From Leptonemataceae bacterium (GTDB lineage Bacteria > Spirochaetota > Leptospiria > Leptospirales > Leptonemataceae): DNA of 64,000 nucleotides. The stretch covers positions 4,000,001 to 4,064,000 of the forward strand of contig OZ245742.1 in NCBI GenBank assembly GCA_965227295.1, given 5' to 3'. Below, piece after piece: positions 1-64,000 of this stretch; positions within the stretch are counted from its first letter, which is position 1; each line of letters starts with the position of its first letter. Under the pieces are notes generated by a model that saw nothing but the letters and a program-made list of their open reading frames with translations, had not been told where the DNA came from and made no database searches. A program made the position numbers and the translations under genes.

Positions 1-234
1 GGTGTTGAAGTACTTGTAGGCGACGTCGATGGTGATGCCCTGTTCCCGCTCGGCCTTGAGACCGTCGGTGAGCAGGGCGAGATTGAGCCGCTCGTCGCCG
101 TTGCGCCGGCTGGATTTCTGGATGGCTTCGAGAAGATCCACCTGGACCGCCTCGCTGTCGAAGAGCATTCGCCCGATCAACGTGGACTTGCCGTCGTCCA
201 CGCTGCCGCACGTTAGTAATCGTAAGAGTTCCAT
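1..234 (-). CDS. cysN: Sulfate adenylyltransferase subunit 1 (GTPase), N-terminal part; runs off the window
   Basis: Manual translation of the minus strand from ATG at 234: [27 protein letters not shown]...[15 protein letters not shown]; lies directly downstream of cysD. Confidence 0.93.
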
Positions 235-286
235 ATTTCGCTAACCGTTGTTCGTACGATCTTAGAAGGACCGCCCCGCTTGCGGT

Positions 287-1231
287 CTAGAAGTACCCGT
301 CCCGCTTACGATCCTCCATGGCCGACTCGCTACGTTTGTCGTCCAGGCGGGCGCCGCGCTCGGTAATGCCGCTGTGCAAAATCTCGTCGATGATGTCGGA
401 GATGCCCGTGGCCCGGGATTCCACGGCCGCGGTGCAGGTCATGTCGCCCACCGTGCGAAAGCGCACGGATTTTTCGGCGGGCTGATCGCGGTCGTCCATG
501 TAGATGAACTCGTTGACCGGGAAGAGCTGGTTCTCCCGCGTAATGACCTCGCGTTCGTGGGAAAAGTAGAGGGACGGCACGTCGATTTGTTCGCGCTCGA
601 TGTAGCGCCAGACGTCGAGTTCCGTCCAGTTCGAGAGCGGAAAGACGCGCACGTTTTCGCCCTTGTGGATTTTGCCGTTGAAGATGTGCCAGAGTTCGGG
701 GCGTTGCAGCTTCGGATCCCAGGTGCCGAATTCATCACGTACGGAAAAGAAGCGCTCTTTCGCCCGGGCCTTTTCTTCGTCGCGGCGGGCGCCGCCCAGG
801 CAGGCGTCGAATTGCAGTTCTTCGATGGCTTCGAGCAACGTCGTCGTTTGCAGGGAGTTTCGGGAGGCGTGGCGCCCGGTCTCTTCTTTGACGGTACCGC
901 GGTTGATGGAATCCTGGACATAGCGCACGATGAGTTTTGCGCCGACGCTGGCGACCAGGTTGTCCCGGAACGTGATGGTCTCCGGGAAGTTGTGCCCGGT
1001 GTCGATATGGACGAGGGGAAACGGAATGGGCGCGGGCCAGAACGCCTTTCGGGCGAGATGGACCATGGTGATGGAGTCTTTGCCCCCGGAAAAGAGCAGG
1101 GCCGGGCGCTCAAACTGAGCCGCGGTCTCGCGCATAATGTAGATGGCCTCGCCTTCGAGAAGATCGAGGTGCTCCAGTACGTGGCCCGCGCCCGGGTTGG
1201 ATGATGACGGATTCATGGCGATTTGAGACAT
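287..1231 (-). CDS. cysD: Sulfate adenylyltransferase subunit 2
   Basis: LFSGGKDS PP-loop, GARRDEEKARAKER, VRFRTVGD, MEDRKRDGYF C-terminus. Confidence 0.97.
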   Translation of the reverse strand: MSQIAMNPSSSNPGAGHVLEHLDLLEGEAIYIMRETAAQFERPALLFSGGKDSITMVHLARKAFWPAPIPFPLVHIDTGHNFPETITFRDNLVASVGAKLIVRYVQDSINRGTVKEETGRHASRNSLQTTTLLEAIEELQFDACLGGARRDEEKARAKERFFSVRDEFGTWDPKLQRPELWHIFNGKIHKGENVRVFPLSNWTELDVWRYIEREQIDVPSLYFSHEREVITRENQLFPVNEFIYMDDRDQPAEKSVRFRTVGDMTCTAAVESRATGISDIIDEILHSGITERGARLDDKRSESAMEDRKRDGYF

Positions 1232-1420
1232 GTATGAGGATGTGTTTCCACGAATTCAAAGCGACCGCTGATCGCCTCTAATTTTTTGGAAGGAAATAGC
1301 GGCCGGAGATGCCGTCAAATCGTTTTCTTAGTATTCCTATAGAAAAGATAGGAATTGGCTTGCGGCTCGCGTGGGCAGGCGGATTTCTGCTCCTGAAGGC
1401 CGATTCGGGCCAATTATCGC

Positions 1421-1729
1421 ATGACTCAGACCGCAGACACAGTCCGGCCGGCCGGCTCGAACCAGGAAGACGACGACAATGACGGTGTCATTGAGGAGAA
1501 GGCCTACCGGAGCATCGTGAAAGCCGTATCCTGGCGCGCCACGGGGACCCTGGACACGATGATCATCTCGTATTTGATTACGGGCAACCTGACCGCCGCG
1601 GCTTCCATCGGCTTTCTCGAAGTTTTTACCAAAATGGTATTGTACTACTTCCACGAACGAATCTGGAGTAAGATCAAGCTCGGCCTGAAAGTGAAACGCA
1701 AGCCGCCGCCGGTCGACTACGAGATCTAA
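1421..1729 (+). CDS. DUF2061-like small membrane protein
   Basis: RSIVKAVSWR...YYFHERIWSKI motif; typical neighbour of sulfate assimilation genes. Confidence 0.8.
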   Translation: MTQTADTVRPAGSNQEDDDNDGVIEEKAYRSIVKAVSWRATGTLDTMIISYLITGNLTAAASIGFLEVFTKMVLYYFHERIWSKIKLGLKVKRKPPPVDYEI

Positions 1730-1741
1730 GAGGAGCCGATT

Positions 1742-2485
1742 ATGACCACTGCCAGCATTACCGCCGACGAAATCAGCGAGCTGAACGAACGCTTTGCCGG
1801 CAAGGATCCGTCCGAGATCCTCGCCTGGGCCCTGGAACGTTTCGGGGAACGCATCACCCTGGCGTGCAGCCTGGGCCGGGAGGACACCGCGCTCCTGGAC
1901 ATGGCGGCAAAGGCCGCCCCGGAGAATGTTACGGCCCAGGCCTTCGTCCTGGATACGGGACGCCTGCACGAGGAAACCTACGAAACGCTTATGATGTGTC
2001 GGGACCGCTACGCCGGCCGGGCCGACCTTACGGTGATGTTTCCGAAGGCCGCGAGCGTGGAAGCGCTGGTGCGCAAGAAGGGCCCGTACTCATTCTACGA
2101 CAGCATCGATAATCGCAAGGAATGTTGCGGCATTCGCAAAGTGGAACCGCTTCGCCGTGCCCTGGCCGATAAAGACGCCTGGATCACCGGTCTGCGGCGG
2201 GCACAGTCCGTAACCCGTACCGATGCAAAGTTAGTAGAGATCGACGAGGCCCACGGCGGCATCCTGAAAATCAATCCACTCGTGGATTGGTCCACGGAGC
2301 AGGTGCAGGAATACGTTCAGGCGAACAAGGTTCCGGTGCACCCGCTGCATGCGAAGGGATTCCCGAGCATCGGTTGCCAGCCGTGTACCCGGGCCATCCA
2401 GACCGGCGAAGACGAACGCGCCGGCCGTTGGTGGTGGGAAGACCCGTCGAACAAAGAGTGCGGTCTCCACGTGAAAGAGTCGTAA
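1742..2485 (+). CDS. cysH: APS/PAPS reductase (Fe-S cysteine motifs point to the APS-reductase type)
   Basis: LDTGRL, ECCGIRKVEPL, GFPSIGCQPCT, RAGRWWWE, KECGLH. Confidence 0.95.
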   Translation: MTTASITADEISELNERFAGKDPSEILAWALERFGERITLACSLGREDTALLDMAAKAAPENVTAQAFVLDTGRLHEETYETLMMCRDRYAGRADLTVMFPKAASVEALVRKKGPYSFYDSIDNRKECCGIRKVEPLRRALADKDAWITGLRRAQSVTRTDAKLVEIDEAHGGILKINPLVDWSTEQVQEYVQANKVPVHPLHAKGFPSIGCQPCTRAIQTGEDERAGRWWWEDPSNKECGLHVKES

Positions 2486-2507
2486 CTTGCTAATGTCCGG
2501 GAAAGGT

Positions 2508-3359
2508 ATGTTAAGCAATGCGCGGCCGGGGACGGTGTATCTGGTCGGCGCCGGGCCGGGGGATCCCGGTCTGTTGACCCTGCGCGCCGCGGAACTGCTG
2601 GCCCAGGCGGATGTTGTCCTGTACGATCGCCTGGTCGGTCGGGAAATCCTGGGGCGTGTCCGGGCCGGGGCGAAGCTCGTTTCGGTCGGGAAACGTCCGG
2701 GGCGCCCGGGGAAGAACCGCCAGCGGAGGATCGAACGTCTGCTGATTCATTATGCGCGCCGCGGGAAAATCGTGGTGCGCCTGAAGGGCGGGGATCCGTA
2801 CGTCTTCGGTCGCGGCGGAGAAGAGGCCCTGGCACTAACATCCAATGATATACAGTTTGAGATCGTCCCGGGCGTGAGCTCGGCCCACGCCGTGCCGGCC
2901 GCGGCGGGCATTCCCATCACCCATCGCGGAATGTCGACGGCCTTCGGTGTCTTTACCGGTCACGAGGCCGGGGACGGTACCGTGTCCAGCGGCATCCCCT
3001 GGTCGGCCGCGGCGCAGTTGCCGACGGCGGTCTTTCTGATGGGCGTGAAGATGCTGCCGGTCATCGTACGCAATCTCCTGCAACACGGCCGTGATCCGGA
3101 TACGCCGGTGGCCGTAATCTCGCGCGGCACGTTACCGGAACAGCGGGTCCTCACCGGATTTCTCGGTGACATCGTATTGCGCGCGGACATGTTTGCCAAT
3201 CAGGGCCGGGCGCTGGAGTCGCCGGCGAGCATCGTGGTCGGCGACACGGCCCGCCTGCACGAAATCCTGGGAAGCGCGGAGCCGGATGCTTTCGCCGACT
3301 TCTTTGATGAAGAACTGGAACTGATCTGGCGCGGCGATCTGCGGGCGCCGGTGGAATAG
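2508..3359 (+). CDS. cobA: Uroporphyrinogen-III C-methyltransferase (siroheme synthesis); start could be 2493
   Basis: VYLVGAGPGDPGLLTLRA, VVRLKGGDPYVFGRGGEE, VPGVSS. Confidence 0.93.
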   Translation: MLSNARPGTVYLVGAGPGDPGLLTLRAAELLAQADVVLYDRLVGREILGRVRAGAKLVSVGKRPGRPGKNRQRRIERLLIHYARRGKIVVRLKGGDPYVFGRGGEEALALTSNDIQFEIVPGVSSAHAVPAAAGIPITHRGMSTAFGVFTGHEAGDGTVSSGIPWSAAAQLPTAVFLMGVKMLPVIVRNLLQHGRDPDTPVAVISRGTLPEQRVLTGFLGDIVLRADMFANQGRALESPASIVVGDTARLHEILGSAEPDAFADFFDEELELIWRGDLRAPVE

Positions 3360-3365
3360 AGTTGG

Positions 3366-3475
3366 ACTCCGAGGACCGAGGAGCCGAGGTGTTTTGAGGA
3401 CGCTCGTCCTGTTCTACCGTGTCAGGCTATGCACGCTCTCGTTTTTTTGATTCTCGGTAGCTCGGTCCTCGGAGT
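3366..3475. repeat. Palindromic intergenic element family A, copy 1 (110 bp)
   Basis: ACTCCGAGGACCGAG-gag-CCGAG ... CTCGG-tag-CTCGGTCCTCGGAGT terminal inverted repeats; four further copies in the window. Confidence 0.9.
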
Positions 3476-3487
3476 GATTGATCTTTC

Positions 3488-4285
3488 ATGAATCGCATTG
3501 TCGCTAACGTTTACAAATTCCAGGACATCCCGCATCCCGACGTCACCGGCAAACGCTGGCACGAGCGGGCGCGCGCGTTGGCTTTGCGCGGGACGATCCT
3601 CATCGCCACCGAAGGCGCGAACATCGCCGTAGCCGGGAAATCCGAATCCGTTGAGGCATTCTTAAGGGAACTGCAACCCGAGCTTCCATTCGACGAAGCC
3701 TCCGTGAAACGCATGCCCATCGCGGAGGACGAAGAGCCCTTTCGGCGCATGCTATTGAAAGTCAAAAACGAGATCGTAACCACGGGCGGCTGGGATGCGG
3801 ACCTGGAGTTGAACGCGGGCACCTTCGTAAAGCCCGCGGACTTTCATCGCATGGCGGAAGATCCGAACGTCGTCTTCGTCGACACGCGCAACGAGTACGA
3901 GACGCGGGTCGGGACGTTCGCCGGTGCAATGACGTTACCGTTGGAGGGTTTCAGCGGACTCAAAGAACGCCTGGCCGAACTGGAACCCTACAAAAACAGG
4001 ACCATCGTCACGTTCTGCACCGGCGGCATTCGCTGCGAAAAAGCCGTGCCGATGATGCGCGCGCACGGCTTCGCGAACGTAAAACAACTCGAAGGCGGCA
4101 TCCTGAATTACCTGGAGCAGTATCCGGACGGTTTATGGGAAGGCGAGTGTTTCGTCTTTGACGATCGATGCACCGTCACGACGAAACTGGAGCGCGGTTC
4201 GTACGTGCTGTGTAAGTCTTGCGGTCAGCCGCGGCGCGAGGATGTCTGTGAAAATTGTGGGGCGGTCCAGGAGGAAGCAGGGTGA
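3488..4285 (+). CDS. trhO: Rhodanese-domain protein of the UPF0176 family (TrhO-like tRNA U34 hydroxylase)
   Basis: LRGTILIATEGAN, DTRNEYE, FCTGGIRCEK, QLEGGILNY, WEGECFVFDDR. Confidence 0.8.
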   Translation: MNRIVANVYKFQDIPHPDVTGKRWHERARALALRGTILIATEGANIAVAGKSESVEAFLRELQPELPFDEASVKRMPIAEDEEPFRRMLLKVKNEIVTTGGWDADLELNAGTFVKPADFHRMAEDPNVVFVDTRNEYETRVGTFAGAMTLPLEGFSGLKERLAELEPYKNRTIVTFCTGGIRCEKAVPMMRAHGFANVKQLEGGILNYLEQYPDGLWEGECFVFDDRCTVTTKLERGSYVLCKSCGQPRREDVCENCGAVQEEAG

Positions 4286-4396
4286 ACTCCGAGGATCGAG
4301 GTATCGAGTTTTAAAAAACAGAGAGCAATCATAACCCGAACGTATTCAAGCTCCCATCAACCTCCCTAAAAACCTCGGTAACTCGGTCCTCGGAGT
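4286..4396. repeat. Family A element, copy 2 (111 bp)
   Basis: ACTCCGAGGATCGAG ... CTCGGTAACTCGGTCCTCGGAGT. Confidence 0.9.
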
Positions 4397-4406
4397 CGAT
4401 GCCTCT

Positions 4407-4823
4407 TCAACCGTTCCGGAGCTTTGCAAGTTCCTCGTAGCTTTGCTCGATGGTGTCTTCGATGTTTCCGATGCGCTGGATCACCAGTTTGAGCAGTGAA
4501 TACGGAAAGATCGGATTCACACGCGCGATTTTCATGAAGATCGTTTCGTCCAGGTAGCCCAGTTTCGCCCACTTCGATACCACGCGCACGGTGGCGGTGC
4601 GGGCGCTCTTGTTCAGGATGGCCATTTCGCCGAAGAACTGGCCGGGTTTCAGTCGTGCCAGTTCGTGGGGTTCGCCGTCCACGTCACGGATGATGGCCAG
4701 TTCCCCCTCGGCCACGAAGTACATCTTGCCGTCGGACTCGTCGTCCTGTTTGAAGATGTCGTCGCCCTCCTTGCGCATGTCGATGGCGAGGTTGTTGACG
4801 TAGTTGAAGATGTTGAGCGACAT
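4407..4823 (-). CDS. Stand-alone cyclic nucleotide-binding domain protein
   Basis: IFKQDD, MYFVAEGEL, PGQFFGEMAILNKSARTATV. Confidence 0.85.
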   Translation of the reverse strand: MSLNIFNYVNNLAIDMRKEGDDIFKQDDESDGKMYFVAEGELAIIRDVDGEPHELARLKPGQFFGEMAILNKSARTATVRVVSKWAKLGYLDETIFMKIARVNPIFPYSLLKLVIQRIGNIEDTIEQSYEELAKLRNG

Positions 4824-5254
4824 TAGTAGATTCCCCGCTTGCGTTTTTCCTCGGCGAGCTCTTCCCGTACACGCTGAAGCTTATCCTCGGCCGCGAGCAG
4901 GCGGCCGATGGAATAGCGCATGAGGTAAAAGATGAACTGCGGGCTGCTGCCTGCCAGGCGTAACAGCATTTCTTTGTTGATTACGGCCATGTGCGCTTCA
5001 TCGCTGAGCACGCGGGCCGTGGCCAGGCGGTTGCGGGTGTGCACCAGGGCCATCTCGCCGAAGAAGTTGCCCGGGCCGATGCGGTTGATCTCCTCTTCCT
5101 GGCCGCCGGGGCGGTCTTTGAAAATACCCACCTCGCCCTTGAAAACGAAGAACATGGTATTGTCCGGCATGGAGCCTTCGGTGAAGATTACGTGGCCCTG
5201 GGGGAAACGCTTGGAACCGATCTTCTGGACGTACTCGAGGACCTTCGGGGACAC
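4823..5254 (-). CDS. Stand-alone cyclic nucleotide-binding domain protein
   Basis: IFTEG, MFFVFKGEV, PGNFFGEMALVHTRNRLATA; stop overlaps the next start. Confidence 0.85.
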   Translation of the reverse strand: MSPKVLEYVQKIGSKRFPQGHVIFTEGSMPDNTMFFVFKGEVGIFKDRPGGQEEEINRIGPGNFFGEMALVHTRNRLATARVLSDEAHMAVINKEMLLRLAGSSPQFIFYLMRYSIGRLLAAEDKLQRVREELAEEKRKRGIY

Positions 5255-5313
5255 GGACGCATTTTCACGGGATGGTCCTCATCAGGCAAGTGGATTTATT
5301 GGGAGCGGGAGCA

Positions 5314-6135
5314 CTAAACACTCACTTCAAAATCGCGCAGGGCCTGCTCCAGGGTCGTTTTCTTATCGGTGCTTTCTTTGCGTTTGCCGATGATGAGCGC
5401 GGCCGGCGTGCCGTACTCCCCCGCGGGGAACTTCTTGATGCGCGTGCCGGGGATGACCACCGAGCGGGCAGGTACGCGGCCTTTGGTCACGACTTCCTGG
5501 GAACCGGTGACGTCGATGATCGGCGTGCTCGCCGTAATGACCACGTTGGCACCGAGCACGGCGCCTTCTTCGATCATGACTCCTTCGACGACGATGGCCC
5601 GCGATCCAAGAAAGGCGTTGTCTTCGATGATGACCGGCGCGCCCTGGGGCGGTTCCAGCACGCCGCCGATGCCGACGCCGCCGGAGAGATGCACGTTCTT
5701 ACCGATCTGCGCGCAACTTCCCACCGTGGCCCAGGTATCGACCATGGTGCCGCTGCTGACGTAAGCGCCGATGTTGACGTACGACGGCATCATGATGGCG
5801 CCGGGTTCGACGAAGGCGCCGTAACGGCATAGAGCCGGCGGCACCACGCGCACGCCGCGTTCTTTGTGATCGGTGCGCACGTCGATCTTATCGTGGAAAG
5901 TAAATTCGCCGGCGTTCATTTCGCGCATCTGCGTTACGCCGAAGTAGAGTAAGATTGCTTTTTTGGCCCAGGCGTTGACCTTCCATTCGCCCTGATTCAC
6001 GGGCTCGGCCACACGCAGTTTGCCGTCGTTCAACAAAGCGACGGCGTCTTTCACGGCCTGCTGGTTGGCGGGGTCTTTCAGGCCGTCGCGGATTTCGAAG
6101 AGTGCGTCGATCTTTGATTGGAGTTCTGCGGACAT
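5314..6135 (-). CDS. dapD: 2,3,4,5-tetrahydropyridine-2,6-dicarboxylate N-succinyltransferase
   Basis: RVAEP, WAKKAILLYF, MPSYVNIGAYV, DTWATVGSCAQIGKNVHLSGGVGIGGVLEP. Confidence 0.97.
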   Translation of the reverse strand: MSAELQSKIDALFEIRDGLKDPANQQAVKDAVALLNDGKLRVAEPVNQGEWKVNAWAKKAILLYFGVTQMREMNAGEFTFHDKIDVRTDHKERGVRVVPPALCRYGAFVEPGAIMMPSYVNIGAYVSSGTMVDTWATVGSCAQIGKNVHLSGGVGIGGVLEPPQGAPVIIEDNAFLGSRAIVVEGVMIEEGAVLGANVVITASTPIIDVTGSQEVVTKGRVPARSVVIPGTRIKKFPAGEYGTPAALIIGKRKESTDKKTTLEQALRDFEVSV

Positions 6136-6205
6136 TCATCCAGAAAAATCGGGGTGGTGGCTGCGGAAAACCAAAATAAACCGCGGATCATGTAGTAAGA
6201 AATTT

Positions 6206-6305
6206 TTGGGCGCGTCGCCTGCGGCGACCGGGCTACTTCGGGCTCCGCCTTCGGCTGCGGTCCTTCGGACTCGCGCTACGCGCGACCCTGCGTATCCCTC
6301 ACGCG
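6206..6305 (-). repeat. Multi-hairpin intergenic element family B, copy 1
   Basis: Minus strand reads GCGTGAGGGAT...GCCGAAGGCGGAGCCC...CGCCCAA; same ends and core as the copies at 13553 and 43303. Confidence 0.85.
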
Positions 6306-6316
6306 AAGAGGGGCGT

Positions 6317-7024
6317 TTAAGGCTCTTTCTTCGCCGGCAGGTCGTTCGTTAAGTAAAACTCAAACGCAGTTACGAGCGCGTCTTTCTGATTCGCCCAGGC
6401 CGTCTCCGGGTCTTCGCCGCGGAAGATCTCCAGCGTAATCGTGGGGATGTTGCGCTCCCAGCCCGTGTAGGTGCCGAGGCTGCCCGGCGTCGGATAGCCG
6501 ATGTCGCCCTTCGGAGGCAGGCCGTTCTTCGCGGACATAGCCGCTGCGAGATTTTCGCACGGCCCGTTGAAGTTGATCATGGCGTGTTCGTAGGAGTGCA
6601 GCGAGACGATCATGGCGGGCGCAATGCCTGTCAGAATTTCGAGGGTGAGCTTCGATTCGGGCTCGCTGCCGGCGGACGCGCCGGGATAGTAGCGCACGTT
6701 GGTGAATTCGCCGACCCAGTCTTGCGTGGGCAGGTTGCGATTCAAATCGACGTTGTGGCCGTTCGTCCGGCGATCGGCGGCACAGCCGTCGGGATTCAGG
6801 CGCGGCGTAATGAAGAGCGAGAGGCCTTTTTCTAACTGAATATCACCGGCAGTTACGGCGTCCCGGAAGCGTTCGGCGAGGAGATAGCCCTCGGATTCGT
6901 CACCGTGCACGCCGCCGATGAGCCAGACGTGGAGCCCACCCGTACCGAAACGACTGAGTTCAATGTCCCGGCCCATCACGGACTTGCCGGCGATTGCTGT
7001 CTTTCCTGATTCGGGGAGTTGCAT
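6317..7024 (-). CDS. M14 zinc carboxypeptidase / murein peptide amidase A-like
   Basis: GGVHGDE (HxxE), LNPDG, VDLNRN, SEPE, SLHS, TITLE. Confidence 0.85.
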   Translation of the reverse strand: MQLPESGKTAIAGKSVMGRDIELSRFGTGGLHVWLIGGVHGDESEGYLLAERFRDAVTAGDIQLEKGLSLFITPRLNPDGCAADRRTNGHNVDLNRNLPTQDWVGEFTNVRYYPGASAGSEPESKLTLEILTGIAPAMIVSLHSYEHAMINFNGPCENLAAAMSAKNGLPPKGDIGYPTPGSLGTYTGWERNIPTITLEIFRGEDPETAWANQKDALVTAFEFYLTNDLPAKKEP

Positions 7025-7043
7025 TATTCAATCCAAAAGATAG

Positions 7044-7156
7044 ACACCGAGGATCGAGGGACCGAGGATTTTTTCGGGAGGGCGATCGTAGCCTGAATGC
7101 TTTCGGGCTAAGTTAGATCTCTAGAAATCTTTTCTCGGTTCCTCGGTCCTCGGAGT
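7044..7156. repeat. Family A element, copy 3 (113 bp)
   Basis: ACACCGAGGATCGAGGGACCGAG ... CTCGGTTCCTCGGTCCTCGGAGT. Confidence 0.9.
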
Positions 7157-7165
7157 GGAAATTTC

Positions 7166-8476
7166 TTACGCATTCGTCCCGATGCCGTAGTACGTAAACC
7201 CGAGCTTTATCAACTGCTCCCGGTCGTGGATGTTCCGGCCGTCGAAGAGCAGCGGTTCTTTGAGCGCCTGTTTGATGCGATCAAAGTCCGGCTCCTGGTA
7301 CATGGGCCACTCCGTGAGCAGGAGCAGGGCGTCCGCGCCTTCCAGGGCGGAGTACATGTCCGGGGCGTAGGTAATGGAATCACCGAAGATGACCTTCGAG
7401 GTCTCCTCGGCGACCGGGTCCGTCGCCTGGATCTTTGCGCCGTGTTTCGTTAAGTGCTGGAGGATCGTAATCGACGGGGCCTCGCGCATATCGTCGGTGC
7501 CGGGCTTGAACGCCAGGCCCCAGACCGCGAAAGTTTTTCCGCTGAAGTCCGTGGTGCCGTAGTGTTTTTCCAGGATGCGCAGCATGCGTTCTTTCTGGCG
7601 ATCGTTGGTGCGTTCGATTTCGTGGATGAGCGGCGCCTCGTAGCCGGCGTCGTCGGCGATCTGCCCGAGGGCGCGTACGTCTTTCGGAAAACACGAGCCG
7701 CCGTAGCCGATGCCGGCATACAGAAACTTGCGGCCGATGCGCGAGTCCGTGCCGAGGCCCAGGCGCACGTCGTTGTAGTTGGCTCCCAGGGTATCGCAGA
7801 GATTCGCGACCTCGTTGGCGAACGAGATCTTCAGCGCGAGAAAAGCGTTACAGGCGTACTTCGTAAGTTCGGCCGACTTCACGTTCATGCTGAGGATCGG
7901 GTTGTCGGTCTCGTTGACGAAGGCGTGATAGAGTTCCAGCATCACGTCGCGGGCGCGCTCCGAGTCCGCGCCGATCACGACGCGCTCCGGTTTCATGAAG
8001 TCGTCGATGGCCCGGCCCTCGCGCAAAAATTCAGGGTTGCTCACGACATCGAACTCGTGCTGCGCATGTTTTGCCGCGGCCTCTCGAACAAGGTCCGCAG
8101 TGCCCACGGGAACGGTGGACTTGTTCACCAGGATCTTATAACCGTTCAGGTGTTTGCCGGTGTCCTCGGCCACTTTCAGTACACCCCGCAGGTCGGGGCG
8201 CCCGTCGCCGCCGTCCGGCGTGCCCACGGCAATGAACACGACGATGCTGTCCTGCACGGCCTCTGCGAGATTGGTGGTGAACAGCAGCCGGCCCTTCTGG
8301 TGATTGCGGAGCACCATTTCCTGCAGTCCGGGTTCGTAGATCGGCATAATGCCGTTCTTGAGTTTCTCGATCTTGCCTTCGTCGATGTCCACGCAGTAGA
8401 CCTGATTGCCGTATTCGGCGAAACAGGTTCCTGCGACCAGACCCACGTAGCCCGTACCCACTACTGTCAATTTCAT
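7166..8476 (-). CDS. ugd: UDP-glucose 6-dehydrogenase
   Basis: GTGYVGL, KSTVPVGT, SNPEFLREG, GYGGSCFPKD, GLAFKPGTDDMRE. Confidence 0.96.
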   Translation of the reverse strand: MKLTVVGTGYVGLVAGTCFAEYGNQVYCVDIDEGKIEKLKNGIMPIYEPGLQEMVLRNHQKGRLLFTTNLAEAVQDSIVVFIAVGTPDGGDGRPDLRGVLKVAEDTGKHLNGYKILVNKSTVPVGTADLVREAAAKHAQHEFDVVSNPEFLREGRAIDDFMKPERVVIGADSERARDVMLELYHAFVNETDNPILSMNVKSAELTKYACNAFLALKISFANEVANLCDTLGANYNDVRLGLGTDSRIGRKFLYAGIGYGGSCFPKDVRALGQIADDAGYEAPLIHEIERTNDRQKERMLRILEKHYGTTDFSGKTFAVWGLAFKPGTDDMREAPSITILQHLTKHGAKIQATDPVAEETSKVIFGDSITYAPDMYSALEGADALLLLTEWPMYQEPDFDRIKQALKEPLLFDGRNIHDREQLIKLGFTYYGIGTNA

Positions 8477-8576
8477 GGGGAGCCAGTTTTGTGAGCAGCA
8501 ATGCCGTGTCGAGCGGTATTAGAATGATGAAACGGGGACCTGTGACGATTCGGTGACAGGAGGATGGGAGGGGGAT

Positions 8577-8690
8577 AACACCGAGGACCGAGAGACCGAG
8601 GAAAGAGTGTGGAGGGTTGCAGTTCCTTGATCGCGTTCCAGCTATGAGAGTTCTCCGGATTTGAATCTCGGACCCTCGGTCCTCGGTGTT
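8577..8690. repeat. Family A element, copy 4 (114 bp)
   Basis: AACACCGAGGACCGAGAGACCGAG ... CTCGGACCCTCGGTCCTCGGTGTT. Confidence 0.9.
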
Positions 8691-8715
8691 GAATCCTTCT
8701 TCAAGATGTTCACGC

Positions 8716-11214
8716 TCACTCAATCAGCTTCCGGATCTCCGCCGCATTCGGCGCGTTCGGGTACAGCTCCAGATACTTCTGCAAGTGCGCCTTCGCATCC
8801 CGCGGGCGGTTCAGATCGCGGTACAGCAGCAGCCCGAGTTGCTCGTTCGCCTGCACGTGATTCGGCTGCACCGCGAGCAACGAGGCATATGTACTGGCCG
8901 CGGCCTGGTAGTCGTTGGTGTCCCGGTACGAAAGCGCCAGGTTCAGATAAGCTTCCGCACGCCGTGACTTAATGCGAATGGCGTTCTTGTAGGCGCGCCG
9001 GGCCTCGGCGTGCTCGTCAAGTTTGCGGTAGAGATTGCCCGCGTTGAAATGCAGCCGATAATCGCTTGTGTTCGTCGTCGTCGCGCGACGCATCACCGAA
9101 ACGGCGTCGAGGCGCTGGCCGGATTTCAGGAGCAGCGGCACCGCTTCGATGGCGGCGTCGGCGTGACCGGGATTCAGCTTCAACGCCCGTTCGAAGGCGG
9201 CGAGGGCGGCCTGGTCTTCGCCGCTGTCCCGGTGCAATCGACCGATCGTGTAATGCAGGGCGGGGTCGTCGGGCTTTACCTTCGAAGCGGATTCCAACGC
9301 CTGGAGGGCGCCGGCCGTGTCACCGCTCTTCGAAAGGGCGAGGGCCAGGTTGAAATGCGCCTCGTAACGTTTCGGTTCCAGCTGCACGGCGCGACCGTAA
9401 GCCTCGGCGGCGGACTTGTGATCGCGCTTCATCGAATACAGTTCCCCGCGCTGATAATGCAGCGCGGCGACTTTCGGATGTTGGCGGCTCTGCGTTTCCA
9501 GAACATCGAGGGCCTTCGAACTACGCCGTTTTTGTTTCAGCAAAATGGCCAGATTGAGCGCGGCCTGCCAGCGATCCGGATCGCGTTCCAGGAGATCTTC
9601 ATACGTATGAATGGCTTCGTTCGTGCGGCCGGCCTTCGCCTGACTGACGCCCAGGTTAAAGCGCGCCTGGTGTAAGTTTGGAGCGAGCTGCACGGCATCC
9701 GCAAAGTAACGCACCGCATCGGCGTAGCGGCGTTCGCGGAAGTGGATCTCACCGAGATAGTAGCGGGGCCGGTGATCTTTGGGGCCCAGGTTGGCGGAGC
9801 GTACGTAGGCGGCCCGGGCGTCCTGGTGCCGGCCGGTCCGATCATACACGCGACCGGTGAAGTAGTGGACCTCGCCGTCCTTCGGCGCCAGGCTTGCGGC
9901 GCGGCGAAAACTCTCGAGGGCGCGGTCGTACTCTTTTTCTTCGTAGAAACGTTTGCCCTCGGCTTTGAGATCGGTCACGGACTGGCCGCGGCCCGGGTCT
10001 TCGAAAACGTCCGACGAAAGCGCCGCGGTGACTTCGCGGCCGGCGCGGTCCGTCACCGTGACCAGCACGCCGTCTTCGTTAGCTGCTTCTGAGCTTGAAT
10101 TAGGGGCCTCGCCGTTCGTTTCACCGGACGCATCGAAGCCGGCCACGGTAATGGCGCCGTTCGGATCCACCGCCAGGTCGAAGACGTCCGACGGCAGTTC
10201 GTTCGTTGCCTGTTCATCGTGGGCCAGGCTTTGCGCGGGAGTGCGGGCGGTGCGTTGGGCCGCGAGAAACTTCGAGCGCAGGATGCGATTGTCAATGTCG
10301 TAACGTAAGGCCATGCGATAGGCCAACTCTACGGCGGCCGCGGGCGCGTTCGTCGCGCGGCGCAGATCGCCCACGCGTTCCCATACTCTGGCCTGGCGTT
10401 CGTCCAGGTGGACGGAGCGTTCGTAGGCGGCGAGGGCCCCGGTGAGATCGCTACCGCGTCGTTCCTTGCCGAAACGGACTTCGTAGGCGCGGCCGAGCGC
10501 GAGCCAGTTCTCCGCGGTCTCCGGCTTCGCGCGCACGGCGGCTTCCAGAACCTGCACGGCCTCGTGGACCCGGCCCTGTTTCAACAGGTACACGCCCTTG
10601 TTCTTTAAGGCAACGCTGCTCGTGGGATTGTTGCGAATGCCTTCGTTCAGGACTTCCTCGGCCGCCTCGCGATCGCCTTCTTCTTCGAAGACGGCCGCGC
10701 GCTTCGCGTACGATTCAGGATGCCCCGGTTCCACCCGGGAGGCGGTCTCGTACTCGAAGACGGCGTCCTCGGTGCGGCCCTCGATGTGGCGGACGTCGCC
10801 GCGGCGGTTGTAGGCCGGGGCGCGGTCCGGCAGCATGGCGGAAGCATCGGCGGCACTACCCCAGGCAGCGGGCAGGCGGCCTGCCTCTAACTGTCGCTCG
10901 GACAATCTTACCATCACGGCGTACTTTTGTTCGCGGACGATGCCCTCCAGTTGCAGGGCCCGTTCCAGGACCGCAATAGACCGGGGCAGATCACCGCGGA
11001 GCCTGTGCAGATGGGCGAGGTCCAGGTAGTCGTAGAGGGCGCCGGCGTCGTCGTCCAGGCGGGCTTCCAGCTCCGCGATCTCGGCGGCCAGGGCGTCCCC
11101 GGGTAAATCGGTCTGGCCGCGCTGGTAGAGATTGTAACCCAGGGCCAGGCAGAGGAACAGGGCCCCGCCGATCATAACGTCCAGGGCGCGACGATTCCGA
11201 AAGAGTGCGTACAT
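8716..11214 (-). CDS. Membrane-anchored multi-TPR protein
   Basis: N-terminal hydrophobic helix followed by many TPR motifs; AAAAAGG before ATG at 11214. Confidence 0.85.
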   Translation of the reverse strand: MYALFRNRRALDVMIGGALFLCLALGYNLYQRGQTDLPGDALAAEIAELEARLDDDAGALYDYLDLAHLHRLRGDLPRSIAVLERALQLEGIVREQKYAVMVRLSERQLEAGRLPAAWGSAADASAMLPDRAPAYNRRGDVRHIEGRTEDAVFEYETASRVEPGHPESYAKRAAVFEEEGDREAAEEVLNEGIRNNPTSSVALKNKGVYLLKQGRVHEAVQVLEAAVRAKPETAENWLALGRAYEVRFGKERRGSDLTGALAAYERSVHLDERQARVWERVGDLRRATNAPAAAVELAYRMALRYDIDNRILRSKFLAAQRTARTPAQSLAHDEQATNELPSDVFDLAVDPNGAITVAGFDASGETNGEAPNSSSEAANEDGVLVTVTDRAGREVTAALSSDVFEDPGRGQSVTDLKAEGKRFYEEKEYDRALESFRRAASLAPKDGEVHYFTGRVYDRTGRHQDARAAYVRSANLGPKDHRPRYYLGEIHFRERRYADAVRYFADAVQLAPNLHQARFNLGVSQAKAGRTNEAIHTYEDLLERDPDRWQAALNLAILLKQKRRSSKALDVLETQSRQHPKVAALHYQRGELYSMKRDHKSAAEAYGRAVQLEPKRYEAHFNLALALSKSGDTAGALQALESASKVKPDDPALHYTIGRLHRDSGEDQAALAAFERALKLNPGHADAAIEAVPLLLKSGQRLDAVSVMRRATTTNTSDYRLHFNAGNLYRKLDEHAEARRAYKNAIRIKSRRAEAYLNLALSYRDTNDYQAAASTYASLLAVQPNHVQANEQLGLLLYRDLNRPRDAKAHLQKYLELYPNAPNAAEIRKLIE

Positions 11215-11243
11215 GGTATTACCTTTTTCCTGCGAGTGTGGGC

Positions 11244-12131
11244 TCACAGATCATCCAGCTCGATGATGCTTTCGCCTTTATTATCGGACTTCTCGCCCTC
11301 GAATCGACCCGGCATGTACGGAACTCTGCTGTCCGTACCTTCCGGAACTTCGTCTTTTTCGCCGGCGAAGCTAAAGTTCGGGTCTCTCAGCAGTTCCAGG
11401 GCCTGATCAATCTGCGGGCCCTGAGGGTCGTCCGGGGCCAGCTCGCGATATTTTTCCCAATGTGCGATGGTGGCGTCTTTATCGCGCCGGAGTCCGTAGG
11501 CGATCAGGCCCAGGTAAAAGTGGCAGAGATGAAAATTCGGGCGGGCTTCCAGGGCGGCCTCGAAGGCCTGGGCCGCAGCGTCCGCGTTTTTCTGTAAGTA
11601 ATAGACCTGACCCAGGCGAAAGAACTCTTCCTCCGGGTACGGGGAGAGTTCCCGGGCGATCTGGAAGTTCTGTTCGGCCGCCTCCAGTTCGCGGCGCAGC
11701 AAGTAGATGTCCCCGGCATAGCGATAGGCGAGGGCGGTCTCCGGCTCGCGTTCGGATACACGCTCGAAGAGCTTCAGCGCAATGTGATAACGTTTGGCGA
11801 AGAAATGCTGCTCGGCCCGGGCGAGCAACTCGCGACTCTCCGGATTTTCGATGCGTTCGACATAAGCCGCGCGGATTTCCTCGGGGGTTTTTTCGACCTC
11901 AGCCGGTGTGTCGGTGGATTCGGTCCGGGATTCGCCCGCGCCTTCGGTGGTGTCGGCTGATTCGTCGGACGGTGCGTCGTTTGTGCTATCGTTCGGGGTC
12001 CGGTTTGTACTTTGCGATGCGTCCGCCGGATTCGCCGGGGTTTGTTCCGCATAAACGGGGACAATGCACAGGCACAGCAGCGCCAGGATTGTACTTCGCA
12101 GTCCGGTCATTGTTAGTAAGATCGGCGGCAT
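11244..12131 (-). CDS. Exported TPR protein
   Basis: Signal peptide, polar linker, TPR motifs (FRLGQVYYLQK, HFYLGLIAY). Confidence 0.8.
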   Translation of the reverse strand: MPPILLTMTGLRSTILALLCLCIVPVYAEQTPANPADASQSTNRTPNDSTNDAPSDESADTTEGAGESRTESTDTPAEVEKTPEEIRAAYVERIENPESRELLARAEQHFFAKRYHIALKLFERVSEREPETALAYRYAGDIYLLRRELEAAEQNFQIARELSPYPEEEFFRLGQVYYLQKNADAAAQAFEAALEARPNFHLCHFYLGLIAYGLRRDKDATIAHWEKYRELAPDDPQGPQIDQALELLRDPNFSFAGEKDEVPEGTDSRVPYMPGRFEGEKSDNKGESIIELDDL

Positions 12132-12305
12132 GGGAAAGATCTATAGCGGGAAATTTCCGGTATTGATGGGAAGCATATCTTGCGCGAGGGACCCGGAGCG
12201 CGCAACGCGATGAGAGCCCCGGCGCGAAGAGAACCATGTTCGCCCGCTTCTTTCCCGGAATCGGTCTTGACCGATTCTCCGGCGGGGTGTAAGAATGTTC
12301 ATCAC

Positions 12306-13490
12306 ATGGAGGGACTGAAAACCGAACGAAGCGACAAGTTCATCGACCTTCCGTCCCGGATGATCCTTACCACCGCCGGCCTGGATCTCTTCCAGCGCTC
12401 GGGCACGCCGCTCAAACGCATCAGCAATCGCGACGGCTCGGCCTGTGAGGGCCTTGAGTCGCCGAAGTTCAACGCGGCCACCGCGCAGAAAATGGTAATG
12501 AATTCTTACCTGGCGGAGATCTATACCCGCCTGCCCGATCTGCTCACGCGACGCTATCAAATCATCAGCACCAACAATCTCATCGTCTACGCCATTCTGT
12601 ACAAGAAGTTGAGTCCGTCGCTGGCGAAGACCATGTTCGAGACGAACGTGGTCCGCGAGTTCAACCGCAAGAATCCGAAAAACTCCATCGTCGATCTACA
12701 GCACATTTCGCCGAAGCAGGCCGAGACGCTGATCAAGGCCAAGGCCGACACGTTTCGCAAAATCGAGGAAGAGATCATGGCCGTGGTGCGTCAGATGATC
12801 ATGAACGATCCCGCTATTTCGGACGAGGACCGCCAGTCGCGCGTCATGAGCCTGGGCAAGTTCATCAAGTGGATCGACAAACGCATCTGGTTTCTCTACT
12901 ACGTCATCTATCTCACCGACGCGCGCGAGCAGATGCGCAACGTCTTCGCACGAATGGTTGCGCGCTATCTCGATCACACCAAGATCGCCACGCACCTGAG
13001 CAATCTCGTCATGGAGTTTATTCAGAACGCGGAGAAGGCGCACTTCGAGCGAATCATCGTGCGCAACGGCCTGGCCAAACGCGAACACGTCGATAAGTTT
13101 CTACGCAAGCGCGAGAACCGCACGCTCGTAATTTCCGAAGCGAAGAAGGCCGGGCAGTGGCTGGAACTCGCCTGGAACATGAACCCGGAACGCGCCGCCG
13201 TCGGCAGGCAGTATCGCATCTGGATTACGATCTCGAACTACGGCCTCATCGACGAACGCGTGCGCGATAACCTGGCCAAAAAGATGAAGACGAACACCGA
13301 CGGCATCGGCATCGCCGACTTCTATTCCAGCGGCGACGGCGACGCGGACAAACTCGGTGCCGGTCTGGGGCTGTTGTATAACTCGTATCTCGAAGACATC
13401 TGCAAACAAGAAGGCATTCAGTACAAGACGAACATCTTCCCGGAGCCGCAGAAAGAGAAGACCACGGTGCGGATTGAGATTTCGTTGTGA
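12306..13490 (+). CDS. Hypothetical protein with a C-terminal GHKL/HATPase-like region
   Basis: Well-formed ORF from ATG 12306; EFIQNAEKA (N-box-like) and GAGLGLL (G-box-like). Confidence 0.6.
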   Translation: MEGLKTERSDKFIDLPSRMILTTAGLDLFQRSGTPLKRISNRDGSACEGLESPKFNAATAQKMVMNSYLAEIYTRLPDLLTRRYQIISTNNLIVYAILYKKLSPSLAKTMFETNVVREFNRKNPKNSIVDLQHISPKQAETLIKAKADTFRKIEEEIMAVVRQMIMNDPAISDEDRQSRVMSLGKFIKWIDKRIWFLYYVIYLTDAREQMRNVFARMVARYLDHTKIATHLSNLVMEFIQNAEKAHFERIIVRNGLAKREHVDKFLRKRENRTLVISEAKKAGQWLELAWNMNPERAAVGRQYRIWITISNYGLIDERVRDNLAKKMKTNTDGIGIADFYSSGDGDADKLGAGLGLLYNSYLEDICKQEGIQYKTNIFPEPQKEKTTVRIEISL

Positions 13491-13552
13491 TTCGTAGCCG
13501 GTCCGGATTTAAGTGTAAGTGAACTGAGGTTCTCCACAGACTATCAATTCTT

Positions 13553-13670
13553 GCGTTAGCGATCCGGAGGGTGGGCCGCAGGCCCAGTCTCAGCCGTCTT
13601 CGGCTGAGACCGCAGCGATAGCGGAGCCCGGAGGAGCGCGACCCGGAGCGTAGCGGAGGGGAACGCCCAA
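13553..13670 (+). repeat. Family B element, copy 2
   Basis: GCGTTAGCGAT...GCGGAGCCC...AACGCCCAA with internal hairpins. Confidence 0.85.
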
Positions 13671-13847
13671 ATAAATATCGCTTGATTACAAGTTAACGTA
13701 ACAAATATTCAAAGACAAACGAGAATACATCTTGAAGATATGGCTTATACCCGGGGAACCGCCGGCCAGTTGCCTCGCCCGCGTCGAAGGATATCGCGCA
13801 GTTGGTAGCTGCCGTCCCTGACTCTCCTCCTCCGGTAAAAGATCTTC

Positions 13848-14921
13848 CTACAACGAATCCGCTTTCGGCAACAACGAGAAATCCTGCAACAACAGCACGT
13901 TGTACACCGCCAGCATGACGACGATGCCCAGGATGATCGTGATCAACGAAAACATGATCGTGAGGAACACGGTATTCGCCAGCATGCGAAAACCCAGGAA
14001 CGCAAAGGCCGAGGTCATGTCCGCCTCCGGCGCCTGGCTCCGGCCGACCCGCAGATACGCGCGTAGATAAAACACCGTGAGCGCGCCGACGCCGAACAAC
14101 AGCAACAGCGCAAAAAAACCGGGGAACGACAACTGCAGTTTGTAGACCGGCAGCAGAAACAGATTCGCGACCAGCAGCCCCACGCCCATGATCACGACGA
14201 CCTCGATCGTGGCGTCGAGGACCGTGCGATCGCCGGACTGCCGGCGACGATCGCTGCGCATGTGTTCCATGAACTTCGTTTCGGAAAGTTGCATGTCCGG
14301 GGATGTCGGGAGGATGCGCCGGAGCAACACTGCCGCCCCGAGTAGAATCAGCAGAATTTCCAGCGCGGCCACGGCGAGGACTGCCGTGGTATTCTGGAAC
14401 AGCAGCAGTTGACCGTGGCGTGCGGTCAAGAGGCCCGAGCCGATCATCAACATCGAAATGGAAACGATCATCGTGGACATGGGATCGTAGAACCAGTGGC
14501 GCTTGCGGAGGGCCAGCAGACAGAGCACCATCACCGTACACCAGAAGATGTTGATTCCGAGGCGGAAGCTATCCGAGGTGAACGAGCGCGACATGGCCCG
14601 CAGCAGATCCTCGGGGCGCGAATCGCTTTCCAGGAGGGGATCGTCGAACGTGCCCATGAGCGCGCGCTGGACGTAGACGCGTTCGATCAGCCCCGGCGAC
14701 CAGACCCAGCGAACCTCGGTTTCTTTGCGGCTGAGTTCTTCCAGGCGCCGGGACGCCTCTTCCGCCGACTCGCCGGCGTACAGGAACGAGCCCGTGGAGC
14801 GTTCGCGAAACTCCACCGATTCCGAGGGGCTCAGCCCGCTTTCAAAAGCCGGCGCGCCGGTGATGGACGACAGGAAATACAGAAAATACAGGGCGAGTGT
14901 CAGAACATTGAGGCGGGCCAT
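13848..14921 (-). CDS. Hypothetical multi-pass membrane protein
   Basis: Several hydrophobic helices; divergent from lolCE. Confidence 0.7.
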   Translation of the reverse strand: MARLNVLTLALYFLYFLSSITGAPAFESGLSPSESVEFRERSTGSFLYAGESAEEASRRLEELSRKETEVRWVWSPGLIERVYVQRALMGTFDDPLLESDSRPEDLLRAMSRSFTSDSFRLGINIFWCTVMVLCLLALRKRHWFYDPMSTMIVSISMLMIGSGLLTARHGQLLLFQNTTAVLAVAALEILLILLGAAVLLRRILPTSPDMQLSETKFMEHMRSDRRRQSGDRTVLDATIEVVVIMGVGLLVANLFLLPVYKLQLSFPGFFALLLLFGVGALTVFYLRAYLRVGRSQAPEADMTSAFAFLGFRMLANTVFLTIMFSLITIILGIVVMLAVYNVLLLQDFSLLPKADSL

Positions 14922-15031
14922 CGGTTAGCGGAAACGTTTTTGGAAGATGATGCGCTGTCCAGTGAAATCGCAGACTCCTTCCCGTTCTCGGTTGACCCGG
15001 CACTTCGGCGCGGAAAACTGACCTCTCGCGC

Positions 15032-16360
15032 ATGTCCCGCATCTTCCTCGAACTCTTCATTGCCCTGCGCTATCTCCGCGGCCAGGGACGCACCGTGATC
15101 TTCAACCTCGGCACGCGGCTGTCGTTCTTTTTTCTGGCGCTGCTCGTCTACATCATGGTGCTCGTTCTCTGCGTCTTTACGGGTTTCCAGAAAGAAGTGA
15201 ACAAGTCGCTGACGAACTCGGGTTATCACGTCATCGTAAGCCGGCAGCCTTCGGGCCTGCCCATGCGCAACTATCGCGAGGTGTTGCAGAACATCGAAAA
15301 GGATGAGGCCATCGCGGCCCGGGCGCGCTCGGTTTTTCCGAGCATTCAGTTGAACGCGCTCCTGGAAATCGACAACATTTTCGAAGGCAAGGGCCTGCGG
15401 GCGATCCCCGCCACCGAGGACGAACTACGTCGGGGCAAGCTCAAAGACTTTCCGCCCATCGTGCATTACAATCGCGACTATCTTCTGAATTTCAACGAGG
15501 ATAACTACGTGCTCGTCGGCCGGGAGATGGCGCGGTACTACGGCTGGCGTGTGGGCCAGCGCATCCAGTTGTTCATGCCCCGCGGCGGTCTGTTGACCCG
15601 GGGCATTCAGGTCCGCCAGGCCGAGTTTACCATCGCGGGTTTCTTTCGCACGGGCTACTACGAGTTCGATCTCAACTTAATCTTCATGTCACTGCCCACG
15701 GCCCAGCGCGTGTTGCAACTCGGCAACCAGTCCACCGAAATCATCGTCCAGCTCAACGATCTCAGCGACATCGATCGCGTCGAGGCGTTGGTCCGCGACA
15801 GTCTGCCGAAACCGCGCTTCGACTACGCCATCCGCACTATCAAACAGGAGAAAGGCAACTTCCTCGCGGCGTTGCGTCTGGAAAAAACGTTGATGATGAT
15901 CATCCTCTCGCTCCTGATCCTGGCCGGGGTCGCGGGTATCTGGGTGACGGTGCATTTGCTTGTAAAGGCGAAGTCCCGGAGCATCGGCATGCTGCGGGCC
16001 ATGGGGCTGTCCACGCGATCCATCATCGTCATCTTTACGGCGCATTCCATGTTGATCGGCGTGCTGGCCACGGCCGTGGGGGGGAGCATCGGCATTTTCG
16101 TTGCCGAACGTCTGGAAGCGATCATCCAGCTCATGGAGGACGGCACGAACGCCGTGATGGGTTACCTCATGTCCTCGTGGCAGCCCGTTAGTTTTATTCC
16201 GCAGAACATTTATTATTTCGATCACCTGCCGGTTGAGGCGGACCCGGCGGTCATCTTCGGCGTCGCCGTGGCCACCGTGATCCTCTCCGGCCTTGCCGGT
16301 TACTTCCCGTCGCTCCAGGCCGCGCGGGTGGATCCCGTTCGAACCATTCGCACCGAGTAA
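15032..16360 (+). CDS. Lipoprotein-releasing ABC transporter permease (LolC/LolE family)
   Basis: FIALRYLR N-terminus, FtsX-type C-terminus (IGMLRAMG, YFPSLQAARVDPV); followed by lolD. Confidence 0.88.
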   Translation: MSRIFLELFIALRYLRGQGRTVIFNLGTRLSFFFLALLVYIMVLVLCVFTGFQKEVNKSLTNSGYHVIVSRQPSGLPMRNYREVLQNIEKDEAIAARARSVFPSIQLNALLEIDNIFEGKGLRAIPATEDELRRGKLKDFPPIVHYNRDYLLNFNEDNYVLVGREMARYYGWRVGQRIQLFMPRGGLLTRGIQVRQAEFTIAGFFRTGYYEFDLNLIFMSLPTAQRVLQLGNQSTEIIVQLNDLSDIDRVEALVRDSLPKPRFDYAIRTIKQEKGNFLAALRLEKTLMMIILSLLILAGVAGIWVTVHLLVKAKSRSIGMLRAMGLSTRSIIVIFTAHSMLIGVLATAVGGSIGIFVAERLEAIIQLMEDGTNAVMGYLMSSWQPVSFIPQNIYYFDHLPVEADPAVIFGVAVATVILSGLAGYFPSLQAARVDPVRTIRTE

Positions 16361-16382
16361 TGATCACTGAACGTAAGTTAAC

Positions 16383-17099
16383 ATGAGCACGGCAGAAAAC
16401 AACAACGTCCCCGGCGCGACGGCCTCCGGCGAGATCCGCATCTCCTCGCTCATGAAGGAGTTCCGCGGAGAGGGCGAAACGATTACCGTGTTGAACAACC
16501 TGTACCTGGACGTTCCGGCCGGCAGCATTGTCTCCGTGGAGGGCGCGTCCGGGGAGGGCAAGAGCACGCTCTTGAACATCATCGGCACCATCGACCAGGC
16601 GACGTCGGGTACCGTTATCATCGACGGTGCCGAGATCACGTCCATGACCGAGCGCGACAAAGAGGCCTTCCGCGCCGATCGCCTGGGCTTCATCTTTCAG
16701 CATCATTACCTTTTGCCCGATTTCACCGTTCTGGAAAACGTCATGATGCCCATGCTCATCCAGCGCAAGCCGGTGCCGTCCAGCCGGGACGAAGCCGCGA
16801 ACGCACTGAATATGGTCGGCCTGGCGGAGCGCTTGAACCACTATCCCACCCAGATCTCCGGCGGTGAGATGGCCCGGGCCGGCGTGGCCCGTTCCCTGGT
16901 CGGCGGCAAACAACTGATCCTGGCCGACGAACCCACGGGCAACCTGGATCAGCGCAACTCCGATCGCCTCGCGGACTTACTGTGGAAATTACAGGGCGAG
17001 CTTAAGTTCACTTTGTTAATTGTTACCCACGACATGGATCTGGCCGGTCGGGTTCCGGTGCGGTACCGCCTTGCCGGTGGGAACTTAGAGAAACATTAG
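16383..17099 (+). CDS. lolD: Lipoprotein-releasing ABC transporter ATP-binding protein
   Basis: GASGEGKST Walker A, GFIFQHHYLLPDFT, ISGGE, ILADEPTGNLD. Confidence 0.88.
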   Translation: MSTAENNNVPGATASGEIRISSLMKEFRGEGETITVLNNLYLDVPAGSIVSVEGASGEGKSTLLNIIGTIDQATSGTVIIDGAEITSMTERDKEAFRADRLGFIFQHHYLLPDFTVLENVMMPMLIQRKPVPSSRDEAANALNMVGLAERLNHYPTQISGGEMARAGVARSLVGGKQLILADEPTGNLDQRNSDRLADLLWKLQGELKFTLLIVTHDMDLAGRVPVRYRLAGGNLEKH

Positions 17100-17212
17100 A
17101 TTCTTAATTCTTCGCGCCAGGGATTGTAAGGATTATGCCGTCAGGCGCAAGTCCGGAACGAAGCGGAGGTCGCCGTTTCCATATTCTCTGCCTTCTCTGA
17201 TTTCGCCGACCT

Positions 17213-18433
17213 ATGAACTGCACGCACTGCGGAAAAGCCCTCACCGTCCACGTCCTGGAGGGGCCCGAGGGTCGTTGGGAAGAACGCCTCTACTGCGCGG
17301 CGTGTCGGTCGTTCCAGAACCAGCCCGGCGATCGGCGGTGTCTCTACTGCGGCTCCACGTACCGCCGTTTTCTGCGCTCCGGTCTGCTCGGCTGTGCCCG
17401 TTGTTACGATACCTTCGCGGCCGATCTCCAGGACATCGTCGAGAAGTACCGCGGTCGGACGCGGCCGGCGTCCCCGGGACAGAGGACCGCGCACGGACCG
17501 GGCCGGTTGGCCCGGTCCCGGAGTGCGGAGTTGGCCGGCCTGGTTCTGGCGGAGCAGGAAGATGGGACGGCACCGGAAAATCACCTGGAGGGGAGGCCGC
17601 GCGAAGGGAATGGACCGGATCCAATGGCACCGGAGGACCTGCCCCCACCGGCGGCGACCGTCGGAGCGGCCAACCCGGATCGTTCACCAATCCTGGGCTG
17701 CAGGGTACGCCTGGCCCGGAACATCGTCGGGCTGCCGTTCTGGAACCGTCTGGAAGCTTCCGCCCAGGCCCTTTTGAGCAGCAGCCTGCTTTCGCCGTCC
17801 CAGGCGCTCGGTCTGTACTTTGCCCCCGCGGCCAACTATTCCGGGGAGCCTGTATTCGGTGAGGAACTGCATCGCCTGCAACGCTCCGGGATCCTGCCGG
17901 CCCAGGCCGCGGCCGCCCGTCGGGTCCCCGGAAGGGACGTCTGGATCTATACCGGCGACGAGGATCACTTTCGCATCCAGTGGCTTTTCGAGCACGAGCC
18001 GTCTACGGCCTTCGATCCCGTGCGAGAAGTCGAAACCCTGCACCGATCTATCTCGTCTACTATAGAGGAAATCGCCGAGATAGATACGCTCTACGCCTAC
18101 CAGTGGCACGACGATCATGGTTTTTTGACCGCTTGTCCCGGAATCGGCGGGGCGGGGATCCGGCTCTCGATTCTGCTGGATCTGTACGCACTCATGCGCC
18201 GGGGGCGCTGGTCGATCTGGCGGGAACGGCTGATTCAGGCGGGTTTTGAGGTTCGGGGATCCCGGGGCGAAGGGGCCACGCGCTCCGGCGACGAGCGGGT
18301 GCAGGTCTCGAATCGTTTCTGGACTGCGGATGCGGACCTTCGGGCCGAGGCAGGCCGGTTTTTGGAGATTGTAGGGCGGCTGGCAGCCGCCGAAAGTGTG
18401 GAACGCCGGTCCGGAGGCGGGACATCGCTTTAA
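17213..18433 (+). CDS. McsA-like CxxC domain fused to a divergent McsB-like ATP:guanido phosphotransferase domain
   Basis: Four CxxC pairs including GLLGCARCYDTF, then RVRLARNIVGLPF, DEDHFRIQ, GFLTACP, GFEVRG, VQVSN; upstream of clpC. Confidence 0.75.
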   Translation: MNCTHCGKALTVHVLEGPEGRWEERLYCAACRSFQNQPGDRRCLYCGSTYRRFLRSGLLGCARCYDTFAADLQDIVEKYRGRTRPASPGQRTAHGPGRLARSRSAELAGLVLAEQEDGTAPENHLEGRPREGNGPDPMAPEDLPPPAATVGAANPDRSPILGCRVRLARNIVGLPFWNRLEASAQALLSSSLLSPSQALGLYFAPAANYSGEPVFGEELHRLQRSGILPAQAAAARRVPGRDVWIYTGDEDHFRIQWLFEHEPSTAFDPVREVETLHRSISSTIEEIAEIDTLYAYQWHDDHGFLTACPGIGGAGIRLSILLDLYALMRRGRWSIWRERLIQAGFEVRGSRGEGATRSGDERVQVSNRFWTADADLRAEAGRFLEIVGRLAAAESVERRSGGGTSL

Positions 18434-18698
18434 TTTTTAATTATAGTTCCGACAATATATTGAGAGAAAGTCCGAAAACCCCGGCGGGCATTATTTTCCG
18501 TGACAAAGCCTGACGCCCTGGTTTTCCTGGAATGGGGGCAACTCACACGTCCGAACCCTGCGCCGGCACGGGGAAATTTCGGACGTTGTACACAAATAAA
18601 CAGCCGGCCGCGTCACGGGGGTGCATCCTCTGCTGCAAATCAGTCAAAACAAGGCATGTGGCAGTCGGGTTGGATCCAGGTAGTTTTTGGAGAGCTAT

Positions 18699-21305
18699 AT
18701 GTTCGATTTTACCAAACGAGCAAAACGAGTCATCAACGAGTATGCCCAGCAGGAAGCGAAGCGCCTGGGGCACGACATGATCGGGCCGGAGCACATTTTG
18801 CTCGGACTGCTGCGGGAAGAAGACTCGGTGGCCATCAAGATTCTTAAGAATCTGAACATCGATCTGAACGAACTCAAGAAAGAGGTCGAGCGCCGTTCCA
18901 AGCAGGGCGGGAACACGCTTCTGATCGATATTTCACCGAATCCGGATAAATATCAAAAAATAATCGACTATTCCAAAGAAGAAGCGAAGCGCCTGAAGCA
19001 CAACTACGTGGGCACCGAGCACATCCTGCTCGCTCTTTTGCGCGATAACAACAACGTCGCCGGGGCCGCCCTCGCAAACTTCAGCGTGAACTACTCCGTC
19101 ATTAAGGGCGAGATCCTGCGCATCCTCGGCGTGGCCACGTCGGGATCGTCCTCGTCTTCGCGGCAGGGGTCTTCCGAGAAGTCCCGCACGCCGACCCTCG
19201 ACGAGTTCGCCCGGGATCTTACCCAGCTCTCCCGCGAGAAGAAGCTGGACCCGGTCATCGGTCGGGATCAGGAAATCCAGCGCCTCGTCCAGGTGCTCTG
19301 CCGCAAGACCAAGAACAACCCCGTGCTCATCGGTGAAGCCGGCGTCGGCAAGACCGCCATCGTCGAAGGCCTGGCCGAACGCATCGTCGGTCACGACGTC
19401 CCCGATCTACTGTTCGAGAAGCGCGTCATCGCCCTCGACCTGGCGTCGTTGGTCGCCGGCACGAAGTACCGCGGTGAGTTCGAAGATCGCCTGAAGAAAA
19501 TCATGCGCGAGATTCAGAACTCCAGCAACATCATCGTGTTCATCGACGAGTTGCATACGTTGATCGGTGCCGGTGCCGCCGAAGGCGCCATCGACGCGGC
19601 GAACATGCTGAAGCCGGCTCTTGCCCGCGGTGAGATCCAGTGCATCGGCGCCACGACGCTCACCGAGTTCCGCAAGTACATCGAAAAAGATTCGGCCCTG
19701 GAGCGTCGCTTCCAGTCCATCCTGGTCAAAGAACCGTCCGCCGATGATACCATCCTCATTCTGAAAGGCCTGAAGAAAGCCTTCGAAGCGCATCACAAGG
19801 TCCACTACAGCGACGACTCGCTGGAACTGGCCGTGAAGCTGGCCGAACGTTATATCAACGATCGCTATCTACCGGACAAGGCCATCGACGTCATCGACGA
19901 GGCCGGTTCCCGGGCGCGGCTTTCGAATTCCTCCCGTCCGCAAGAGATCATCGATCTGGAAGAAGAGATCAAAGAACTCGTCCAGAAAAAAGACGACATG
20001 GTCAAGGCGCAGGAGTACGAAAAGGCGGCCCAGATCCGCGACGCCATTAATCTAAAAAAAGAAGTCCTGGAAGAGAAGATCAACCAGTGGCAGGAGCGCA
20101 TCGCCGACTACTCCGTGGACATTTCCCCGGAGGACATCTACGCGGTGATTTCGCTGTGGACCGGGATCCCGCTCGAAAAGATCGAAGAGGGCGAGGCCGA
20201 AAAACTGCTCCGCATGGAAGAAGAGATCGCGGCCCGCGTGGTGGCGCAGTCCGAGGCGGTGCAGCAGGTGGCTCGCGCCGTTCGTCGCGCGCGCACCGGT
20301 TTTAAGGACCACAAGAAACCCTCGGGTTCGTTCATCTTTCTGGGGCCCACCGGCGTCGGCAAAACCGAACTTGCCCGGGCTCTGGCGGACTTTCTCTTCG
20401 GCGACGAGAAGAAGCTCTTCCGCCTGGACATGTCCGAGTACATGGAACCGCACTCCATCTCGAAGCTCATCGGTTCGCCGCCGGGCTACGTGGGCTACGA
20501 TGACGCCGGTCAGCTCTCCGAGTTCGTCCGCCGCAATCCGTACTCGGTGGTGCTTTTCGACGAAGTCGAGAAAGCGCACCCGGATATCTTCAACCTGCTG
20601 CTGCAAATCCTCGACGAGGGTACCTTAACGGATACCCACGGTCGCAAAGTGGACTTCTCGGAGACGATCATCATCATGACGTCGAATCTGGGGGCGCGGG
20701 AAATGCAGCGCGGCGGCAAGCTGGGCTTCGCCGAAGACTCAAGCCGTCGCGAACAGATGAAGAAAGATCGGGTCATGGAAGAGCTCAAGAAGCACTTCAA
20801 CCCGGAATTTCTCAACCGCATCGACGAGATCATCACGTTCCACACGCTCACGAAAGAACACATTCGCAAGATCATCGACATCATGCTCATGCGCATGAAT
20901 CGCCAGCTCCAGGATAAGAAAATCCTGCTCACGATGGACGAGGACGCGAAGGACCTCATCGCCGACAAGGGTTACGACGAAAAGTATGGGGCGCGGCCGT
21001 TACGCCGAACTCTGCAACGCGAAGTAGAGGACTACATGGCGAATCGTATGCTGGAAGGCGCTTACAAAGAGCCCACTGAGATTACGGCGGGCGTGGAGAC
21101 GGTGGAAGATCACAAACTTCTGAAGTACGACGAGAAACCCTGGCCGGGCTACGAGGCCATTCGTCGGGCCCGGGAAGAAGAGATCGCTCGCAAAGAAGAG
21201 GAACTGAACAAACGCAAGGGCGCTCCGTCTCCGGACAGCACCGAGGCCGGCGATGATGATTCGGAGCCGGCCGAGCAGTCCGCCAATACGGGGCAGGTAA
21301 GCTAG
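18699..21305 (+). CDS. clpC: ATP-dependent Clp protease ATP-binding subunit ClpC
   Basis: Clp N repeats, GEAGVGKT and GPTGVGKT Walker A motifs, UVR-type middle domain, GARPLRR. Confidence 0.96.
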
Positions 21306-21316
21306 GTGGCACCAGG

Positions 21317-21817
21317 TTGAACGATTGGGGGACGGTCGGTAGTTGGGTCGTCTACGGAGGGCTTCCGGTCCTCGGGATGGTGCTGGCTGTACTTCTATTC
21401 TTAACGCTGCTGTTTCTCCGCCGCCACTTCGGTGTTTCGTCGTTGGTCCAGGCGGAGATCCTCCGCCTGAACCCGCTGTTTCACCCGGACCATCCCATTC
21501 GCACGGAGTGGCTTCAGTGCGATTACGCCTTCACCGTGCGGGACGAACCTTTTGCCGGGACGTGCCTATTGCCCGTGCATCTTTTTCTCGGGCACCCGCA
21601 GCAGATCATGATCTGGAAGGACAGCCGTCTCGATCTGCCGGTGCTCTTTCATGACGGGCGACGCTTCGTCGGGGCGGAGAGCATCGAACACTATCTGCTG
21701 ACGTTCCGCGAACACATCCGCATTCGTTATCGAAACAGGGATCCGCTGCACAACGCTCCGGTGGAAGCGGATATCCTTCCGAAAAAAGTGGTCGAAAATA
21801 GATCGACCGGCTCCTGA
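21317..21817 (+). CDS. Hypothetical protein with an N-terminal TM helix
   Basis: Fills the gap between co-oriented genes; hydrophobic N-terminus. Confidence 0.6.
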   Translation: MNDWGTVGSWVVYGGLPVLGMVLAVLLFLTLLFLRRHFGVSSLVQAEILRLNPLFHPDHPIRTEWLQCDYAFTVRDEPFAGTCLLPVHLFLGHPQQIMIWKDSRLDLPVLFHDGRRFVGAESIEHYLLTFREHIRIRYRNRDPLHNAPVEADILPKKVVENRSTGS

Positions 21818-21827
21818 CTGGCCGAAT

Positions 21828-22628
21828 ATGTCCCGTTTTCTGCAATGCACCCGAACCGCGCGCGCGGTGTCCGTCTTTATTCTGCTGTGCTTCGTTACAC
21901 TGCCGGCCTTCGCGCTGGCGCCGCGCTACGAAGAGGCGTTGAAGCTGTTTCACGACGGCAAGTTCGACGCGTCGCTGGAAGTCATCCGCGCGGTCTTCGA
22001 CGATAACAAGGGCGCCATCGAACTCCGCCTCCTGGCCGCGCACAATTACCTGGGCAAACGCGATTTCGAAAACGCTCGCGCGCACATGGAGTACTGTATG
22101 CAACAGCATCCGGATCGCTTCGAGTGCCGGGCGGTGTTGTCGACGATTCTGCGCGAGCAGGGACGGTCCGGGGCGGCCCTGCAGGTGCTCGCCGCGGCCA
22201 TTCGTAAGTTCGGCAATGTTCCGGAGCTGAGGCTGGAAGCAGCGGCAGCGCACTTCGCGCAGGGTTCCTACGGAACCGCTCGCACGCATCTCGAAAAGGT
22301 CATTGCCGAAGACTCGCGGAACTTCGCCGCCATTTACATGGACGGGCTTATCTTCCTCAAGCAGCGCCAGTACAGCAACGCCGAGTTTCGCCTGCAAAAC
22401 GCGCTGGATCTCAAACCGAAAAACAAGACCGATCTCGTAAACCTGTACGTGAATCTCGGCTTTGCGTACGAAGGCCAGGGCGATGCCCTCGTCAGTGAAG
22501 GCAAGTCTGCGGATGCTGCGGTGCGCTTTCGCGAAGCGTTGCGCTACTATACCTTCGCATTGCGCCTGGACCCGGACAATAGCACGGCGCGCGGCAATCG
22601 AGCCCGCGTGGAGGCCAAAGAGATCTAA
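21828..22628 (+). CDS. Exported TPR protein
   Basis: Signal peptide plus TPR motifs. Confidence 0.8.
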   Translation: MSRFLQCTRTARAVSVFILLCFVTLPAFALAPRYEEALKLFHDGKFDASLEVIRAVFDDNKGAIELRLLAAHNYLGKRDFENARAHMEYCMQQHPDRFECRAVLSTILREQGRSGAALQVLAAAIRKFGNVPELRLEAAAAHFAQGSYGTARTHLEKVIAEDSRNFAAIYMDGLIFLKQRQYSNAEFRLQNALDLKPKNKTDLVNLYVNLGFAYEGQGDALVSEGKSADAAVRFREALRYYTFALRLDPDNSTARGNRARVEAKEI

Positions 22629-24058
22629 TGCCCCGTTCCGGCACAACGACGGAACGGCGACGCCCCACGGTGGCGGTCCAGACCCTCGGTTGCCGTTTGA
22701 ACCAGTACGAATCCGACGGCATTCTGAATCGTTTCGTAGACAGCGGACGTTATACTGCCGTGCGGCCGGAGGACGGGCCGGACATCGCCATCGTCAACAG
22801 TTGTACCGTGACCGACCAGGCCGACGGCCGAAACCGCGGGGCCGTGCGCTCGTTTCTCAGGAAGAACCCCGACGCCACCGTAATCGTCACCGGTTGTTTC
22901 GCGCAGACCGACCCGGAACTGCTGAAAGACTTACCGGGCGTGGCGTTGGTCGTGGGCAACGATCGCAAGCCGGCATTGTTTGATCTCGTTGAAGAAATGC
23001 TCGCGGACTCCGGTTCCGCCGATGTATACGAGCCGCAATTTTACGAAGAATCCGAGCGTCTGCGCAAACATGCGGACGGTGGAAGTTACGGGGCGCGCCC
23101 CATCCTGGAGAATCCCTTCGGTTACGGCGATGTCGTTCCGTTGGGACACACGCGCGCCTACATGAAAATCCAGGACGGCTGCGATCGACGCTGCACGTAC
23201 TGCAAGATTCCCATGGCCCGCGGTCGCGGCATCTCCCGGCCGACGCACGACATCCTGGAGCACGTCCGCCGCCTGGACGGTGAGGGCGTGCCGGAAATCG
23301 TGCTCACCGGTGTGAACCTGGGCTGGTATCGGGATCGTGCTCAGGACGTGCGTTTCATCGGGCTCATCGAGAAGATTCTGGACGCAATCGGACACGCGCG
23401 CCTGCGGATTTCCAGCATTGAACCGTGCGATGTGGACGCGCCCCTGGCCGAACTCTCGCTGCACCCGCGGTTCTGCGATTTTCTGCACGTACCGCTCCAG
23501 AGCGGCTCGGCGAGGATTCTTAAGGCCATGCGTCGAACCTACAGCCCCTTCAGTTTTCTCAAGCGCATGGAGACCGTGCTTGCCATCAATCCGCGGCTGT
23601 TTCCGGGCACGGACGTCATTGTGGGGTTTCCGGGCGAAACCGAGGATGACTTCACCGATAGCCTGAAGCTCTGCCGGGATACGCAAATGGCGAACATCCA
23701 CGGCTTTCGCTATTCGCCGCGCCGGGGCACGCCGGCCTCGGACTTCGCCGATCATGTGCCGATGCATGTCGTGCGCGAACGCATGCAGCGCCTCATTGCT
23801 GAAAAAGATGCCGGCTTTCGTGCGTACGCGGAGCGGTTCTTTGGCAGTGTGCGCGAGGGGATCGTTGAAAAGCCGGGCGCCGGCGAACTGGAAGTTCTTA
23901 CCGATAACTATTTGCGTGTGAAAGTTACGCCTGCAGACCGGAGGCCGCGCAAGGGAGCATTGATCCCCGTGCGCATTCGGGACTTCGCGCCGGCCGGAGA
24001 CGGCAACGACGCCAACGCCGCGGCACGCTTTCTTCTCGTCGGCGAACTTGCAGACTGA
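22628..24058 (+). CDS. mtaB: tRNA t6A37 methylthiotransferase (radical SAM)
   Basis: TLGCRLNQYES, NSCTVT, KIQDGCDRRCTYC, VLTGVNLG, LRISSIEP, TDNY. Confidence 0.9.
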   Translation: MPRSGTTTERRRPTVAVQTLGCRLNQYESDGILNRFVDSGRYTAVRPEDGPDIAIVNSCTVTDQADGRNRGAVRSFLRKNPDATVIVTGCFAQTDPELLKDLPGVALVVGNDRKPALFDLVEEMLADSGSADVYEPQFYEESERLRKHADGGSYGARPILENPFGYGDVVPLGHTRAYMKIQDGCDRRCTYCKIPMARGRGISRPTHDILEHVRRLDGEGVPEIVLTGVNLGWYRDRAQDVRFIGLIEKILDAIGHARLRISSIEPCDVDAPLAELSLHPRFCDFLHVPLQSGSARILKAMRRTYSPFSFLKRMETVLAINPRLFPGTDVIVGFPGETEDDFTDSLKLCRDTQMANIHGFRYSPRRGTPASDFADHVPMHVVRERMQRLIAEKDAGFRAYAERFFGSVREGIVEKPGAGELEVLTDNYLRVKVTPADRRPRKGALIPVRIRDFAPAGDGNDANAAARFLLVGELAD

Positions 24059-24690
24059 TGCAGAACATCGTCCTGCTTCTTACCGCCAACGCGATCGCTC
24101 AGTTCAGTCCCGGTCCGGACATGTTGCTCTTGATGCGCAACGCCGCGACAGCCGGCCGGCCTGCGGCCCTCGCCACGGTGCTCGGCATCTGCAGCGGGCT
24201 CAGCGTTCACATTACCGTTTCCGTGGTGGGTCTCGGCGCGGTGCTCGCCCAAAACCTGTTCGTATTCCAGGGGTTTCTGCTGGGAGCGTGCGCTTATCTC
24301 GGCTACCTGGGATGCAAATCGCTGCTCGCCGGCGAAGATGAAAGCGCAGCTGCGGGCGACGTCGATCAGGGTGTGCAGCGGCATAAGTCGGCTTTTACGG
24401 CCTATCGCGAAGGTCTGTGGACGAATTTACTGAACGCCAAGGCGGCGCTGTTTTTTCTGAGTCTGTTCAGTCTGGTGATCGGGCCGGAGACCGGCGCGGC
24501 GACAAAGGCCGGCTACGGTGTGATGTTGGTCGTTCAGGCGGCGGTGCTCTGGGCGTTGTTCGTGCTGGGATTGCAGACGGAATTCTTGCAGAAGCATATG
24601 CGCCGGAGTCGTGCGGCCCTGGATCGTTTGTTCGGTTTGCTACTGATCGTGGTGGCGCTGAAGATCTTCTGGGATAACTTCGTATCCTGA
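24058..24690 (+). CDS. LysE/RhtB family translocator
   Basis: SPGPD, GLWTNLLNAKAALFF. Confidence 0.9.
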   Translation: MQNIVLLLTANAIAQFSPGPDMLLLMRNAATAGRPAALATVLGICSGLSVHITVSVVGLGAVLAQNLFVFQGFLLGACAYLGYLGCKSLLAGEDESAAAGDVDQGVQRHKSAFTAYREGLWTNLLNAKAALFFLSLFSLVIGPETGAATKAGYGVMLVVQAAVLWALFVLGLQTEFLQKHMRRSRAALDRLFGLLLIVVALKIFWDNFVS

Positions 24691-24707
24691 GCGCCGGTAC
24701 GCCAGGG

Positions 24708-25411
24708 TCAAAGCCGGATCAGTTCTTTTTGAAACGCGGAGAATCGGGAATACTCGCGCCTGATCTTCGAAAACCACTGCCGGACTTCTACTTCGCGACC
24801 GACCCGGGGCGCCAGTTCCACGCAGCAGGCCATGAACATCGCCACCTGACTGTAGTACCGCCTGCGCTTTTCCCCGAGAATCCCCCGCGCTCTGTTTTCA
24901 GCCGCAGGCGGTTCTCGTGCGTTCGCCGGCACCGAGGAGGCGCACCAGCCGGGTAAGATTCGCCTCAGTAACCCAGGCCTTCTTCAGGCGAAACAGCACA
25001 TCTCCGGTCCCATTGGTGGCCGAGGTCAATTTCTCCATCGAACAGGGGCGGCGATAGCGCCGCCAAAATCTCGTGCGCGTTCTCGTAAGCGCCCGCCAGA
25101 AAAGCCCGTGTCGCGATGCGCAGGCATTCGTTGATGGGAGCCGGATCGGCGTAATTCATCTCGACGGCCTCGCGAATCACCTGCATGGCCCACACGACAT
25201 CCTTCCGGGGCGGCTGCACAGGTCGCCACTCGGACGCGGCCTGTGCAGCCCGGGTGAGCAGGAAGTCGCTACAGCGATTGAAGTGTTCGTCGTCCAATTG
25301 TTGCAGAATGGCTCGCAGGCAGGAGCGCAGCTCTTCGGCGTCCATTGCTTCGAGGGCGCCTTCCATCGGTGATTGGTTTTGATTTCGGATGTCGTTGTTG
25401 TGCCTAATCAT
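24708..25411 (-). pseudogene. Probable internally deleted hypothetical gene (N-part 24965-25411, C-part 24708-24932)
   Basis: Protein-like helical ORF ends abruptly after DGEIDLGHQ; a short downstream frame (KRRRYY...IRREYSRFSAFQKEL) reads like a C-terminus. Confidence 0.5.
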
Positions 25412-26054
25412 CGGATTCGTAGTCGTGCTTCACGTAGTTCGCGTCGATTTCCTTTTGTTCCTCGGTCTTCGCGATTTCCAGGCCGTAGATGTAACGGTTC
25501 GTGCGCAGGCTATTCGTGATCCGGTAACCGGCGTCTTCGATGAAAAACGTCATGCGATCCTTTGAGATCTTCTGCGCCAATTCCGGTCCGGACGGCGCTT
25601 CGATTTTTTCCCAATCGAGGATGACCAGGCGGCCGTCGTTCTTGAGGCTGCGGCCGATCCCGCGAATGGCCAGGGCCGGGTCCGCAAACGTTGAAAGCAC
25701 GCACGAGCAGAAAATAAGATCCATGGGGGCAATCCAGTCCGGGAGGAGCGGATGCTCGGTGCGCTCAATGTAGAAGGGGATGAACCGATCGAAGTCTTCC
25801 CGAACCTTCAGGCGGAGAACCTCGTCGATGAGTTCTTCTTGCGCCTCGGCGCCCCAGATCTGACACTCCTCTCCAATGAATCGGTAGAACGCCGGCAGGA
25901 AGTAGCCGTTGCCCATGCCGAAGTCGAGCAGGTTCTCAACATCGGCCCATTGCAATTGGGACAGCAGACGATCCGCCGGAAACAATTCCCGGCGCTCCCG
26001 GGACAGGAGATACTCGTGATACTCGGGTTCTTCGTAGTACGGCCGGCCGCGCAT
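25404..26054 (-). CDS. Class I SAM-dependent methyltransferase
   Basis: LLDFGMGNG motif I, LKNDGRLVILDW. Confidence 0.85.
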   Translation of the reverse strand: MRGRPYYEEPEYHEYLLSRERRELFPADRLLSQLQWADVENLLDFGMGNGYFLPAFYRFIGEECQIWGAEAQEELIDEVLRLKVREDFDRFIPFYIERTEHPLLPDWIAPMDLIFCSCVLSTFADPALAIRGIGRSLKNDGRLVILDWEKIEAPSGPELAQKISKDRMTFFIEDAGYRITNSLRTNRYIYGLEIAKTEEQKEIDANYVKHDYESDD

Positions 26055-26187
26055 GCTCGGTAAAAGGGAAACCGTTCACGGCCGGCAACAATTCGACGCC
26101 GGCCCTCGTCCAATGGATAACTTCGTCTGGCCGGCGCTGGATTTCAGGCCTCGGGTCTCCGATAAGAACTATAAGGTCATCCGGATT

Positions 26188-28185
26188 ATGTCAATTCGTT
26201 TCGCAATAACGGGACTGCTTGCTTTCCTGTGTTTCGTCGCGTCCGCGCGCGCGCAGAACACGGCGTCCCTGGTTCCAGGCATCGACGATCTGCCGACCGC
26301 GCAGTATCCGGAAGGGGATCCGCGCCGGAAGACACAACCGTCTCCGAACGGTGGAGGCGGTGGTGAAGATGGAACCGGCGACGGCGGGGGCGGCGGAGAC
26401 GCCGTGGTGCAGGTGGATGAGCGTTTCCCGCTGATCCGTGGCATCAAGGTCGAAGCGGACAAGGAGTATCCGCATTCCGTCCGCATTTCCTGGGAGGTCG
26501 ATCCGGCCTCGGACACGGCCATCTACGTCGGTCGGTACATCCGCCCGCTGTCCACGCGGCGCCTGGTGCTCGAAGCGGAGAACCTGACCTCGCCGCCCCT
26601 GGGCCCGAAAGAGAACTCCTACCTGGATCGCAACGTGCCGGACGGCGCCTACTACTACGTCGTGGTTACCACGTTTGAGATGAGCAAACGCGACGACGTG
26701 CGGCTAAAACCCGAGGTGAACTATACCACGAAGCCGATCGTCATCTTTCGTAAGGACGAAGAAGAGAAACAGGAGCCCGGCGCGGAAGTACCGGAGGTTC
26801 GCAATCTTACTGCCATCAATGCCGCCAACTCCGTAAAACTGAACTGGTCCGCGGCGGGGGTCGACAACGCCATCTATAACGTATATCGCAGTGATAAGCC
26901 CCTCGATACTCCGAACTCCCTGGACCAGGCCCGGCGTATCGGAGTGGTGCGCGGCGGCCAGTTGCTCTACGAGGACCTGGAGCCCGTCCAGGATCAGCCG
27001 CGGTACTACGGTGTTACCGTAAGCAAGGCCGACAAAGAGTATCGCGCACTAACTTTGAATCGTTCGTACATTGCGCATACCTTTCAGCGCAAGGAGCCCA
27101 TTTCCGAGGATAACGCTAAGTTTCTTCCGGATGCACTTACGGCATTCCTGGCCGGTGCGGATGCGGTGACGCTGCTCTGGACCCCGCCGGAGGCCGATGT
27201 TCGTGACCTGCGCGTCTATCGTTCCGGGCGGCCCATTACCAGCGAGGCGGCTCTGAATAACGCGCGTTTCCTCGGCCGCGTAAAGTCCGGTGAAACGAAG
27301 TTTCGGGATACGAAGCTTCGTCCGGGGACCTACTACTACGCCGTCATGCCGCGGACGGAGAAGGGCGAACTGCGTTTCTTTGAGGAAGGTCGGACTTTCA
27401 CGGGCTGGGCGGTGACGATCTTTCCGCAGAATCGCGAGGAAGAAGAGCAGAAGGAAGTCGACGGTAAGACCACGGACGACAACGAGCTGGAATTCTCGGA
27501 GGACGAGAAGCAGTCCCTCACGGAACCGGCGCTGGAGTACATCGCCGCCGACGCGAACGACGACTCGGTGTCCCTCGAATGGAACGTGGTGCGTGAGGAC
27601 CTGGCCCAGGACTATCGCCTGTTACTGTATCGCGGCGAGCGTCCCATGCGAACATATGCCGAAGTGCAGGAATGGGGCCGCCTGGTGTCGGAGTTCCCTG
27701 CCGGGACCTCGAAGTATCGCGACATCGGCCTGGACGAAGGTGCGTACTATTACGCAATTCTGTTGGAGCTCGAACAGGGCGTGCAGCGTACCATGGTCGC
27801 CGGGCGAAATTACACGCGCTTCCCGGCGCGCATCGGCGGGCGGGAAACGGACGACGGACGCGAAGATGAGAGCCTGGATCCGGATGAACGCCGCGAAGAG
27901 CCGAACTTCGAATTCGACGGCAGCCTGGACCAACTGAACCGGATTCTCGCGGAGACCTACTTCAAAGAAAAATACACGGATGCCGTACGGCGCATCGAAC
28001 CGTTTACACGGTCGACGGTTCCGCGCCATGTGCGGGCCCGGGCGTTGCTGTATACCGGACTCTCTTACTATCACATGAAACGTTACCGTGTGAGTCTCGA
28101 TTATTTCTTGCAGGAGAGCGTGCGCCAGGAGTATCCGGAACGTTCGAGTTTCTGGTACGACCGCACGATCAAAAAGCTGGACTAA
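26188..28185 (+). CDS. Exported protein with repeated fibronectin-III-like modules and a C-terminal TPR
   Basis: Signal peptide from ATG 26188; four repeats of V.L.W...YR...P...D...YYY.V. Confidence 0.75.
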   Translation: MSIRFAITGLLAFLCFVASARAQNTASLVPGIDDLPTAQYPEGDPRRKTQPSPNGGGGGEDGTGDGGGGGDAVVQVDERFPLIRGIKVEADKEYPHSVRISWEVDPASDTAIYVGRYIRPLSTRRLVLEAENLTSPPLGPKENSYLDRNVPDGAYYYVVVTTFEMSKRDDVRLKPEVNYTTKPIVIFRKDEEEKQEPGAEVPEVRNLTAINAANSVKLNWSAAGVDNAIYNVYRSDKPLDTPNSLDQARRIGVVRGGQLLYEDLEPVQDQPRYYGVTVSKADKEYRALTLNRSYIAHTFQRKEPISEDNAKFLPDALTAFLAGADAVTLLWTPPEADVRDLRVYRSGRPITSEAALNNARFLGRVKSGETKFRDTKLRPGTYYYAVMPRTEKGELRFFEEGRTFTGWAVTIFPQNREEEEQKEVDGKTTDDNELEFSEDEKQSLTEPALEYIAADANDDSVSLEWNVVREDLAQDYRLLLYRGERPMRTYAEVQEWGRLVSEFPAGTSKYRDIGLDEGAYYYAILLELEQGVQRTMVAGRNYTRFPARIGGRETDDGREDESLDPDERREEPNFEFDGSLDQLNRILAETYFKEKYTDAVRRIEPFTRSTVPRHVRARALLYTGLSYYHMKRYRVSLDYFLQESVRQEYPERSSFWYDRTIKKLD

Positions 28186-28188
28186 GAC

Positions 28189-29370
28189 ATGAACCGATTG
28201 CAACTTACGATCCTCCTGTTCGGCGCGCTGATGATATTCGGCGGCGTGGCCGTGCTCTTTGCCGCCGGCGGCATCGGCTGGAGCGCCGAAGAACTGGCCG
28301 CCCAACGTCGTAGCGAGGCCTACGTCGACCTGCGCGAAGCCGACGAGTATCTGCGCCAGAATTCCAGGGAGTCCGCTCGTGCGGCGTCCGTAATCTTCAA
28401 TCGCGTGCTCGCCCGAAACATTGCGCCGGACATCAACGACGTGGCGACCTACGGCCTGGCCGTGGCCCTGGAAAAAATGGACGATCGCCAGGCGGCATTG
28501 GAGTACTACCGTGAACTGAAAGAGCGCGGTGTCGATGACCTGGCCCTGGCCGATCGCGTGGACTATTCCCTGGGCAAGCTGCTGCTCTACATCGATCACG
28601 AAGAAGAAGGCAGTTCCCTGCTAAAGACGCTGCTCGCCCGCACGAAGGACAAACGCCTCAAATCTAAGATCCACGCCGCCTTCGGTCACTTCGCTTTGCG
28701 CAAGGGGCAACGCAATCGTGCCGAGGCGAATTTCCGCATCGCTCTGAAATACGATCCCGAGAACCTCCAGGCGGAGCGCGGTCGCGCGGCGGCGCTGAAG
28801 GGCCAGGGCCGTGCCTGGGAAGCCTACAAGCACTACGACGATTACCTCGTGGGCAACGGCAACCTGGATCCAAAAGAGAAACAGGAACTTTCATCGGATC
28901 TGCGCCGGGACGCTTACAGCCGCGGCATCGCCGCTTATCGCCAGGGCCGCTATCACGACGCGGCCGGCTATCTGAACCGCGCGTTGCGTACTTCAGGCGA
29001 CGCCCGGATTACGGAAAAGTCGTTATTCTGGCTGGGAGAAAGTTACGCCGGGGCCGGTCAGGATGATAAAGCCTTAAGCTACTATGATCGTACATTAAAG
29101 AACGCCGACTCGACCTACGACCAGGCGGCCCTTGTAAAGAAAGGCATCCTATTGGAAAAGAAGGGCAACCTGGAAGAAGCCGGTGCCGCTTTCCAGCGGG
29201 CCGTCGAAGACTACCCGGGCGGTCGTTATACGGATCGCGCCCTGGAATGGCGTCAGGAGGTCCTGGCACAACTCCGCGAAAAGGCGATCGTCGAGAACAG
29301 TGCGTACGACGAAAAACGGGAGCCGGAGAAAGACGAGGCGACCGAAGAAAAGAAACAGGCTGAGGAATAG
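28189..29370 (+). CDS. Membrane-anchored TPR protein
   Basis: N-terminal TM helix, TPRs (SLFWLGESY, VEDYPGG). Confidence 0.8.
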   Translation: MNRLQLTILLFGALMIFGGVAVLFAAGGIGWSAEELAAQRRSEAYVDLREADEYLRQNSRESARAASVIFNRVLARNIAPDINDVATYGLAVALEKMDDRQAALEYYRELKERGVDDLALADRVDYSLGKLLLYIDHEEEGSSLLKTLLARTKDKRLKSKIHAAFGHFALRKGQRNRAEANFRIALKYDPENLQAERGRAAALKGQGRAWEAYKHYDDYLVGNGNLDPKEKQELSSDLRRDAYSRGIAAYRQGRYHDAAGYLNRALRTSGDARITEKSLFWLGESYAGAGQDDKALSYYDRTLKNADSTYDQAALVKKGILLEKKGNLEEAGAAFQRAVEDYPGGRYTDRALEWRQEVLAQLREKAIVENSAYDEKREPEKDEATEEKKQAEE

Positions 29371-29396
29371 GGCTCCAGCCTTCGCGATAGCACTGC

Positions 29397-30353
29397 CTAC
29401 TCGTACTCTCGTTGCGGGTCCGGATTCTCGTCGTCGCCGGGCAGCGAGACATCCAGGCCCGCCTTTTCGTAGATGAACGGCACAATGTCCGTAAGCCTGC
29501 GAATGCGCCCGGGAACCTCGGCGGCGTATTTGCCGAAAGCGAAGGTGGGCACCTTGTTGTTCGTATGGGACTTCGTGCTCAAATCCTCTAGGTTTCCATG
29601 ATCCGAAGTTATGAGCAGGAGCTCTTCCTCGGGATCGATTGTTTCCACGATGCCGGCAATGAATTCTTCCAGGGTGCGGACGACCCATTCCGCCAGATCG
29701 AAGGCCTGATCATGGCCGGCTTTGTCGCTCAGGAAAAACTCAAAGACGCACAGCTCGTAGCGCCGGGCCATCGCCACGAGGTCCCGCCCGCGCTGCCTCG
29801 CATCGATCAACGGGAAACGGCCGGCCTCGTCCGGATACAACCGGTGCATGATCTCATGCGTGATGTCCATATAAAGCGCGTCCCCGCGTTCGAGGTCCGT
29901 CAGGCGCTTGAGGGCCTGACCGGACGCGGTATGCAGGTGGGTGGAAGCGGATTTCAGGCGCGGCTTCTGCTGGATGCGCTGCACGTAGTCGTCGGAATAG
30001 GCGTTCAGCAAGGTGGCGGGGCGACCGGCGTCGTGAAAGGCTTTGATGACCGAATACTCCCGAATGACTCGAATCAGCGTCGGCCCGGGGAAACCGGTCT
30101 TGTGTCGCTGCATGGCCCGGACTCCGTTCGTGCCGGTCCACAGGGACGTCTGGCCCGTGGCCGATTGGGGGAGGCCGTCAAAGCCCAGGTGCGCGTCTGT
30201 TTCGGCGATTTCCCAGCCCTCTGCCGTGGATTCCGATGGAGATATGTCGCCCGGAGCCGATAAATAAGACAGGGCGTAGCGGCTGAACGGATTGCGGTCG
30301 GGATCGTTCTCCCCGAGACCCACGCCGTCGATAAATAGATAAATTACCCGCAC
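29397..30353 (-). CDS. Alkaline-phosphatase-superfamily metalloenzyme (phosphoglycerate mutase / phosphopentomutase-like)
   Basis: LFIDGVG, PQSATGQT, DKAGH, ITSDHGN, HTNNKVP. Confidence 0.85.
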   Translation of the reverse strand: MRVIYLFIDGVGLGENDPDRNPFSRYALSYLSAPGDISPSESTAEGWEIAETDAHLGFDGLPQSATGQTSLWTGTNGVRAMQRHKTGFPGPTLIRVIREYSVIKAFHDAGRPATLLNAYSDDYVQRIQQKPRLKSASTHLHTASGQALKRLTDLERGDALYMDITHEIMHRLYPDEAGRFPLIDARQRGRDLVAMARRYELCVFEFFLSDKAGHDQAFDLAEWVVRTLEEFIAGIVETIDPEEELLLITSDHGNLEDLSTKSHTNNKVPTFAFGKYAAEVPGRIRRLTDIVPFIYEKAGLDVSLPGDDENPDPQREYE

Positions 30354-30421
30354 GAATTCGCAAACTCTCGCCGCAGCACCTGTTGTATATTAAAAGAAAA
30401 GACCAGTAGAGCCCGTATCCT

Positions 30422-33157
30422 ATGTCCCGGAAAACAGTGAAAGAGCCGTTGCGCATCCTGAAAACCCCCGATCCAATTTTCTGGCAGGCCGGTTTTGACG
30501 AGGAGCGTCCCGCTCCGGCCGCCCTGGAAAGCCTGGAGCGCGGGCGTCGGCCGGTTTCCGGTAGACGCCCCGAAACAAAGACGTCTGCTCCTGCAGGAGC
30601 GCCTGCACCGGCGCAGCCCGAAAGCACGTCCACGCCACCGGCCCGGGAACGGGTCTTTACCCGTGAGCTCCGCAACGTCACCGGAAACGTCCTGAAACAC
30701 CGGCCGTCTGCCGGGGTCCGGCCGATTCGCCGGGAATTGCGGCGCCCTCTGGATCCGCCGCCGCGCGAAGAATCTGAACTGCACGAGGAACCGCCGGCCG
30801 CGGCAGAGTCACCGGCGCCTGCACCGGCCGCGGAAAAGACCTCACATCCCCTGCGCCGCCTGCGAAATCACGAGGGCGAATTCACGCCGCCGAAGTCGTT
30901 GCCGCCGGGTGCCGAACGCCCCTGGCTCCGGTCCATCCGCAAGGAGACGACTCCGGATGCGCCGGATACAAAGTCCGCTCCGCCGGCGGCGGAGATCAGC
31001 CCGGCCCCGCCCCTGAAAGAAGAAGAAACGTCCCCGGTTCCGCCGGAGACCGGTGCCGCCCAGGCGGAAATATCGCCGCCTCCGCCGCTGTACTCGGAAA
31101 CGAAACCGGCACCACCGCCGGAGGTCGTCCTCCTGGAATCGGATGATCTCGTTTCGTTGCCGGAGCACGTTCGGGGGGCGGCCCGGGTATTACAGACCGT
31201 AGTTGTAGAATCGGAGTCGTTCGCAGCTCCGGATGAGGAAAAAGCGGCCGCGGCGGAACCGGTAGAGGTTCCGCCGCAGGCAGAACCGGACGTGGCTCCG
31301 CCCGCGGTCGAAGAACCGGCGACGGTCCTCGTTGAGGTGGATCGCACCGAAGTGGGCGAACCTGCCGTCGAGGAACCTGTCGTGGAGGGACCGCCCGAGC
31401 CGGAAGCGAGTACTGTCATAACTGCTCCGCCGGTAGTCACCGCTGACGACGAAGAAGATACGTCCGAACTCCTCGACGATCCGGACCTGGACGCCCCGCC
31501 CATGACCGTGACCCCGGTGGTGGCTGCGGTTCCGACGGCCGAAGCAATTGTAGAGGAATCGGACGGGGGCGATGATCCCGCGCAACCGAAGACTCAGTCT
31601 GAGGCCTTCCCGGACGAGGGTCTGGACGAAGAAGAACTCCCGGAAGAATCCTCCAGCCTCAAAGACGAGTTCTTCGACGAAATTCGCAAGGGCGACAGCG
31701 ACGATGATCTCGGTGATATAGTCATGAGCAAACCCGCGTCGGCAGGACCGACTCCCGGGCGCGATACATCCGATCCCTTCGATGTTGCCGATGACGATCC
31801 GATCTTTCTGAGCCCGCTCGAAAACGAAAATGATATCGAGGACGATTTCGTAGCCGGGTCGCCCAGGGCGAAGGGCGATGCGCCGGACATGGAAGAGTTT
31901 CTCGAAGTGGATTCCGGCCTGGATCTGGAGCTCGGCCTCGACCAAAAAATCGACGAACACATTCGCGAGAGCCTGTCGGAACCATCCCCCGGGGCGACAC
32001 AATCGGCCCGGACGCCGGAGGGCAGTGAAGAAGAGGACATCCTCCTCGATGACTCCGAACTGGCCGACCACATTCTGCACGAGGAGTCGGGTCCCGTGCC
32101 CGAAGCCGTACCTGTCGTTGAAACCCGGTCTTCGCAAGATGCGCAGGAACCGGAGCAATCAGAAGAGTCGGAAGGACCGGAGGCCACCGCCGCAGCGCAG
32201 TCGGGGGTCGCCTCCGTGCCCGTTGCCCGGCCGTCCGGCGAACCGCGCATCAGCGACAGGCTGCTGGCGGAGACAGACTCCCCGCTGCCGGACAACACCA
32301 CGATCACGCTCCAGAAGCTGTATACGAAACGCCGCATTGAATCGACGGACTTTCATGAAATCCTGGACCTCGTTCTCGAAAAGAGCCGGGCGGACGCGCT
32401 GGCCTTTCTGTTGCTGGATTCCATGCAAATGGTCTTCCGTACGCTTGTAGGGCGCGGGCTCGACGAAGCCTCCGAACGCAATCTCTACATCGGCATCGAC
32501 GATCAGTACGTCGGCAGCGAATCGCACTTCCAGACGATTCGTTTTAACAGCGACGCCATGCGCGAGGACTTCCACTTCAAGAAGCGTTTCAGCACGGACT
32601 TCTTCGAACGCATGGACGGTCTGTACATCATCAACCTGCACCCGTCCGGACTTCCCGGGTTCCTGGTCCTGGCCTATGAAGACCTGAATCGCCTGGCCGA
32701 AAACGTACTGGAGATTACGTTGCCGCCGATCATGCGCGACGTGCTTCCGGTACTGAACCGCTACCGTACGATTGCCTGGGAACCGGAGCATCAATCCGCG
32801 GTGGACTCAAGCATCGTGGACGAAATCTACAAGTTACTCAAGCACGTCTCCCGCAGCGGACGCGACGAACTGTGCGTCATCCATCTGCGTTTTCCGGGGC
32901 TCTTGCAACAGAGCGCCTGGCGCACCCGGTTGGCCCGCATCGCCGAGTCGTTGTCCACCGCCATCGGTCCCGGTGAGAAATTGATCCGCGCCACGCCCGA
33001 GCGCCTCATTTTAGTTTTGAAAGAAACCTCGCCGGACAGCGTCATCGGCGCGGCCCGGGAGAGCGCCGGAAACTGGGGCCAGGGCCTCAAGCATAGAATC
33101 CTGAGATATCCGGAGTCCGGCAGGAACTTCTACAACTACATTGCTCCGGGACTCTAA
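30422..33157 (+). CDS. Hypothetical protein: long Pro/Glu/Asp-rich disordered region plus a globular C-terminus
   Basis: 911-aa ORF whose stop overlaps the next start; composition. Confidence 0.7.
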   Translation: MSRKTVKEPLRILKTPDPIFWQAGFDEERPAPAALESLERGRRPVSGRRPETKTSAPAGAPAPAQPESTSTPPARERVFTRELRNVTGNVLKHRPSAGVRPIRRELRRPLDPPPREESELHEEPPAAAESPAPAPAAEKTSHPLRRLRNHEGEFTPPKSLPPGAERPWLRSIRKETTPDAPDTKSAPPAAEISPAPPLKEEETSPVPPETGAAQAEISPPPPLYSETKPAPPPEVVLLESDDLVSLPEHVRGAARVLQTVVVESESFAAPDEEKAAAAEPVEVPPQAEPDVAPPAVEEPATVLVEVDRTEVGEPAVEEPVVEGPPEPEASTVITAPPVVTADDEEDTSELLDDPDLDAPPMTVTPVVAAVPTAEAIVEESDGGDDPAQPKTQSEAFPDEGLDEEELPEESSSLKDEFFDEIRKGDSDDDLGDIVMSKPASAGPTPGRDTSDPFDVADDDPIFLSPLENENDIEDDFVAGSPRAKGDAPDMEEFLEVDSGLDLELGLDQKIDEHIRESLSEPSPGATQSARTPEGSEEEDILLDDSELADHILHEESGPVPEAVPVVETRSSQDAQEPEQSEESEGPEATAAAQSGVASVPVARPSGEPRISDRLLAETDSPLPDNTTITLQKLYTKRRIESTDFHEILDLVLEKSRADALAFLLLDSMQMVFRTLVGRGLDEASERNLYIGIDDQYVGSESHFQTIRFNSDAMREDFHFKKRFSTDFFERMDGLYIINLHPSGLPGFLVLAYEDLNRLAENVLEITLPPIMRDVLPVLNRYRTIAWEPEHQSAVDSSIVDEIYKLLKHVSRSGRDELCVIHLRFPGLLQQSAWRTRLARIAESLSTAIGPGEKLIRATPERLILVLKETSPDSVIGAARESAGNWGQGLKHRILRYPESGRNFYNYIAPGL

Positions 33158-33687
33158 TGTTTGCTCGCATTACATTTGTACTCCTGGCGGTACTGCTGAC
33201 CGCAGCGGCCGGTCCCGCGACGGCGAAGGAGGCCGGGCGTTACTCCGCGCTGGTCGAACGCGCGGGAGAACTGGCCCGGGCGGGGCGCTACCGGGAGAGC
33301 ATTCCGTATTTGCGTAAGCTGGTCGAACTGCGGCCGTACGATGAGCGGGCGCTGTATCACCTGGCCCTGGCCCTGTTGCATCAGGAAGCACCGGTCTCAC
33401 GGGAATCCTACGGTGAGGCTGCCCGGCTCTTACAGGAATGCGAGGCCATGCAGGAGCAAGTGCAGGATTTCGGACCCGCCCTGGGGCTCCGCCGTTTCTA
33501 TTTGGGCCTGGCCCTGTGGCGTTCCGGGCGGTCGGAACCGGCCCTGGCAGCCTTCGAACGCAGCTTCGCCGCCGATCCGGATGGCCGCAGTGACGCCGTT
33601 TACAACATGTTCGCGATTCACGATGAATTGGGCCATGTTAGCCGCGCCCGGATTCTCCTCGAACGTTACAAAGGCCTGCGCCCGTAG
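33157..33687 (+). CDS. Small exported TPR protein
   Basis: Signal peptide, LYHLALAL, FYLGLALW. Confidence 0.7.
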   Translation: MFARITFVLLAVLLTAAAGPATAKEAGRYSALVERAGELARAGRYRESIPYLRKLVELRPYDERALYHLALALLHQEAPVSRESYGEAARLLQECEAMQEQVQDFGPALGLRRFYLGLALWRSGRSEPALAAFERSFAADPDGRSDAVYNMFAIHDELGHVSRARILLERYKGLRP

Positions 33688-33714
33688 GCCTCACCCGGCG
33701 TAATTCTTTTATTG

Positions 33715-33779
33715 TTGACACTCGCCCTGTCGATTGCTAATTTTGTCTAATATTAGCAATCGACAGGTAAGAGTGCTAA
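33715..33779 (+). promoter_or_regulatory. Sigma70-type promoter with CIRCE (HrcA operator) at 33753-33779 and a second CIRCE-like site at 33715-33740
   Basis: TTAGCAATC-N9-GAGTGCTAA (1 mismatch to TTAGCACTC-N9-GAGTGCTAA); TTGACA at 33715 with TAATTT 17 bp later; directly upstream of hrcA. Confidence 0.92.
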
Positions 33780-33863
33780 TAAATCGGTAAAATAATTCGT
33801 CAGATTGGACATAATTTCAGGAACATGTGGATAAGCTGCGGATAAAACCGCAGATTTTTGCAT

Positions 33864-34919
33864 ATGGCGAGGCGCAAGAGCAACAGCAACGAGTCGGAAA
33901 TCACCGATCGGCAGGCGGAAGTGTTGAATATGGTCGTGAGCGGCTTCATTCACCAGTCCCAGCCGGTCAGTAGCTTCTATATTATTGAGAACTACGATGT
34001 GAACCTGAGTTCTGCCACGATTCGTTCCGTCTTCGCGGCGTTGGAGAAGAAAGGATACCTCTTTTCCCCGCACCGGAGTTCGGGCCGGATCCCCACCGAG
34101 AAGGCCTATCGTTACTTTGTGGATCAGTTGCCGCCGCCGGCCGTCCTCCTGGACGAGGATCAGCGCGTCATTCAGGCCGAGTATCTGAAACACGAGTTCC
34201 GCCTGCCGGACATCCTGGACGTGACGTCTCGCATCCTCTCGATGCTGACGACGTATGCGGCGGTGGTCCTGGGGCCGGAGCCGGAGCAGGCCGTGCTCAA
34301 GCACATCGAGCTGATCGACATGGGTGAGGACGAGGTCCTGGTCATCCTGGTCACCCGTTCGGGCGCCGTGTACTCACGGACGTTGTTTCTGGAGAATCGT
34401 ATTCCCGGGGACACCCTGCGGCAGATCTCGCGCCAGTTGAACGAAATGTTCAAGGGCATGGACCTGTCGGAGATTCGTGAGCGGCTCAAGTCCAGCATCG
34501 AAGGGGCCAATCGTTACTTCCCGCTGATTGCGAAGACCATTGCGGAAAACTTCGATTCGGTTTCCGGCGAGGAAGAGGTCTTCACCTACGGCCTCGATAA
34601 CCTCTACCGGGCCATGGCCGAGAGCGGGGAGCCGGGCCGCCTGCGGGACATCGGTGAATTGTTTCATCATACGGATTTCTTGCGCGGCGTGTTTAAGAAG
34701 GCGATCAGCCTGGATGACGTCGAGGTTGTGATCGAGGGAGATCGGGACGAACGCCTGGCCGGTCTGTCGGTAATCTCGGCGAGCTACAAGATGGGCGAGA
34801 AGCGCATCGGCAGCCTGGGCATCGTGGGGCCGAATCGCATGGACTACGTGCGCGTGATGAGCATCGTCGAGTACATTCGGCGGCTGACAACGAATATGGT
34901 AACCAGGATCAGCAAATAA
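33864..34919 (+). CDS. hrcA: Heat-inducible transcription repressor
   Basis: PVSS, LSSATIR, LFSPHRSSGRIPTEKAYRYFVD, GIVGPNRMDY. Confidence 0.96.
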   Translation: MARRKSNSNESEITDRQAEVLNMVVSGFIHQSQPVSSFYIIENYDVNLSSATIRSVFAALEKKGYLFSPHRSSGRIPTEKAYRYFVDQLPPPAVLLDEDQRVIQAEYLKHEFRLPDILDVTSRILSMLTTYAAVVLGPEPEQAVLKHIELIDMGEDEVLVILVTRSGAVYSRTLFLENRIPGDTLRQISRQLNEMFKGMDLSEIRERLKSSIEGANRYFPLIAKTIAENFDSVSGEEEVFTYGLDNLYRAMAESGEPGRLRDIGELFHHTDFLRGVFKKAISLDDVEVVIEGDRDERLAGLSVISASYKMGEKRIGSLGIVGPNRMDYVRVMSIVEYIRRLTTNMVTRISK

Positions 34920-34950
34920 CGTCGTTAAGTTTTATACGGAGTATATTAAG

Positions 34951-35682
34951 ATGGAAGGTGTGTCGGAAGAACAGGAAGGCAAACATCCCGAAGGCGTGGA
35001 CGTGGCTCCAGGCCGGGAAGAGCGCCGGGCTGACGAAGACAACAACGCGGCCAACGCTGCCGCGAATACGGAAGGTGCGGGCAGCGGAGCCGGCGATGAG
35101 CAGGCCCCGGCCGCGGACGAAGGCAGTACGCAAACGGAAGGTGAGGGCGAGAGCGAACTCGAACACGCTCAGCGTGAGATCGCCGAGCTCAAGGATCACT
35201 GGAACCGGGAGCGCGCGGACTTCGCAAACTTTCGCAAGCGTACGATTGTAGAACGCCAGAAGGCCGAGGGCGAAGCGGTAGCTCGTTTCACCCGCGAACT
35301 CTTGAACGTTCTGGATAACCTGGATCGGGTCCTTTCGATGAAATCGGATAACCCCGAGGTGAGCAACTTTCTTACCGGGGTGCAGATGATTCGCGAGAAC
35401 TTTATTCAGGTTCTCGGCAACCATCGGATTCGCACGGTAAACCCGGAGGGCGAGCCCTTCGACCCGTCGTCCATGGAGGCCATCGCCAAAGAAGACCGCG
35501 ACGACCTCGAACGCGACACGGTGCTGGAAGTCTACCAGGCCGGTTACGTCATCGAGTTTTCCGGCGGCGACTCGCAGGTATTGCGGGCGGCCCGGGTAAA
35601 AGTCGGCGTGAAAGCGAACAAACAAACGACGCCGACGGCAGACGAAGCGCCGGCAACGGATAACAACGCAGAGGAATCATAA
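34951..35682 (+). CDS. grpE: Nucleotide exchange factor GrpE
   Basis: RERADFANFRKR, LNVLDNLDR, FDP, YQAGY, LRAARVKV. Confidence 0.96.
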   Translation: MEGVSEEQEGKHPEGVDVAPGREERRADEDNNAANAAANTEGAGSGAGDEQAPAADEGSTQTEGEGESELEHAQREIAELKDHWNRERADFANFRKRTIVERQKAEGEAVARFTRELLNVLDNLDRVLSMKSDNPEVSNFLTGVQMIRENFIQVLGNHRIRTVNPEGEPFDPSSMEAIAKEDRDDLERDTVLEVYQAGYVIEFSGGDSQVLRAARVKVGVKANKQTTPTADEAPATDNNAEES

Positions 35683-35768
35683 CGGAGCATCATTCGGAGC
35701 GGCGAAACTTCCGAAAAACACGGAGCGGCGTCCGAGTCAGCGAATCTTGAAGAATTGAGGAAATAAAC

Positions 35769-37706
35769 ATGGCACAAGAAAAGATTATCGGTATCGACCT
35801 GGGAACCACGAACTCCTGCGTGGCGGTCATGGAAGGCGGCGAGCCTGTCGTCATTCAAAACGCCGAGGGCGCCCGGACTACTCCGTCCATCGTGGCGTTC
35901 GCGGACGGCAACCGTCTCGTGGGCCAGATCGCGAAGAACCAGGCCATCACGAATCCGGGAAACACGGTTCGTTCCATCAAACGTTTCATGGGCATGCGCT
36001 TCTCCGAGGCGGAGAGCGAGATGGCCAAAGTCTCGTACAAGGTGGTTCGTTCCGGTTCCGACGGACTGAAAGTCGAAACGGATCAGGGCAGCCATACGCC
36101 CCAGGAAATCTCGGCGATCACGCTTCAAAAAATGAAGCAGACTGCCGAAGACTATCTCGGCCACCCGGTTACGAAGGCCGTGGTCACCGTACCCGCCTAC
36201 TTCAACGACGAGCAACGCCAGGCGACGAAAGACGCTGGCCGCATTGCCGGTCTTGAAGTCGAGCGGATCATCAACGAGCCCACCGCGGCCGCTCTGGCCT
36301 ACGGCCTGGATCGCAAGAATCAGAACATGAAGATTGCGGTCTATGACCTGGGCGGCGGCACGTTCGACATCTCTGTCCTGGAACTGGGCGACGGCGTCTT
36401 CGAAGTGAAGTCCACCAACGGTGACACGCACTTAGGCGGCGACGACTTCGACCAGGCCGTGATGGACTGGATGGTGGAAGAGTTCAAAAAAGAGAGCGGC
36501 ATCGACATCGGTAAAGATCGCATGGCGTTGCAGCGTCTGAAAGAAGCGGCCGAGAAGGCGAAGATCGAACTCTCCGGCACGACCCAATCGCAGATCAACA
36601 TTCCATTTGTGACTGCGGATCAGAGCGGGCCGAAACACCTGAACATGACGCTGAGTCGCGCGAAGTTCGACCAGCTCACGAAGTCCCTGGTTGATCGCAC
36701 GCGCATTCCCTGCGAGAACGCGATTAAGGACGCCGGTCTTTCGGCGAGCGAGATCGACGAGGTCATTCTCGTGGGCGGTTCCACCCGGATTCCCGCGGTG
36801 CAGGAGCTCGTGAAGAACGTCTTCGGTCGTGAGCCGAACAAAGGCGTAAACCCGGATGAGGTTGTGGCCATTGGTGCGGCGATTCAGGGCGGCGTTCTCG
36901 CCGGTGAGGTGAGCGACGTTCTGCTGCTGGATGTTACGCCGTTGTCTCTGGGGATCGAAACCCTGGGCGGCGTGTTTACGAAGCTGATCGAACGCAACAC
37001 CACGATCCCGACGCGCAAGTCGCAGATCTTCTCCACGGCCGCGGACAATCAGACTGCCGTATCCGTACACGTGCTGCAGGGCGAACGTGAAATGTCCCGG
37101 GACAACCGGACGCTCGCGCGCTTCGACCTGGTCGGCATTCCATCGGCCCCGCGCGGTGTGCCGCAGATCGAGGTAACTTTCGATATCGACGCGAACGGCA
37201 TCGTGCATGTGTCGGCGAAGGACCTGGGCACCGGCAAAGAACAGAAGATTCGCGTGGAATCTTCGAGTGGCCTCTCGGAGGACGAGATCAACAAAATGGT
37301 CAAGGACGCCGAGGCCAACGCCGCGAAGGATCAGGCCGAACGCGAAACGGCCGAAGCCCGCAACGAAGCGGACAACCTGGCATATACGCTCGAGAAAGCC
37401 GTGGCAGACGCCGGTGATGCCGCCGATGCCGCGGACAAAGAGCAGGCCGAAGAAGTGATCAAACGCACGCGGGAGGCACTGGACTCCGGTGACAAGGATC
37501 GCATCATTGCGGCGCGGGATGAAATCCGCAACGCGGCTATGGAACTCGGCCAGAAGCTGGCCGCCGCGGCCGGACCGCAACCGGGAGCCGAAGGCGCCCC
37601 GGGCGGCGGCGAAGCGGGCCCCGACGGCTCCGGTCAATCGGAAGGCGAGGGATCCGAGAAGGTCGTAGACGCGGATTATACCGTCGTGGACGACGAGAAG
37701 AAGTGA
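35769..37706 (+). CDS. dnaK: Molecular chaperone DnaK
   Basis: [34 protein letters not shown]. Confidence 0.99.
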
Positions 37707-37714
37707 GGTTGCGA

Positions 37715-37740
37715 GGGCCGTCCTCGAACGAGGGCGGCCC
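37715..37740 (+). terminator. GC-rich hairpin after dnaK (no U-tract; mRNA-stabilising stem or weak terminator)
   Basis: GGGCCGTCCTCG-AA-CGAGGGCGGCCC. Confidence 0.5.
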
Positions 37741-37770
37741 GGTGAGTCACGGGTGAAATAGAAGATAGGA

Positions 37771-37888
37771 TTAACACCGAGGACCGAGGTCTCCGAGATT
37801 CTCTGTGAGGGCGATCATGGTTTGATCACCTGTCAGCTATGAATACTCTCAGGATTGATTCCTCGGCGCTCTCGGTCCTCGGTGTTAA
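37771..37888. repeat. Family A element, copy 5 (118 bp)
   Basis: TTAACACCGAGGACCGAG ... CTCGGTCCTCGGTGTTAA, 18-bp perfect outer IR, between dnaK and dnaJ. Confidence 0.9.
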
Positions 37889-37926
37889 TAATCCTTTCCC
37901 GCAACTTAGCGATAAAAGGTACTCAT

Positions 37927-39075
37927 ATGGCAGATCGAGATTATTACGAGGTTCTCGGGATTTCCCGGGGCGCGTCGAAGGACGAGATCAAGTCCGCGTA
38001 CCGCAAGATGGCCGTGAAGTACCATCCCGATAAGAACCGCGGCAATGCCGAGGCGGAGGAGAAGTTCAAAGAGGCCACCGAGGCCTACGAGGTCCTCTCC
38101 GATGAACAAAAACGTCGCGTCTACGATCAGTTCGGCAAGGCCGGGCTGGGCGGTATGGGCGGCGGTGCCGGTTTCGGCGGCGCGAAGGCTTATCAAGATT
38201 TTTCCGACATCTTCGGCGACATCGGCGACATCTTCTCCGAATTTTTCGGCGGGGGCGGTGGTGGTGGTTTCGCCGGCGGCGGTTTCGGCGGCCGGCGCGG
38301 CGGTATGCGGCGCGGTGCCGATCTCCGTTACAACCTGGAAATTTCCCTGGAAGACGCCGCTCTCGGCAAAGAAGTAAAACTCGAAATCCCGCGCCAGGAT
38401 ACCTGTGATACCTGCGGCGGCAGTGGTGCGAAAAAAGGCAGCGAACCGATTACGTGTGACACCTGCGGCGGCATCGGCCAGGTACGCCGGACCCAGGGAT
38501 TCTTCTCGGTGACGACGACCTGCCCGACCTGTCAGGGCCGCGGACAGCGCATCAAGGATCCGTGTTCCGCGTGTCACGGCTCCGGTGTACAGGAAAAGAA
38601 GCGCACGTTGCACATTAAGATTCCGCCGGGTGTGGAATCCGGCAGCCGGCTGAAAGTTGCGGGCGAGGGCGAGGCCGGTCCCAACGGCGGCGGCCACGGT
38701 GATCTCTACGTCGTGACGCATCTGAAACCGCACGAGGTATTCGAGCGCCAGGGCAACGATCTTGTGGTGCAGGCGAACATTCCGATCACCACCGGCATTC
38801 TGGGCGGTGAGATCGAGGTGCCCACCATCGACGGCAAGAAGGTCCGTATGAAGATCCCTCCGGGCACCGAAGCCGGTCAGATCTTCCGACTGAAAGGCAA
38901 GGGCATGCCCTACATGGGCGGCTACGGGAAAGGCGATCAGCACGTGCTGGTTTCGCTGAAGGTGCCGAAGAATCTGAGCCGCAAGGCGAAAGAGCTCGTA
39001 ACTGAACTTCAGAAAGAGTTAGACGAAGTTGGGAGCGAGGCGGAGTATTCGCGGGTTACCGTTGGGTACGATTGA
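37927..39075 (+). CDS. dnaJ: Molecular chaperone DnaJ
   Basis: DYYEVLG, HPD, G/F region, four CxxCxGxG repeats. Confidence 0.98.
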
Positions 39076-39968
39076 ATTGCGGATTCTTCCGGTGGATCGC
39101 TCAAGGCGATAATCACTACGAATATGATCAGCACGGCCGCTTCGAGCAACAGCGTGAACGCGGCCGGTATCACGAGCCAGCGATAGCGGCCGGTCCAGAT
39201 ATGCGACCACGCGAAGCAAAGCCCCGCCAGGACAAACAACGGGACCACCGGGATATACAGGGTCAGCGCGAAGTACAGCAACGCGACGACGATCGGAAAC
39301 GCCGCGCAAGAGTACGCTGCGATCAATGAATAGACGTCCGCGCCGGTGATCCAACCCCATAACGATCGACCGCGGCGTGTCGTGGCCATGAGCGAGCCGG
39401 ACAGGATGATCCCCAGCGTAAAGCCGTGAACCATGAAGAACGTTCCGACCACGGCGTAGATCAATGCGTTGACTGCCGCCGTAGGATCCCCCTCCGGGTC
39501 TGCGCTGTCCCGGCTTATTATGGAGTAGACGCTGGCAAGCAGCGCGCTGAGCCAGGGAATGAAAGTGAGCAGGCGGATGAGCATGGCCGGATGCCATGGG
39601 CGTGCTTGTCGAATCCATCGAATCAACATCACAATGGTGGCGGGGGGTTCCAACAGGGCATAGCCGAGATGAGCGCCGAGTACGGCTCCGACAACGGGAG
39701 TGACGGTCAGGGCATAATAGATGAACTGTGGCATGAAGCTGATGAATGCCCCTGCGGCATGCCGTGCGTGCAGCGTAGCCCGCAACATTCCCACGGATAT
39801 GAGTGTGCCGGAGACCAGCCCGACGAGAAAGCCCAGGAAAGCCAGCAGGCCGATTGCGATGATGCTCGGTCCGACGTTGCCGAGTACACTCCAGGCAATC
39901 CGTCTTCCTGCCTCCAGGCGCGGCCGTTGCTCTTTGAGGCGTTCGCTAAGATCCTTCGTGATTGCCAT
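39009..39968 (-). CDS. Hypothetical multi-pass membrane protein
   Basis: About 8 hydrophobic segments; 3' end overlaps dnaJ by 67 bp. Confidence 0.55.
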
Positions 39969-40031
39969 GGTCAACCTTTTTCCCCTTTACAGCCAGGGCT
40001 GTGTCCTCGATCTTCCCCCGGGTAATTTTAC

Positions 40032-41009
40032 ATGAGTGCAAAAGTAAAAGTCGGCCTCGTTGGAACGGGGCACATGGGTCAGTACCACGTCAACGTCAGC
40101 GCGGGAATCGCGGATTACGACGTCGTGGGCATTTTCGACATCGATCCGGAGCGGCGCAAAGAAATTTCCGAGCGCTTCAGCGTGCCAGAGGTCTCCACGT
40201 ACGACGAACTCGTCCAGAAGGCCGAGGCCATCGTCATCGCCGTGCCGACGGTCCTCCACTATGAGTACGCCCTCAAGGCTCTGCAGGCCGGGCGCCACGT
40301 GCTCGTGGAGAAACCCATGACCGAAACCGTCGCCCAGGCGCAGGAGTTGGTCGACATAGCGCAAAAGAACGGGCTGATTTTCCAGGTCGGCCACGTGGAG
40401 CGCTTCAACGGCGCCGTCCTGGAACTCGGTAAGATCGTGGAGCATCCGCTACTAATTGAATCGCGTCGCCTTGCCCCGTTCAACCCGCGCATCTCCGACG
40501 TCGGCGTGGTCCTCGATCTCATGATCCATGACATCGACATTGTGCTGAACCTGGTGAACGAGGACGTGAAATCGGTGCACGCCCGGGGGACCCGGGCGCT
40601 TTCGGACCACGAGGACGTGGCCGTGGCCACGATTCAGTTCGAAGGCGGCTGCGTGGCGAACCTCATCGCGTCGCGGGCCACCCAGGCTAAGATCCGGCGG
40701 CTGAACATTACGCAGGAGAGCGCGTTTATCGTCCTGGACTTTTCGACGCAGGACATCGAAATCCATCGCCGCGCTTCGTCCGCGTATCTCATGACCCGCG
40801 AAGAGTTGAAGTACAAGCAGGAATCCTTCGTCGAGAACATTGCCGTGCATCGGGACAACCCGCTGCGCCAGGAGCACCAGCACTTCCTCGCGTGCATTCG
40901 CGGGACGCAGGAAATCATCGTCGGCGGCCAGGAAGAACTTCGCACGCTCACGATTGCGTCGAAGATCCTGGACGACATTAAGAGTACGCTCCAGGTTCCG
41001 GCGGGTTAG
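40032..41009 (+). CDS. Gfo/Idh/MocA family oxidoreductase
   Basis: GLVGTGHMG, HVLVEKPM, QVGHVERFN, LDLMIHDID. Confidence 0.92.
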   Translation: MSAKVKVGLVGTGHMGQYHVNVSAGIADYDVVGIFDIDPERRKEISERFSVPEVSTYDELVQKAEAIVIAVPTVLHYEYALKALQAGRHVLVEKPMTETVAQAQELVDIAQKNGLIFQVGHVERFNGAVLELGKIVEHPLLIESRRLAPFNPRISDVGVVLDLMIHDIDIVLNLVNEDVKSVHARGTRALSDHEDVAVATIQFEGGCVANLIASRATQAKIRRLNITQESAFIVLDFSTQDIEIHRRASSAYLMTREELKYKQESFVENIAVHRDNPLRQEHQHFLACIRGTQEIIVGGQEELRTLTIASKILDDIKSTLQVPAG

Positions 41010-41662
41010 TCTTTCCCGGCCGGGGAATCGAGCAGCAACAGCCCGTCCATCTTCATCTGCAACGTTTCGTCCGCCGTCGCCTCGCGCAGGTTTTCCAGGC
41101 GGAGCCGAAATGCCTTTTGATCGCGCGCGTTCTGTGCGTCCCGGCGTAAGCTTAACAATCTTGCCATTTCGTAGCGGGCCTCGTTCGCGGCCGCGCTGAT
41201 GGTTCCCATGGATTGCAACCGCCCGGCACGGGCCACGTCCTGTAAGGACTGGTCCGCGGAACGGTAGACCAGCAGCGCGTTCTGCATGGAACGGCTGACG
41301 CAATGAGACGACGGGCATGCTCGGGGTATCGCACGCGAGCGGCACGGGTGCTGGCCGTGCGGAGGGCGGTGATGACCTGCTCGGCCTGGGCCTTCTTCAT
41401 GCCCTTAATTTCATCTGCGCACTTGTTTACGCCGGCGTCGCGCAGTTCGATGCGCGTAAGGTCTTCTTTGACCGGAACGGCGTCTTCGTTTCGGAAAAGC
41501 CATCGAGCCAGTGCGCCTTCGCGCCCGACGGACCAGGCCGGAGAGCCGGGCGTCGTAGAGCATATAGAACCAGTAACACAATCCACCGGCCATGCCGAAG
41601 AGCAGCACGATCAGCCGGGAGTGCCATTCGACATGTGAGAGGATTTCGCGGAGGCGTTCCAT
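41006..41662 (-). pseudogene. Membrane-anchored hypothetical gene broken by two frameshifts (or sequence errors)
   Basis: Protein-like reading passes from ORF 41411-41695 (TM helix) to ORF 41152-41586 (REGALARWLFRNEDAVPVKEDL...) to ORF 41006-41287. Confidence 0.55.
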
Positions 41663-41720
41663 GATTTCGAAAATATAGTGGTGGCGGGATTTCACCGCAA
41701 TTCGGTTCCTTGCAGGCAGA

Positions 41721-43181
41721 ATGTCCCGCGCCCTGAAAAACCCGGAAATCGCCGATTCCGGAAAGAATCTTTCAAATGCCGGCGAGGTCGTTGCCGATCG
41801 TGAAGCACGGCTCGGGCGGTTCTATGTCGAAACCTACGGCTGCCAGATGAACGAGTACGACTCGGGCCTGGTGCGCTCGATCCTGGGGGACGGCGGCTTC
41901 AGCCGCGCGGATTCGCCGGAAGACGCCGGCATCATCCTGCTCAACACCTGCGCCATTCGCGAGAAAGCGCACGAGAAAATCTACAATCGCCTGGCGTCCC
42001 TGGGCCACTTGAAGCGCCGCGAGCCGCGCGTGGTGATCGGCGTGCTGGGTTGTATGGCGCAAAACCTGGGAGACGATTTGTTCGCCCAGGGCCTGCCCGT
42101 GGATTTTGTGATGGGGCCGGACAATTATCGGGAGCTGCCGGAGATCGTCGCGCGCATCCGTGGCGGTGTCGAAAGCAATTTGAACATCACCCAACTGTCG
42201 CGCACCGAAACCTACGATGACATCGATCCGTGCGTGGTCTCCGGCCGTCTCGCGTTCGTGACGATTATGCGCGGCTGTGATAACTTTTGTTCGTTCTGCG
42301 TGGTCCCGTACACTCGCGGCCGCGAACGCTCCCGGGATCCGGATACGATCGTGCGCGAGATCAACGGCCTCGTGCACGATCGGTGTGTGCGTGAGGTGAC
42401 GCTGCTCGGGCAGAACGTGAACTCGTATAAGTTCGGCGCCGACGAAGGCCGGGGGGATCGTGATGACGGCCTCGTACGCTTTAAGGATCTCGTGGAGCGC
42501 ATCCTGCGCGAAACGGAGATCGCGCGCATTCGGTTTACGTCGCCGCACCCCCACGATTTTCCGGAAGACCTGCTACAGTTAATGGCGGACGAACCGCGCT
42601 TCTGCCGGCACATTCATTTGCCCGTGCAGTCCGGCGCGTCGTCTACGCTCGAACGCATGAAGCGCGACTACAATCGCGAGGAATTCCTGGCGCTGGTGCG
42701 GCGCATCCGCGAATTGATGCCGGACGTCGGCCTGACCACGGACGTGATCGTCGGTTTCTCCGGCGAAACCGACGCCGAGTTCGAAGAGACGCTCTCGATT
42801 ATGCGCGAGGTGCGTTTCGACATGGCGTATATGTTTCATTATTCGGAGCGCACGCTAACGTACGCTCACAAGCGCTTACCGGACGACGTTCCACAAGAGG
42901 TAAAACTCGAACGCCTGCGCCGGCTGATCGAACTGCAAACGGAGATTGCCCGGGAGAACAACGTCTCGGCCATCGGCCAATCGTTCGAGGTGCTCATTGA
43001 GGGGCGCTCCAAACGTTCGGCGAAAGAGTTGATGGGTCGTAACGACGCGAATCGCACGATCGTGTTCCCGATTCCCGACGGCGCGGACGACGTGAACGCG
43101 CTGGATGATTGGATGGGGAGGCTCGTGACGGTGCGCGTCACCGAATCCACCGGCGCGACGCTGCGCGGCGAACTCATCTGA
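41721..43181 (+). CDS. miaB: tRNA i6A37 methylthiotransferase
   Basis: [65 protein letters not shown] end. Confidence 0.96.
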
Positions 43182-43302
43182 AACCACGCCAGGACAGATT
43201 TCCCCGCCCCCGTTGCGCTCCGGTCAACCGAAAATGTCACACCCGGATGATAGAGTAAGCGGGGGGATTGTGCGACGAGTGAGCCGTTCAGACGCCTCTT
43301 CC

Positions 43303-43417
43303 GCGTGAGCGATTGGAAGGGTGCCGCGTAGCGGCAGTCCGAAGCGAAGCGCAGGACCGAAGCCGAAGGCGGAGCCCTGGAAAGCGCGACCCCGCGCTTG
43401 CGCGGGGGCACGCCCAA
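43303..43417 (+). repeat. Family B element, copy 3
   Basis: GCGTGAGCGAT...GCCGAAGGCGGAGCCC...CACGCCCAA. Confidence 0.85.
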
Positions 43418-43427
43418 AAACCATCAT

Positions 43428-46400
43428 TCAATTCTCAGACGACTTTTTCTTTTTCGCGGCTCGCTGTTTTCTCGGCGCCTCGGTGGTTGCATCTTCTTCC
43501 TGTCCCTGCGCGCGCCCGATCAATCCCAGCACGCGTGCCTTGCCGAACATCCACAGGCGACCGAACGCTAACCTTGCATCAACGTTATTTAAGTAAAAAC
43601 ACGGAATTAGAAACAAAGAGATCTGCGTCGACAGGATGAGTCCCCAGGCGATGGCGAGCACCATGGGTTCGATGAAGGGATCCGAACCACCGACCCCGTA
43701 GGCCGTCGGCAGAAGACCGGTGACCGTGGTGATGGTGGTGATGATGATCGGCCGGAGGCGACGGGCCGCGCCGGCGACGACGTCCGGAATCAGTTCGTTG
43801 GCGCTGGTATAACCGCCGGCGGCTTCGCGATCGGCGCAGAGTTTGTTGATGAACTCCACCATCATGAGCGAGTTGTTTACGACGATGCCGGAGAGTCCGA
43901 TCACGCCGATGAGACCGAGAAACGAAAACGGTCGGTCGTGAAAGTAAAAGGCCCAGATGACGCCGATCAATCCGAACGGAATGGCCGAGAGTACGACCAG
44001 GGGCTGCGTCAATGAGTTAAAGAGCAGCGTGAGCACGAGATAGATCGCGACGAAGCCGCCGATGAAGGCGAACATCAGCGACGCCATGGACTCGGCTGTT
44101 TCTTCGGCCTCGCCGCCGTAGCTGAACGTGACGCCGGGATATTCCTGCGTTTCTTTCGTGTACTTCGCGAGGATCTGATCGATGACGCCCTGGGGCTGCG
44201 TGGCGATGCCGGTCTGTGCTTCGATGGTCGTGGTGACGTCGCCGTCCGTATGCTGGATCGCCGTCTCGGCGCGGATGCGAGAAAGTTTCGCGAAGGCGCG
44301 CACCGGAACGAGCTGGCCTTGCTGATTGCGAATGTCCAGGTCGAGGACGTTGCGTACCTCGCGGCGATGTTGCACCGGAAAACGCACGCGGATGTCGATC
44401 TCCTCGTTGTTGCGTACGATGGATGTCGAGTCGATGCCGTCGAAGGCGATGCGGAGCGTACTTGCCACATCCTGCACGGTCAGTCCGGCGGCGGCCAGGG
44501 TATCGTAGGTGATGTCGAGTTTGTACTCCTCGCGACCGAGCTCGGCGGAGGTCGTCACGTCGTAGACGCCGTCCATCGCTTTGAGATCGGCGACGATCTT
44601 GTTCACGAAGAGCGCGCGGTCTTCGTCGTTGTCGGAATGGACGCGGAGTTCGATGGGTTTGCCCGCGGGAGGACCGGGCTTCTGAAGTTCCGTGCGAATC
44701 TCTTTGGCGCCAGTGACGGTGCTCATGATTTTCTCGCGGGCTTCCTCCAGGATTACACCCGCTTCGCGTGAGCGTTCGGAGAACGGGACGAGCGTTACCT
44801 GTAGATACGCCAGGTTTTGTTCGCCGCCCACCGGAGCCGCCAGGTTGTTCGAGACGTCCGTGCCGATGCGCGCCGTGTAGTACTCCAGTTCTTCCGCGGG
44901 AATTTCATCGATGATCTTTTCGATCTGCACGATGACTTCTTCGGTGGCATCGAAGGTGGCCTCGTCCTCCAGCTCGACGTACACGAAAAACGTATCCGCC
45001 CCGTCCGCCGGAAAGAGGTTGAACGGCACCAGCTTCGCCGCGCCGTACAACGAACCGAACAACAACAAGACGGCGCCGAGCGAGGTCAGATAACGATGCC
45101 GGAGCGCGATGGGCAGCGAGGCGCGGTACGGAATGGCGATGCCGTCGAAGAGCCGGTCCTGCCAGGTGCGCTGCGGTTCCGATCCGGCGGCGCCTTCGTT
45201 CTCCCGCAGCGTATGCGTAAGGTGATTCGGCATGATCAAGAAGCCGTTAAACAAGGAGCCGATGAGCGAGGCGATGATGACGGCCGGAATCACGAAGATG
45301 AACTTGCCCATGGTTCCGCTCATGGCGAACATCGGCCCGAAGGCGAGCACCGTCGTAAGTACCGACGCGACGACGGGCATAATCACTTCGATCGTGCCCG
45401 ACAGGATGCCGTCGCGTTTCGAACGCCCTTCTTGAATATGGACGATGGAGTTTTCTGAAATTACGATGGATTGATCGACGATCATCCCGAGGGCGATGAT
45501 CATGGCCGCGAGACTGATCGCGTTGATGTCCACGCCCGCCGCGGGCATAATGATGAGCGTGATGGCGAAGGACGTCGGGATCGACAGGGCGATGAGGAAC
45601 GATGAGCGAAAATCCAGGAAGACGATGAGGATCACGACGACGAGAAAGAAACCGATCACCGCGTTTGAAGCCACGACGCTGATGCGGTTGCGCACGACCT
45701 TCGAGGAATCGTTCGCCGCGGAGAGACGGATGTTCTCCGGCAGGACCGTGCCTTTTTCGTCGAGGTACTCGTAGATGCGGTCTACCGTGCTGATGATGTC
45801 GGCGTTCGCCGATTTTTTTACGATCAGCAGGATTCCGCGCTTGCCGTCGAAGATCGTGCGCATCATTTCATCGCCGTAGCCTTCTTTGACCTCGGCCACG
45901 TCTTCCACGCGCACGTCGCCGCCGCCGAAGGCGGAGCGCACGATCACCTCCCGCACGTCTTCGATGGTTTCGAACTGCGACAGCGTGAGAATGTTGCGCT
46001 GCGTGCGATACGACTCTAAGTTTCCACCGGTGGCTCTTACGTTGCGGCTGTCCAGGGCGAACAGGATGTCGTTGAGGGCGATGTACTGTTGCTTGAGTTT
46101 CGCGGGATCCAGGTCCACGTGGAACTCGAGATCCCGGTACCCGTATTTGTCGATCTGCGATACGCCGCGGATGCGTTTGATGTCCCGCTCGACGAGCTTC
46201 GCCGTGCGCCGCAGTTCGCCGTAGTCCGCGTCCCCGGAAATCCCGACGACGAGGACGGGGATCTCCGATGACTTGAGATCGCGCACCTCCGGTCGACCGT
46301 CCACCTCCGCCGGCAGGTCCGACACCCTATCCACGGCGCGGCGGATCTCGTCTTTGACCTCGTCCTGATCCGGATAGTCGATGTCGATCTCCACCGTGAT

Positions 46401-46670
46401 CGACGACACGTTCTCCGCGGACACCGACTTGAAGTTATCGATGCCGGCGATGCCCTTGAGTTCGTCCTCGATGAGCCGGGTGACGTTCTGTTCCACGTCT
46501 TTGGGCGACGCGCCCGGGTAGCGCGTGGTGACGATCATGGTGCCCAGGTCCACCTCCGGGAACTCGTTCCGGTTGATGCTCAGGGCCGTGGAAAAGGCCA
46601 CGCCGAAGATGCCGATGAGCACGATGTTGACGAGGAGGGTGCGGTCCAGGAAGAACTCAATCAAACGCAT
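43428..46670 (-). CDS. RND efflux transporter permease subunit (AcrB/AcrD/AcrF family)
   Basis: YPGASP.DVE, GMIVDQSIVISEN, GIVVNNS, RLRPIIITT, 12-TM layout. Confidence 0.93.
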   Translation of the reverse strand: MRLIEFFLDRTLLVNIVLIGIFGVAFSTALSINRNEFPEVDLGTMIVTTRYPGASPKDVEQNVTRLIEDELKGIAGIDNFKSVSAENVSSITVEIDIDYPDQDEVKDEIRRAVDRVSDLPAEVDGRPEVRDLKSSEIPVLVVGISGDADYGELRRTAKLVERDIKRIRGVSQIDKYGYRDLEFHVDLDPAKLKQQYIALNDILFALDSRNVRATGGNLESYRTQRNILTLSQFETIEDVREVIVRSAFGGGDVRVEDVAEVKEGYGDEMMRTIFDGKRGILLIVKKSANADIISTVDRIYEYLDEKGTVLPENIRLSAANDSSKVVRNRISVVASNAVIGFFLVVVILIVFLDFRSSFLIALSIPTSFAITLIIMPAAGVDINAISLAAMIIALGMIVDQSIVISENSIVHIQEGRSKRDGILSGTIEVIMPVVASVLTTVLAFGPMFAMSGTMGKFIFVIPAVIIASLIGSLFNGFLIMPNHLTHTLRENEGAAGSEPQRTWQDRLFDGIAIPYRASLPIALRHRYLTSLGAVLLLFGSLYGAAKLVPFNLFPADGADTFFVYVELEDEATFDATEEVIVQIEKIIDEIPAEELEYYTARIGTDVSNNLAAPVGGEQNLAYLQVTLVPFSERSREAGVILEEAREKIMSTVTGAKEIRTELQKPGPPAGKPIELRVHSDNDEDRALFVNKIVADLKAMDGVYDVTTSAELGREEYKLDITYDTLAAAGLTVQDVASTLRIAFDGIDSTSIVRNNEEIDIRVRFPVQHRREVRNVLDLDIRNQQGQLVPVRAFAKLSRIRAETAIQHTDGDVTTTIEAQTGIATQPQGVIDQILAKYTKETQEYPGVTFSYGGEAEETAESMASLMFAFIGGFVAIYLVLTLLFNSLTQPLVVLSAIPFGLIGVIWAFYFHDRPFSFLGLIGVIGLSGIVVNNSLMMVEFINKLCADREAAGGYTSANELIPDVVAGAARRLRPIIITTITTVTGLLPTAYGVGGSDPFIEPMVLAIAWGLILSTQISLFLIPCFYLNNVDARLAFGRLWMFGKARVLGLIGRAQGQEEDATTEAPRKQRAAKKKKSSEN

Positions 46671-46849
46671 TCATCAATGAATTGATCAGGGGACCGGATC
46701 GCAACCAAAAGACACACGTCGCCCATCCCCGTGGGTGGTTTTTGGTGGTGGGATGATACTGGTGCATGACCTACCGGAGGCGCCGCGCGGCGGCCGCCCT
46801 GGTGCGATTAGCTGAAAAATGCGCGGCGGTCAACGAAAAATGTCACACC

Positions 46850-47718
46850 TTTCTCACGGCAACGCAACGAACCGCAGCTCTTGAATTACCGGCACGCTCG
46901 GGTAGCTCGCACACGCCCCGGATCGTAGTGTAAGTGGCGGCCAGTGTACATTAAGACTTTTATGGGTCCGGCTGGTTCCAGCTGACGGGCGGAGGTCATG
47001 CCGGGGAATGTGGTAGGGCGGACCGGAACGGCGTCTTCCTCGCAGCATTCGCCAACGGGAGCTGACTCACAAACCGACGTCCGGTGTCGGCAAGGCCCCG
47101 CTTATTGGGGCCGCGGCAGTTGGTTCCCCACTGACGGACAGTCTTAACAAAACGAAAATCCACAACTCCCGCTCAGCTGTAGCAAAAAAAGTCCCTTCAA
47201 CATTGCGCAACTTACTTCGTGTTTCTCACGGCAACAGTCACGAACCGCAGTAGCGGGTAGTTCGCACACGCCCCGAATCGTGGTGTAAGTGGCGGCCAAC
47301 GTAAATTAAGCCTTTTGTGGGTACGGCTGGTTCCAGCTAACGTACGGAGGTCATGCCGGGGAATGTGGTAAGGCGCACCGGAACGGCGTCTTCGCCTTAA
47401 GAAACGCGACGGTAACTGAGCCGCAAACCGACGTCCGGGTCGAGACGGACAGTCTTAACAAAACGAAAATCCACAACTCCCGCTCAGCTGTAGCAAAAAA
47501 GTCCACTCCCCCATTTCACAACTTACTCCATGTTTCTCACGGCAACGCAACGAACCGCAGCTCTTGAATTACCGGCACGCTCGGGTAGCTCGCACACGCC
47601 CCGGATCGTAGTGTAAGTGGCGGCCAGTGTACATTAAGACTTTTATGGGTCCGGCTGGTTCCAGCTGACGGGCGGAGGTCATGCCGGGGAATGTGGTAGG
47701 GCGGACCGGAACGGCGTC
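46850..47718. repeat. Non-coding tandem array A1-B1-A2-B2-A3 (units of 372 bp and 311 bp plus a 186-bp partial unit)
   Basis: 46850-47035 is identical to 47533-47718; diverged copy at 47222-47390; B blocks 47133-47194 and 47444-47504 differ only in one A-tract length. Confidence 0.95.
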
Positions 47719-47836
47719 GTCGCTTCGGAAAAGCCACCAGGCGAAGGCGCACTCCGGAGCACCGCTCCGGCTCCGAATCGTGAGACCCCAAACGATCCTT
47801 GACGCCGTCGCCCGCATCCCCACGCTATCCCCGCCC

Positions 47837-49018
47837 ATGCAACAACGCATCATAACAGTCATCATCCCGCTCATCTTAGTCGCGGCCCTCTCAACCTGCA
47901 AACCCGAACCCGCCAACGCCCAAAGCGAACGTTTCCCCGACCTGTTTCGCATCGAATGCGTCGGCAAAATCGAAGGCTGCGCCTGCTACACCGGCGCCAC
48001 CGGCAACGCCCGCAACAACGTCGCGTACCATGCCGAAGCCGCACGATCCACCGGCGCCGCGGAAAACGGCCGCGTCCCCATTGAACTCGAAACCCGGGGC
48101 GTAAGTTGCTGGTATCCCGAAACCGAATTGCGGCCCATGCCGTACGCTAAAGTCCCCGAATCGCCACTTAAGAAAATCGACCACACGCCGAAGTCCCTCG
48201 ATAAAATCGTGCCCGGCGCCACGGTGGAGTCGCTGAGTCAAAAACCGCATCGTTCGTTGGGCCGATTCTGGGCCACGTACTATCATCTCGCCGATGAACA
48301 CTATCATCCCGGCAAAGAGGTGGCCGTAAAAACGCCGGCGGGTTTGGAACTGGGGCGTGCTTCGGAAGATTTTCTCAAGCAGGTCACCTGGCAGGGCAGC
48401 GGCATCGCAAAGAACGGCCTGCGGCTGCACTACAGCGGATCGAACATGCGTTTCAACACCTACGCAAAAGACATGTGGGGCCACGGCGCCGGCTACGGCT
48501 ACCGTGTGTTCCCGTACCGAACGATCGCCGTTAACTTTCGTGGAGTGTGTGCTAAGATCTTCCCGAACAAAAAACGCTGCGGCAAAAAACAGGTGATCGG
48601 CAGTCTGGTGCGCATCCGCGAGGTGGCCGCGAAGAACATCGCAATGCCCGGCGGTACGATCCACGACGGATACTTCTGTGCCACGGATACCGGCAGCCCG
48701 CACTACATAAAGTCGGATCGCATCGATATCTTCGTCGGCGTACACGGCGGCGGCAATCCGTACCTGCCGCCGGAGCGCAGATCGAACGCGCTCATCGCCG
48801 GCGGCATTCGGAACCTGGTGCCGTCCGACTGGCGCCTCTGGAAAAACAAGAACGATCGCGTCTGGTGCGATGCGAACAAGCTTCCGACGGATCCCGCGCG
48901 GCCGAAGCCGGGGGACTGCACCTACGACTACCACGTCGTCGCGCAACAGAAGGCCCTGCACATCGACGTGGTCCTGGACGGCAAAGGCAATCCGATACGT
49001 TGTGCGAAACGGCCGTAA
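47837..49018 (+). CDS. Putative lipoprotein with a 3D (MltA-like) domain
   Basis: MQQRIITVIIPLILVAALSTC lipobox-like; ATYY, RTIAVN, ATDTGS...IKSDRIDIFVG. Confidence 0.7.
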   Translation: MQQRIITVIIPLILVAALSTCKPEPANAQSERFPDLFRIECVGKIEGCACYTGATGNARNNVAYHAEAARSTGAAENGRVPIELETRGVSCWYPETELRPMPYAKVPESPLKKIDHTPKSLDKIVPGATVESLSQKPHRSLGRFWATYYHLADEHYHPGKEVAVKTPAGLELGRASEDFLKQVTWQGSGIAKNGLRLHYSGSNMRFNTYAKDMWGHGAGYGYRVFPYRTIAVNFRGVCAKIFPNKKRCGKKQVIGSLVRIREVAAKNIAMPGGTIHDGYFCATDTGSPHYIKSDRIDIFVGVHGGGNPYLPPERRSNALIAGGIRNLVPSDWRLWKNKNDRVWCDANKLPTDPARPKPGDCTYDYHVVAQQKALHIDVVLDGKGNPIRCAKRP

Positions 49019-49146
49019 GATAGTTTCGTTTCCGACCAATCCCCCGGCGCGAATTTCCTGATCTTCGCGAAAGCACTTTACAACCGTCCCGGCGCGGAAA
49101 ATCCTATGGGCGAAGGTCGCCGCGCCGCCGATACAGAACCACAGGC

Positions 49147-50958
49147 ATGAACGCTCATCCGCACATACTCCGTAATCTCACGCTGCGCCTGGAAAGCTTC
49201 GCCGTATTCATTCCGATTCCCTTTGCGTTCTACATGGTCTTCGTCGGCAGCAACGCCGACATCGGTCGCCTGCTGCCGCACGGCATCATCTCCGGCAGTG
49301 TTCTCGCCGTTATGATTCTCGGAAGCTGGATCGTGCGCTACCTCATCCTGCGGCCGTTCTTTGCGTTCCTCGACGCGCCACAGAGTTTTTCCGGAAACGA
49401 TGCGGAGCGCGAGCACCTCATCCTGGATATCAAGCGGCGCCTCCTGGGCCTGCCGCGCATCGAGGCCGGCCTGGTCGGGCTGCGCTGGGTGGTCGGCGGC
49501 ATCGCGGCCCTGGGCCTGGGGCAACTCTTTCTCGGTCTCAAGTCCCTGGAGATCGCCGCGACGCTGGGCGGTATCCTCATCGTAACGCCGGTGACCATGG
49601 TGGGTTACTTTTATCTGACCGAAAACTACGTGGCGTCCGTGTTGAGCGAGGAGGATGTGGCTCGCGTCCTGTTGCCGGAAGAATCGCGCCGGGCCGTCGG
49701 CTTTCGCTGGAGATTTCTCGCAACCATCGGTTCCGTCGTGCTCATGCCGCTCGGGGTCTTCGGTTATCTACTGATGATGATCGCCTGGAGTTACATCGAA
49801 ATCCAGCTCGTGTTGTTTCACGTCATCGCCCTCATTCTGCTGTTCGTTGTTACGGTGACGGTGGTTTCGGGAGTGGCGGCCGCTTCGTTTCTACGCACGG
49901 TGGCGTCCATGCAGGACACGGCGCGCAACCTGGCCGCCGGTGACTTTCGCGGCATCGTCCCCCAGCTTTCCACCGACGAACTGGGGGAGACCACGATCTA
50001 CTTTAATCAGATCGTCCAGGCGGTTTCCAACGTGCTGCGTTCCATCCGTGCCGAGGCCGCGCACATGACCGAGGTCTCGCGACGCCTGGCGAACGGCAGT
50101 CGCGGCCTTACGACGAACACGCAGGAGCAGGCCTCATCTTCCGAAGAGATCTCCGCGGCGCTGGAGCAAATGGCGGCGAGCGGCGAGAACGTTACGAAGA
50201 ATGCCCGGGAGCAAAGCGACGAGGCGCGCCAGGCGGATCAGGAGATCGACGAGTTTCACAGTCAACTGGAAACCGTTCATCGCAACGCCGGCCAGGCCGC
50301 CGAGCGTGCGGAGATGTCCTATCAGAAAGCTGCCGAGGGCGAGGAATACCTGGAAGCCACCGTGCAAACGATGCAGGAGATCTCACAAAACACCGATCGC
50401 ATCGTGGAGGCGATGCAGTTGATCAACGAGGTCGCCGATCGCGTGAATTTGCTCTCGCTCAACGCCTCCATCGAGGCCGCGCGGGCCGGCGAGTACGGTC
50501 GCGGATTCGCGGTGGTCGCCGACGAAGTCTCACGCCTGGCCGATCGTACCCAGGAGCACGGGCAGACGATTCTGGAACTCGTCAATCACGCGGTGGAGCG
50601 TTCGCGGGAAGGCATGCAGTCCATCCAGGAGACCTCGCGGGTCTTTCAGGAAATCATTCGCAGTACGCGCGAGAACAAGAATCTCATCGACGGCATTACG
50701 AAAGAGATCGACGGCAACTTCAAGACCAGCGACTCCGTGCGCACGAAGTTTGCAAAAGTACAGAAGATGTCCTCCGATACCTCGAACGCCCTCGACGAAC
50801 AGTCCCGCACGAACCGCGAGTTGACGGAGGGGCTGCATCGCATCAGCATTGCCACGACGGCCATCACCGAAGCCGCCGAAGAAGTGGCCCGACTCTCCGG
50901 CGACCTGGCCGATCGGGCGTCGCAGTTGGACTCGGACATTCAGTTTTTCAAGGTCTGA
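49147..50958 (+). CDS. Methyl-accepting chemotaxis protein (multi-TM, HAMP)
   Basis: [36 protein letters not shown] motif. Confidence 0.95.
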
Positions 50959-51014
50959 GCGCGGACTGCGGGTTAAAAACGTAACCATTCATTTCCGGGG
51001 GCGTCTCATCGGCA

Positions 51015-52085
51015 ATGTCCGCAAGTCCCGTCGCCACATCCGAACAAGAAAATCTCCGGTCCCTGCTTCAAGAATTCTACGGCCGGCAAATCTCAAAGAC
51101 CGCCGATCTCGAAACCAACGCCTGCTGCGATGTCAACACCATGCAGTTGCATCGCGAAGCAGTGGCTCTCATTCCAGGGCGCGCCACCGAGAGGTACTAC
51201 GGCTGCGGCAGTCCGTTGCCGGACGACCTGGCCACGTTGAACGGGCTCACCGCGGTGGACCTGGGATCCGGCGCCGGCGTGGACTCCATGATCCTGCGTT
51301 ACTATCTCGGTGAGAGCGGTACGATGATCGGCCTGGACATGACCGACGAACAGCTTGCCGTCGCGCGCGACGCCGGCCGGGAGTTTCTGGAGCGCCTGGG
51401 CTATCCCGCGGACTCCCTGCGTTTCGAAAAAGACTTCATCGAAACGGCGGACAGCATTCCGGACGCCTCGGTGGATCTTGTCATTTCGAACTGCGTCATC
51501 AACCTTTCGCCGCGCAAGGACCTGGTCTACGAAACGATTCAGCGCATTCTGAAACCGAGCGGGGAGTTTTTCATCTCGGACATTGTCTCCGATCGCCGCG
51601 TCGACCTCGCGGACGATCCGGTGCTCGTCGCCGAGTGTCTGGGCCTGGCCCCGTACATCCACGATGCCCACGATACAATGGAGCGCGCCGGTTTCCCGGA
51701 CGTGCGGATCTACTCACAACGCGAGCTGCCGGAGAACGCACGTGTTGCAAAGCGCGGCGAGAACGCGAAGTTTTTCTCGGTGGTGTGGCGCGGCTATAAA
51801 CTGAACGATATGGACCGTCGCTGTGAGGACTACGGTCAGATCGCCACGTATCGTGGGAACCTGGCATCGTCTCCGGCGAAGTTCCGGTTGGATGAAGGCC
51901 ATCTCTTTGAAGCCGGTCGGCCCGTCACGGTCTGCCGCAACACGGCGCGCATGCTTTCGGAGACGCGTCTCGCCCCGTACTTCGACGTCAGCGCGCCCAT
52001 CAAACACTTCGGTTTGTATCAGGACTGCGCCACCCCGGCGGCCCGGAGCGAAAGCACGAATACCTTTGCCGGCGGATGTTGTTGA
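51015..52085 (+). CDS. arsM: Arsenite methyltransferase (ArsM/AS3MT-like)
   Basis: TNACC, YYGCGSP, DLGSGAGVD, GLDMTDEQL, VISNCVINLS, CEDYGQ.A.YRG, terminal GGCC. Confidence 0.85.
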   Translation: MSASPVATSEQENLRSLLQEFYGRQISKTADLETNACCDVNTMQLHREAVALIPGRATERYYGCGSPLPDDLATLNGLTAVDLGSGAGVDSMILRYYLGESGTMIGLDMTDEQLAVARDAGREFLERLGYPADSLRFEKDFIETADSIPDASVDLVISNCVINLSPRKDLVYETIQRILKPSGEFFISDIVSDRRVDLADDPVLVAECLGLAPYIHDAHDTMERAGFPDVRIYSQRELPENARVAKRGENAKFFSVVWRGYKLNDMDRRCEDYGQIATYRGNLASSPAKFRLDEGHLFEAGRPVTVCRNTARMLSETRLAPYFDVSAPIKHFGLYQDCATPAARSESTNTFAGGCC

Positions 52086-52125
52086 TACCATTGATCAAGA
52101 AACGCTCTTTGCTAAATTTGTCCGC

Positions 52126-54558
52126 TTAAAAGTTACTGGCGGGGGCCATGTTGCCGTAGAACTCCAGCACCTCCGGAATCTTCGCTTCCACTTTTCCGCC
52201 GGAGACCTGCACGAACTTGCGTTTCTTCAGAACCTTGAGGCCGCCGCTGGTAATCTTCCTGGCGTCGCGCGTTAAGTAATTCCCGGGATGAGTTTGTACG
52301 AACTCGTCCACCATGGCCGGCAGATCGGCGACGGGCAGGGCGGTTTCGGCCTCGCACAACAATCGCGCGATGATGTGATTCGGCAGCACGCGCAGTTTCT
52401 TCGCCCAGCCCTGCTGGATCTGAAAACCCAGGGCCGTCATGGGATCCTCCGCGTTGATGAACTGCGAAACCCGCACCGGCTCGGCGACGTCCATGAAAAC
52501 GCGGGTGCGGTGTTTTACAAAGGCGCTCACGTCGGTGCTTTTCGCCACACCCGCGAACTCCAGGTCCTCGGGAATGTTTTCGTACGACACGGCCAGAGGG
52601 ACAATGAGAATCTCCGCGCCGGAATGTTGGTAGGCTTCCACCGCCGTCGACAGCAGGCCGGTCTTAATCGGAACAATGCCGCCGGTGCGGCTGCGCGTGC
52701 CTTCCGGGTATACAAGCGAAGGAATGCCCATCTCCAGCATCATGGTGGCGTAACGCGTGAGGCATTCGAGGTACAGAATGTTGCGCGTGCGTTCGCGGTC
52801 CACGGCGTAGGCGCCCAGGGATTTGAGGATCCAGTTCCAGAACGGACTCGTCATGAGATTCGAACCCGCGGCGTAGCGCGGGATCGGCAGGCCGGCGCCG
52901 TAGAGGCCGTAGCCCACTTCCACGGAGTCCAGGTGCGAACGATGCGTGGGGGCGTAGAGAATGTTGTAGCGCGCGGCGAGGGACTTCAGCTCTTCGATCT
53001 CACCGCCCACGTGCGGGATGGCCGAGCCGGGACGGAGGCCGCCGACCAGGGTACGCAACGGGCCGATGGTGTGAATCAACGCCGTGCGCACCGTGGGGCT
53101 GTAGGAGTCCGAGATCTCGTCGACGTAAAACTCGATCAACTCCTCCACCGTTTCGCGAATGTGATCGGGATCGGCCGCGTCCATGGCCTTCCACAACGCG
53201 AGTTCCTGGGGCAGGGCTTCCAGTTCGCGACGATTCTTTTTACGCCGCGCCTTTTCCACGCGGCGCTCCAGGTTCTTTACAATGTTCGGCGCCTGTTTGT
53301 GCACGCGGTCGATCATGCCCCGGGAACCGCTCACGTGGCGGAAGATACGATTTTCGGTGAGCTTCTTGAAGTTGTGCCCGGCGGTATGGGCGAGGCCGAT
53401 TTTTTTCGTCGCCGTGGAATCCTCGTCCGGGGTGGGAATCTTTGGGCGTCCGAACAAAGTAATGAGACTCTCCGGCGTCTTGCGGCGGGAGAGCACGTCG
53501 AAGATCGTCGTGTAGAGCGGTATCTTTACGTCGTGATCCTCGGCGAGTTCGAGAATGGGGGTGAGGGCAAAGGCCCCTTCCACGAGATCGGCGCTCTCGC
53601 TCACCTCACGTTCAATGAACTGCGTCGGCCGAAAGAAAAGTTCAATGCGTTCAAAGAAGCCGGGATCGTTCTCGTGGGATAACGTCTGCCGCATGAACTG
53701 CATGCCGTAACCGCGGTTGCGGCTGTTGGGGGAGGTCGCCGTGGTGACGATGTCCGCGAGCCCGGAGACGCCGAACAACGTTGCCGGCTTCGCGCCCAGG
53801 GCGACACCCAGGCGAAACATTTCTTTGAAGCCCTGACTGACGAGCAGTCCTTGAAGATTCGAGGCCGCCCCGGGCATGACCTCGGCCATGCCGCAGGCGA
53901 TGGCGATGGGATTCTTCAGCGCCCCGCCGATTTCGGTGCCCAGGATATCCGTCGTGGTGGACACGCTTATGAATTCGTTCGTGAGCAGATCCTTGAGCGC
54001 CTGGGCCGTATCCCGATCTTCACAGCCGACGTTGAAGTACGTGTAGTTCGATGCATAGATTTCCGCGAGCAGGCTCGGACCGTTCACCACCGCCACGCGC
54101 AGTTGCCCGGTATCCAGGCCCTTGCGCCGCGCGCTTTCGCGGACGAATTGTGAGAAAGTCCAGAGATGCGAACCGAATTTACGGCGGCTCGCGCGGGACA
54201 GGAGACCCTTCGTAAGAATCACGAACAGGTGAGCGCAGTTCGGCGCGAGGTGATCCAGCAGATGTTCCACCGTATCCTCGAACTGCCGCGACGGCATGGC
54301 GGCGAACAGAGCCTGGGGGCCGTCTTCGAATTCGTCGTACTCGTGGATGACGTCGACATTCTCGTGCAGACGATACGGAGAGCCCAGGACCTGACCCATG
54401 CGGTCCTGGCTCAACCGGCGGGCGTCCCGGGGATCGGGATACCAGAGGCGAACCGGGCCGCCGGTGCCTCCGGCCAGGAGCGAGGACAGGATGAGTCCGA
54501 ACGGGCCGCCGCCCAGGACCGCGAAATTCATTTTTTCGAAATCCAGAGGCTCGGTCAT
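52126..54558 (-). CDS. Fusion: NAD(P)H-dependent glycerol-3-phosphate dehydrogenase plus PlsB/PlsC-type acyltransferase
   Basis: GGGPFG, LTKGL, GGALKNPIAIACG, GLADIVTTATSPNSRN; then PTHRSHLD, YPEGTRSRTG. Confidence 0.88.
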   Translation of the reverse strand: MTEPLDFEKMNFAVLGGGPFGLILSSLLAGGTGGPVRLWYPDPRDARRLSQDRMGQVLGSPYRLHENVDVIHEYDEFEDGPQALFAAMPSRQFEDTVEHLLDHLAPNCAHLFVILTKGLLSRASRRKFGSHLWTFSQFVRESARRKGLDTGQLRVAVVNGPSLLAEIYASNYTYFNVGCEDRDTAQALKDLLTNEFISVSTTTDILGTEIGGALKNPIAIACGMAEVMPGAASNLQGLLVSQGFKEMFRLGVALGAKPATLFGVSGLADIVTTATSPNSRNRGYGMQFMRQTLSHENDPGFFERIELFFRPTQFIEREVSESADLVEGAFALTPILELAEDHDVKIPLYTTIFDVLSRRKTPESLITLFGRPKIPTPDEDSTATKKIGLAHTAGHNFKKLTENRIFRHVSGSRGMIDRVHKQAPNIVKNLERRVEKARRKKNRRELEALPQELALWKAMDAADPDHIRETVEELIEFYVDEISDSYSPTVRTALIHTIGPLRTLVGGLRPGSAIPHVGGEIEELKSLAARYNILYAPTHRSHLDSVEVGYGLYGAGLPIPRYAAGSNLMTSPFWNWILKSLGAYAVDRERTRNILYLECLTRYATMMLEMGIPSLVYPEGTRSRTGGIVPIKTGLLSTAVEAYQHSGAEILIVPLAVSYENIPEDLEFAGVAKSTDVSAFVKHRTRVFMDVAEPVRVSQFINAEDPMTALGFQIQQGWAKKLRVLPNHIIARLLCEAETALPVADLPAMVDEFVQTHPGNYLTRDARKITSGGLKVLKKRKFVQVSGGKVEAKIPEVLEFYGNMAPASNF

Positions 54559-54680
54559 GCGTTCGTAAAATCATGAAGCTTCTGAAGACTCAACCAGGAA
54601 ATGCCGCGTTCCGGAGACGGAGCCGGAAAAGCATTGAAAGCCGGGCGTGAGGCTCCGAAACTGAAATAACCGCCGTTACT

Positions 54681-57600
54681 ATGAAGAATCTTCTCCCGTT
54701 TTTTATTCAGCAGCGCCTGCACGAAGAGACATACGAGGGCTCCCTCCCGGCCCACACGATGTTTATGGACATCTCGGGCTTCACGCCCATGACCGAGCGG
54801 CTCATGCAGGAAGGAAAAGAGGGCGCGGAGATTCTTTCGGCCGAGATCAATCGGCTGTTCACTGCACTCATCGAAGCGGTCTACAGCCGCGGAGGCATCA
54901 TCACCGGTTTTGCCGGCGACGCCTTTACGGCGATTTTTGACGTGGAGGTCGGCGAGAAGCCGTTGCAGATTCTGGAAGCCGCGCAGGAGATCCAACAGAT
55001 CTTCAACGATCACGGCCACGCGGAGACGCGCTTCGGCAATTTCCAGCTTCAGGTGAAGGTCGGTCTGTCCTCGGGCCTGGTGCAGTGGGGCATCACCGGT
55101 TCCGGGGGCGCGCGTTGTTATTACTTTCGCGGGCCGGCCATCGACGGCTGTGCGCAGTCCGAGCAGCACTGTGACAGCGGCGAGATCATCCTGGACGATG
55201 CGATTTTCGCGAAGTACTCCGACGACGAGCGGCCGTCCGTCGAAGCGAAGGCGCCGGGCTATCATCGTTTCGTGGAACTGTCCGTGGGCACCGAGCGTTC
55301 GGTGGCGGAGGCCCTGTCATTTTTTCATCGCAACGAACAACGGCAGATCTACACCGAAACGGCCCTGGAATTTTTTCCCAGGGCGGCCATCGAGGCGCCG
55401 GCCGGAGAGTTTCGTAACATCCTGTGTTGTTTTGTGTCGCTGCGCAGTCCGGAGGATCACGACGAACTGGACGCCCTGGCCGCGCGACTGCGCGAACTCT
55501 CCGACGGCTACGAGGGGTACTTCAACAACCTGGACTTCGGCGATAAGGGTGGTACGGCATTGTTCGTTTTCGGCGCACCGACGTCTCACGAGGATGACGG
55601 CAGCCGGGCGGCGAACTTCGCCCTCGAGGTCCGCTCGTCCTTCGGGGAGCGCGTGCGGATCGGATTAAACTACGGCACGGCCTTCGCCGGCATGATCGGC
55701 TCGGACATTCGCTGTACGTATACGGTCGAGGGAGATGCCGTAAATACGGCCGCGCGGCTCATGACGTCCGCGGAGTGGGGAGAGATCCTGACCACCGCGG
55801 CGACGGCGCAGTTCCTCGGCCCCCTCTTCGCATGCGAGGATGCGGGCCGGCGAGAATTCAAAGGCAAGTCCGAAGCGATAGCCGTGAGCAAACTCACCGA
55901 TAGAAAAGAAGCAACGTTCGAGGACTTCGACGCATCGCTCTTCGTCGGCCGCGAGGCGGAACTGGAAGAGTTGAGCAAGGACTTTCGGACGTTACTCGAC
56001 GATCGTCGTTTCGCCGGTGTACGTTATATTTACGGCGAGGCGGGCAGCGGCAAGTCGCGTTTTCTGCATGAAGTCTTTGCGAAGTACGGCGCGCCCGACG
56101 CTTCCGGGGACCGGGTGGATTTCGCGTTTACCCACGCGGACGGGATTCTCAAACGAAGCATGAATCCTTTCGTGAACTACTTCGTTACGCAGTTCGGCAC
56201 CCACGAGATCGATGACCCGGTCGCTCGTCGAGACGCCGTAGACGGAAGGATCACGGCTCTGCTCGGGCAAATCGAAGCCATGCCGGTACCCGACGACGAG
56301 CACTTGCGCGGACACCGGGAGACGGTGCTCGCCGATCTCTGGCGGACGCGTTCGCTCCTCGGTTACCTGGTGGACGCCGACGTGAGCGGCAGCCTCTACG
56401 AACAGCTCGACGTCAAAGGGCGCTTCGAGAACACCCTGATCGCGATCAAAGAGTACTTTAAGGCCCTGGCGTTGATTCGGCCCACTGTCATCGTCCTGGA
56501 AGATCTGCACTGGGTCGACAGTGACTCGTTAAGTGTGATTGAAAACATGTTACGCTACGTCGACGAATTGCCGCTGCTGGTCCTGGTTTCCGGCCGCTAT
56601 CGGGACGACGGCACCCGCCCGCGCCTCCGCCTGGTCGACGACGTCGTCGTGCGCAGCGTGGAGCTGTCCGCCCTCGAACCTCCGGCGGTGCAGGAGCTTG
56701 CCGGCCATCGCCTCGGCGGAGAGATTGCGGCGAATCTGCTCCAGTTTATCGGTGAGCGGACCCGGGGCAATCCGTTCTACATAACGGAGTTCTGTACGTA
56801 TCTGCAACAAAACGAGTTGCTGGCGAACCAGGCCGGCGTCCTGGACCTTGCCGACACGAACGTGGCGGACATTCCCGCGAGCGTCAACGCCCTCGTCACC
56901 GCCCGTATCGATCGACTGTCCCTGGAATTAAAAGAAGCCGTGCAGATTGCGGCGGTGCTCGGTCGCGAGTTCGATGTGCGCGTGTTGGGACGATTGCTCG
57001 GCCGGGAGGACATCGCCTCCGTTCTCGAACAGGGTCGCTCCGAACAAATCTGGGCGCCCACGGAAATCCAGGATGTGTGCACGTTTCAGAACGGCCTGCT
57101 GCAGGAGGTCGCCTACGAAATGCAGTTGCGGGATCGCCTGCGCGGAATTCACGGCCGGGCCGCGGAGATCCTGGTGGAACGCTACGGCGAAAATCCTGCC
57201 CGGGCCGCGGAAGTGGCCTATCACTACGAGCAGGCGGAGAATGACGACGGCGCGCGCCGGTACTACGGCCTCGCGGCGGACTACGCCTACGACAACTACA
57301 AGAGCGACAAGGCCCAGGAATTCTTCGACAAACTCCTGGACTATGCACAGGACACAGACGCAACCATCGCCATTCTGGAACGTAAGGTGAATTTACTGGA
57401 ACTTACGGGCCGCTGGGACGAGGCCCTGGGCATCATCAACGACGGGCTGCAACTTGCCGGCGAGGATCAACAGAAGGCCGGCGAGTGGAAGGCGCGCATG
57501 GGAGAGGTCTATCAGAAAAAAGGCGACTATGATCGCGCCGCGACCTACCTCTTCGAAGCGGCGAATCTGGGCAAAGCTCTGAATGCCGACCGATTGCTCG

Positions 57601-58679
57601 CCGACGCTCACGGTCATCTGGGGCGTAATTACTGGAGCACCGGTCGTTACGATAAGGCGCTGGAGTGTTTCGATGAAGCCGTCGAAGCGAATCGTCGCCT
57701 GAACGACCGCCGGGGCATCGCGTTGAGCCAGTACTATGCCGGCGTCGTATACCGGGATCGTAACGAGTACGACAGGGCCATGCAGCTTTACAATGACAGT
57801 CTGCGCACTTTCGAAGAGATCGGCGACCGGCGCTACGCAACGTACCCGCTCTACGATATCGGAATCATTCACCAGTACCAGGGGCGTCTGGCGGAAGCCC
57901 GGGAGTACTTCGAAAAAACCGAGAAGCTGTACGCCGAGATCGGCTATCGCAGCGGTTCTTCGGCGACCCTGCTGAACCTTGGCGTCATCGAGATGCGCCG
58001 GGGTGAGTACGATAAGGCCCTGGAATACTTCGCGCACGCGCTTTCGGTGGCGGAGGAAATCGGCGAGTCCATGGCCGTGGGTTATACGCTGTTCAGCATT
58101 GGTACGGCTTATTATCATCTCCACCGCTACGACGAAACGCTCAAGCACTTCCAGCAGGCCTTTACAATCATGCGTAAGATCGGTGCGCGCGGTTACTACG
58201 GTTACGTCTTCGCGTACCTGACGTGCACGTTCGCGCGGACCAACAAAGCCGCGAAGGCCCTGCACGCGGCGCTCCAGCACTTAAAGAACATCCAGGAACT
58301 CGGCGGTTCCGATGTGGAGAACGGGCGCACGCACCTGGGAATCGCCCTCGTGTTGGCCCAGGGCGGGAAGTTCGGTCCCAACGCGCGTAAGCTGCTGGAC
58401 GAGATCCGCTCTGTGACCGGCCTGCCGGACAAGGCGGATGCGTACTTTGAGTTCGCGGTGCAGACGGCCCGCAAGGCGGAGTACGTCATGACCCTGGTGC
58501 CGGCCCTGCGGGAGTACGGGGCCTACCTGGCCGGGCGGGCCTCCCGGGCCCCCTGGTTCGCGGAGCGGGCGAGGGATTGCTTGGCGGAGGCTCATAGCCT
58601 GGCGCAGTCCATGGGCCTCGACGGCGAGCGAGTGCTCATTGAGGAATACGCCGGCAGTCACGGCATCGAAATCGGTTAG
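54681..58679 (+). CDS. Tandem class III cyclase domains plus STAND ATPase plus TPRs (soluble adenylyl cyclase-like architecture)
   Basis: FMDISGFTPMTE, FAGDA, GDKG, GDAVNTAARL, FVGREAEL, GEAGSGKS, VLEDLHWVD, GNPFY, TPRs. Confidence 0.9.
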   Translation: MKNLLPFFIQQRLHEETYEGSLPAHTMFMDISGFTPMTERLMQEGKEGAEILSAEINRLFTALIEAVYSRGGIITGFAGDAFTAIFDVEVGEKPLQILEAAQEIQQIFNDHGHAETRFGNFQLQVKVGLSSGLVQWGITGSGGARCYYFRGPAIDGCAQSEQHCDSGEIILDDAIFAKYSDDERPSVEAKAPGYHRFVELSVGTERSVAEALSFFHRNEQRQIYTETALEFFPRAAIEAPAGEFRNILCCFVSLRSPEDHDELDALAARLRELSDGYEGYFNNLDFGDKGGTALFVFGAPTSHEDDGSRAANFALEVRSSFGERVRIGLNYGTAFAGMIGSDIRCTYTVEGDAVNTAARLMTSAEWGEILTTAATAQFLGPLFACEDAGRREFKGKSEAIAVSKLTDRKEATFEDFDASLFVGREAELEELSKDFRTLLDDRRFAGVRYIYGEAGSGKSRFLHEVFAKYGAPDASGDRVDFAFTHADGILKRSMNPFVNYFVTQFGTHEIDDPVARRDAVDGRITALLGQIEAMPVPDDEHLRGHRETVLADLWRTRSLLGYLVDADVSGSLYEQLDVKGRFENTLIAIKEYFKALALIRPTVIVLEDLHWVDSDSLSVIENMLRYVDELPLLVLVSGRYRDDGTRPRLRLVDDVVVRSVELSALEPPAVQELAGHRLGGEIAANLLQFIGERTRGNPFYITEFCTYLQQNELLANQAGVLDLADTNVADIPASVNALVTARIDRLSLELKEAVQIAAVLGREFDVRVLGRLLGREDIASVLEQGRSEQIWAPTEIQDVCTFQNGLLQEVAYEMQLRDRLRGIHGRAAEILVERYGENPARAAEVAYHYEQAENDDGARRYYGLAADYAYDNYKSDKAQEFFDKLLDYAQDTDATIAILERKVNLLELTGRWDEALGIINDGLQLAGEDQQKAGEWKARMGEVYQKKGDYDRAATYLFEAANLGKALNADRLLADAHGHLGRNYWSTGRYDKALECFDEAVEANRRLNDRRGIALSQYYAGVVYRDRNEYDRAMQLYNDSLRTFEEIGDRRYATYPLYDIGIIHQYQGRLAEAREYFEKTEKLYAEIGYRSGSSATLLNLGVIEMRRGEYDKALEYFAHALSVAEEIGESMAVGYTLFSIGTAYYHLHRYDETLKHFQQAFTIMRKIGARGYYGYVFAYLTCTFARTNKAAKALHAALQHLKNIQELGGSDVENGRTHLGIALVLAQGGKFGPNARKLLDEIRSVTGLPDKADAYFEFAVQTARKAEYVMTLVPALREYGAYLAGRASRAPWFAERARDCLAEAHSLAQSMGLDGERVLIEEYAGSHGIEIG

Positions 58680-58700
58680 GTTTGCACTGCAAACTTTTAA

Positions 58701-59051
58701 TTAATCAATATTAATGGCGATGCGTTTTACGAAGAACTCGCCGGGTTCCCCGTCTTCGGCTTCTTCGCGGACCACGCCGTCCAACTGCATCACCTTTCCG
58801 GTGTAGAACTCCCGGAGCATGCCGGTGAGTTTCCCGCTGATGATGTAGCGACGTTTCCCGTCCTGGACCGTTTCCGTGAGGATGAGGCGTTTGCCTTCCG
58901 TATGCAGGCGGCCGACCTTACGGACAAAATCCTCCGTCACGTTGGTCTCGCTTTCCGCGGATCCCGCGCAGGCGGTCGGCCCCGCCAGTGCAAGCGTCAG
59001 GATCGCGCAGGTTAGGATGGCATGAGCAGGACGTAAATACTTTGTTAGCAT
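58701..59051 (-). CDS. Small putative lipoprotein
   Basis: MLTKYLR...LTLALAGPTAC signal/lipobox-like; divergent from the sensor-kinase operon. Confidence 0.6.
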   Translation of the reverse strand: MLTKYLRPAHAILTCAILTLALAGPTACAGSAESETNVTEDFVRKVGRLHTEGKRLILTETVQDGKRRYIISGKLTGMLREFYTGKVMQLDGVVREEAEDGEPGEFFVKRIAINID

Positions 59052-59250
59052 AGTTGAAACAACAGAAACATACAATGTAGAGCAAGGTCAGCGAACCCAG
59101 CATCCTTACATCCGGTGGAATTACAAGAGATAATCCGTCGATTCGCTTACGCACTTATACGTAAAACCTTAGAGTATTTCCACCGGAAAACATGAAAAAT
59201 ATACATTTGATTTGACACGGGACTTCAGACGGGTGCACGCTTCCGACGCA

Positions 59251-59580
59251 ATGAGAGGGTCGGTCAGGATCGACGTTCTTCAATATACGGAAGGCGTGGA
59301 GCCGGAAGACGAAGACGGCGAAGATTACTCCGGGATTCGTACGGCGGCTGTAGAGCATCGGCGGGACGTCCTGCTGTCGGTGCAGTCGGCCAGCCGCGAG
59401 GCTGTACTCTCCGAGCTGATTGACGGGGATGTGCGGGAGATTCTGGTCCTGGAGCACACTGTCGTCGACATCTACGCCGGGGAAGACAACCGCGATGTAG
59501 TGGAAGTACGGGGGTTTCGCCACGTCGCCGGTAACGGCTATGAACGTTGCCGGCTCGTGTTCTCACCGGGGACACCGTGA
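59251..59580 (+). CDS. Small acidic hypothetical protein, translationally coupled to the sensor kinase
   Basis: ATG at 59251; its TGA overlaps the GTG of the next gene (GTGA 59577-59580). Confidence 0.55.
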   Translation: MRGSVRIDVLQYTEGVEPEDEDGEDYSGIRTAAVEHRRDVLLSVQSASREAVLSELIDGDVREILVLEHTVVDIYAGEDNRDVVEVRGFRHVAGNGYERCRLVFSPGTP

Positions 59581-60893
59581 CCGGGCAATTGCTGCTGCAA
59601 AGAATCTTCGGCCTGCCCGGCGATCTCTTCACGACGGCCTCGGCTCGTTTCGTTCGAAGCGTGCAGCTCTACGAATCCAACTTCCTGTGGATGTGCTCCG
59701 TGGGCGGCGCCTTCTTTCCGGTCTACTGGTTCGTCTGGAGTCATGTCTTCCCGCAGCCTTACGAGAACCTGGCGTTACGATCCGTCGGCATGGTCTTAAC
59801 CTTCGGCCTGGCCCTCAGCCGTTACTGGCCGCCCACGTTGCGCGTGCGCTGGCTGGTACCTTACGCCTACGTCACACTCCTGTTCGTGTTCCCGTTTTTC
59901 TTTACGTACATGACACTCATGAACGGGGCCGTGCGGGCCTGGGTCATGTCGGCGCTGGTGGCGTATTTTTTGATGATTCTACTCATCGATTGGATTAATG
60001 TCATTGTGCTGTTCAGTCTGGGTACGGGGGCCGCGTATGCGGCGTTCTACTACGCTACCGACGGTCGGCCCATGCCGCCCGTTTACGTCGAAGACCTGAC
60101 GGTCATCCTGTTTTTGATTGTGATGGGTTCGCTGTTCAACTACCGGGCGGAGATGCTGCGCCGGGAGCGCGCCCGGGCCATGTTCCTGCTCGGCGCGCGC
60201 ATGGCCCACGAGATGCGCACGCCCCTGGCCGGCATCAAGATCGGGGTATCCGGCATTGCCCGGCAACTGGAACGCCTGTTCGAAAAAGCCGGCAAGGAAC
60301 AACGCCGACGGATGGCAGAGTTCGACCATCTGAAGCAGGATATCGTCTCCCAGGCAAACTATGCCGGCACGATCATCGACATGTTGCTTTTGCATACCGC
60401 GCCGGGGCAGAAGCTGGAACCGGATGAACTTGAACCCATCGGGGTTCGGGAAATCGTAGAGACGACTCTGGCCAACTATCCGTTTATTTCGAACGAAGAG
60501 CGGGCCCTGGTGGTCCACGAACCGGGGCCCGACGCCGTCTTCTGCGGTAAGCGGACCCTGGTCATCTGTGTCCTGTACAATCTACTCAAGAACTCACTCT
60601 TCGAAGTGCATACGGCCGGTGACGGAACCATTCGCATCTACGCCGTGCGCAACAGTTCGGAAGGCGTGGTGCACCTGTACGTTCGCGACACCGGGCCGGG
60701 CATCCCGCCGCACGTCTTGCCCCACGTCTTTGATCAGTTCTTCACCACGAAGCGCGGTTTCGAAGGTGCCGGCGTCGGACTCTGGAACGTACGGAACATT
60801 ATGGAAAGCCTGGGCGGTCGCATCTATGTGCGTTCCCAAACCGGCGAGTACGCCGAGTTCGAGCTCGTGTTTCCGTTAAGTGATAAGTGTTAA
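59577..60893 (+). CDS. cqsS: CqsS/LqsS-type alpha-hydroxyketone sensor histidine kinase (no receiver domain)
   Basis: FPVYWFVW...FPQPYENLALR, PFFFTYMTLMN, WVMS, six TMs, H-box AHEMRTPL, NLLKNS, DTGPGI, FFTTK, GVGL. Confidence 0.88.
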   Translation: MTGQLLLQRIFGLPGDLFTTASARFVRSVQLYESNFLWMCSVGGAFFPVYWFVWSHVFPQPYENLALRSVGMVLTFGLALSRYWPPTLRVRWLVPYAYVTLLFVFPFFFTYMTLMNGAVRAWVMSALVAYFLMILLIDWINVIVLFSLGTGAAYAAFYYATDGRPMPPVYVEDLTVILFLIVMGSLFNYRAEMLRRERARAMFLLGARMAHEMRTPLAGIKIGVSGIARQLERLFEKAGKEQRRRMAEFDHLKQDIVSQANYAGTIIDMLLLHTAPGQKLEPDELEPIGVREIVETTLANYPFISNEERALVVHEPGPDAVFCGKRTLVICVLYNLLKNSLFEVHTAGDGTIRIYAVRNSSEGVVHLYVRDTGPGIPPHVLPHVFDQFFTTKRGFEGAGVGLWNVRNIMESLGGRIYVRSQTGEYAEFELVFPLSDKC

Positions 60894-60897
60894 GGTG

Positions 60898-60980
60898 GCA
60901 CAGGAGGTCGAGAGCTTCTGAGACATTGCATTGGCTCTCAAACATTTCAAAAGATCTCTCTATCCCTCTTCCTCCTGTGC
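60898..60980. terminator. Long imperfect hairpin between the convergent cqsS and cqsA genes
   Basis: GCACAGGAGG (60898-60907) and CCTCCTGTGC (60971-60980) form a perfect 10-bp IR. Confidence 0.4.
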
Positions 60981-60985
60981 AAAGC

Positions 60986-62170
60986 TCAAGCCATGCCCGC
61001 AAACGGATCCGGCCACATTTCCGGGCGCACCTGTTCCCGCACACCGACGATCACGGCCTTGATTAACTCCACATCATCCTCACTCAGTGCCGAGTGAAAA
61101 CTGAGGCGTAACAACGTTCGGTCCGGCGGGGTGGTGGGTTTCACGAATACCGCCCCGAAGACGTCGAAGTCTTCGAGGCGATCGCGTAGAAACGTGGTGC
61201 TCTCCTCGGAACCGGCCAGGAGTGGAATGATCGGCGAGGCCGACAGGGCCGCGCAGGTGTAACCCTCCACGATCATATGATTGCGCACGTCCTGGACCAC
61301 CTCGAACAGGCGTTGCCGCCGGTCGTCGGCATCACGCACGATCTCTAACGTACGCTGAATGCGAGCTACGTCGTGGGGTTCGAGCATTGTCGAGAAGATG
61401 GCCGGGCGGGCCTCCCAGGGAAAGTACGAGAGGATGCGCTGCGGTCCGAAGATGACGCCGGCCCGGCTGGCGAAGGCCTTGGCCAGGCTCGCGGTAATGA
61501 AATTGACCCGATCGCTCAGGCCGAGATCGGCCACCAGGCCGGCCCCGTGCGGGCCGAAGAGGCCCAGGGAATGCGACTCGTCCACGACCAGGGTGCAATC
61601 GTAGCGTTCACATACCTCGCAGATTGCCTGTAGCGGGGCCCTGGTCCCCAGGGCGGAGTAGACCGAATCCACCACGACTGTTCCGGAACCGTAGCGGCGA
61701 ATGCGGGACTCCAGGTGATTTACGTCGTTGTGCTTGAACATGCGTGCCGTGGCGCCGGCGCTGTGTGCTCCCTCCCAGAGCGACATGTGTGCAAAACGAT
61801 CGATATAGACCGGCGCCTGCCGGTCGGCAATGGACTGGATCAGGCCGACGTTGGCCGCGTAGCCCGACTGGCAGAGGACCGCAGCGTCCATCTGTACGTA
61901 CTCCGCCAGGCTTTGCTGTAGCCTGGAGTAGGGGCCGTCGTACTCGTTGAGAAAGACCGCCGACATCTGCGGCCCGCTTCCTTCTTCGAGCAATCGCCGG
62001 CTCTGGGCCACCAAAATGGCCGGATGCCGGGACAATGCCAGGTAGTCGTTCGAGTTCAGCAGAATCGAACCACTGCCGGGCACCCGGCCGTTGAAGACGT
62101 TTCCGCCATGCCTGGCGATCCGCGTCTCATAAAACTTATCCACACGCTCTGTCAAAAATTCTGGTAACAT
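60986..62170 (-). CDS. cqsA: CqsA/LqsA-type PLP-dependent alpha-hydroxyketone autoinducer synthase
   Basis: LPEFL N-terminus, SNDYLAL, MSAVFL, QSGYAANVGLIQ, YIDRFAHMSLWEG, VDESHSLG, ITASLAKAF (PLP Lys), PAIFS, FLRDRLE; next to a CqsS-like kinase. Confidence 0.92.
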   Translation of the reverse strand: MLPEFLTERVDKFYETRIARHGGNVFNGRVPGSGSILLNSNDYLALSRHPAILVAQSRRLLEEGSGPQMSAVFLNEYDGPYSRLQQSLAEYVQMDAAVLCQSGYAANVGLIQSIADRQAPVYIDRFAHMSLWEGAHSAGATARMFKHNDVNHLESRIRRYGSGTVVVDSVYSALGTRAPLQAICEVCERYDCTLVVDESHSLGLFGPHGAGLVADLGLSDRVNFITASLAKAFASRAGVIFGPQRILSYFPWEARPAIFSTMLEPHDVARIQRTLEIVRDADDRRQRLFEVVQDVRNHMIVEGYTCAALSASPIIPLLAGSEESTTFLRDRLEDFDVFGAVFVKPTTPPDRTLLRLSFHSALSEDDVELIKAVIVGVREQVRPEMWPDPFAGMA

Positions 62171-62259
62171 AGTTACTAAAAAGCGTTAGATACGTAAGAA
62201 TCTGCCTACGCATTTTCTTATGCAAATATGAAATATACGCATATTTTCGTACAGCAAAA

Positions 62260-62373
62260 TTGCGAGGGTATCTCCCCCTCTGACGCTCCTCGCGCGGCGC
62301 CATCCATGGCTTAGCGCGAGGAGGCGCGGCCTTCCTGGCCGCGTGACTGTCAGAGGGGGAGACACCCTCGCAA
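62260..62373. repeat. 114-bp palindromic element (25-bp terminal IR enclosing two hairpins)
   Basis: TTGCGAGGGTATCTCCCCCTCTGAC / GTCAGAGGGGGAGACACCCTCGCAA (24/25); inner CTCCTCGCGC/GCGCGAGGAG and CGCGGCC/GGCCGCG. Confidence 0.75.
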
Positions 62374-62494
62374 AGGCGGGGGGAATTTCGTGCGGTATTG
62401 TCGTCTTCGGATGTGGCCCGGTAGCCAAATGCCCCCAATCGGAGGGCATCGCTGACAACCATTGACTTATCCCCGTTTTCCGACACACCAAAAT

Positions 62495-63337
62495 TCAAGC
62501 GACCTCTAAATCCTCGAATTGATTCGGGCTCATAAACCCGATGCTACTATGAACCCTCCGGGGGTTGTAGAAGAGTTCGATGAACTCAAACACAGCCTCC
62601 CGGGCATGATCCACATCTACAAACTCGTCCGTGCCGATCCCTTCCTTGAGGATCGAGAAGAACGATTCCACACACGCATTGTCCCAACAGTTCCCCCGCC
62701 GGCTCATGCTTTGCACGATGTTGTGGCGACGGAGTTCCACGCGGAACTCACGCGATGCATACTGCACGCCCTGATCCGAATGGAACATCAGCCCCTTGCC
62801 CGGCTGCCTCGTCTTCACGGCCATATCCAGCGCCGCCACGGCGAGTTGCGCAGGCATACGATCCTGCACGTCCCAACCGATGATGCGACGCGAGAACAGG
62901 TCCATCACAACGCATAGATAGACCCAGCCAATGCGCGTTTTCAGGAACGTGATATCCGAAGCCCAGACACGATTAGGTTGCGCCACGTTGAAGTTACGGC
63001 CGAGCAGATTCGGAGACGCCTTGAAGCGATGATTCGAGTCCGTCGTGCAGACCTTGAATTTTCGCCTTTGTTTCCCGCTGATTCCAGCCTGTTTCATCAG
63101 TCGGTGGATACGTGTTTTGCCCACGTATTCGCCCCAACCGCGCAGGATTTCCCGGATCTTGGCGACGCCGCAGCGACCTTGCTCGTGATAGGCCTGCACG
63201 ATCAAACGCGTAAGTCTGACATCTTCACGATCACGCGCCGACGGTGCACGCTTTACGAAGCGATAGAACGATTTTCGCGAAACCTCAAGTACGCGGGCCA
63301 TGCGACCGATTGGAAACTCCTCGCGATGAGCTTCCAT
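62495..63337 (-). CDS. IS3 OrfB DDE transposase (expressed as OrfAB by -1 frameshift)
   Basis: PNRVWASDIT, HSDQGVQY, SRRGNCWDNACVESFF; slippery A-AAA-AAG at 63385-63379 opens into this frame. Confidence 0.95.
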   Translation of the reverse strand: MEAHREEFPIGRMARVLEVSRKSFYRFVKRAPSARDREDVRLTRLIVQAYHEQGRCGVAKIREILRGWGEYVGKTRIHRLMKQAGISGKQRRKFKVCTTDSNHRFKASPNLLGRNFNVAQPNRVWASDITFLKTRIGWVYLCVVMDLFSRRIIGWDVQDRMPAQLAVAALDMAVKTRQPGKGLMFHSDQGVQYASREFRVELRRHNIVQSMSRRGNCWDNACVESFFSILKEGIGTDEFVDVDHAREAVFEFIELFYNPRRVHSSIGFMSPNQFEDLEVA

Positions 63338-63348
63338 GAACTCGAAAA

Positions 63349-63642
63349 CTACAGTTCTCTCGATAGCATGGCCGCGAACTTTTTTAGGATCGTGTTATCC
63401 ATCTTCAGTTCGGCGTTCTCTTTACGAAGCTGCTCCAGCTCCTCTTCGACGCTGAGCTTGCTGCGCTTCCCTTTGCCTTTTTCTTCTTTGGCCTCTCGAT
63501 CCATATACTCCTTCTTCCACTCACGCAAAGTCCAGTAGCTGATCCCCAGCGACGCCGACACTTCTTTCAGGGTGCGCTCACCCTCCACTACGGCCTTCAC
63601 GGCCTCCTCGCGGAATTCCCGCGGATACCTCTTCTTTTTCAC
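63349..63642 (-). CDS. IS3 OrfA (HTH plus leucine zipper)
   Basis: RYPREFREEAV, LGISYWTLREW, ELEQLRKENAELKMDNTILKK. Confidence 0.95.
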   Translation of the reverse strand: MKKKRYPREFREEAVKAVVEGERTLKEVSASLGISYWTLREWKKEYMDREAKEEKGKGKRSKLSVEEELEQLRKENAELKMDNTILKKFAAMLSREL

Positions 63643-63790
63643 TCTGACCTCCTTATTCAGGACGCCCGATTTAGTGTATCAGTTTTCGGGGATAAGCCAC
63701 ATTGCTAACCAGCGCTAATCACACATTAGCTTTATCAAACCAGACTCTGTGTCCTCTGTGCCTCTGTGGCAAAGGGACACTCAGCCCGGC

Positions 63791-64000
63791 CTAGTTCAGA
63801 CCTTTGCTGAGGGCATAGCGGATGAGGGCGGCTTTGCGATGGATGCCCAGCTTTTGCTTGATGTGCTCGATGTGCTTGTTGACCGTCGTGTAGGAGATGC
63901 CCAGTTCGGTGCCGATCATCTTGGACGAGTGCCCCTGGGCCACACAGATGAGCACCTGGAGTTCGCGGTCGGAGAGCGTGGCGAGCTGGCCTTCGCGGCG
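63791..64000 (-). CDS. LuxR/NarL-family HTH regulator, C-terminal part (5' end outside the window)
   Basis: Manual translation: ...LATLSDRELQVLICVAQGHSSKMIGTELGISYTTVNKHIEHIKQKLGIHRKAALIRYALSKGLN*. Confidence 0.92.
   Translation of the reverse strand, partial: RREGQLATLSDRELQVLICVAQGHSSKMIGTELGISYTTVNKHIEHIKQKLGIHRKAALIRYALSKGLN

Follow-up and report, generated by a model that had tools for sequence, protein, structure and literature searches.

The tandem array at positions 46850-47721 of the window is probably a member locus of a large non-coding family of mosaic tandem repeats that lie outside genes and act, or simply persist, as DNA. The window is the whole stretch of 64,000 nucleotides that was analyzed (G000:C1:4000001-4064000), and it belongs to a host genome, G000, that is assembled as one contig of 5,938,550 bp with 59.8% G+C. 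In the best reading of the evidence, the family is a large-unit relative of the REP/BIME/NIME-like extragenic repeats that has been enlarged by local duplication. An initial annotation of the window had interpreted the array as an unrecognized structured non-coding RNA or a non-autonomous mobile element. Genome-wide searches show that the unit recurs at about 115 loci, far beyond chance, and the properties of these loci are the basis for the interpretation given here.

The A1-B1-A2-B2-A3 layout described in the initial annotation is real. Three A segments of 189 bp each lie on the plus strand at 46850-47038 (A1), 47205-47393 (A2), and 47533-47721 (A3), with identities to A1 of 73% for A2 and 99% for A3, and the spacings within the array are 355 bp and then 328 bp. 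Each A segment consists of module M1 (unit positions 1-50) and the core module M2 (positions ~52-200). A2 is near the family consensus, while A3 is the final unit and stops near unit position 200, which is a frequent array end. The A segments alternate with the linker module M3, present on the plus strand as B1 (47039-47204) and B2 (47394-47532); two B matches, 47133-47235 and 47444-47546, are 89% alike. B2 is free of insertions, and B1 is longer because it contains an extra insert of ~45 bp (~47086-47130) that forms a GGCCCC/GGGGCC hairpin inside the GTCCG...CGGAC stem. The initial annotation had correctly assigned this hairpin to B1 and not to B2, and inserts of the B1 type are found at at least two further loci of the genome (G000 3226233 and 4856540). 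A terminator-like hairpin that pairs only as minus strand is present in B1 together with a T-rich tail (47160-47182), and B2 carries the same kind of minus-strand hairpin at 47471-47493. The array is followed on the plus strand by a truncated left arm of an optional cap module, H (aagcgaaggcgcactccggagc..., 47722-47775), which closes many arrays. Tandem Repeats Finder returned no rows for the window array, probably because adjacent units are only ~73% alike.

The left neighbor of the array is a minus-strand gene for a transporter (pump) of the AcrB/AcrD/AcrF family (43428-46670), whose start is 180 bp from the array. The right neighbor is a plus-strand ORF of 445 aa with no Pfam match (47681-49018). 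The first ATG of this ORF lies inside A3, and its true start is therefore probably further downstream. No transposase, nuclease, or reverse-transcriptase gene is adjacent, as the initial annotation had stated. The array thus placed occupies a divergent promoter region and is one of 7 atypical divergent loci of the family.

The assembly of the region was checked through the read depth of short contigs from public DNA runs of the same organism. In run X1, the contigs 46856-46942 and 47621-47681, which are common to A1 and A3, have a depth of 356-357 compared with 174-178 in the flanks, that is, twofold depth for A1, and the contig that covers the B2/A3 junction (47471-47558) has a depth of 178. 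Short-read contigs of the public DNA runs break at the edges of the window array, and none of them bridges it entirely. The depths fit the assembled order, and an assembly error does not account for the near-identical A1 and A3.

A BLAST search of G000 with a single unit gave 405 pieces in 110 clusters, and the genome count was then based on a profile HMM (nhmmer) built from 26 clean units. The profile detects 331 segments with a total of 72,120 bp (~1.2% of the genome), which form 117 single-orientation arrays, or 115 loci once overlaps are merged, with ~200-240 copies covering each unit position. Units are arranged head to tail with one orientation per array, the commonest unit spacing is 328-331 bp, and the size of an array ranges from a fraction of one unit up to ~7 units. 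The left ends of the 117 arrays fall at unit positions 41-60 in 34 arrays, 181-215 in 27, and 1-20 in 20, and the right ends (n = 117) fall at positions 191-245 in 44 and 21-80 in 37. Since these ends cluster at module borders, the unit is described as a mosaic of M1 (1-50), the strongly conserved core M2 (~52-200), and the linker M3 (~200-330). Solo copies begin at ~position 52 and comprise just the core or roughly a whole unit. A hairpin with a variable center of 7-9 nt (GAAACG...CGTTC) marks the common border near position 50, and of 29 arrays whose first module is the core, ~15 have the stop codon of the preceding gene 2-13 nt ahead of the anchor CGCCCCGAATCG. After position ~200 a further, optional module, H, may be present in the form of a ~60-nt G+C-rich hairpin; its 46 copies are located at array right ends (21), inside arrays (22), or elsewhere (3), and never at left ends.

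Conservation along the unit is very uneven. Positions 171-191 are 94-100% identical in 220-239 copies with the exception of position 174 (64%), and identity is just 41-49% at positions 136, 141, and 162. The constraint acts on sequence rather than on base pairs, as judged from the alignments. This pattern argues for selection or steady conversion acting on individual copies, and it may reflect a host function no less readily than a passive or selfish element. Per-copy selection, biased conversion, and recognition by an enzyme may each account for near-invariant blocks in more than 200 copies. The arrays are non-coding. None of the 59 arrays of at least 600 bp (600-2373 bp) has a frame open end to end, the longest stop-free stretch having a median of 104-117 aa. 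A small ORF behind GGAGGTCATG was considered as a coding candidate and rejected: it has 49 aa in A1 and 15 aa in A2, and there is no three-base periodicity in the conservation.

The proposal of a structured RNA was examined at the level of single units, of the family alignment, and of the individual helices. Rfam 15 has no match at E<=1 in 46000-48500. The window unit has fold z values of +1.05 and +1.11 on the two strands, so that it is less stable than its dinucleotide shuffles, and 23 random full units have mean z values of +0.45 (plus strand) and +0.16 (minus strand), with none below -2. RNAalifold applied to 57 full units (357 columns) gives a consensus energy of -24.5 kcal/mol and a covariation term of -0.59; of 28 predicted pairs, 1 shows a double change. 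The three helices of the initial annotation were tested on 106 aligned cores (105 distinct) against 500 partner shuffles. Pairing is possible in 86.3% of cells compared with 86.4% on average in the shuffles (443 of 500 attain the observed level), and the covariation score of 0.061 compares with 0.068 in the shuffles and is reached by 494 of 500. The compensatory change that had been noted between GTCCG/CGGGC and GTACG/CGTAC is correct for the three copies in the window but does not extend to the family, where 93 of the 105 distinct cores leave the two positions unpaired, 10 have A-U, and 2 have C-G. The GCTGG-tt-CCAGC hairpin and the long GGAGG..ATGCCG/CGGCGT..CTTC stem are retained, as had been claimed, and can be drawn in nearly all copies with 93% and 91% of cells paired. 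Both stems consist of conserved sequence and therefore speak neither for nor against pairing. The top pairs in mutual information with APC are neighboring columns or the linked 'allelic' blocks 162-170, 242-250, and 281-284, with no nested Watson-Crick pairs among them. A few alternative versions of these blocks are shuffled among the copies, a pattern that suggests recombination between copies.

The hairpin in M3 is strand-specific. Positions 269-276 pair with positions 284-291, and on the minus strand a T-rich tail comes next. Read as minus strand, 94.6% of cells are paired, versus 61.2% as plus strand, and the full set of eight pairs is possible in 125 of 187 copies for the minus strand but in none of the 187 for the plus strand. 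A consensus scan finds 4 terminator-like sites in the region compared with 1.4 +/- 1.1 in shuffles. Helix 3 of the core requires G-U pairs on the plus strand. Given these modeled hairpins with obligate G-U pairs, a role of the units at the RNA level may be considered. No sigma-70-like promoter was found in the region scanned, and a minus-strand ECF-type promoter (GGAAC-N17-GTC) that had been judged by eye was rejected, its supposed -10 element varying between copies (columns 108-109).

The location of the arrays relative to genes is strongly biased. Gene context was taken from our own rough calls (4,520 ORFs selected by codon-usage score), and the expectation was derived from intergenic regions of at least 50 bp. 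With these rough calls, the 115 loci are convergent in 54 cases, unidirectional in 54, and divergent in 7, whereas 19.5, 64.2, and 31.3 are expected, respectively (chi-square 81.8, p ~2e-18). The arrays lie close to gene ends: among 162 array ends that face the 3' end of a gene, the distance to it is at most 10 bp for 74 and at most 30 bp for 101, with a median gap to the stop codon of 13 bp, and in many cases the array fills the whole gap between converging genes. In unidirectional contexts, arrays are co-oriented with the genes in 25 cases and opposite in 31. Co-orientation with the leading strand is seen at 72 of 115 loci (p 0.009) versus 53.6% of genes, and this replication-strand bias is too weak to support a single-strand mechanism.

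The distribution of the family was studied in 40 genomes of the same genus, family, and order, of which G001 and G002 belong to the same genus and 38 are more distant. BLAST with the whole unit gives no match in the 40 relatives except one of 52 bp in G002. The core profile (R1) has no match among the best candidates of the 40 relatives, and a separate search of the same-genus genomes gives none in G001 and one marginal match in G002 (E 0.026). The core therefore appears to be confined to G000 among the genomes searched. The linker profile (R2) detects at least 14 copies in G001 and at least 23 in G002 (best E ~1e-12). Among the best candidates (up to 115 per genome) of 28 genomes from other genera it has no match. 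The invariant 21-mer of the core, searched as an exact motif, has 7 single matches in a set with one genome per GTDB species and 14 in JGI metagenome contigs, scans from which the window's own genome is possibly absent. These public matches were rejected as true copies and ascribed to chance, as their core-profile scores are at most 20.7 bits versus ~124-135 bits for true copies. A literature search by general terms found no published description of the 330-bp family.

The copies in G001 and G002 are solo elements of 65-80 nt (~75 nt) that correspond to unit positions ~225-300 and do not share flanking sequence. Conserved within them are the blocks CGTCCGGGCCGA, GCAAAACGA, CCGCATCTCCCGC, and GCCGTAGCC, and the M3 blocks kept across species are CGTCCGGG.CGA, GCAAAACGA, CTCCCGC, and GCCGTAGC. 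The AcrB orthologs of the sister genomes are just 73% identical to the AcrB encoded in the window; neutral DNA would therefore no longer be alignable at this distance, and the M3 blocks that are kept are under some constraint. The sister copies yield no consensus fold (-1.23 kcal/mol, with double changes in 0 of 3 predicted pairs), and the minus-strand hairpin of M3 is not conserved in them, positions 271 and 274 being changed with no compensation. Six of 10 sister copies lie in small gaps between convergent long frames. Eight frames that flank sister loci were matched in G000 in order to compare orthologous gene ends. At one gene end (69% aa identity over the full length), G000 has a 1-kb array 101 bp behind the gene and G002 has two small copies; at another (54%, partial match), a G000 array is 70 bp away; and at a third, a BLAST match of 40 bp, located ~100 bp from the end of the gene, is all that G000 retains of the unit. 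The remaining five have no repeat nearby in G000.

The similarity among copies within G000 provides information on how the family has grown. The median pairwise identity of the cores is 82%, with means of 87.5% within the same array versus 81.5% between different arrays. Core pairs that are at least 97% identical come from the same array in 12 cases and from different arrays in 4, and just one match between arrays reaches 200 bp or more at 94% identity. The greater likeness of cores in the same array, the identity of A1 and A3, and the single long match between arrays together indicate that local duplication is ongoing and that spread between loci is old or rare.

A search for genes that might drive such spread covered transposases, reverse transcriptases, recombinases, and the neighbors of the arrays. 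The Y1/RAYT transposase profile PF01797 has no match in G000, while the same profile, as a control, matched in 6 of 14 reference genomes. G000 contains 10 reverse-transcriptase genes, none of them beside arrays, and no protein family recurs among the 427 ORFs that flank arrays. As regards the hallmarks of a MITE, no inverted repeats joining unit or array ends were seen in 45500-49500, and no common target duplication was apparent among the junctions listed. The genome has 4 tyrosine recombinase genes. One of the four is carried by a 12.7-kb integrase island that interrupts one unit at positions 269-284 and has CACAACTCCCG at each junction. Two others, 31% identical to each other and with typical C-terminal motifs, resemble an XerC/XerD pair, and both are near copies: the start of one is 38 bp away from a solo copy, and a single gene separates the other from an array. 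This association was noticed after the fact and concerns two genes, so it is given little weight. An E. coli-like dif pattern has no match in the window, and a model of tandem integration at a single attachment site was rejected because arrays end at several unit positions.

Four other explanations were weighed against the reading of the array as part of an extragenic DNA repeat family. An assembly artefact or a decayed protein-coding repeat gene is extremely improbable: a period of 330 bp is a multiple of three and short-read contigs stop at the array edges, but the depths of both the duplicated and the unique parts agree with the assembled order, the same architecture is found at ~115 loci of a one-contig genome, the period varies over 328-331 bp, and stops occur in all frames. 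An array of genes for an unrecognized structured non-coding RNA is also quite improbable. In its favor, the units offer conserved hairpins, two of which require G-U pairs on one of the strands, and loop lengths differ while stems stay; against this, Rfam has no match, the fold z values are positive on both strands, covariation is absent, and the two strand-specific hairpins lie on opposite strands. In addition, there is no sigma-70-like promoter, and the arrays occur in both orientations relative to genes. The structured-RNA part of the initial annotation is accordingly not upheld. Its other part, a non-autonomous mobile element, comes closer, in that the family is a gene-less repeat dispersed over the whole genome; any mobility is suggested by this dispersal alone. 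Such an element would be inserted and multiplied by a recombinase or transposase encoded elsewhere; a tyrosine recombinase could, for example, integrate small circles in head-to-tail order, or an unrecognized enzyme could be responsible. The 115 dispersed loci with a sharp left border behind stop codons, the strictly head-to-tail units within an array, the GAAACG...CGTTC hairpin at the border at ~50, and the integrases (both Xer-like genes beside copies and a third integrase island inside a unit) are consistent with it. We nevertheless consider it unlikely, because arrays end at three or more unit positions rather than at one crossover site, terminal inverted repeats and a partner enzyme were not found, recent copies are nearly absent and identical dispersed copies are lacking, the Xer link is post hoc, and the island cuts a unit at 269-284 and not at an array border.

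The remaining alternative, that the arrays serve the host at gene ends, with the invariant blocks as protein binding sites or transcript signals, is conceivable but not what we expect. The arrays could then function as 3'-end insulators between converging units through termination or roadblock, through relief of supercoiling (as proposed for gyrase-binding BIMEs), or through 3'-UTR stability. This explanation would account for near-invariant blocks next to free positions in ~220 copies, for M3 blocks kept between species at 73% AcrB identity, for the strong enrichment between convergent genes, and for the terminator-like hairpin and T tail that each M3 has on its minus strand. Binding of IHF, Pol I, and gyrase as well as effects on mRNA are also listed for BIMEs in PMC3184786. 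It is weakened by the lack of a preferred orientation to the preceding gene (25 versus 31), by the lack of conservation of the minus-strand hairpin in the sister species, and by the five of eight orthologous gene ends that are repeat-free in G000, where the arrays are dispensable; a candidate binding protein was not identified. A more far-reaching version, which we put forward tentatively, is that the arrays are a bacterial counterpart of satellite or insulator DNA, in which near-invariant recognition blocks are selected in more than 200 copies and the genus-wide 75-nt element is the ancestral minimal form. It is similarly speculative that a dedicated protein or the transcription machinery reads the arrays at gene ends and so separates converging transcription units.

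If the arrays are a family of extragenic DNA repeats, as we prefer to read them, their history may be outlined as follows. The oldest part would be the ~75-nt piece of M3, which is a solo element behind gene ends in G001 and G002. In the G000 lineage, this piece would have joined a lineage-specific core and then multiplied, locally through tandem duplication or unequal recombination and between loci through transposition or ectopic conversion. Copies would survive where they are least harmful or somewhat useful, directly behind stop codons and above all between convergent genes. The anatomy, the copy number, the location, the lack of coding and RNA-type signals, and the distribution in relatives are observed directly. 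The order of events draws on three genomes of one genus, and this order, the mechanism of spread, and any function are what we infer from comparison of sequences.

The scale of the family is considerable. About 1.2% of the chromosome consists of 330-bp units at ~115 gene ends, far above the 20-150 bp of REP, BIME, NIME, ERIC, and SPRITE elements. The small solo form in the sister species and the expanded composite form in G000 provide a natural experiment that can test if extragenic repeats are selfish elements, are tolerated, or serve the host, and the near-invariant blocks permit a search for the factor that reads them. There are also practical warnings. Arrays of this kind break short-read assemblies and attract integrating islands, and they can be mistaken for RNA genes if few copies are compared.

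Among known systems, the NIME arrays of Neisseria, in which RS units of 70-200 bp are flanked by dRS3 repeats, resemble the family as intergenic arrays of units in the ~100-bp size range. The dRS3 repeats are prophage integration sites in Neisseria. A further likeness is that repeats serve as landing sites for integrating elements, here the 12.7-kb integrase island inside a unit. The NIME differ in that a dRS3-like inverted repeat of 20 bp separates their units, which is absent from the 330-bp family, and the 330-bp arrays, unlike NIME, are not tied to particular gene classes, since no neighbor family recurs. SPRITE and the REPs of Pseudomonas syringae have a comparable placement at gene ends according to PMC3184786. 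SPRITE is a single small element and not a 330-bp tandem unit, and the terminator-like hairpin is a small part of the 330-bp unit that is not conserved in the sister species.

The closest comparison is with the REP and BIME elements of enterobacteria, Pseudomonas, and other bacteria, including the GTAG- and CGTC-tagged REP superfamilies (PMC3733652, PMC3184786, PMC2817692). Like the 330-bp family, REP and BIME are gene-less, high-copy, lineage-specific mosaics of few modules that lie between convergent or unidirectional genes, at most ~20 bp from the 3' ends of ORFs, and are rare in divergent promoter regions; conv-REPs in particular are found less than 20 bp from both ORF ends (PMC3733652). 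The CGTC-type REPs, reported from Spirochaetes among others, share with the family the lack of a dedicated transposase (PMC3733652). The GTAG-type REPs flank a RAYT gene, whereas G000 has none. A REP unit is 20-40 bp long with a stem of 6-13 bp, while the unit here is 330 bp and its genus-wide piece is ~75 nt. The family lacks the perfect 6-13-bp palindrome and the terminal tag of REPs, its inverted repeats being just 4-6 bp (GCTGG/CCAGC, CGTC..GACG). CGTC and GTAG are present in conserved blocks (CGTCCGGG.CGA and GCCGTAGCC) but adjoin no REP-type stem, and a CGTC-type REP is defined by a stem of 8-9 bp that starts with A/T pairs, a loop of 4-5 nt, and a CCA tail (PMC3733652). BIMEs, for which PMC3184786 lists protein binding and mRNA effects, consist of REPs that alternate in orientation with a small set of linker motifs, whereas the units described here are strictly head to tail and form a mosaic with an optional H. 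By the definitions in PMC3733652, the family is not a member of the REP families, yet it occupies the same genomic niche.

One unit of the 330-bp extragenic repeat family is interrupted, at unit positions 269-284, by a 12.7-kb insertion that lies outside the window in the Leptonemataceae genome (G000:C1:2989221-3001918). Both of its junctions carry the sequence CACAACTCCCG, and immediately inside the left one lies the start of an ORF for a tyrosine recombinase of 347 aa. The repeat family is thus used as a target for integration. Two Xer-like recombinase genes, also outside the window (G000:C1:2962888-2963793 and 5671707-5672744) and sharing 31% identity with each other, adjoin copies of the 330-bp repeat: the start of one is 38 bp distant from a solo copy, and the other lies at a distance of one gene from a repeat array. 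This proximity may be due to chance.

The window's array marks a break in gene order between the species. In the same-genus genome G001, a co-oriented 454-aa ORF precedes the AcrB orthologue; the orthologue of this ORF in G000 (81% identity) is located at 312984-314345, 3.7 Mb away, so that the break coincides with the array, at window 46671-46849 beside the AcrB-family gene. Between the start of the AcrB-family gene and the array, at window 46718-46739, the (+) strand carries a terminator-like hairpin followed by a T tail; this hairpin is directed towards the array, with no obvious gene to terminate. In 50-kb bins, the cumulative GC skew of G000 has its minimum at ~1.15 Mb and its peak at ~4.05 Mb, and the location of the window at this peak makes it the likely site of the replication terminus. 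A scan of the window for an E. coli-like dif pattern gave no match.

Within the array, the extra hairpin insert of the linker B1 (window 47086-47130), which contains …GGCAAGGCCCCGCTT.TTGGGGCCGCGGCAGTTGGTTCCCCAC…, has near-identical copies at at least two other loci, including those near 3226233 and 4856540 in G000, and represents an additional optional module of the repeat family. Another abundant dispersed repeat family was observed outside the window, at G000:C1:5810751-5820166, where segments have 70-120 BLAST matches each in the G000 genome. The unit HMM, a profile of the 330-bp repeat, gave no match to these segments at E ≤ 10, and this family is therefore distinct from the 330-bp repeat.

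G000 also encodes ten RVT_1 reverse-transcriptase genes (at 40883, 765390, 4099046, 2021332, 2368575, 32821, 3743265, 4553832, 5028782, and 3069061). Several of these group by equal scores and frame lengths, with two of 624 aa, two of 472 aa, and four of 456 aa, and the genes resemble retroelements present in multiple copies, for example group II introns.

Follow-up and report, generated by a model that had tools for sequence, protein, structure and literature searches.

Why the end of a tandem repeat array should match a disrupted gene elsewhere on the same stretch of DNA, with one tract in direct and the next in inverted orientation, was the question raised by this locus. The stretch analyzed, referred to here as the window, comprised 64,000 nt of the genome of a Leptonemataceae bacterium (GCA_965227295.1, contig OZ245742.1, positions 4,000,001 to 4,064,000 of the forward strand). 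The 33-mer at 47704-47736, at the end of the array, had a single other copy in the window, located at 41470-41502 on the same strand and identical at 31 of 33 positions (two mismatches); two matches were reached in none of 100 shuffled sequences, with an expected number of 0.00. Directly beyond it, the 13-mer GCGAAGGCGCACT at 47741-47753 on the plus strand was carried as an exact reverse complement at 41510-41522 on the minus strand, again beyond chance. A third exact copy of this 13-mer in the window (8784-8796, minus strand; expected, 0.01) lay in apparent coding sequence with flanks that had no similarity to those of the other copies, and it is probably unrelated to the two main loci. A repeat comparison within the window paired 41470-41516 with 47704-47750 in direct orientation, over 47 nt and at 83%, and two tracts inside the array, A1 (47021-47038) and A2 (47376-47393), had a 17-18-mer in common with 41470-41487. 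The matches reported in the original prediction were all reproduced, including an 18-nt match of A1 and A2 to the 41470-41488 tract, which proved to be a 17-18-mer belonging to the whole repeat family. That prediction had offered four explanations, among which a recombination or integration scar was upheld, while capture of a gene fragment, an antisense RNA, and a bipartite guide were not.

The array extended over 46849-47767 and was made up of three units of a head-to-tail repeat family with a unit length of approximately 330 nt. Searching the window with the family profile (nhmmer) yielded exactly three matches, all on the plus strand: unit 1 at 46849-47208 (model positions 13-330, also delimited by repeat comparison), unit 2 at 47209-47517 (model positions 1-328), and unit 3 at 47520-47731 (model positions 1-215). 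Over 189 nt, units 1 and 3 were 99% identical (46850-47038 versus 47533-47721), whereas the middle unit was divergent, with 73-80% identity to both, and near-identical units on either side of a divergent one suggest a recent two-unit duplication or gene conversion. Unit 1 additionally carried an optional 49-nt insertion on the plus strand (47085-47133) containing a GC hairpin, GGCCCC-GCTTATT-GGGGCC. A genome search found 26 further copies of this insertion in or near arrays and 3 outside them, and the insertion is another optional module of the mosaic.

At its end, the array departed from the plain repeat unit. A small hairpin block, GGCGGACCGGAACGGCGTCGTC, at 47700-47721 on the plus strand was the most conserved block of the family by conservation profile, and its 3' part was the 17-18-mer common to A1, A2, and the 41-kb site; the invariant block proper occupied 47704-47721. 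Comparison with 50 module-bearing copies and alignments identified the sequence that followed, GCTTCGGAAAAGCCACCAG at 47722-47740 (plus strand), as the leader of an optional hairpin module. The left arm of the hairpin and the first bases of its loop were present at 47741-47767 (plus strand), where the module was cut off with no right arm. Abutting the truncated hairpin, a 20-nt fragment at 47763-47782 on the plus strand resembled unit positions ~76-95 (80%) in the repeat comparison. The array end reads as a patchwork of fragments.

The extent of the family became apparent when the complete genome was searched (a single contig of 5,938,550 bases with 59.8% G+C). When the last unit of the window array served as query, at least 92 matches were obtained, with 40 of the 170 candidates scored, and blastn returned 272 matches in 102 loci. 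From 54 complete units, for which the period was mostly 327-332 nt, a profile was derived, and nhmmer searching with this profile gave 301 matches that covered 74,326 bases, or ~1.25% of the genome, in 113 arrays of 1 to 7 matches each. Median unit identity was 82.8% inside an array versus 78.1% between arrays, and the closest relative was located in another array for 146 of 214 units. According to a crude gene call based on ORFs and GC3, 43 of the 113 arrays were situated between convergent genes, 32 and 24 in the two tandem arrangements, and 10 between divergent genes, so that arrays favored the 3' sides of genes and avoided divergent (promoter) regions. The window array was itself among the 10 arrays between divergent genes. 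The plus strand of the unit was the leading strand in 70 arrays versus 43, a mild bias that was not separable from the bias in gene orientation.

The module cut short at the array end was complete elsewhere in the genome. In total, 50 genome matches ran past unit position ~204 into sequence of the kind found at the window array end, and comparison gave the order of the full module as the invariant block ACCGGAACGGCGTCTTC, the leader GTTTCGGAAAAnCCATCAA, the left arm GCGAAGGCGCACTCCGGAGCCCCGC, the loop TCTATCC, the right arm GCGGGGCGGAGCGAGTGCGCCTTCGC, and GCCCG, after which a second copy of the invariant block was present in many full modules. The module was optional and was placed 3' of ACCGGAACGGCGTCTTC, a block that was near-invariant in the form GGCG.ACCGGAACGGCGTCTTC and had 168 exact copies in the genome. 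The leader of ~20 nt was followed by a 21-bp hairpin, the left arm of which began with GCGAAGGCGCAC and the right arm of which ended with GTGCGCCTTCGC. The hairpin had an outer stem of 14 bp and an inner stem of 7 bp, which were separated by a conserved purine-rich internal loop (CGGA / GGAGC) and closed by a loop of 7 nt.

A genome search with the hairpin only found 48 sites, 47 of which were in unit arrays or no more than 150 nt from one, and the sole solo site (genome positions 4041505-4041527) corresponded to 41505-41527 of the window. Similarly, a single copy of ACCGGAACGGCGTCTTC among the 168 was more than 200 nt from any array, and it was the one at 41 kb. Hairpins were last in their array at 25 sites and were followed by more unit sequence at 22, with 1 solo, and the module was therefore enriched at array ends and not restricted to them. 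Throughout the genome, module copies had one orientation and one position relative to the unit.

The tract at 41 kb was a remnant of this same module. Its first part (41470-41508, plus strand, from alignments) consisted of the conserved 18-mer at 41470-41487 and the leader at 41488-41508, and its second part (41509-41530, plus strand, from pairwise alignment) consisted of the distal right arm, AGTGCGCCTTCGC, and GCCCG. Against a full copy, the tract aligned on either side of a 42-nt gap that removed the left arm and loop together with the inner part of the right arm; this gap was obtained by pairwise alignment with cheap gap extension and by inspection, and MAFFT on six sequences opened no such gap. 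For the array end, similarity to a full copy extended through the left arm and ceased there.

The gene surrounding the remnant was examined through its orthologues. In two genomes of the same genus, proteins of 340 and 356 aa are encoded on the minus strand between a Gfo/Idh/MocA oxidoreductase gene and miaB; the MiaB identity of 75-76% to these two genomes indicated that they are distant. Pfam and a protein atlas provided no usable match for the intact orthologue. In the window, the remains of this membrane/coiled-coil protein gene occupied 41036-41695 on the minus strand as three homologous pieces in two different frames. With an orthologue as the tblastn query, residues 3-45 aligned to 41659-41531, residues 132-187 to 41472-41302 in the other frame, and residues 244-330 to 41293-41036, all on the minus strand. 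In place of residues 46-131 (86 codons), there was ~58 nt of repeat remnant, and 8 nt (41294-41301) was all that was left of residues 188-243 (56 codons). Homology stopped at 41531 and restarted at 41472 in another frame, and the first frameshift of the gene did adjoin the matching tract, as had been predicted. The prospect of a scar was also borne out, as the 41-kb tract was a 61-nt remnant of a repeat module exactly at the site of the 86 missing codons. Contigs of two public sequencing runs, which may be the assembly's own data, had 0 differences and 0 gaps over 40800-42979, and the genome contained no intact paralogue. A third run, with the same species label, covered almost nothing of the stretch and supplied no allele for comparison. 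The 41-kb gene is a pseudogene with two lesions. One of these is marked by the remnant, which ties the loss of this gene to the activity of the repeat family.

At 41 kb, the tract falls within an open reading frame, which was compatible with the reverse direction of transfer: the array end would have acquired part of the 41-kb gene, and this copy would later have spread through the family. We regard this capture as very improbable. The 61-nt tract was absent from the orthologous loci of the two same-genus genomes, where 8-12-nt chance matches alone were found. At 41 kb, the tract stood in place of 86 codons and encoded no conserved residues, and the module was present at ~48 sites in this genome with a constant position and orientation in the units.

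In our reading, which we hold with high confidence, the two loci carry one and the same palindromic sub-module of a repeat family specific to this genome, damaged in a different way at each. At the array end (47704-47767), what survives runs from the invariant block through the leader to the left arm; at the 41-kb site, the same block and leader are joined to the outer part of the right arm. The leader is common to both loci, and therefore the first match is direct; the second is inverted because the left and right arms of one hairpin are reverse complements, and remnants that keep opposite arms of a hairpin must match in this way. A module or an array would once have been located inside the 41-kb gene, and later deletions would have taken the hairpin core, most of the repeat, and ~258 nt of the gene. 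A further ~160 nt of the gene would have been lost nearby, leaving the pseudogene.

The core may have been lost by deletion between short direct repeats, AGCGA, which are found at the left-arm base and within the right arm. In full copies, AGCGA bounds the missing core on both sides, and the 41-kb sequence would match the clean product of such a deletion except for two substitutions, in a remnant that is as short as 61 nt. Deletion between short repeats is a usual fate of long palindromes. We infer that insertion preceded deletion at 41 kb; no allele with an intact module or array was seen, and a single replacement would be equally compatible with the sequence. The 41-kb copy appears to be a relic, the decay scar of a very abundant repeat specific to this genome.

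An alternative that gives the match a function is pairing over 33 nt between a plus-strand transcript of the array end and the mRNA of the 41-kb gene, which is encoded on the minus strand. As both tracts have one orientation, a plus-strand RNA from the array would indeed be complementary to the mRNA of that gene. The gene was broken twice with no intact copy in the genome, and such an RNA would lack specificity because the same 17-mer is present 168 times. A dedicated antisense RNA seems very unlikely to us, as its target gene is dead and the complementarity is accounted for as a by-product of repeat sequence that the two loci have in common.

Another rival was a bipartite guide resembling an IS110 bridge RNA, as predicted, or a CRISPR-like array: each unit would consist of a scaffold and a variable guide, and the guide of the last unit would pair with the 41-kb target on both strands. 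The general layout of the unit, in which a conserved body gives way to a more variable region (model positions 205-225), was in keeping with this idea, as were the hairpin with its conserved internal loop and covarying stem and the presence of one IS110-type gene in the genome. However, the putative guide tracts were parts of the conserved module found at ~48 sites, and this module recurred in other arrays. The segments after A1 and A2, proposed as further guides, had 3 and 7 matches, respectively, all of them in other arrays with 0 outside, and there were none in plasmids and phages. With the tract conserved in other arrays and these segments unmatched outside arrays, the guide idea failed the test set for it in the original prediction. 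IS110 bridge RNAs are encoded beside the gene for their IS110-family DEDD recombinase. Here, the array had no adjacent DEDD recombinase gene, and the sole PF01548 match of the genome, at 95522-95983, was ~3.95 Mb away and near no array examined. TnpB and the Y1 transposase were also absent from the genome, and Rfam 15 gave 0 matches at E ≤ 1 in window positions 40000-49000 and in five loci with full modules. The likeness to a bridge RNA is purely formal, that of a single RNA carrying two segments that confer specificity, and here the segments are conserved parts of a repeat. We consider a guide hardly credible at this locus. An apparent guide match to two strands can be accounted for by ordinary repeat decay, which calls for caution in scans that use sequence only.

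With the match explained as differential decay of a repeat module, the nature of the repeat itself had to be considered, beginning with the hairpin. Among 38 hairpin copies (31 distinct), 97.1% of the stem cells were paired. Changes on both sides of the stem affected 6 pairs and 39 cells, a value reached by 0 of 500 shuffles, and slid controls yielded no more than 10 such cells. The internal loop was near-invariant across hairpin copies, and the full module had a predicted RNA fold of -65.5 kcal/mol (z, -3.7). In the stem, 17 cells were of the G:T type versus 3 of the A:C type, counts that are non-independent as the copies are related, and this excess hints that the plus strand of the unit is the strand in which the module folds. 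Together, the hairpin module appears to be under structural constraint in single-stranded form.

The same excess of G:T-type over A:C-type cells was in keeping with an alternative in which the units are independently transcribed genes for small RNAs or small proteins, and not selfish or structural DNA repeats. Several other features pointed in this direction: conservation along the unit was uneven, with invariant blocks between variable ones, the consensus was open for 93 codons on the minus strand, and units 1 and 2 of the window array had a terminator-like hairpin with a T-run on the minus strand. However, compensatory changes were present in the module hairpin and almost absent from the unit body, where the helices proposed by RNAalifold had 34 compensatory cells among 10417, with 783 broken. 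The consensus folds of the plus (-54.1) and minus (-50.4) strands were equally weak and had 3 pairs in common. As a route to structure in the unit body, mutual information was rejected, as it was dominated by neighboring, subfamily-linked columns. The longest consensus frame, that of 93 codons, had no coding signal and was rejected as a conserved coding frame; pN/pS was 0.82-0.86, alike in all three minus frames, and of 104 near-complete units, only about one in five kept the full frame. A search of 46600-47900 revealed no sigma-70-like promoter, and divergent (promoter) regions held just 10 of the 113 arrays. We consider independent RNA or protein genes unlikely, and the family, as judged from these comparisons, is best regarded as non-coding.

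For a DNA repeat of this abundance, signs of mobility were sought. Terminal inverted repeats at the unit ends scored 15 versus a shuffle mean of 13.5, and 121 of 500 shuffles scored as high. By eye, there was no target-site duplication at 31 solitary matches, and unit boundaries were not sharp. The 15 gaps of 0.5-4 kb between unit matches had no sequence in common that could represent an autonomous partner; one of them holds an ORF that we take to be IS481/IS3-like from its visible N-terminal sequence and that is presumably a secondary insertion. The Y1 transposase (PF01797) had 0 matches in this genome, for which completeness was 93.55%, and the controls were positive in 6 of 14 genomes. Ten RVT_1 matches were found in the genome, in several groups of equal score and in frames of 341-624 aa, and were not linked to arrays. 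Examples at genome positions 40883-41494 and 765390-766001 were outside the window. We assume that these loci are multi-copy retroelements, presumably group II introns.

Among known systems, the closest in kind are REP/BIME elements and MITE clusters. As described in PMC2817692, REP and BIME sequences are high-copy, mostly intergenic, GC-rich imperfect palindromes that form mosaics of modules, with REPs alternating in orientation. The present family is likewise high-copy and mostly intergenic, contains a GC-rich imperfect palindrome (48 hairpin sites), is a mosaic of optional modules, and favors the 3' sides of genes. However, its units are ~330 nt long and are all arranged head to tail, unlike the alternating REPs of BIMEs, and its hairpin is an optional part of a far larger unit. 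In addition, the REP-associated tyrosine transposase (RAYT, Y1_Tnp) is absent from this genome. PMC10969869 describes MITEs and the pneumococcal elements BOX, RUP, and SPRITE as adjoining or nesting in one another, and the family resembles these in being non-coding, a few hundred nt long, multi-copy, clustered or nested, and present in pseudogenes. It differs from MITEs in that its unit has no significant terminal inverted repeats and no autonomous partner was found between split repeat arrays. A modular intergenic DNA repeat that is closest to these two groups and lacks some defining features of each is our best reading of the sequence comparisons.

A more far-reaching possibility, to which we attach little weight, is that the ~330-nt units represent either a self-propagating element restricted to this lineage or a family of RNA genes, in both cases of an undescribed kind. 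Such an element would add copies head to tail, next to existing ones, with no terminal inverted repeats, Y1, TnpB, or adjacent IS110 enzyme, and the hairpin, which combines an invariant internal loop containing GGA with an outer stem that covaries and a G:U bias on the plus strand, would be a candidate single-stranded recognition site for a protein. The match that drew attention to the locus is in itself ordinary. Less so is the underlying repeat family, an unusual and uncharacterized variant of bacterial interspersed repeats. A single modular tandem family at ~1.25% of a genome provides a clean case for studying the origin and spread of such families and any action of their hairpins in RNA.

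Among the genomes and collections searched, the family was confined almost entirely to this genome. Among 40 relatives, there was no real match except for one fragment in a genome of the same genus, and none of 41 genomes of the same taxonomic family had the repeat family. An exact-pattern scan for the hairpin gave 0 matches in species genome contigs, and the pattern scan of viral contigs gave 0. The unit pattern had 9 matches in metagenomes, none of which (0 of 9) was confirmed by nhmmer, and 3 in species genomes, of which 2 were unconfirmed by nhmmer and 1 had an E value of 0.0018 over the pattern match itself. Plasmids and phages had no match to the whole array, and the intergenic regions of the sister species were too diverged to align for a comparison of empty sites. 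A literature search with general terms, and with three family motifs as text, returned no description of the repeat family. The fragment in the same-genus genome (G002, L032, positions 1449-1655) was an inverted pair resembling unit positions ~232-316, with nhmmer E values of 8e-11 and 3e-4, and this locus may be a relative or a precursor of the 3' part of the unit.

The surroundings of the window array also differed from those in related genomes. In the two same-genus genomes, a lipoprotein gene directly follows miaB, with ~300 nt between them; in the window, an AcrB-family gene (43428-46670, minus strand) and the repeat array separate the two. A 30-nt direct repeat, TGCGC..GGTCAAC.GAAAATGTCACACC, was present at 43214-43243 and 46820-46849, and window positions 43182-47836 look like a local rearrangement or insertion. 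Unit 3 contains an ATG, at 47681, that shares its frame with the downstream lipoprotein gene and yields an ORF of 445 aa (47681-49018), for which there was no Pfam match; the gene itself probably starts at the ATG at 47837, as a signal-peptide-like sequence comes directly after it. At 43296-43422, the window also contained a dispersed repeat of another, unrelated kind, ~125 nt long (GGAAGGGTGCCGCGTAGCGGCAG...GCGCGGGGGCACGCCCAAAAACC), for which blastn gave 126 matches genome-wide in both orientations, a count that includes the self-match and any matches of a second query. Over 43296-43422, contig depth in the public-run contigs rose approximately tenfold, and contigs broke at 43384-43391.

Follow-up and report, generated by a model that had tools for sequence, protein, structure and literature searches.

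The DNA analysed here, referred to as the window, is a 64-kb stretch of a 5.94-Mb source contig. Its last part was found to carry a synthase gene and a sensor kinase gene of the alpha-hydroxyketone (AHK) quorum-sensing family, together with the following neighbouring genes and features. The four genes of the initial annotation were all found in the places indicated there.

54681–58679, plus strand: class III cyclase/AAA_16/TPR protein (1332 aa; Pfam Guanylate_cyc, AAA_16 and TPR)
59251–59580, plus strand: small acidic protein gene (109 aa, pI 4.56, 23 D+E versus 12 K+R)
59577–60893, plus strand: CqsS/LqsS-type six-TM sensor histidine kinase without a receiver (438 aa from the GTG at 59577)
60986–62170, minus strand: CqsA/LqsA-family PLP-dependent autoinducer synthase (394 aa, intact)
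62236–62251: degenerate copy of a 7-2-7 palindrome, a candidate regulator-binding site, 66–81 bp upstream of the synthase start
62260–62373, minus strand: branched, highly stable hairpin with UUUU after it, located between the IS3 insertion and the promoter region of the synthase gene
62463–63699, minus strand: complete IS3-family insertion sequence (1,237 bp) between the regulator and synthase genes
63349–63642 and 62495–63337, minus strand: orfA and orfB of the IS3 element, the latter in the -1 frame
63791–64000, minus strand: 3'-end (69 codons) of a probable NarL/FixJ-type response-regulator gene, cut by the end of the window so that any receiver-coding part falls past base 64000

Host and gene arrangement

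The best named matches of DnaK were metagenome-assembled genomes (MAGs) of Leptospiraceae/Leptospirales at 80–84% identity, followed by Leptospira species at 74–78%, and the Leptospiraceae-like host proposed in the initial annotation was thus placed in the Leptospirales. Collinear segments occur in two other Leptospirales assemblies, one a 6.44-Mb contig with the title 'Leptospirales bacterium' and the other an 82-kb MAG contig. The window and the two other Leptospirales loci, L001 and L027, share the order MCP, GpsA/PlsB, cyclase, kinase, cqsA, regulator, with protein identities of 48–71%. The cyclase is a conserved same-strand upstream neighbour of the kinase, its orthologues (52% identical) lying directly upstream of the kinase gene in L001 and L027. 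Synthase and kinase genes are convergent in the window with a gap of 92 bp, and in L001 and L027 the kinase gene abuts or overlaps the 3'-end of the synthase gene. G+C across the two genes is 0.584–0.607, like the remainder of the window.

The autoinducer synthase

Judged by its sequence, the product of 60986–62170 is a true CqsA/LqsA-family synthase. The frame is full length, as had been claimed, and scored 488.1 bits against NCBIfam NF005526 (alpha-hydroxyketone-type quorum-sensing autoinducer synthase), for which the equivalog cutoff is 428. Models for the sister families all fell below their cutoffs (given in brackets): BioF 241.3 (426.45), Kbl 198.2 (460), the best SPT model 204.8 (500), and likewise ALAS. 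Among solved structures Vibrio cholerae CqsA (PDB 2wk8, 2wk7 and 3hqt) ranked first with 311 bits (E 7e-92) over residues 2–370, and the next family, SPT, reached 149 bits. A grouping with BioF or Kbl, raised earlier as part of an outcome adverse to this assignment, was not what these scores and the closest solved structure indicated. The motif TASLAK is kept, TASLAKAF of the window protein aligning with TASLAKTF of the solved CqsA, and its lysine is presumably the PLP-binding residue.

In the tree the synthase fell within a clade of six sequences, from Leptospirales and metagenomes (SH-aLRT 100, stem length 1.06), that is nested inside none of the tree's proteobacterial groups. The nearest relatives beyond this clade are from Paraburkholderia and other Pseudomonadota, at 44–52% identity. 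Pairing of cqsA with the kinase gene was seen in the window, L001, L027 and 71 further loci. Public pipelines already name relatives automatically as 'CAI-1 autoinducer synthase' and 'CqsS'.

The sensor kinase and the small acidic protein

The longest kinase frame, 59547–60893 on the plus strand, begins at a TTG (59547) and encodes 448 aa; the public protein collection has the 438-aa form. Pfam analysis disclosed HATPase_c (76.8 bits) and HisKA (23.1 bits, slightly below the cutoff of 26.9) and found no Response_reg domain, the protein ending 3 residues past the CA domain. An AlphaFold2 model (pLDDT 87.3) contains six membrane-length helices (25–67, 75–93, 96–125, 130–146, 149–170 and 181 onward), the sixth continuous with the DHp helix that bears the phospho-acceptor His. 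The membrane domain (residues 1–205) found a match in the neighbour of cqsA at 73 of 80 related loci, with E values from 1e-48 to 8e-4; these 80 loci comprise 78 proteobacterial ones plus L001 and L027. Residues H221, N349, D381, G383, G385 and G411 were invariant or nearly so in an alignment of 36 sequences. Database searching returned 55 relatives, six of them carrying the JGI name CqsS, and FixL kinase domains were among the best solved-structure matches of the cytoplasmic part (E 6e-15). A weak lead to Pfam MASE8 (E 0.009) concerned one relative and not the window kinase. The domains, the modelled helices and the linkage to cqsA agree with the intact six-TM CqsS/LqsS-like kinase without receiver that had been described, and the protein is classified as a CqsS/LqsS-type sensor with a DHp/CA core that is intact as read from its conserved residues. 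A hybrid CqsS of the Vibrio type was also considered and was excluded for this kinase, which has no C-terminal receiver.

The TGA stop of the small acidic frame overlaps the GTG start of the kinase gene as GTGA, and its codon usage is coding-like. Three homologues, at 79, 45 and 37% identity, were found among 1.84 billion representatives, and because of these protein-level matches the frame is a real gene, confined to this lineage. No match was obtained with tblastn across the 80 loci, L001 and L027 included. AlphaFold2 predicted an all-beta protein (pLDDT 81.4), for which a fold search gave nothing at E<=0.001. The initial annotation had described this gene as coupled to the kinase; the gene and the overlap stand, but it is missing from the loci of both relatives and the tie to the kinase is therefore not established.

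The region upstream of the synthase gene

A perfect palindrome, TACGCAGnnCTGCGTA, occurs once in L001 (9927–9942) and once in L027 (9926–9941), at the same position upstream of cqsA; between these two loci the arms are kept perfect and the 2-bp spacer differs. The copy in the window has mismatches at 3 of the 14 specified positions, and at this stringency two sites are expected by chance, at least two being found in 54 of 100 shuffles of the window. No other copy with one mismatch or fewer was present in 1.51 Mb of loci plus window, a count that is circular, since the pattern had been derived from the very loci that were searched. The palindrome is consistent with control of cqsA by a NarL-type regulator.

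The hairpin that lies beyond it has 25-nt arms that are 96% complementary, is unique within the window and folds with -96.3 kcal/mol (z = -10.25); it could not be aligned to L001 or L027.

The IS3 element, which is absent from the initial annotation's account of the locus, is present as a single copy in the window. Its transposase scored 327.1 bits against NF033516 (cutoff 160) and 98.6 bits against rve, and HTH_Tnp_1 was also found. The terminal inverted repeats (62463–62492 and 63670–63699; 30 nt, 73% complementary) end in TG...CA and are flanked by a 3-bp target duplication, ATG, at 62460–62462 and 63700–63702, and a slippery run AAAAAAG is located at 63385–63379. The element lies 289 bp upstream of the synthase start and leaves both coding regions and the synthase-proximal 289 bp unbroken; its insertion could have altered expression.

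The probable NarL-type regulator

The visible part of the regulator contains a GerE/LuxR HTH domain (67.2 bits, residues 8–63 of 69) and is 68–71% identical to the C-termini of the products of L001 7359–8030 and L027 9186–9833. These orthologues have the full Response_reg plus GerE architecture (Response_reg 86 bits), with the acidic pocket (DD), the phospho-acceptor D, T and K of the receiver all present, and they scored below the curated cutoffs of all named NarL-family models, including MctR at 149.5 (300) and NarL at 132.4 (250). The LuxR/NarL-type HTH gene had been reported upstream of the synthase gene; its GerE domain and its co-orientation with the synthase were found as described, but the two genes are not neighbours, the IS3 element lying between them. 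In the window, L001 and L027 alike, the regulator gene lies upstream of cqsA at a distance of no more than 2 kb. Nothing intervenes in L027, and two opposite-strand genes do in L001. In a further relative, CqsA (P0004) and a regulator belonging to L001's cluster are encoded on contigs of equal length (21,798 bp).

An LqsR-like gene was sought by tblastn with two LqsR-like proteins, and the best E values were 1.2 in the six-frame translated window and, over 21 kb around cqsA, 0.13 in L001 and 0.34 in L027. Such a gene was detected (E<=1e-5) in 73 of the 80 loci. The 78 proteobacterial loci resolve into these 73, three with a receiver fused to the kinase (confirmed in L040 and L048, inferred for L073 from a 906-aa ORF) and two on cut contigs (L046 and L069). 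With the cut contigs set aside, only the window, L001 and L027 lacked both an LqsR-like gene and a receiver fused to the kinase. A scan of 52 distinct window ORFs reported no domain of the REC, Hpt or sigma-54 activator type and, with the LqsR search, upholds the initial statement that neither LqsR nor LuxU/LuxO is encoded there. Because the orthologues of the regulator have a complete receiver and the Leptospirales loci lack both LqsR and a fused receiver, an output through the NarL-type regulator in place of LqsR or LuxU/LuxO fits the data.

Comparison with known systems

The window resembles the Legionella Lqs (LqsA, LqsS/LqsT, LqsR) and Janthinobacterium Jqs (JqsA-JqsS-JqsR) systems in having a synthase of the family clustered with a non-hybrid six-TM kinase; LqsS is likewise described as non-hybrid, with HisKA and HATPase only (PMC3376566). 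Unlike these systems, the cluster in the window has no LqsR-type regulator and no hdeD, carries a probable NarL/FixJ-type REC+GerE gene upstream of the synthase instead, and belongs to a spirochete. With the Vibrio CqsA/CqsS-LuxU-LuxO circuit it shares a synthase whose nearest solved structure is V. cholerae CqsA, and the six-helix membrane design of CqsS (PMC4821796) is common to the modelled kinase of the window. Vibrio CqsS is a hybrid kinase, the C-terminal receiver of which feeds LuxU and LuxO (PMC3376566), whereas the kinase in the window has no receiver and no gene for an Hpt protein or sigma-54 activator was seen in the window.

Beyond the clade, the sequenced loci most closely related are the cqsA-lqsR-cqsS clusters of Paraburkholderia, Sulfuritalea, Salinisphaera and other Pseudomonadota, with synthases 44–50% identical to that of the window. 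As in the window, their synthase and kinase genes are convergent or adjacent and the kinases, of about 440–470 aa, lack a receiver. Unlike the Leptospirales loci, they encode a REC-only regulator of 333–343 aa between kinase and synthase. PDB 6sy9, a structure that we take to be LqsR, is matched by this regulator from end to end (E 1.5e-65). The proposed output resembles FixL-FixJ and NarX-NarL, in which a HisKA-type kinase acts on a REC+GerE regulator that recognises an inverted repeat; the input domain in the window differs from theirs, being an AHK-type six-TM sensor.

Proposed circuit and alternatives

By analogy with Vibrio and Legionella, the synthase would use an acyl-CoA and a donor derived from an amino acid in a condensation that yields a diffusible 3-hydroxy-4-ketone or the amino form of this compound. 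On the same analogy this lipophilic signal would bind inside the six-helix bundle of the kinase and switch it between autophosphorylation on His221 and a phosphatase or off state. The phosphoryl group would then pass directly to the NarL/FixJ-type regulator encoded upstream of the synthase, which would bind the palindrome about 60–80 bp upstream of cqsA and close an autoregulatory loop, in a circuit of one step that would replace LqsR or LuxU-LuxO. For direct phosphotransfer and palindrome binding with autoregulation taken together, the prospects seem to us nearly balanced, tilting slightly to the negative. The small acidic protein, translationally coupled to the kinase, is an extra specific to the lineage, and this predicted beta-protein might serve there to modulate the sensor.

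The wiring may also be different. In a genuine AHK pair the kinase could signal to a response regulator encoded elsewhere, LqsR-like or other, and the adjacent NarL-type regulator could serve another circuit; we regard this as a real possibility that stays short of an even chance. The whole region is collinear in all three genomes, so that the adjacency of the regulator alone carries little weight, and two opposite-strand genes (L001) or the IS3 element (window) separate it from cqsA. Since 73 of the 78 proteobacterial loci have an LqsR-like partner, this is the usual solution of the family, and a partner of the LqsR, LuxU or LuxO type could sit outside the 64 kb of 5.94 Mb in view. Against such an arrangement, neither the window nor the 21-kb surroundings of cqsA in L001 and L027 yielded an LqsR-like gene, the scan of 52 window ORFs reported no further domain of the REC, Hpt or sigma-54 activator type, and a palindrome of the shape recognised by GerE-type regulators is kept just upstream of cqsA. 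It is unlikely, by comparison, that this genome is losing the module or has already silenced it because the IS3 element cut the synthase off from its promoter or regulator. The insertion is complete, its 3-bp target duplication looks fresh and it sits close to the synthase start, and the palindrome is degenerate here and perfect in the relatives; however, synthase, kinase and visible regulator are open, full-length frames with conserved catalytic motifs and housekeeping-like codon usage, and the element spares the coding regions and the synthase-proximal 289 bp. Co-transcription of regulator and synthase is not required, because the genes are also apart in L001.

That the CqsA-like enzyme serves some other purpose by producing a lipid-like metabolite, the kinase sensing something else and no cell-to-cell signalling taking place, appears still less probable. 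The alpha-oxoamine synthase family does include lipid and cofactor enzymes, and non-proteobacterial members are given without a known product in PMC5289986 and PMC3566124, but the score lies above a curated equivalog cutoff and the synthase clade is tightly linked to a CqsS-type sensor, in 73 of 80 loci and in the window. The affinity of the synthase to Paraburkholderia and other Pseudomonadota, its nearest relatives beyond the Leptospirales clade at 44–52% identity, might point to contamination from a proteobacterium, a chimeric assembly or a transfer of very recent date, all of which we consider highly improbable given the size of the source contig, the same gene order in two independent Leptospirales assemblies, the unremarkable G+C and the long, fully supported stem that parts the clade from all proteobacterial sequences in the tree. 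As those two assemblies share the collinear segment, the locus is resident, and the proteobacterial or chimeric contig that the initial annotation had named as adverse to its reading was excluded.

Family scores, solved-structure ranking and gene linkage together identify a synthase and its sensor, so that the AHK locus of CqsA/CqsS or LqsA/LqsS type reported in a spirochete is borne out in a Leptospirales host. Such signalling had been presented as characterised in Proteobacteria, with none described in the host group. Homologues had, however, been recorded beyond Proteobacteria, for Chlorobiaceae in PMC5289986 and for Bacteroidetes and Chlorobia in PMC4821796, and relatives already carry automated names.

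We favour with good confidence the explanation as a whole, namely that a Leptospirales lineage of high G+C has long carried a chromosomal module for AHK quorum sensing. The locus is probably a wiring variant of a known signalling family and carries signalling of the cholera and Legionella type into the spirochetes, in a relative of Leptospira. More tentatively, and with some doubt, AHK sensing in this lineage may be a plain two-component loop, from an LqsS-like sensor through the NarL/FixJ regulator to the synthase gene via the palindrome. If true, this would be the simplest known wiring in the AHK signal family, and the locus would hold the first pair of autoinducer synthase and cognate receptor to be described within the phylum Spirochaetota.

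Layout of the locus

The locus occupies the final 5 kb of the window and includes the following genes:

59251-59580, + strand, small ORF, the left-most gene of the locus
59547-60893, + strand, histidine-kinase gene (longest ORF), of which a 438-aa form starting from GTG 59577 is present in a public protein collection
60986-62170, - strand, aminotransferase-class gene (the synthase gene), convergent with the kinase gene
62495-63337 and 63349-63642, both - strand, transposase ORFs
63791-64000, - strand, last 69 codons of a GerE/LuxR-type gene (the regulator), cut by the window end

The G+C content of the kinase and synthase genes (0.584-0.607) is similar to that of the remaining window, and falls to 0.55 only in the final 2 kb, where an insertion sequence sits.

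Identity of the synthase

The synthase scored 488.1 bits on NF005526, the NCBIfam equivalog for alpha-hydroxyketone (AHK)-type autoinducer synthases (curated cutoff 428), and was below the cutoff (in brackets) of all sister alpha-oxoamine synthase models: BioF 241.3 (426.45), Kbl 198.2 (460), SPT 204.8 (500) and ALAS 168 (338.55). The best solved structures were those of Vibrio cholerae CqsA (2wk8, 2wk7, 3hqt; 311 bits, E 7e-92, residues 2-370), with which the TASLAK motif of the synthase lines up, and the second-ranked family was serine palmitoyltransferase (149 bits). The grouping with BioF or Kbl that the initial annotation had envisaged as an alternative was thus not found.

Residency in the Leptospirales

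A query with the single synthase against the genome-contig collection retrieved no relative; when the closest synthases were aligned and the alignment was searched against one genome per species, 248 were retrieved, and the loci around the best 80 of these were compared. Only two of those 80 are not from Pseudomonadota, namely L001, on a 6.44-Mb contig titled 'Leptospirales bacterium' (68% synthase identity), and L027, on a MAG contig of 81,922 bp (66%). The contig carrying P0129, a DnaK 87% identical to that of the window, is also of 81,922 bp.

The window, part of a contig of 5,938,550 bp, shares with L001 and L027 the gene order MCP, GpsA/PlsB-like fusion, cyclase/AAA/TPR protein, kinase, synthase and regulator, at 48-71% protein identity. 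It follows from this collinearity that the AHK locus is, as judged from gene order, resident in the Leptospirales lineage and that the contig is not chimeric, which disposes of the concern that it might be proteobacterial or a chimera. The proposed placement by DnaK gave a concordant answer. The top matches to the window DnaK (86-87%) are unnamed sequences or from a MAG titled only 'bacterium', followed by MAGs named Leptospiraceae or Leptospirales (80-84%), the nearest named matches, and then by Leptospira species (74-78%). No DnaK relative exceeded 90% identity, and DnaK, MiaB, Ugd and others are singleton clusters at 90%.

A quick maximum-likelihood tree of 91 synthases was left unrooted because no paralogue was at hand, a search for BioF/Kbl paralogues in the window and the loci having found none. 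In this tree the synthases of the window, L001 and L027 group with three metagenome synthases in a clade with an SH-aLRT of 100 that is nested in no proteobacterial group and whose stem measures 1.06 changes per site.

The 810-aa fusion of a GpsA-like glycerol-3-phosphate dehydrogenase and a PlsB-like acyltransferase (52126-54558, - strand) is kept in L001 and L027 at 54-55% identity, and an ArsM-like methyltransferase gene (51015-52085, + strand), located between the MCP and GpsA/PlsB genes, is without a counterpart there in these two loci. The gene immediately preceding that of the kinase, in the same orientation, encodes a 1332-aa class III cyclase/AAA_16/TPR protein (54681-58679) in each of the three Leptospirales genomes, and two tandem cyclic-nucleotide-binding proteins are encoded at the opposite end of the window (4407-5254); cAMP might be linked to the AHK module. 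A 406-aa protein with an McsB-like arginine-kinase domain (weak match, E 9e-16) is encoded directly upstream of a ClpB/ClpC-type ATPase (17213-21305), a pairing better known from Firmicutes.

Sensor kinase

The kinase was predicted to contain HATPase_c (76.8 bits) and HisKA (23.1 bits, slightly below the cutoff), and no receiver domain was found in it with Pfam. Residues 1-205 find a counterpart adjacent to cqsA in 73 of the 80 loci and, in a collection of 5.8 billion proteins, match 55 at E<=1e-5; JGI has named six of the 55 'CAI-1 autoinducer sensor kinase/phosphatase CqsS'. P0252, a homologue carrying this CqsS name and 57% identical to the kinase, is on a 3,731-bp contig, and the CqsA relative P0002 is on a contig of equal size. 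Residues 1-205 matched no Pfam family, a weak MASE8 match being seen on a relative only; the ESM Atlas returned unnamed clusters for the membrane domain, with MASE8 present on 10% of one of them, and the literature on MASE8 was of no help.

In an alignment of 36 sequences the phospho-acceptor His (H221 in the numbering of a 448-aa form) and the N, G1 and G2 boxes are kept. The AlphaFold2 model built from this alignment (pLDDT 87.3) shows six helices of membrane length, the last of which continues unbroken into the DHp helix, and agrees with the six-helix membrane design described for CqsS and LqsS in the available text of two papers (PMC4821796, PMC3376566). The description of the kinase as six-TM, CqsS/LqsS-like and devoid of a receiver was therefore upheld by the Pfam, locus, alignment and model data alike. 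In domain make-up the kinase is like LqsS and unlike the hybrid CqsS of Vibrio. Differences between the Leptospirales and proteobacterial kinases in the DHp residues after the phospho-acceptor His were considered as a sign of a switch of partner and rejected, because they are also present in a Comamonadaceae clade that has LqsR.

The kinase and synthase genes overlap by 67-70 nt at their convergent 3' ends in the other two Leptospirales (11116-11182 in L001, 11116-11185 in L027) and are 92 bp apart in the window; the C-termini of the L001 and L027 kinases extend about 44 residues further than that of the window kinase.

Small acidic ORF

The small ORF, whose predicted product has a pI of 4.56, overlaps the GTG start of the kinase gene by GTGA, and its codon usage is gene-like (log-odds 0.315, compared with 0.336 for cqsA). 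Three homologues, one 79% identical over the full length and the others 45% and 37%, were retrieved when 1.84 billion representatives were searched exhaustively. No match was found in the 80 loci; the spacer between the cyclase and kinase genes is just about 130-200 bp in L001 and L027. Equal contig sizes suggest that a 554,785-bp metagenome contig carries the homologue P0249 together with a kinase homologue (P0313) and a DnaK (P0131). No usable match came from Pfam or NCBIfam (HepT-like_2 alone was listed, its 18.3 bits falling short of the cutoff of 27), and the ESM Atlas gave only unnamed clusters. The confident AlphaFold2 model (pLDDT 81.4) is of a beta protein with six strands and an acidic loop that is disordered, for which a Foldseek search against the PDB found no fold match at E<=0.001, the best TM-score being 0.43 among lipocalin-like proteins, CheF and other beta proteins. 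On the sequence data, the small ORF is a real gene restricted to this lineage.

A 124-aa ORF (58701-59075, - strand) has coding-like codon usage (0.286) and a lipoprotein-like look, with a hydrophobic N-terminus ending in LALAGPTAC; no family match was found for it, and no counterpart in the 80 loci. This ORF and the small acidic one account for about 870 bp between the cyclase and kinase genes that are missing in L001 and L027.

Regulator and IS3 element

The initial annotation had placed the regulator gene upstream of and co-oriented with the synthase gene, and missed a complete IS3-family element of 1,237 bp that lies between them in the window. Its transposase scored 327.1 bits on NF033516 (cutoff 160), and its terminal inverted repeats are at 62463-62492 and 63670-63699. 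As read from the sequence, it has TG...CA ends, a flanking 3-bp direct repeat (ATG), and an orfA with an AAAAAAG run close to its end, orfB being in the -1 frame. This element is the sole copy within the window; 91 bp remain between it and the regulator stop, and 289 bp between it and the start of the synthase gene.

The visible part of the regulator is GerE only (67.2 bits). Its orthologues in L027 (9186-9833, 215 aa) and L001 (7359-8030, 223 aa), 68-71% identical over the shared part, are Response_reg plus GerE proteins with the acidic pair, phospho-acceptor Asp, and Thr and Lys of active receivers; they resemble the MctR, MadR and NarL-type models and score under every curated cutoff. A 167-bp gap separates the end of the regulator gene from cqsA in L027, where the synthase, regulator and next gene have NCBI protein accessions that run consecutively. 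Two opposite-strand dehydrogenase/epimerase genes lie between the regulator gene and cqsA in L001.

Upstream of the synthase gene there is a branched hairpin (62260-62373; 25-nt arms 96% complementary, -96.3 kcal/mol, z -10.25) followed by UUUU, which is unique in the window and unalignable to L001 or L027. Such a structure may terminate transcription of the regulator gene or read-through from the insertion sequence, or represent a small mobile repeat.

Comparison with related clusters

In L006 (Paraburkholderia xenovorans) and L019 (Sulfuritalea) the kinase and synthase genes flank one for a receiver-only protein of 333-343 aa, whereas the Leptospirales loci are without such an LqsR-like gene. 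This protein matches full length the PDB entry 6sy9, 'Response regulator' (E 1.5e-65), which we take to be Legionella LqsR. An LqsR-like gene was found in 73 of the 80 loci; the remaining seven are L001 and L027, three with long hybrid kinases (L040 and L048, where the fused receiver was confirmed, and L073, where it was inferred from a 906-aa ORF) and two on cut contigs (L046 and L069). The window contained no LqsR-like match (best E 1.2), and the scan of 52 distinct window ORFs reported no REC, Hpt or sigma-54 activator domain. Given this distribution over the 80 loci and the window, the three Leptospirales loci are, by sequence comparison, the only complete ones with neither of the usual outputs, an LqsR-like gene or a fused receiver.

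Other regulator genes were seen near proteobacterial kinases. An AHL-type LuxR gene (Autoind_bind plus GerE) adjoins the cqsS-like kinase gene in Sulfuritalea (L019, 6292-7050), and a NarL-type REC plus GerE regulator is encoded within 2.5 kb of the kinase, besides LqsR, in L020 (4786-5406) and L026 (15829-16434).

Candidate binding site upstream of cqsA

Alignment of the DNA upstream of cqsA from the window, L001 and L027 disclosed a 7-2-7 inverted repeat, TACGCAGnnCTGCGTA, which recalls the 7-2-7 shape of NarL sites. L001 (9927-9942) and L027 (9926-9941) have perfect copies that differ in their spacers, and the window copy (62236-62251), 66-81 bp before the ATG, is degenerate, with three mismatches. 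No other copy with at most one mismatch occurs in 1.51 Mb of loci plus the window, for a pattern that was derived from these same sequences. A second copy with three mismatches, about 90 bp ahead of the small ORF-kinase pair (59148-59163), is not above chance alone; two window matches at this level are expected by chance, at least two being found in 54 of 100 shuffles. A sigma-70-like promoter match (59105-59134) ahead of this second copy is likewise not above chance alone, and a scan for consensus promoters and terminators gave counts not above those of shuffled sequences.

Discussion

The comparisons demonstrate, at the level of predicted genes, an intact AHK-family synthase and sensor that are linked and inherited within the Leptospirales, the sensor having no receiver and the cluster no LqsR. 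By analogy with characterised systems, in the available text of PMC3376566 and PMC5289986, the enzyme would make a diffusible alpha-hydroxyketone, the binding of which in the membrane bundle would shift autophosphorylation of the kinase. The phosphoryl group might then pass directly to the neighbouring NarL-type regulator, which would act at the palindrome upstream of cqsA, a step that we hold to be about as probable as its negation. The main rival is that the partner of the kinase is encoded elsewhere and that adjacency of the regulator reflects collinearity only. In its favour, the flanks of the locus are collinear too in L001 and L027, and the window covers 64 kb of a 5.94-Mb contig.

The locus is of a known kind, in that its genes are caught by standard family models and their relatives have already been auto-named by NCBI and JGI. 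Clusters with lqsA and lqsS homologues only are already noted in reviews (PMC3376566, in the text available), so that a two-gene cluster as such has precedent. According to the accessible parts of two papers, the AHK family was already known beyond Proteobacteria in Chlorobiaceae (PMC5289986), and the membrane domain of the sensor in Bacteroidetes and Chlorobia (PMC4821796). A literature search, judged mostly by title and the start of the abstract, found nothing linking the AHK/CqsA/CAI-1 family to Leptospira, its order or other spirochetes, and nothing related on quorum sensing in the Leptospirales. To our knowledge, experimental work on AHK signalling is confined to Proteobacteria, namely Vibrio, Legionella, Janthinobacterium and Photobacterium.

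The Leptospirales locus is probably a wiring variant of the known AHK family. As an intact resident module in free-living relatives of Leptospira, it would extend AHK signalling to spirochetes, and would be a natural case of one sensor re-plugged into another output regulator, useful for asking how quorum-sensing circuits rewire after inter-phylum transfer. Such a set of sensor, regulator and promoter would also be compact and orthogonal for synthetic biology.
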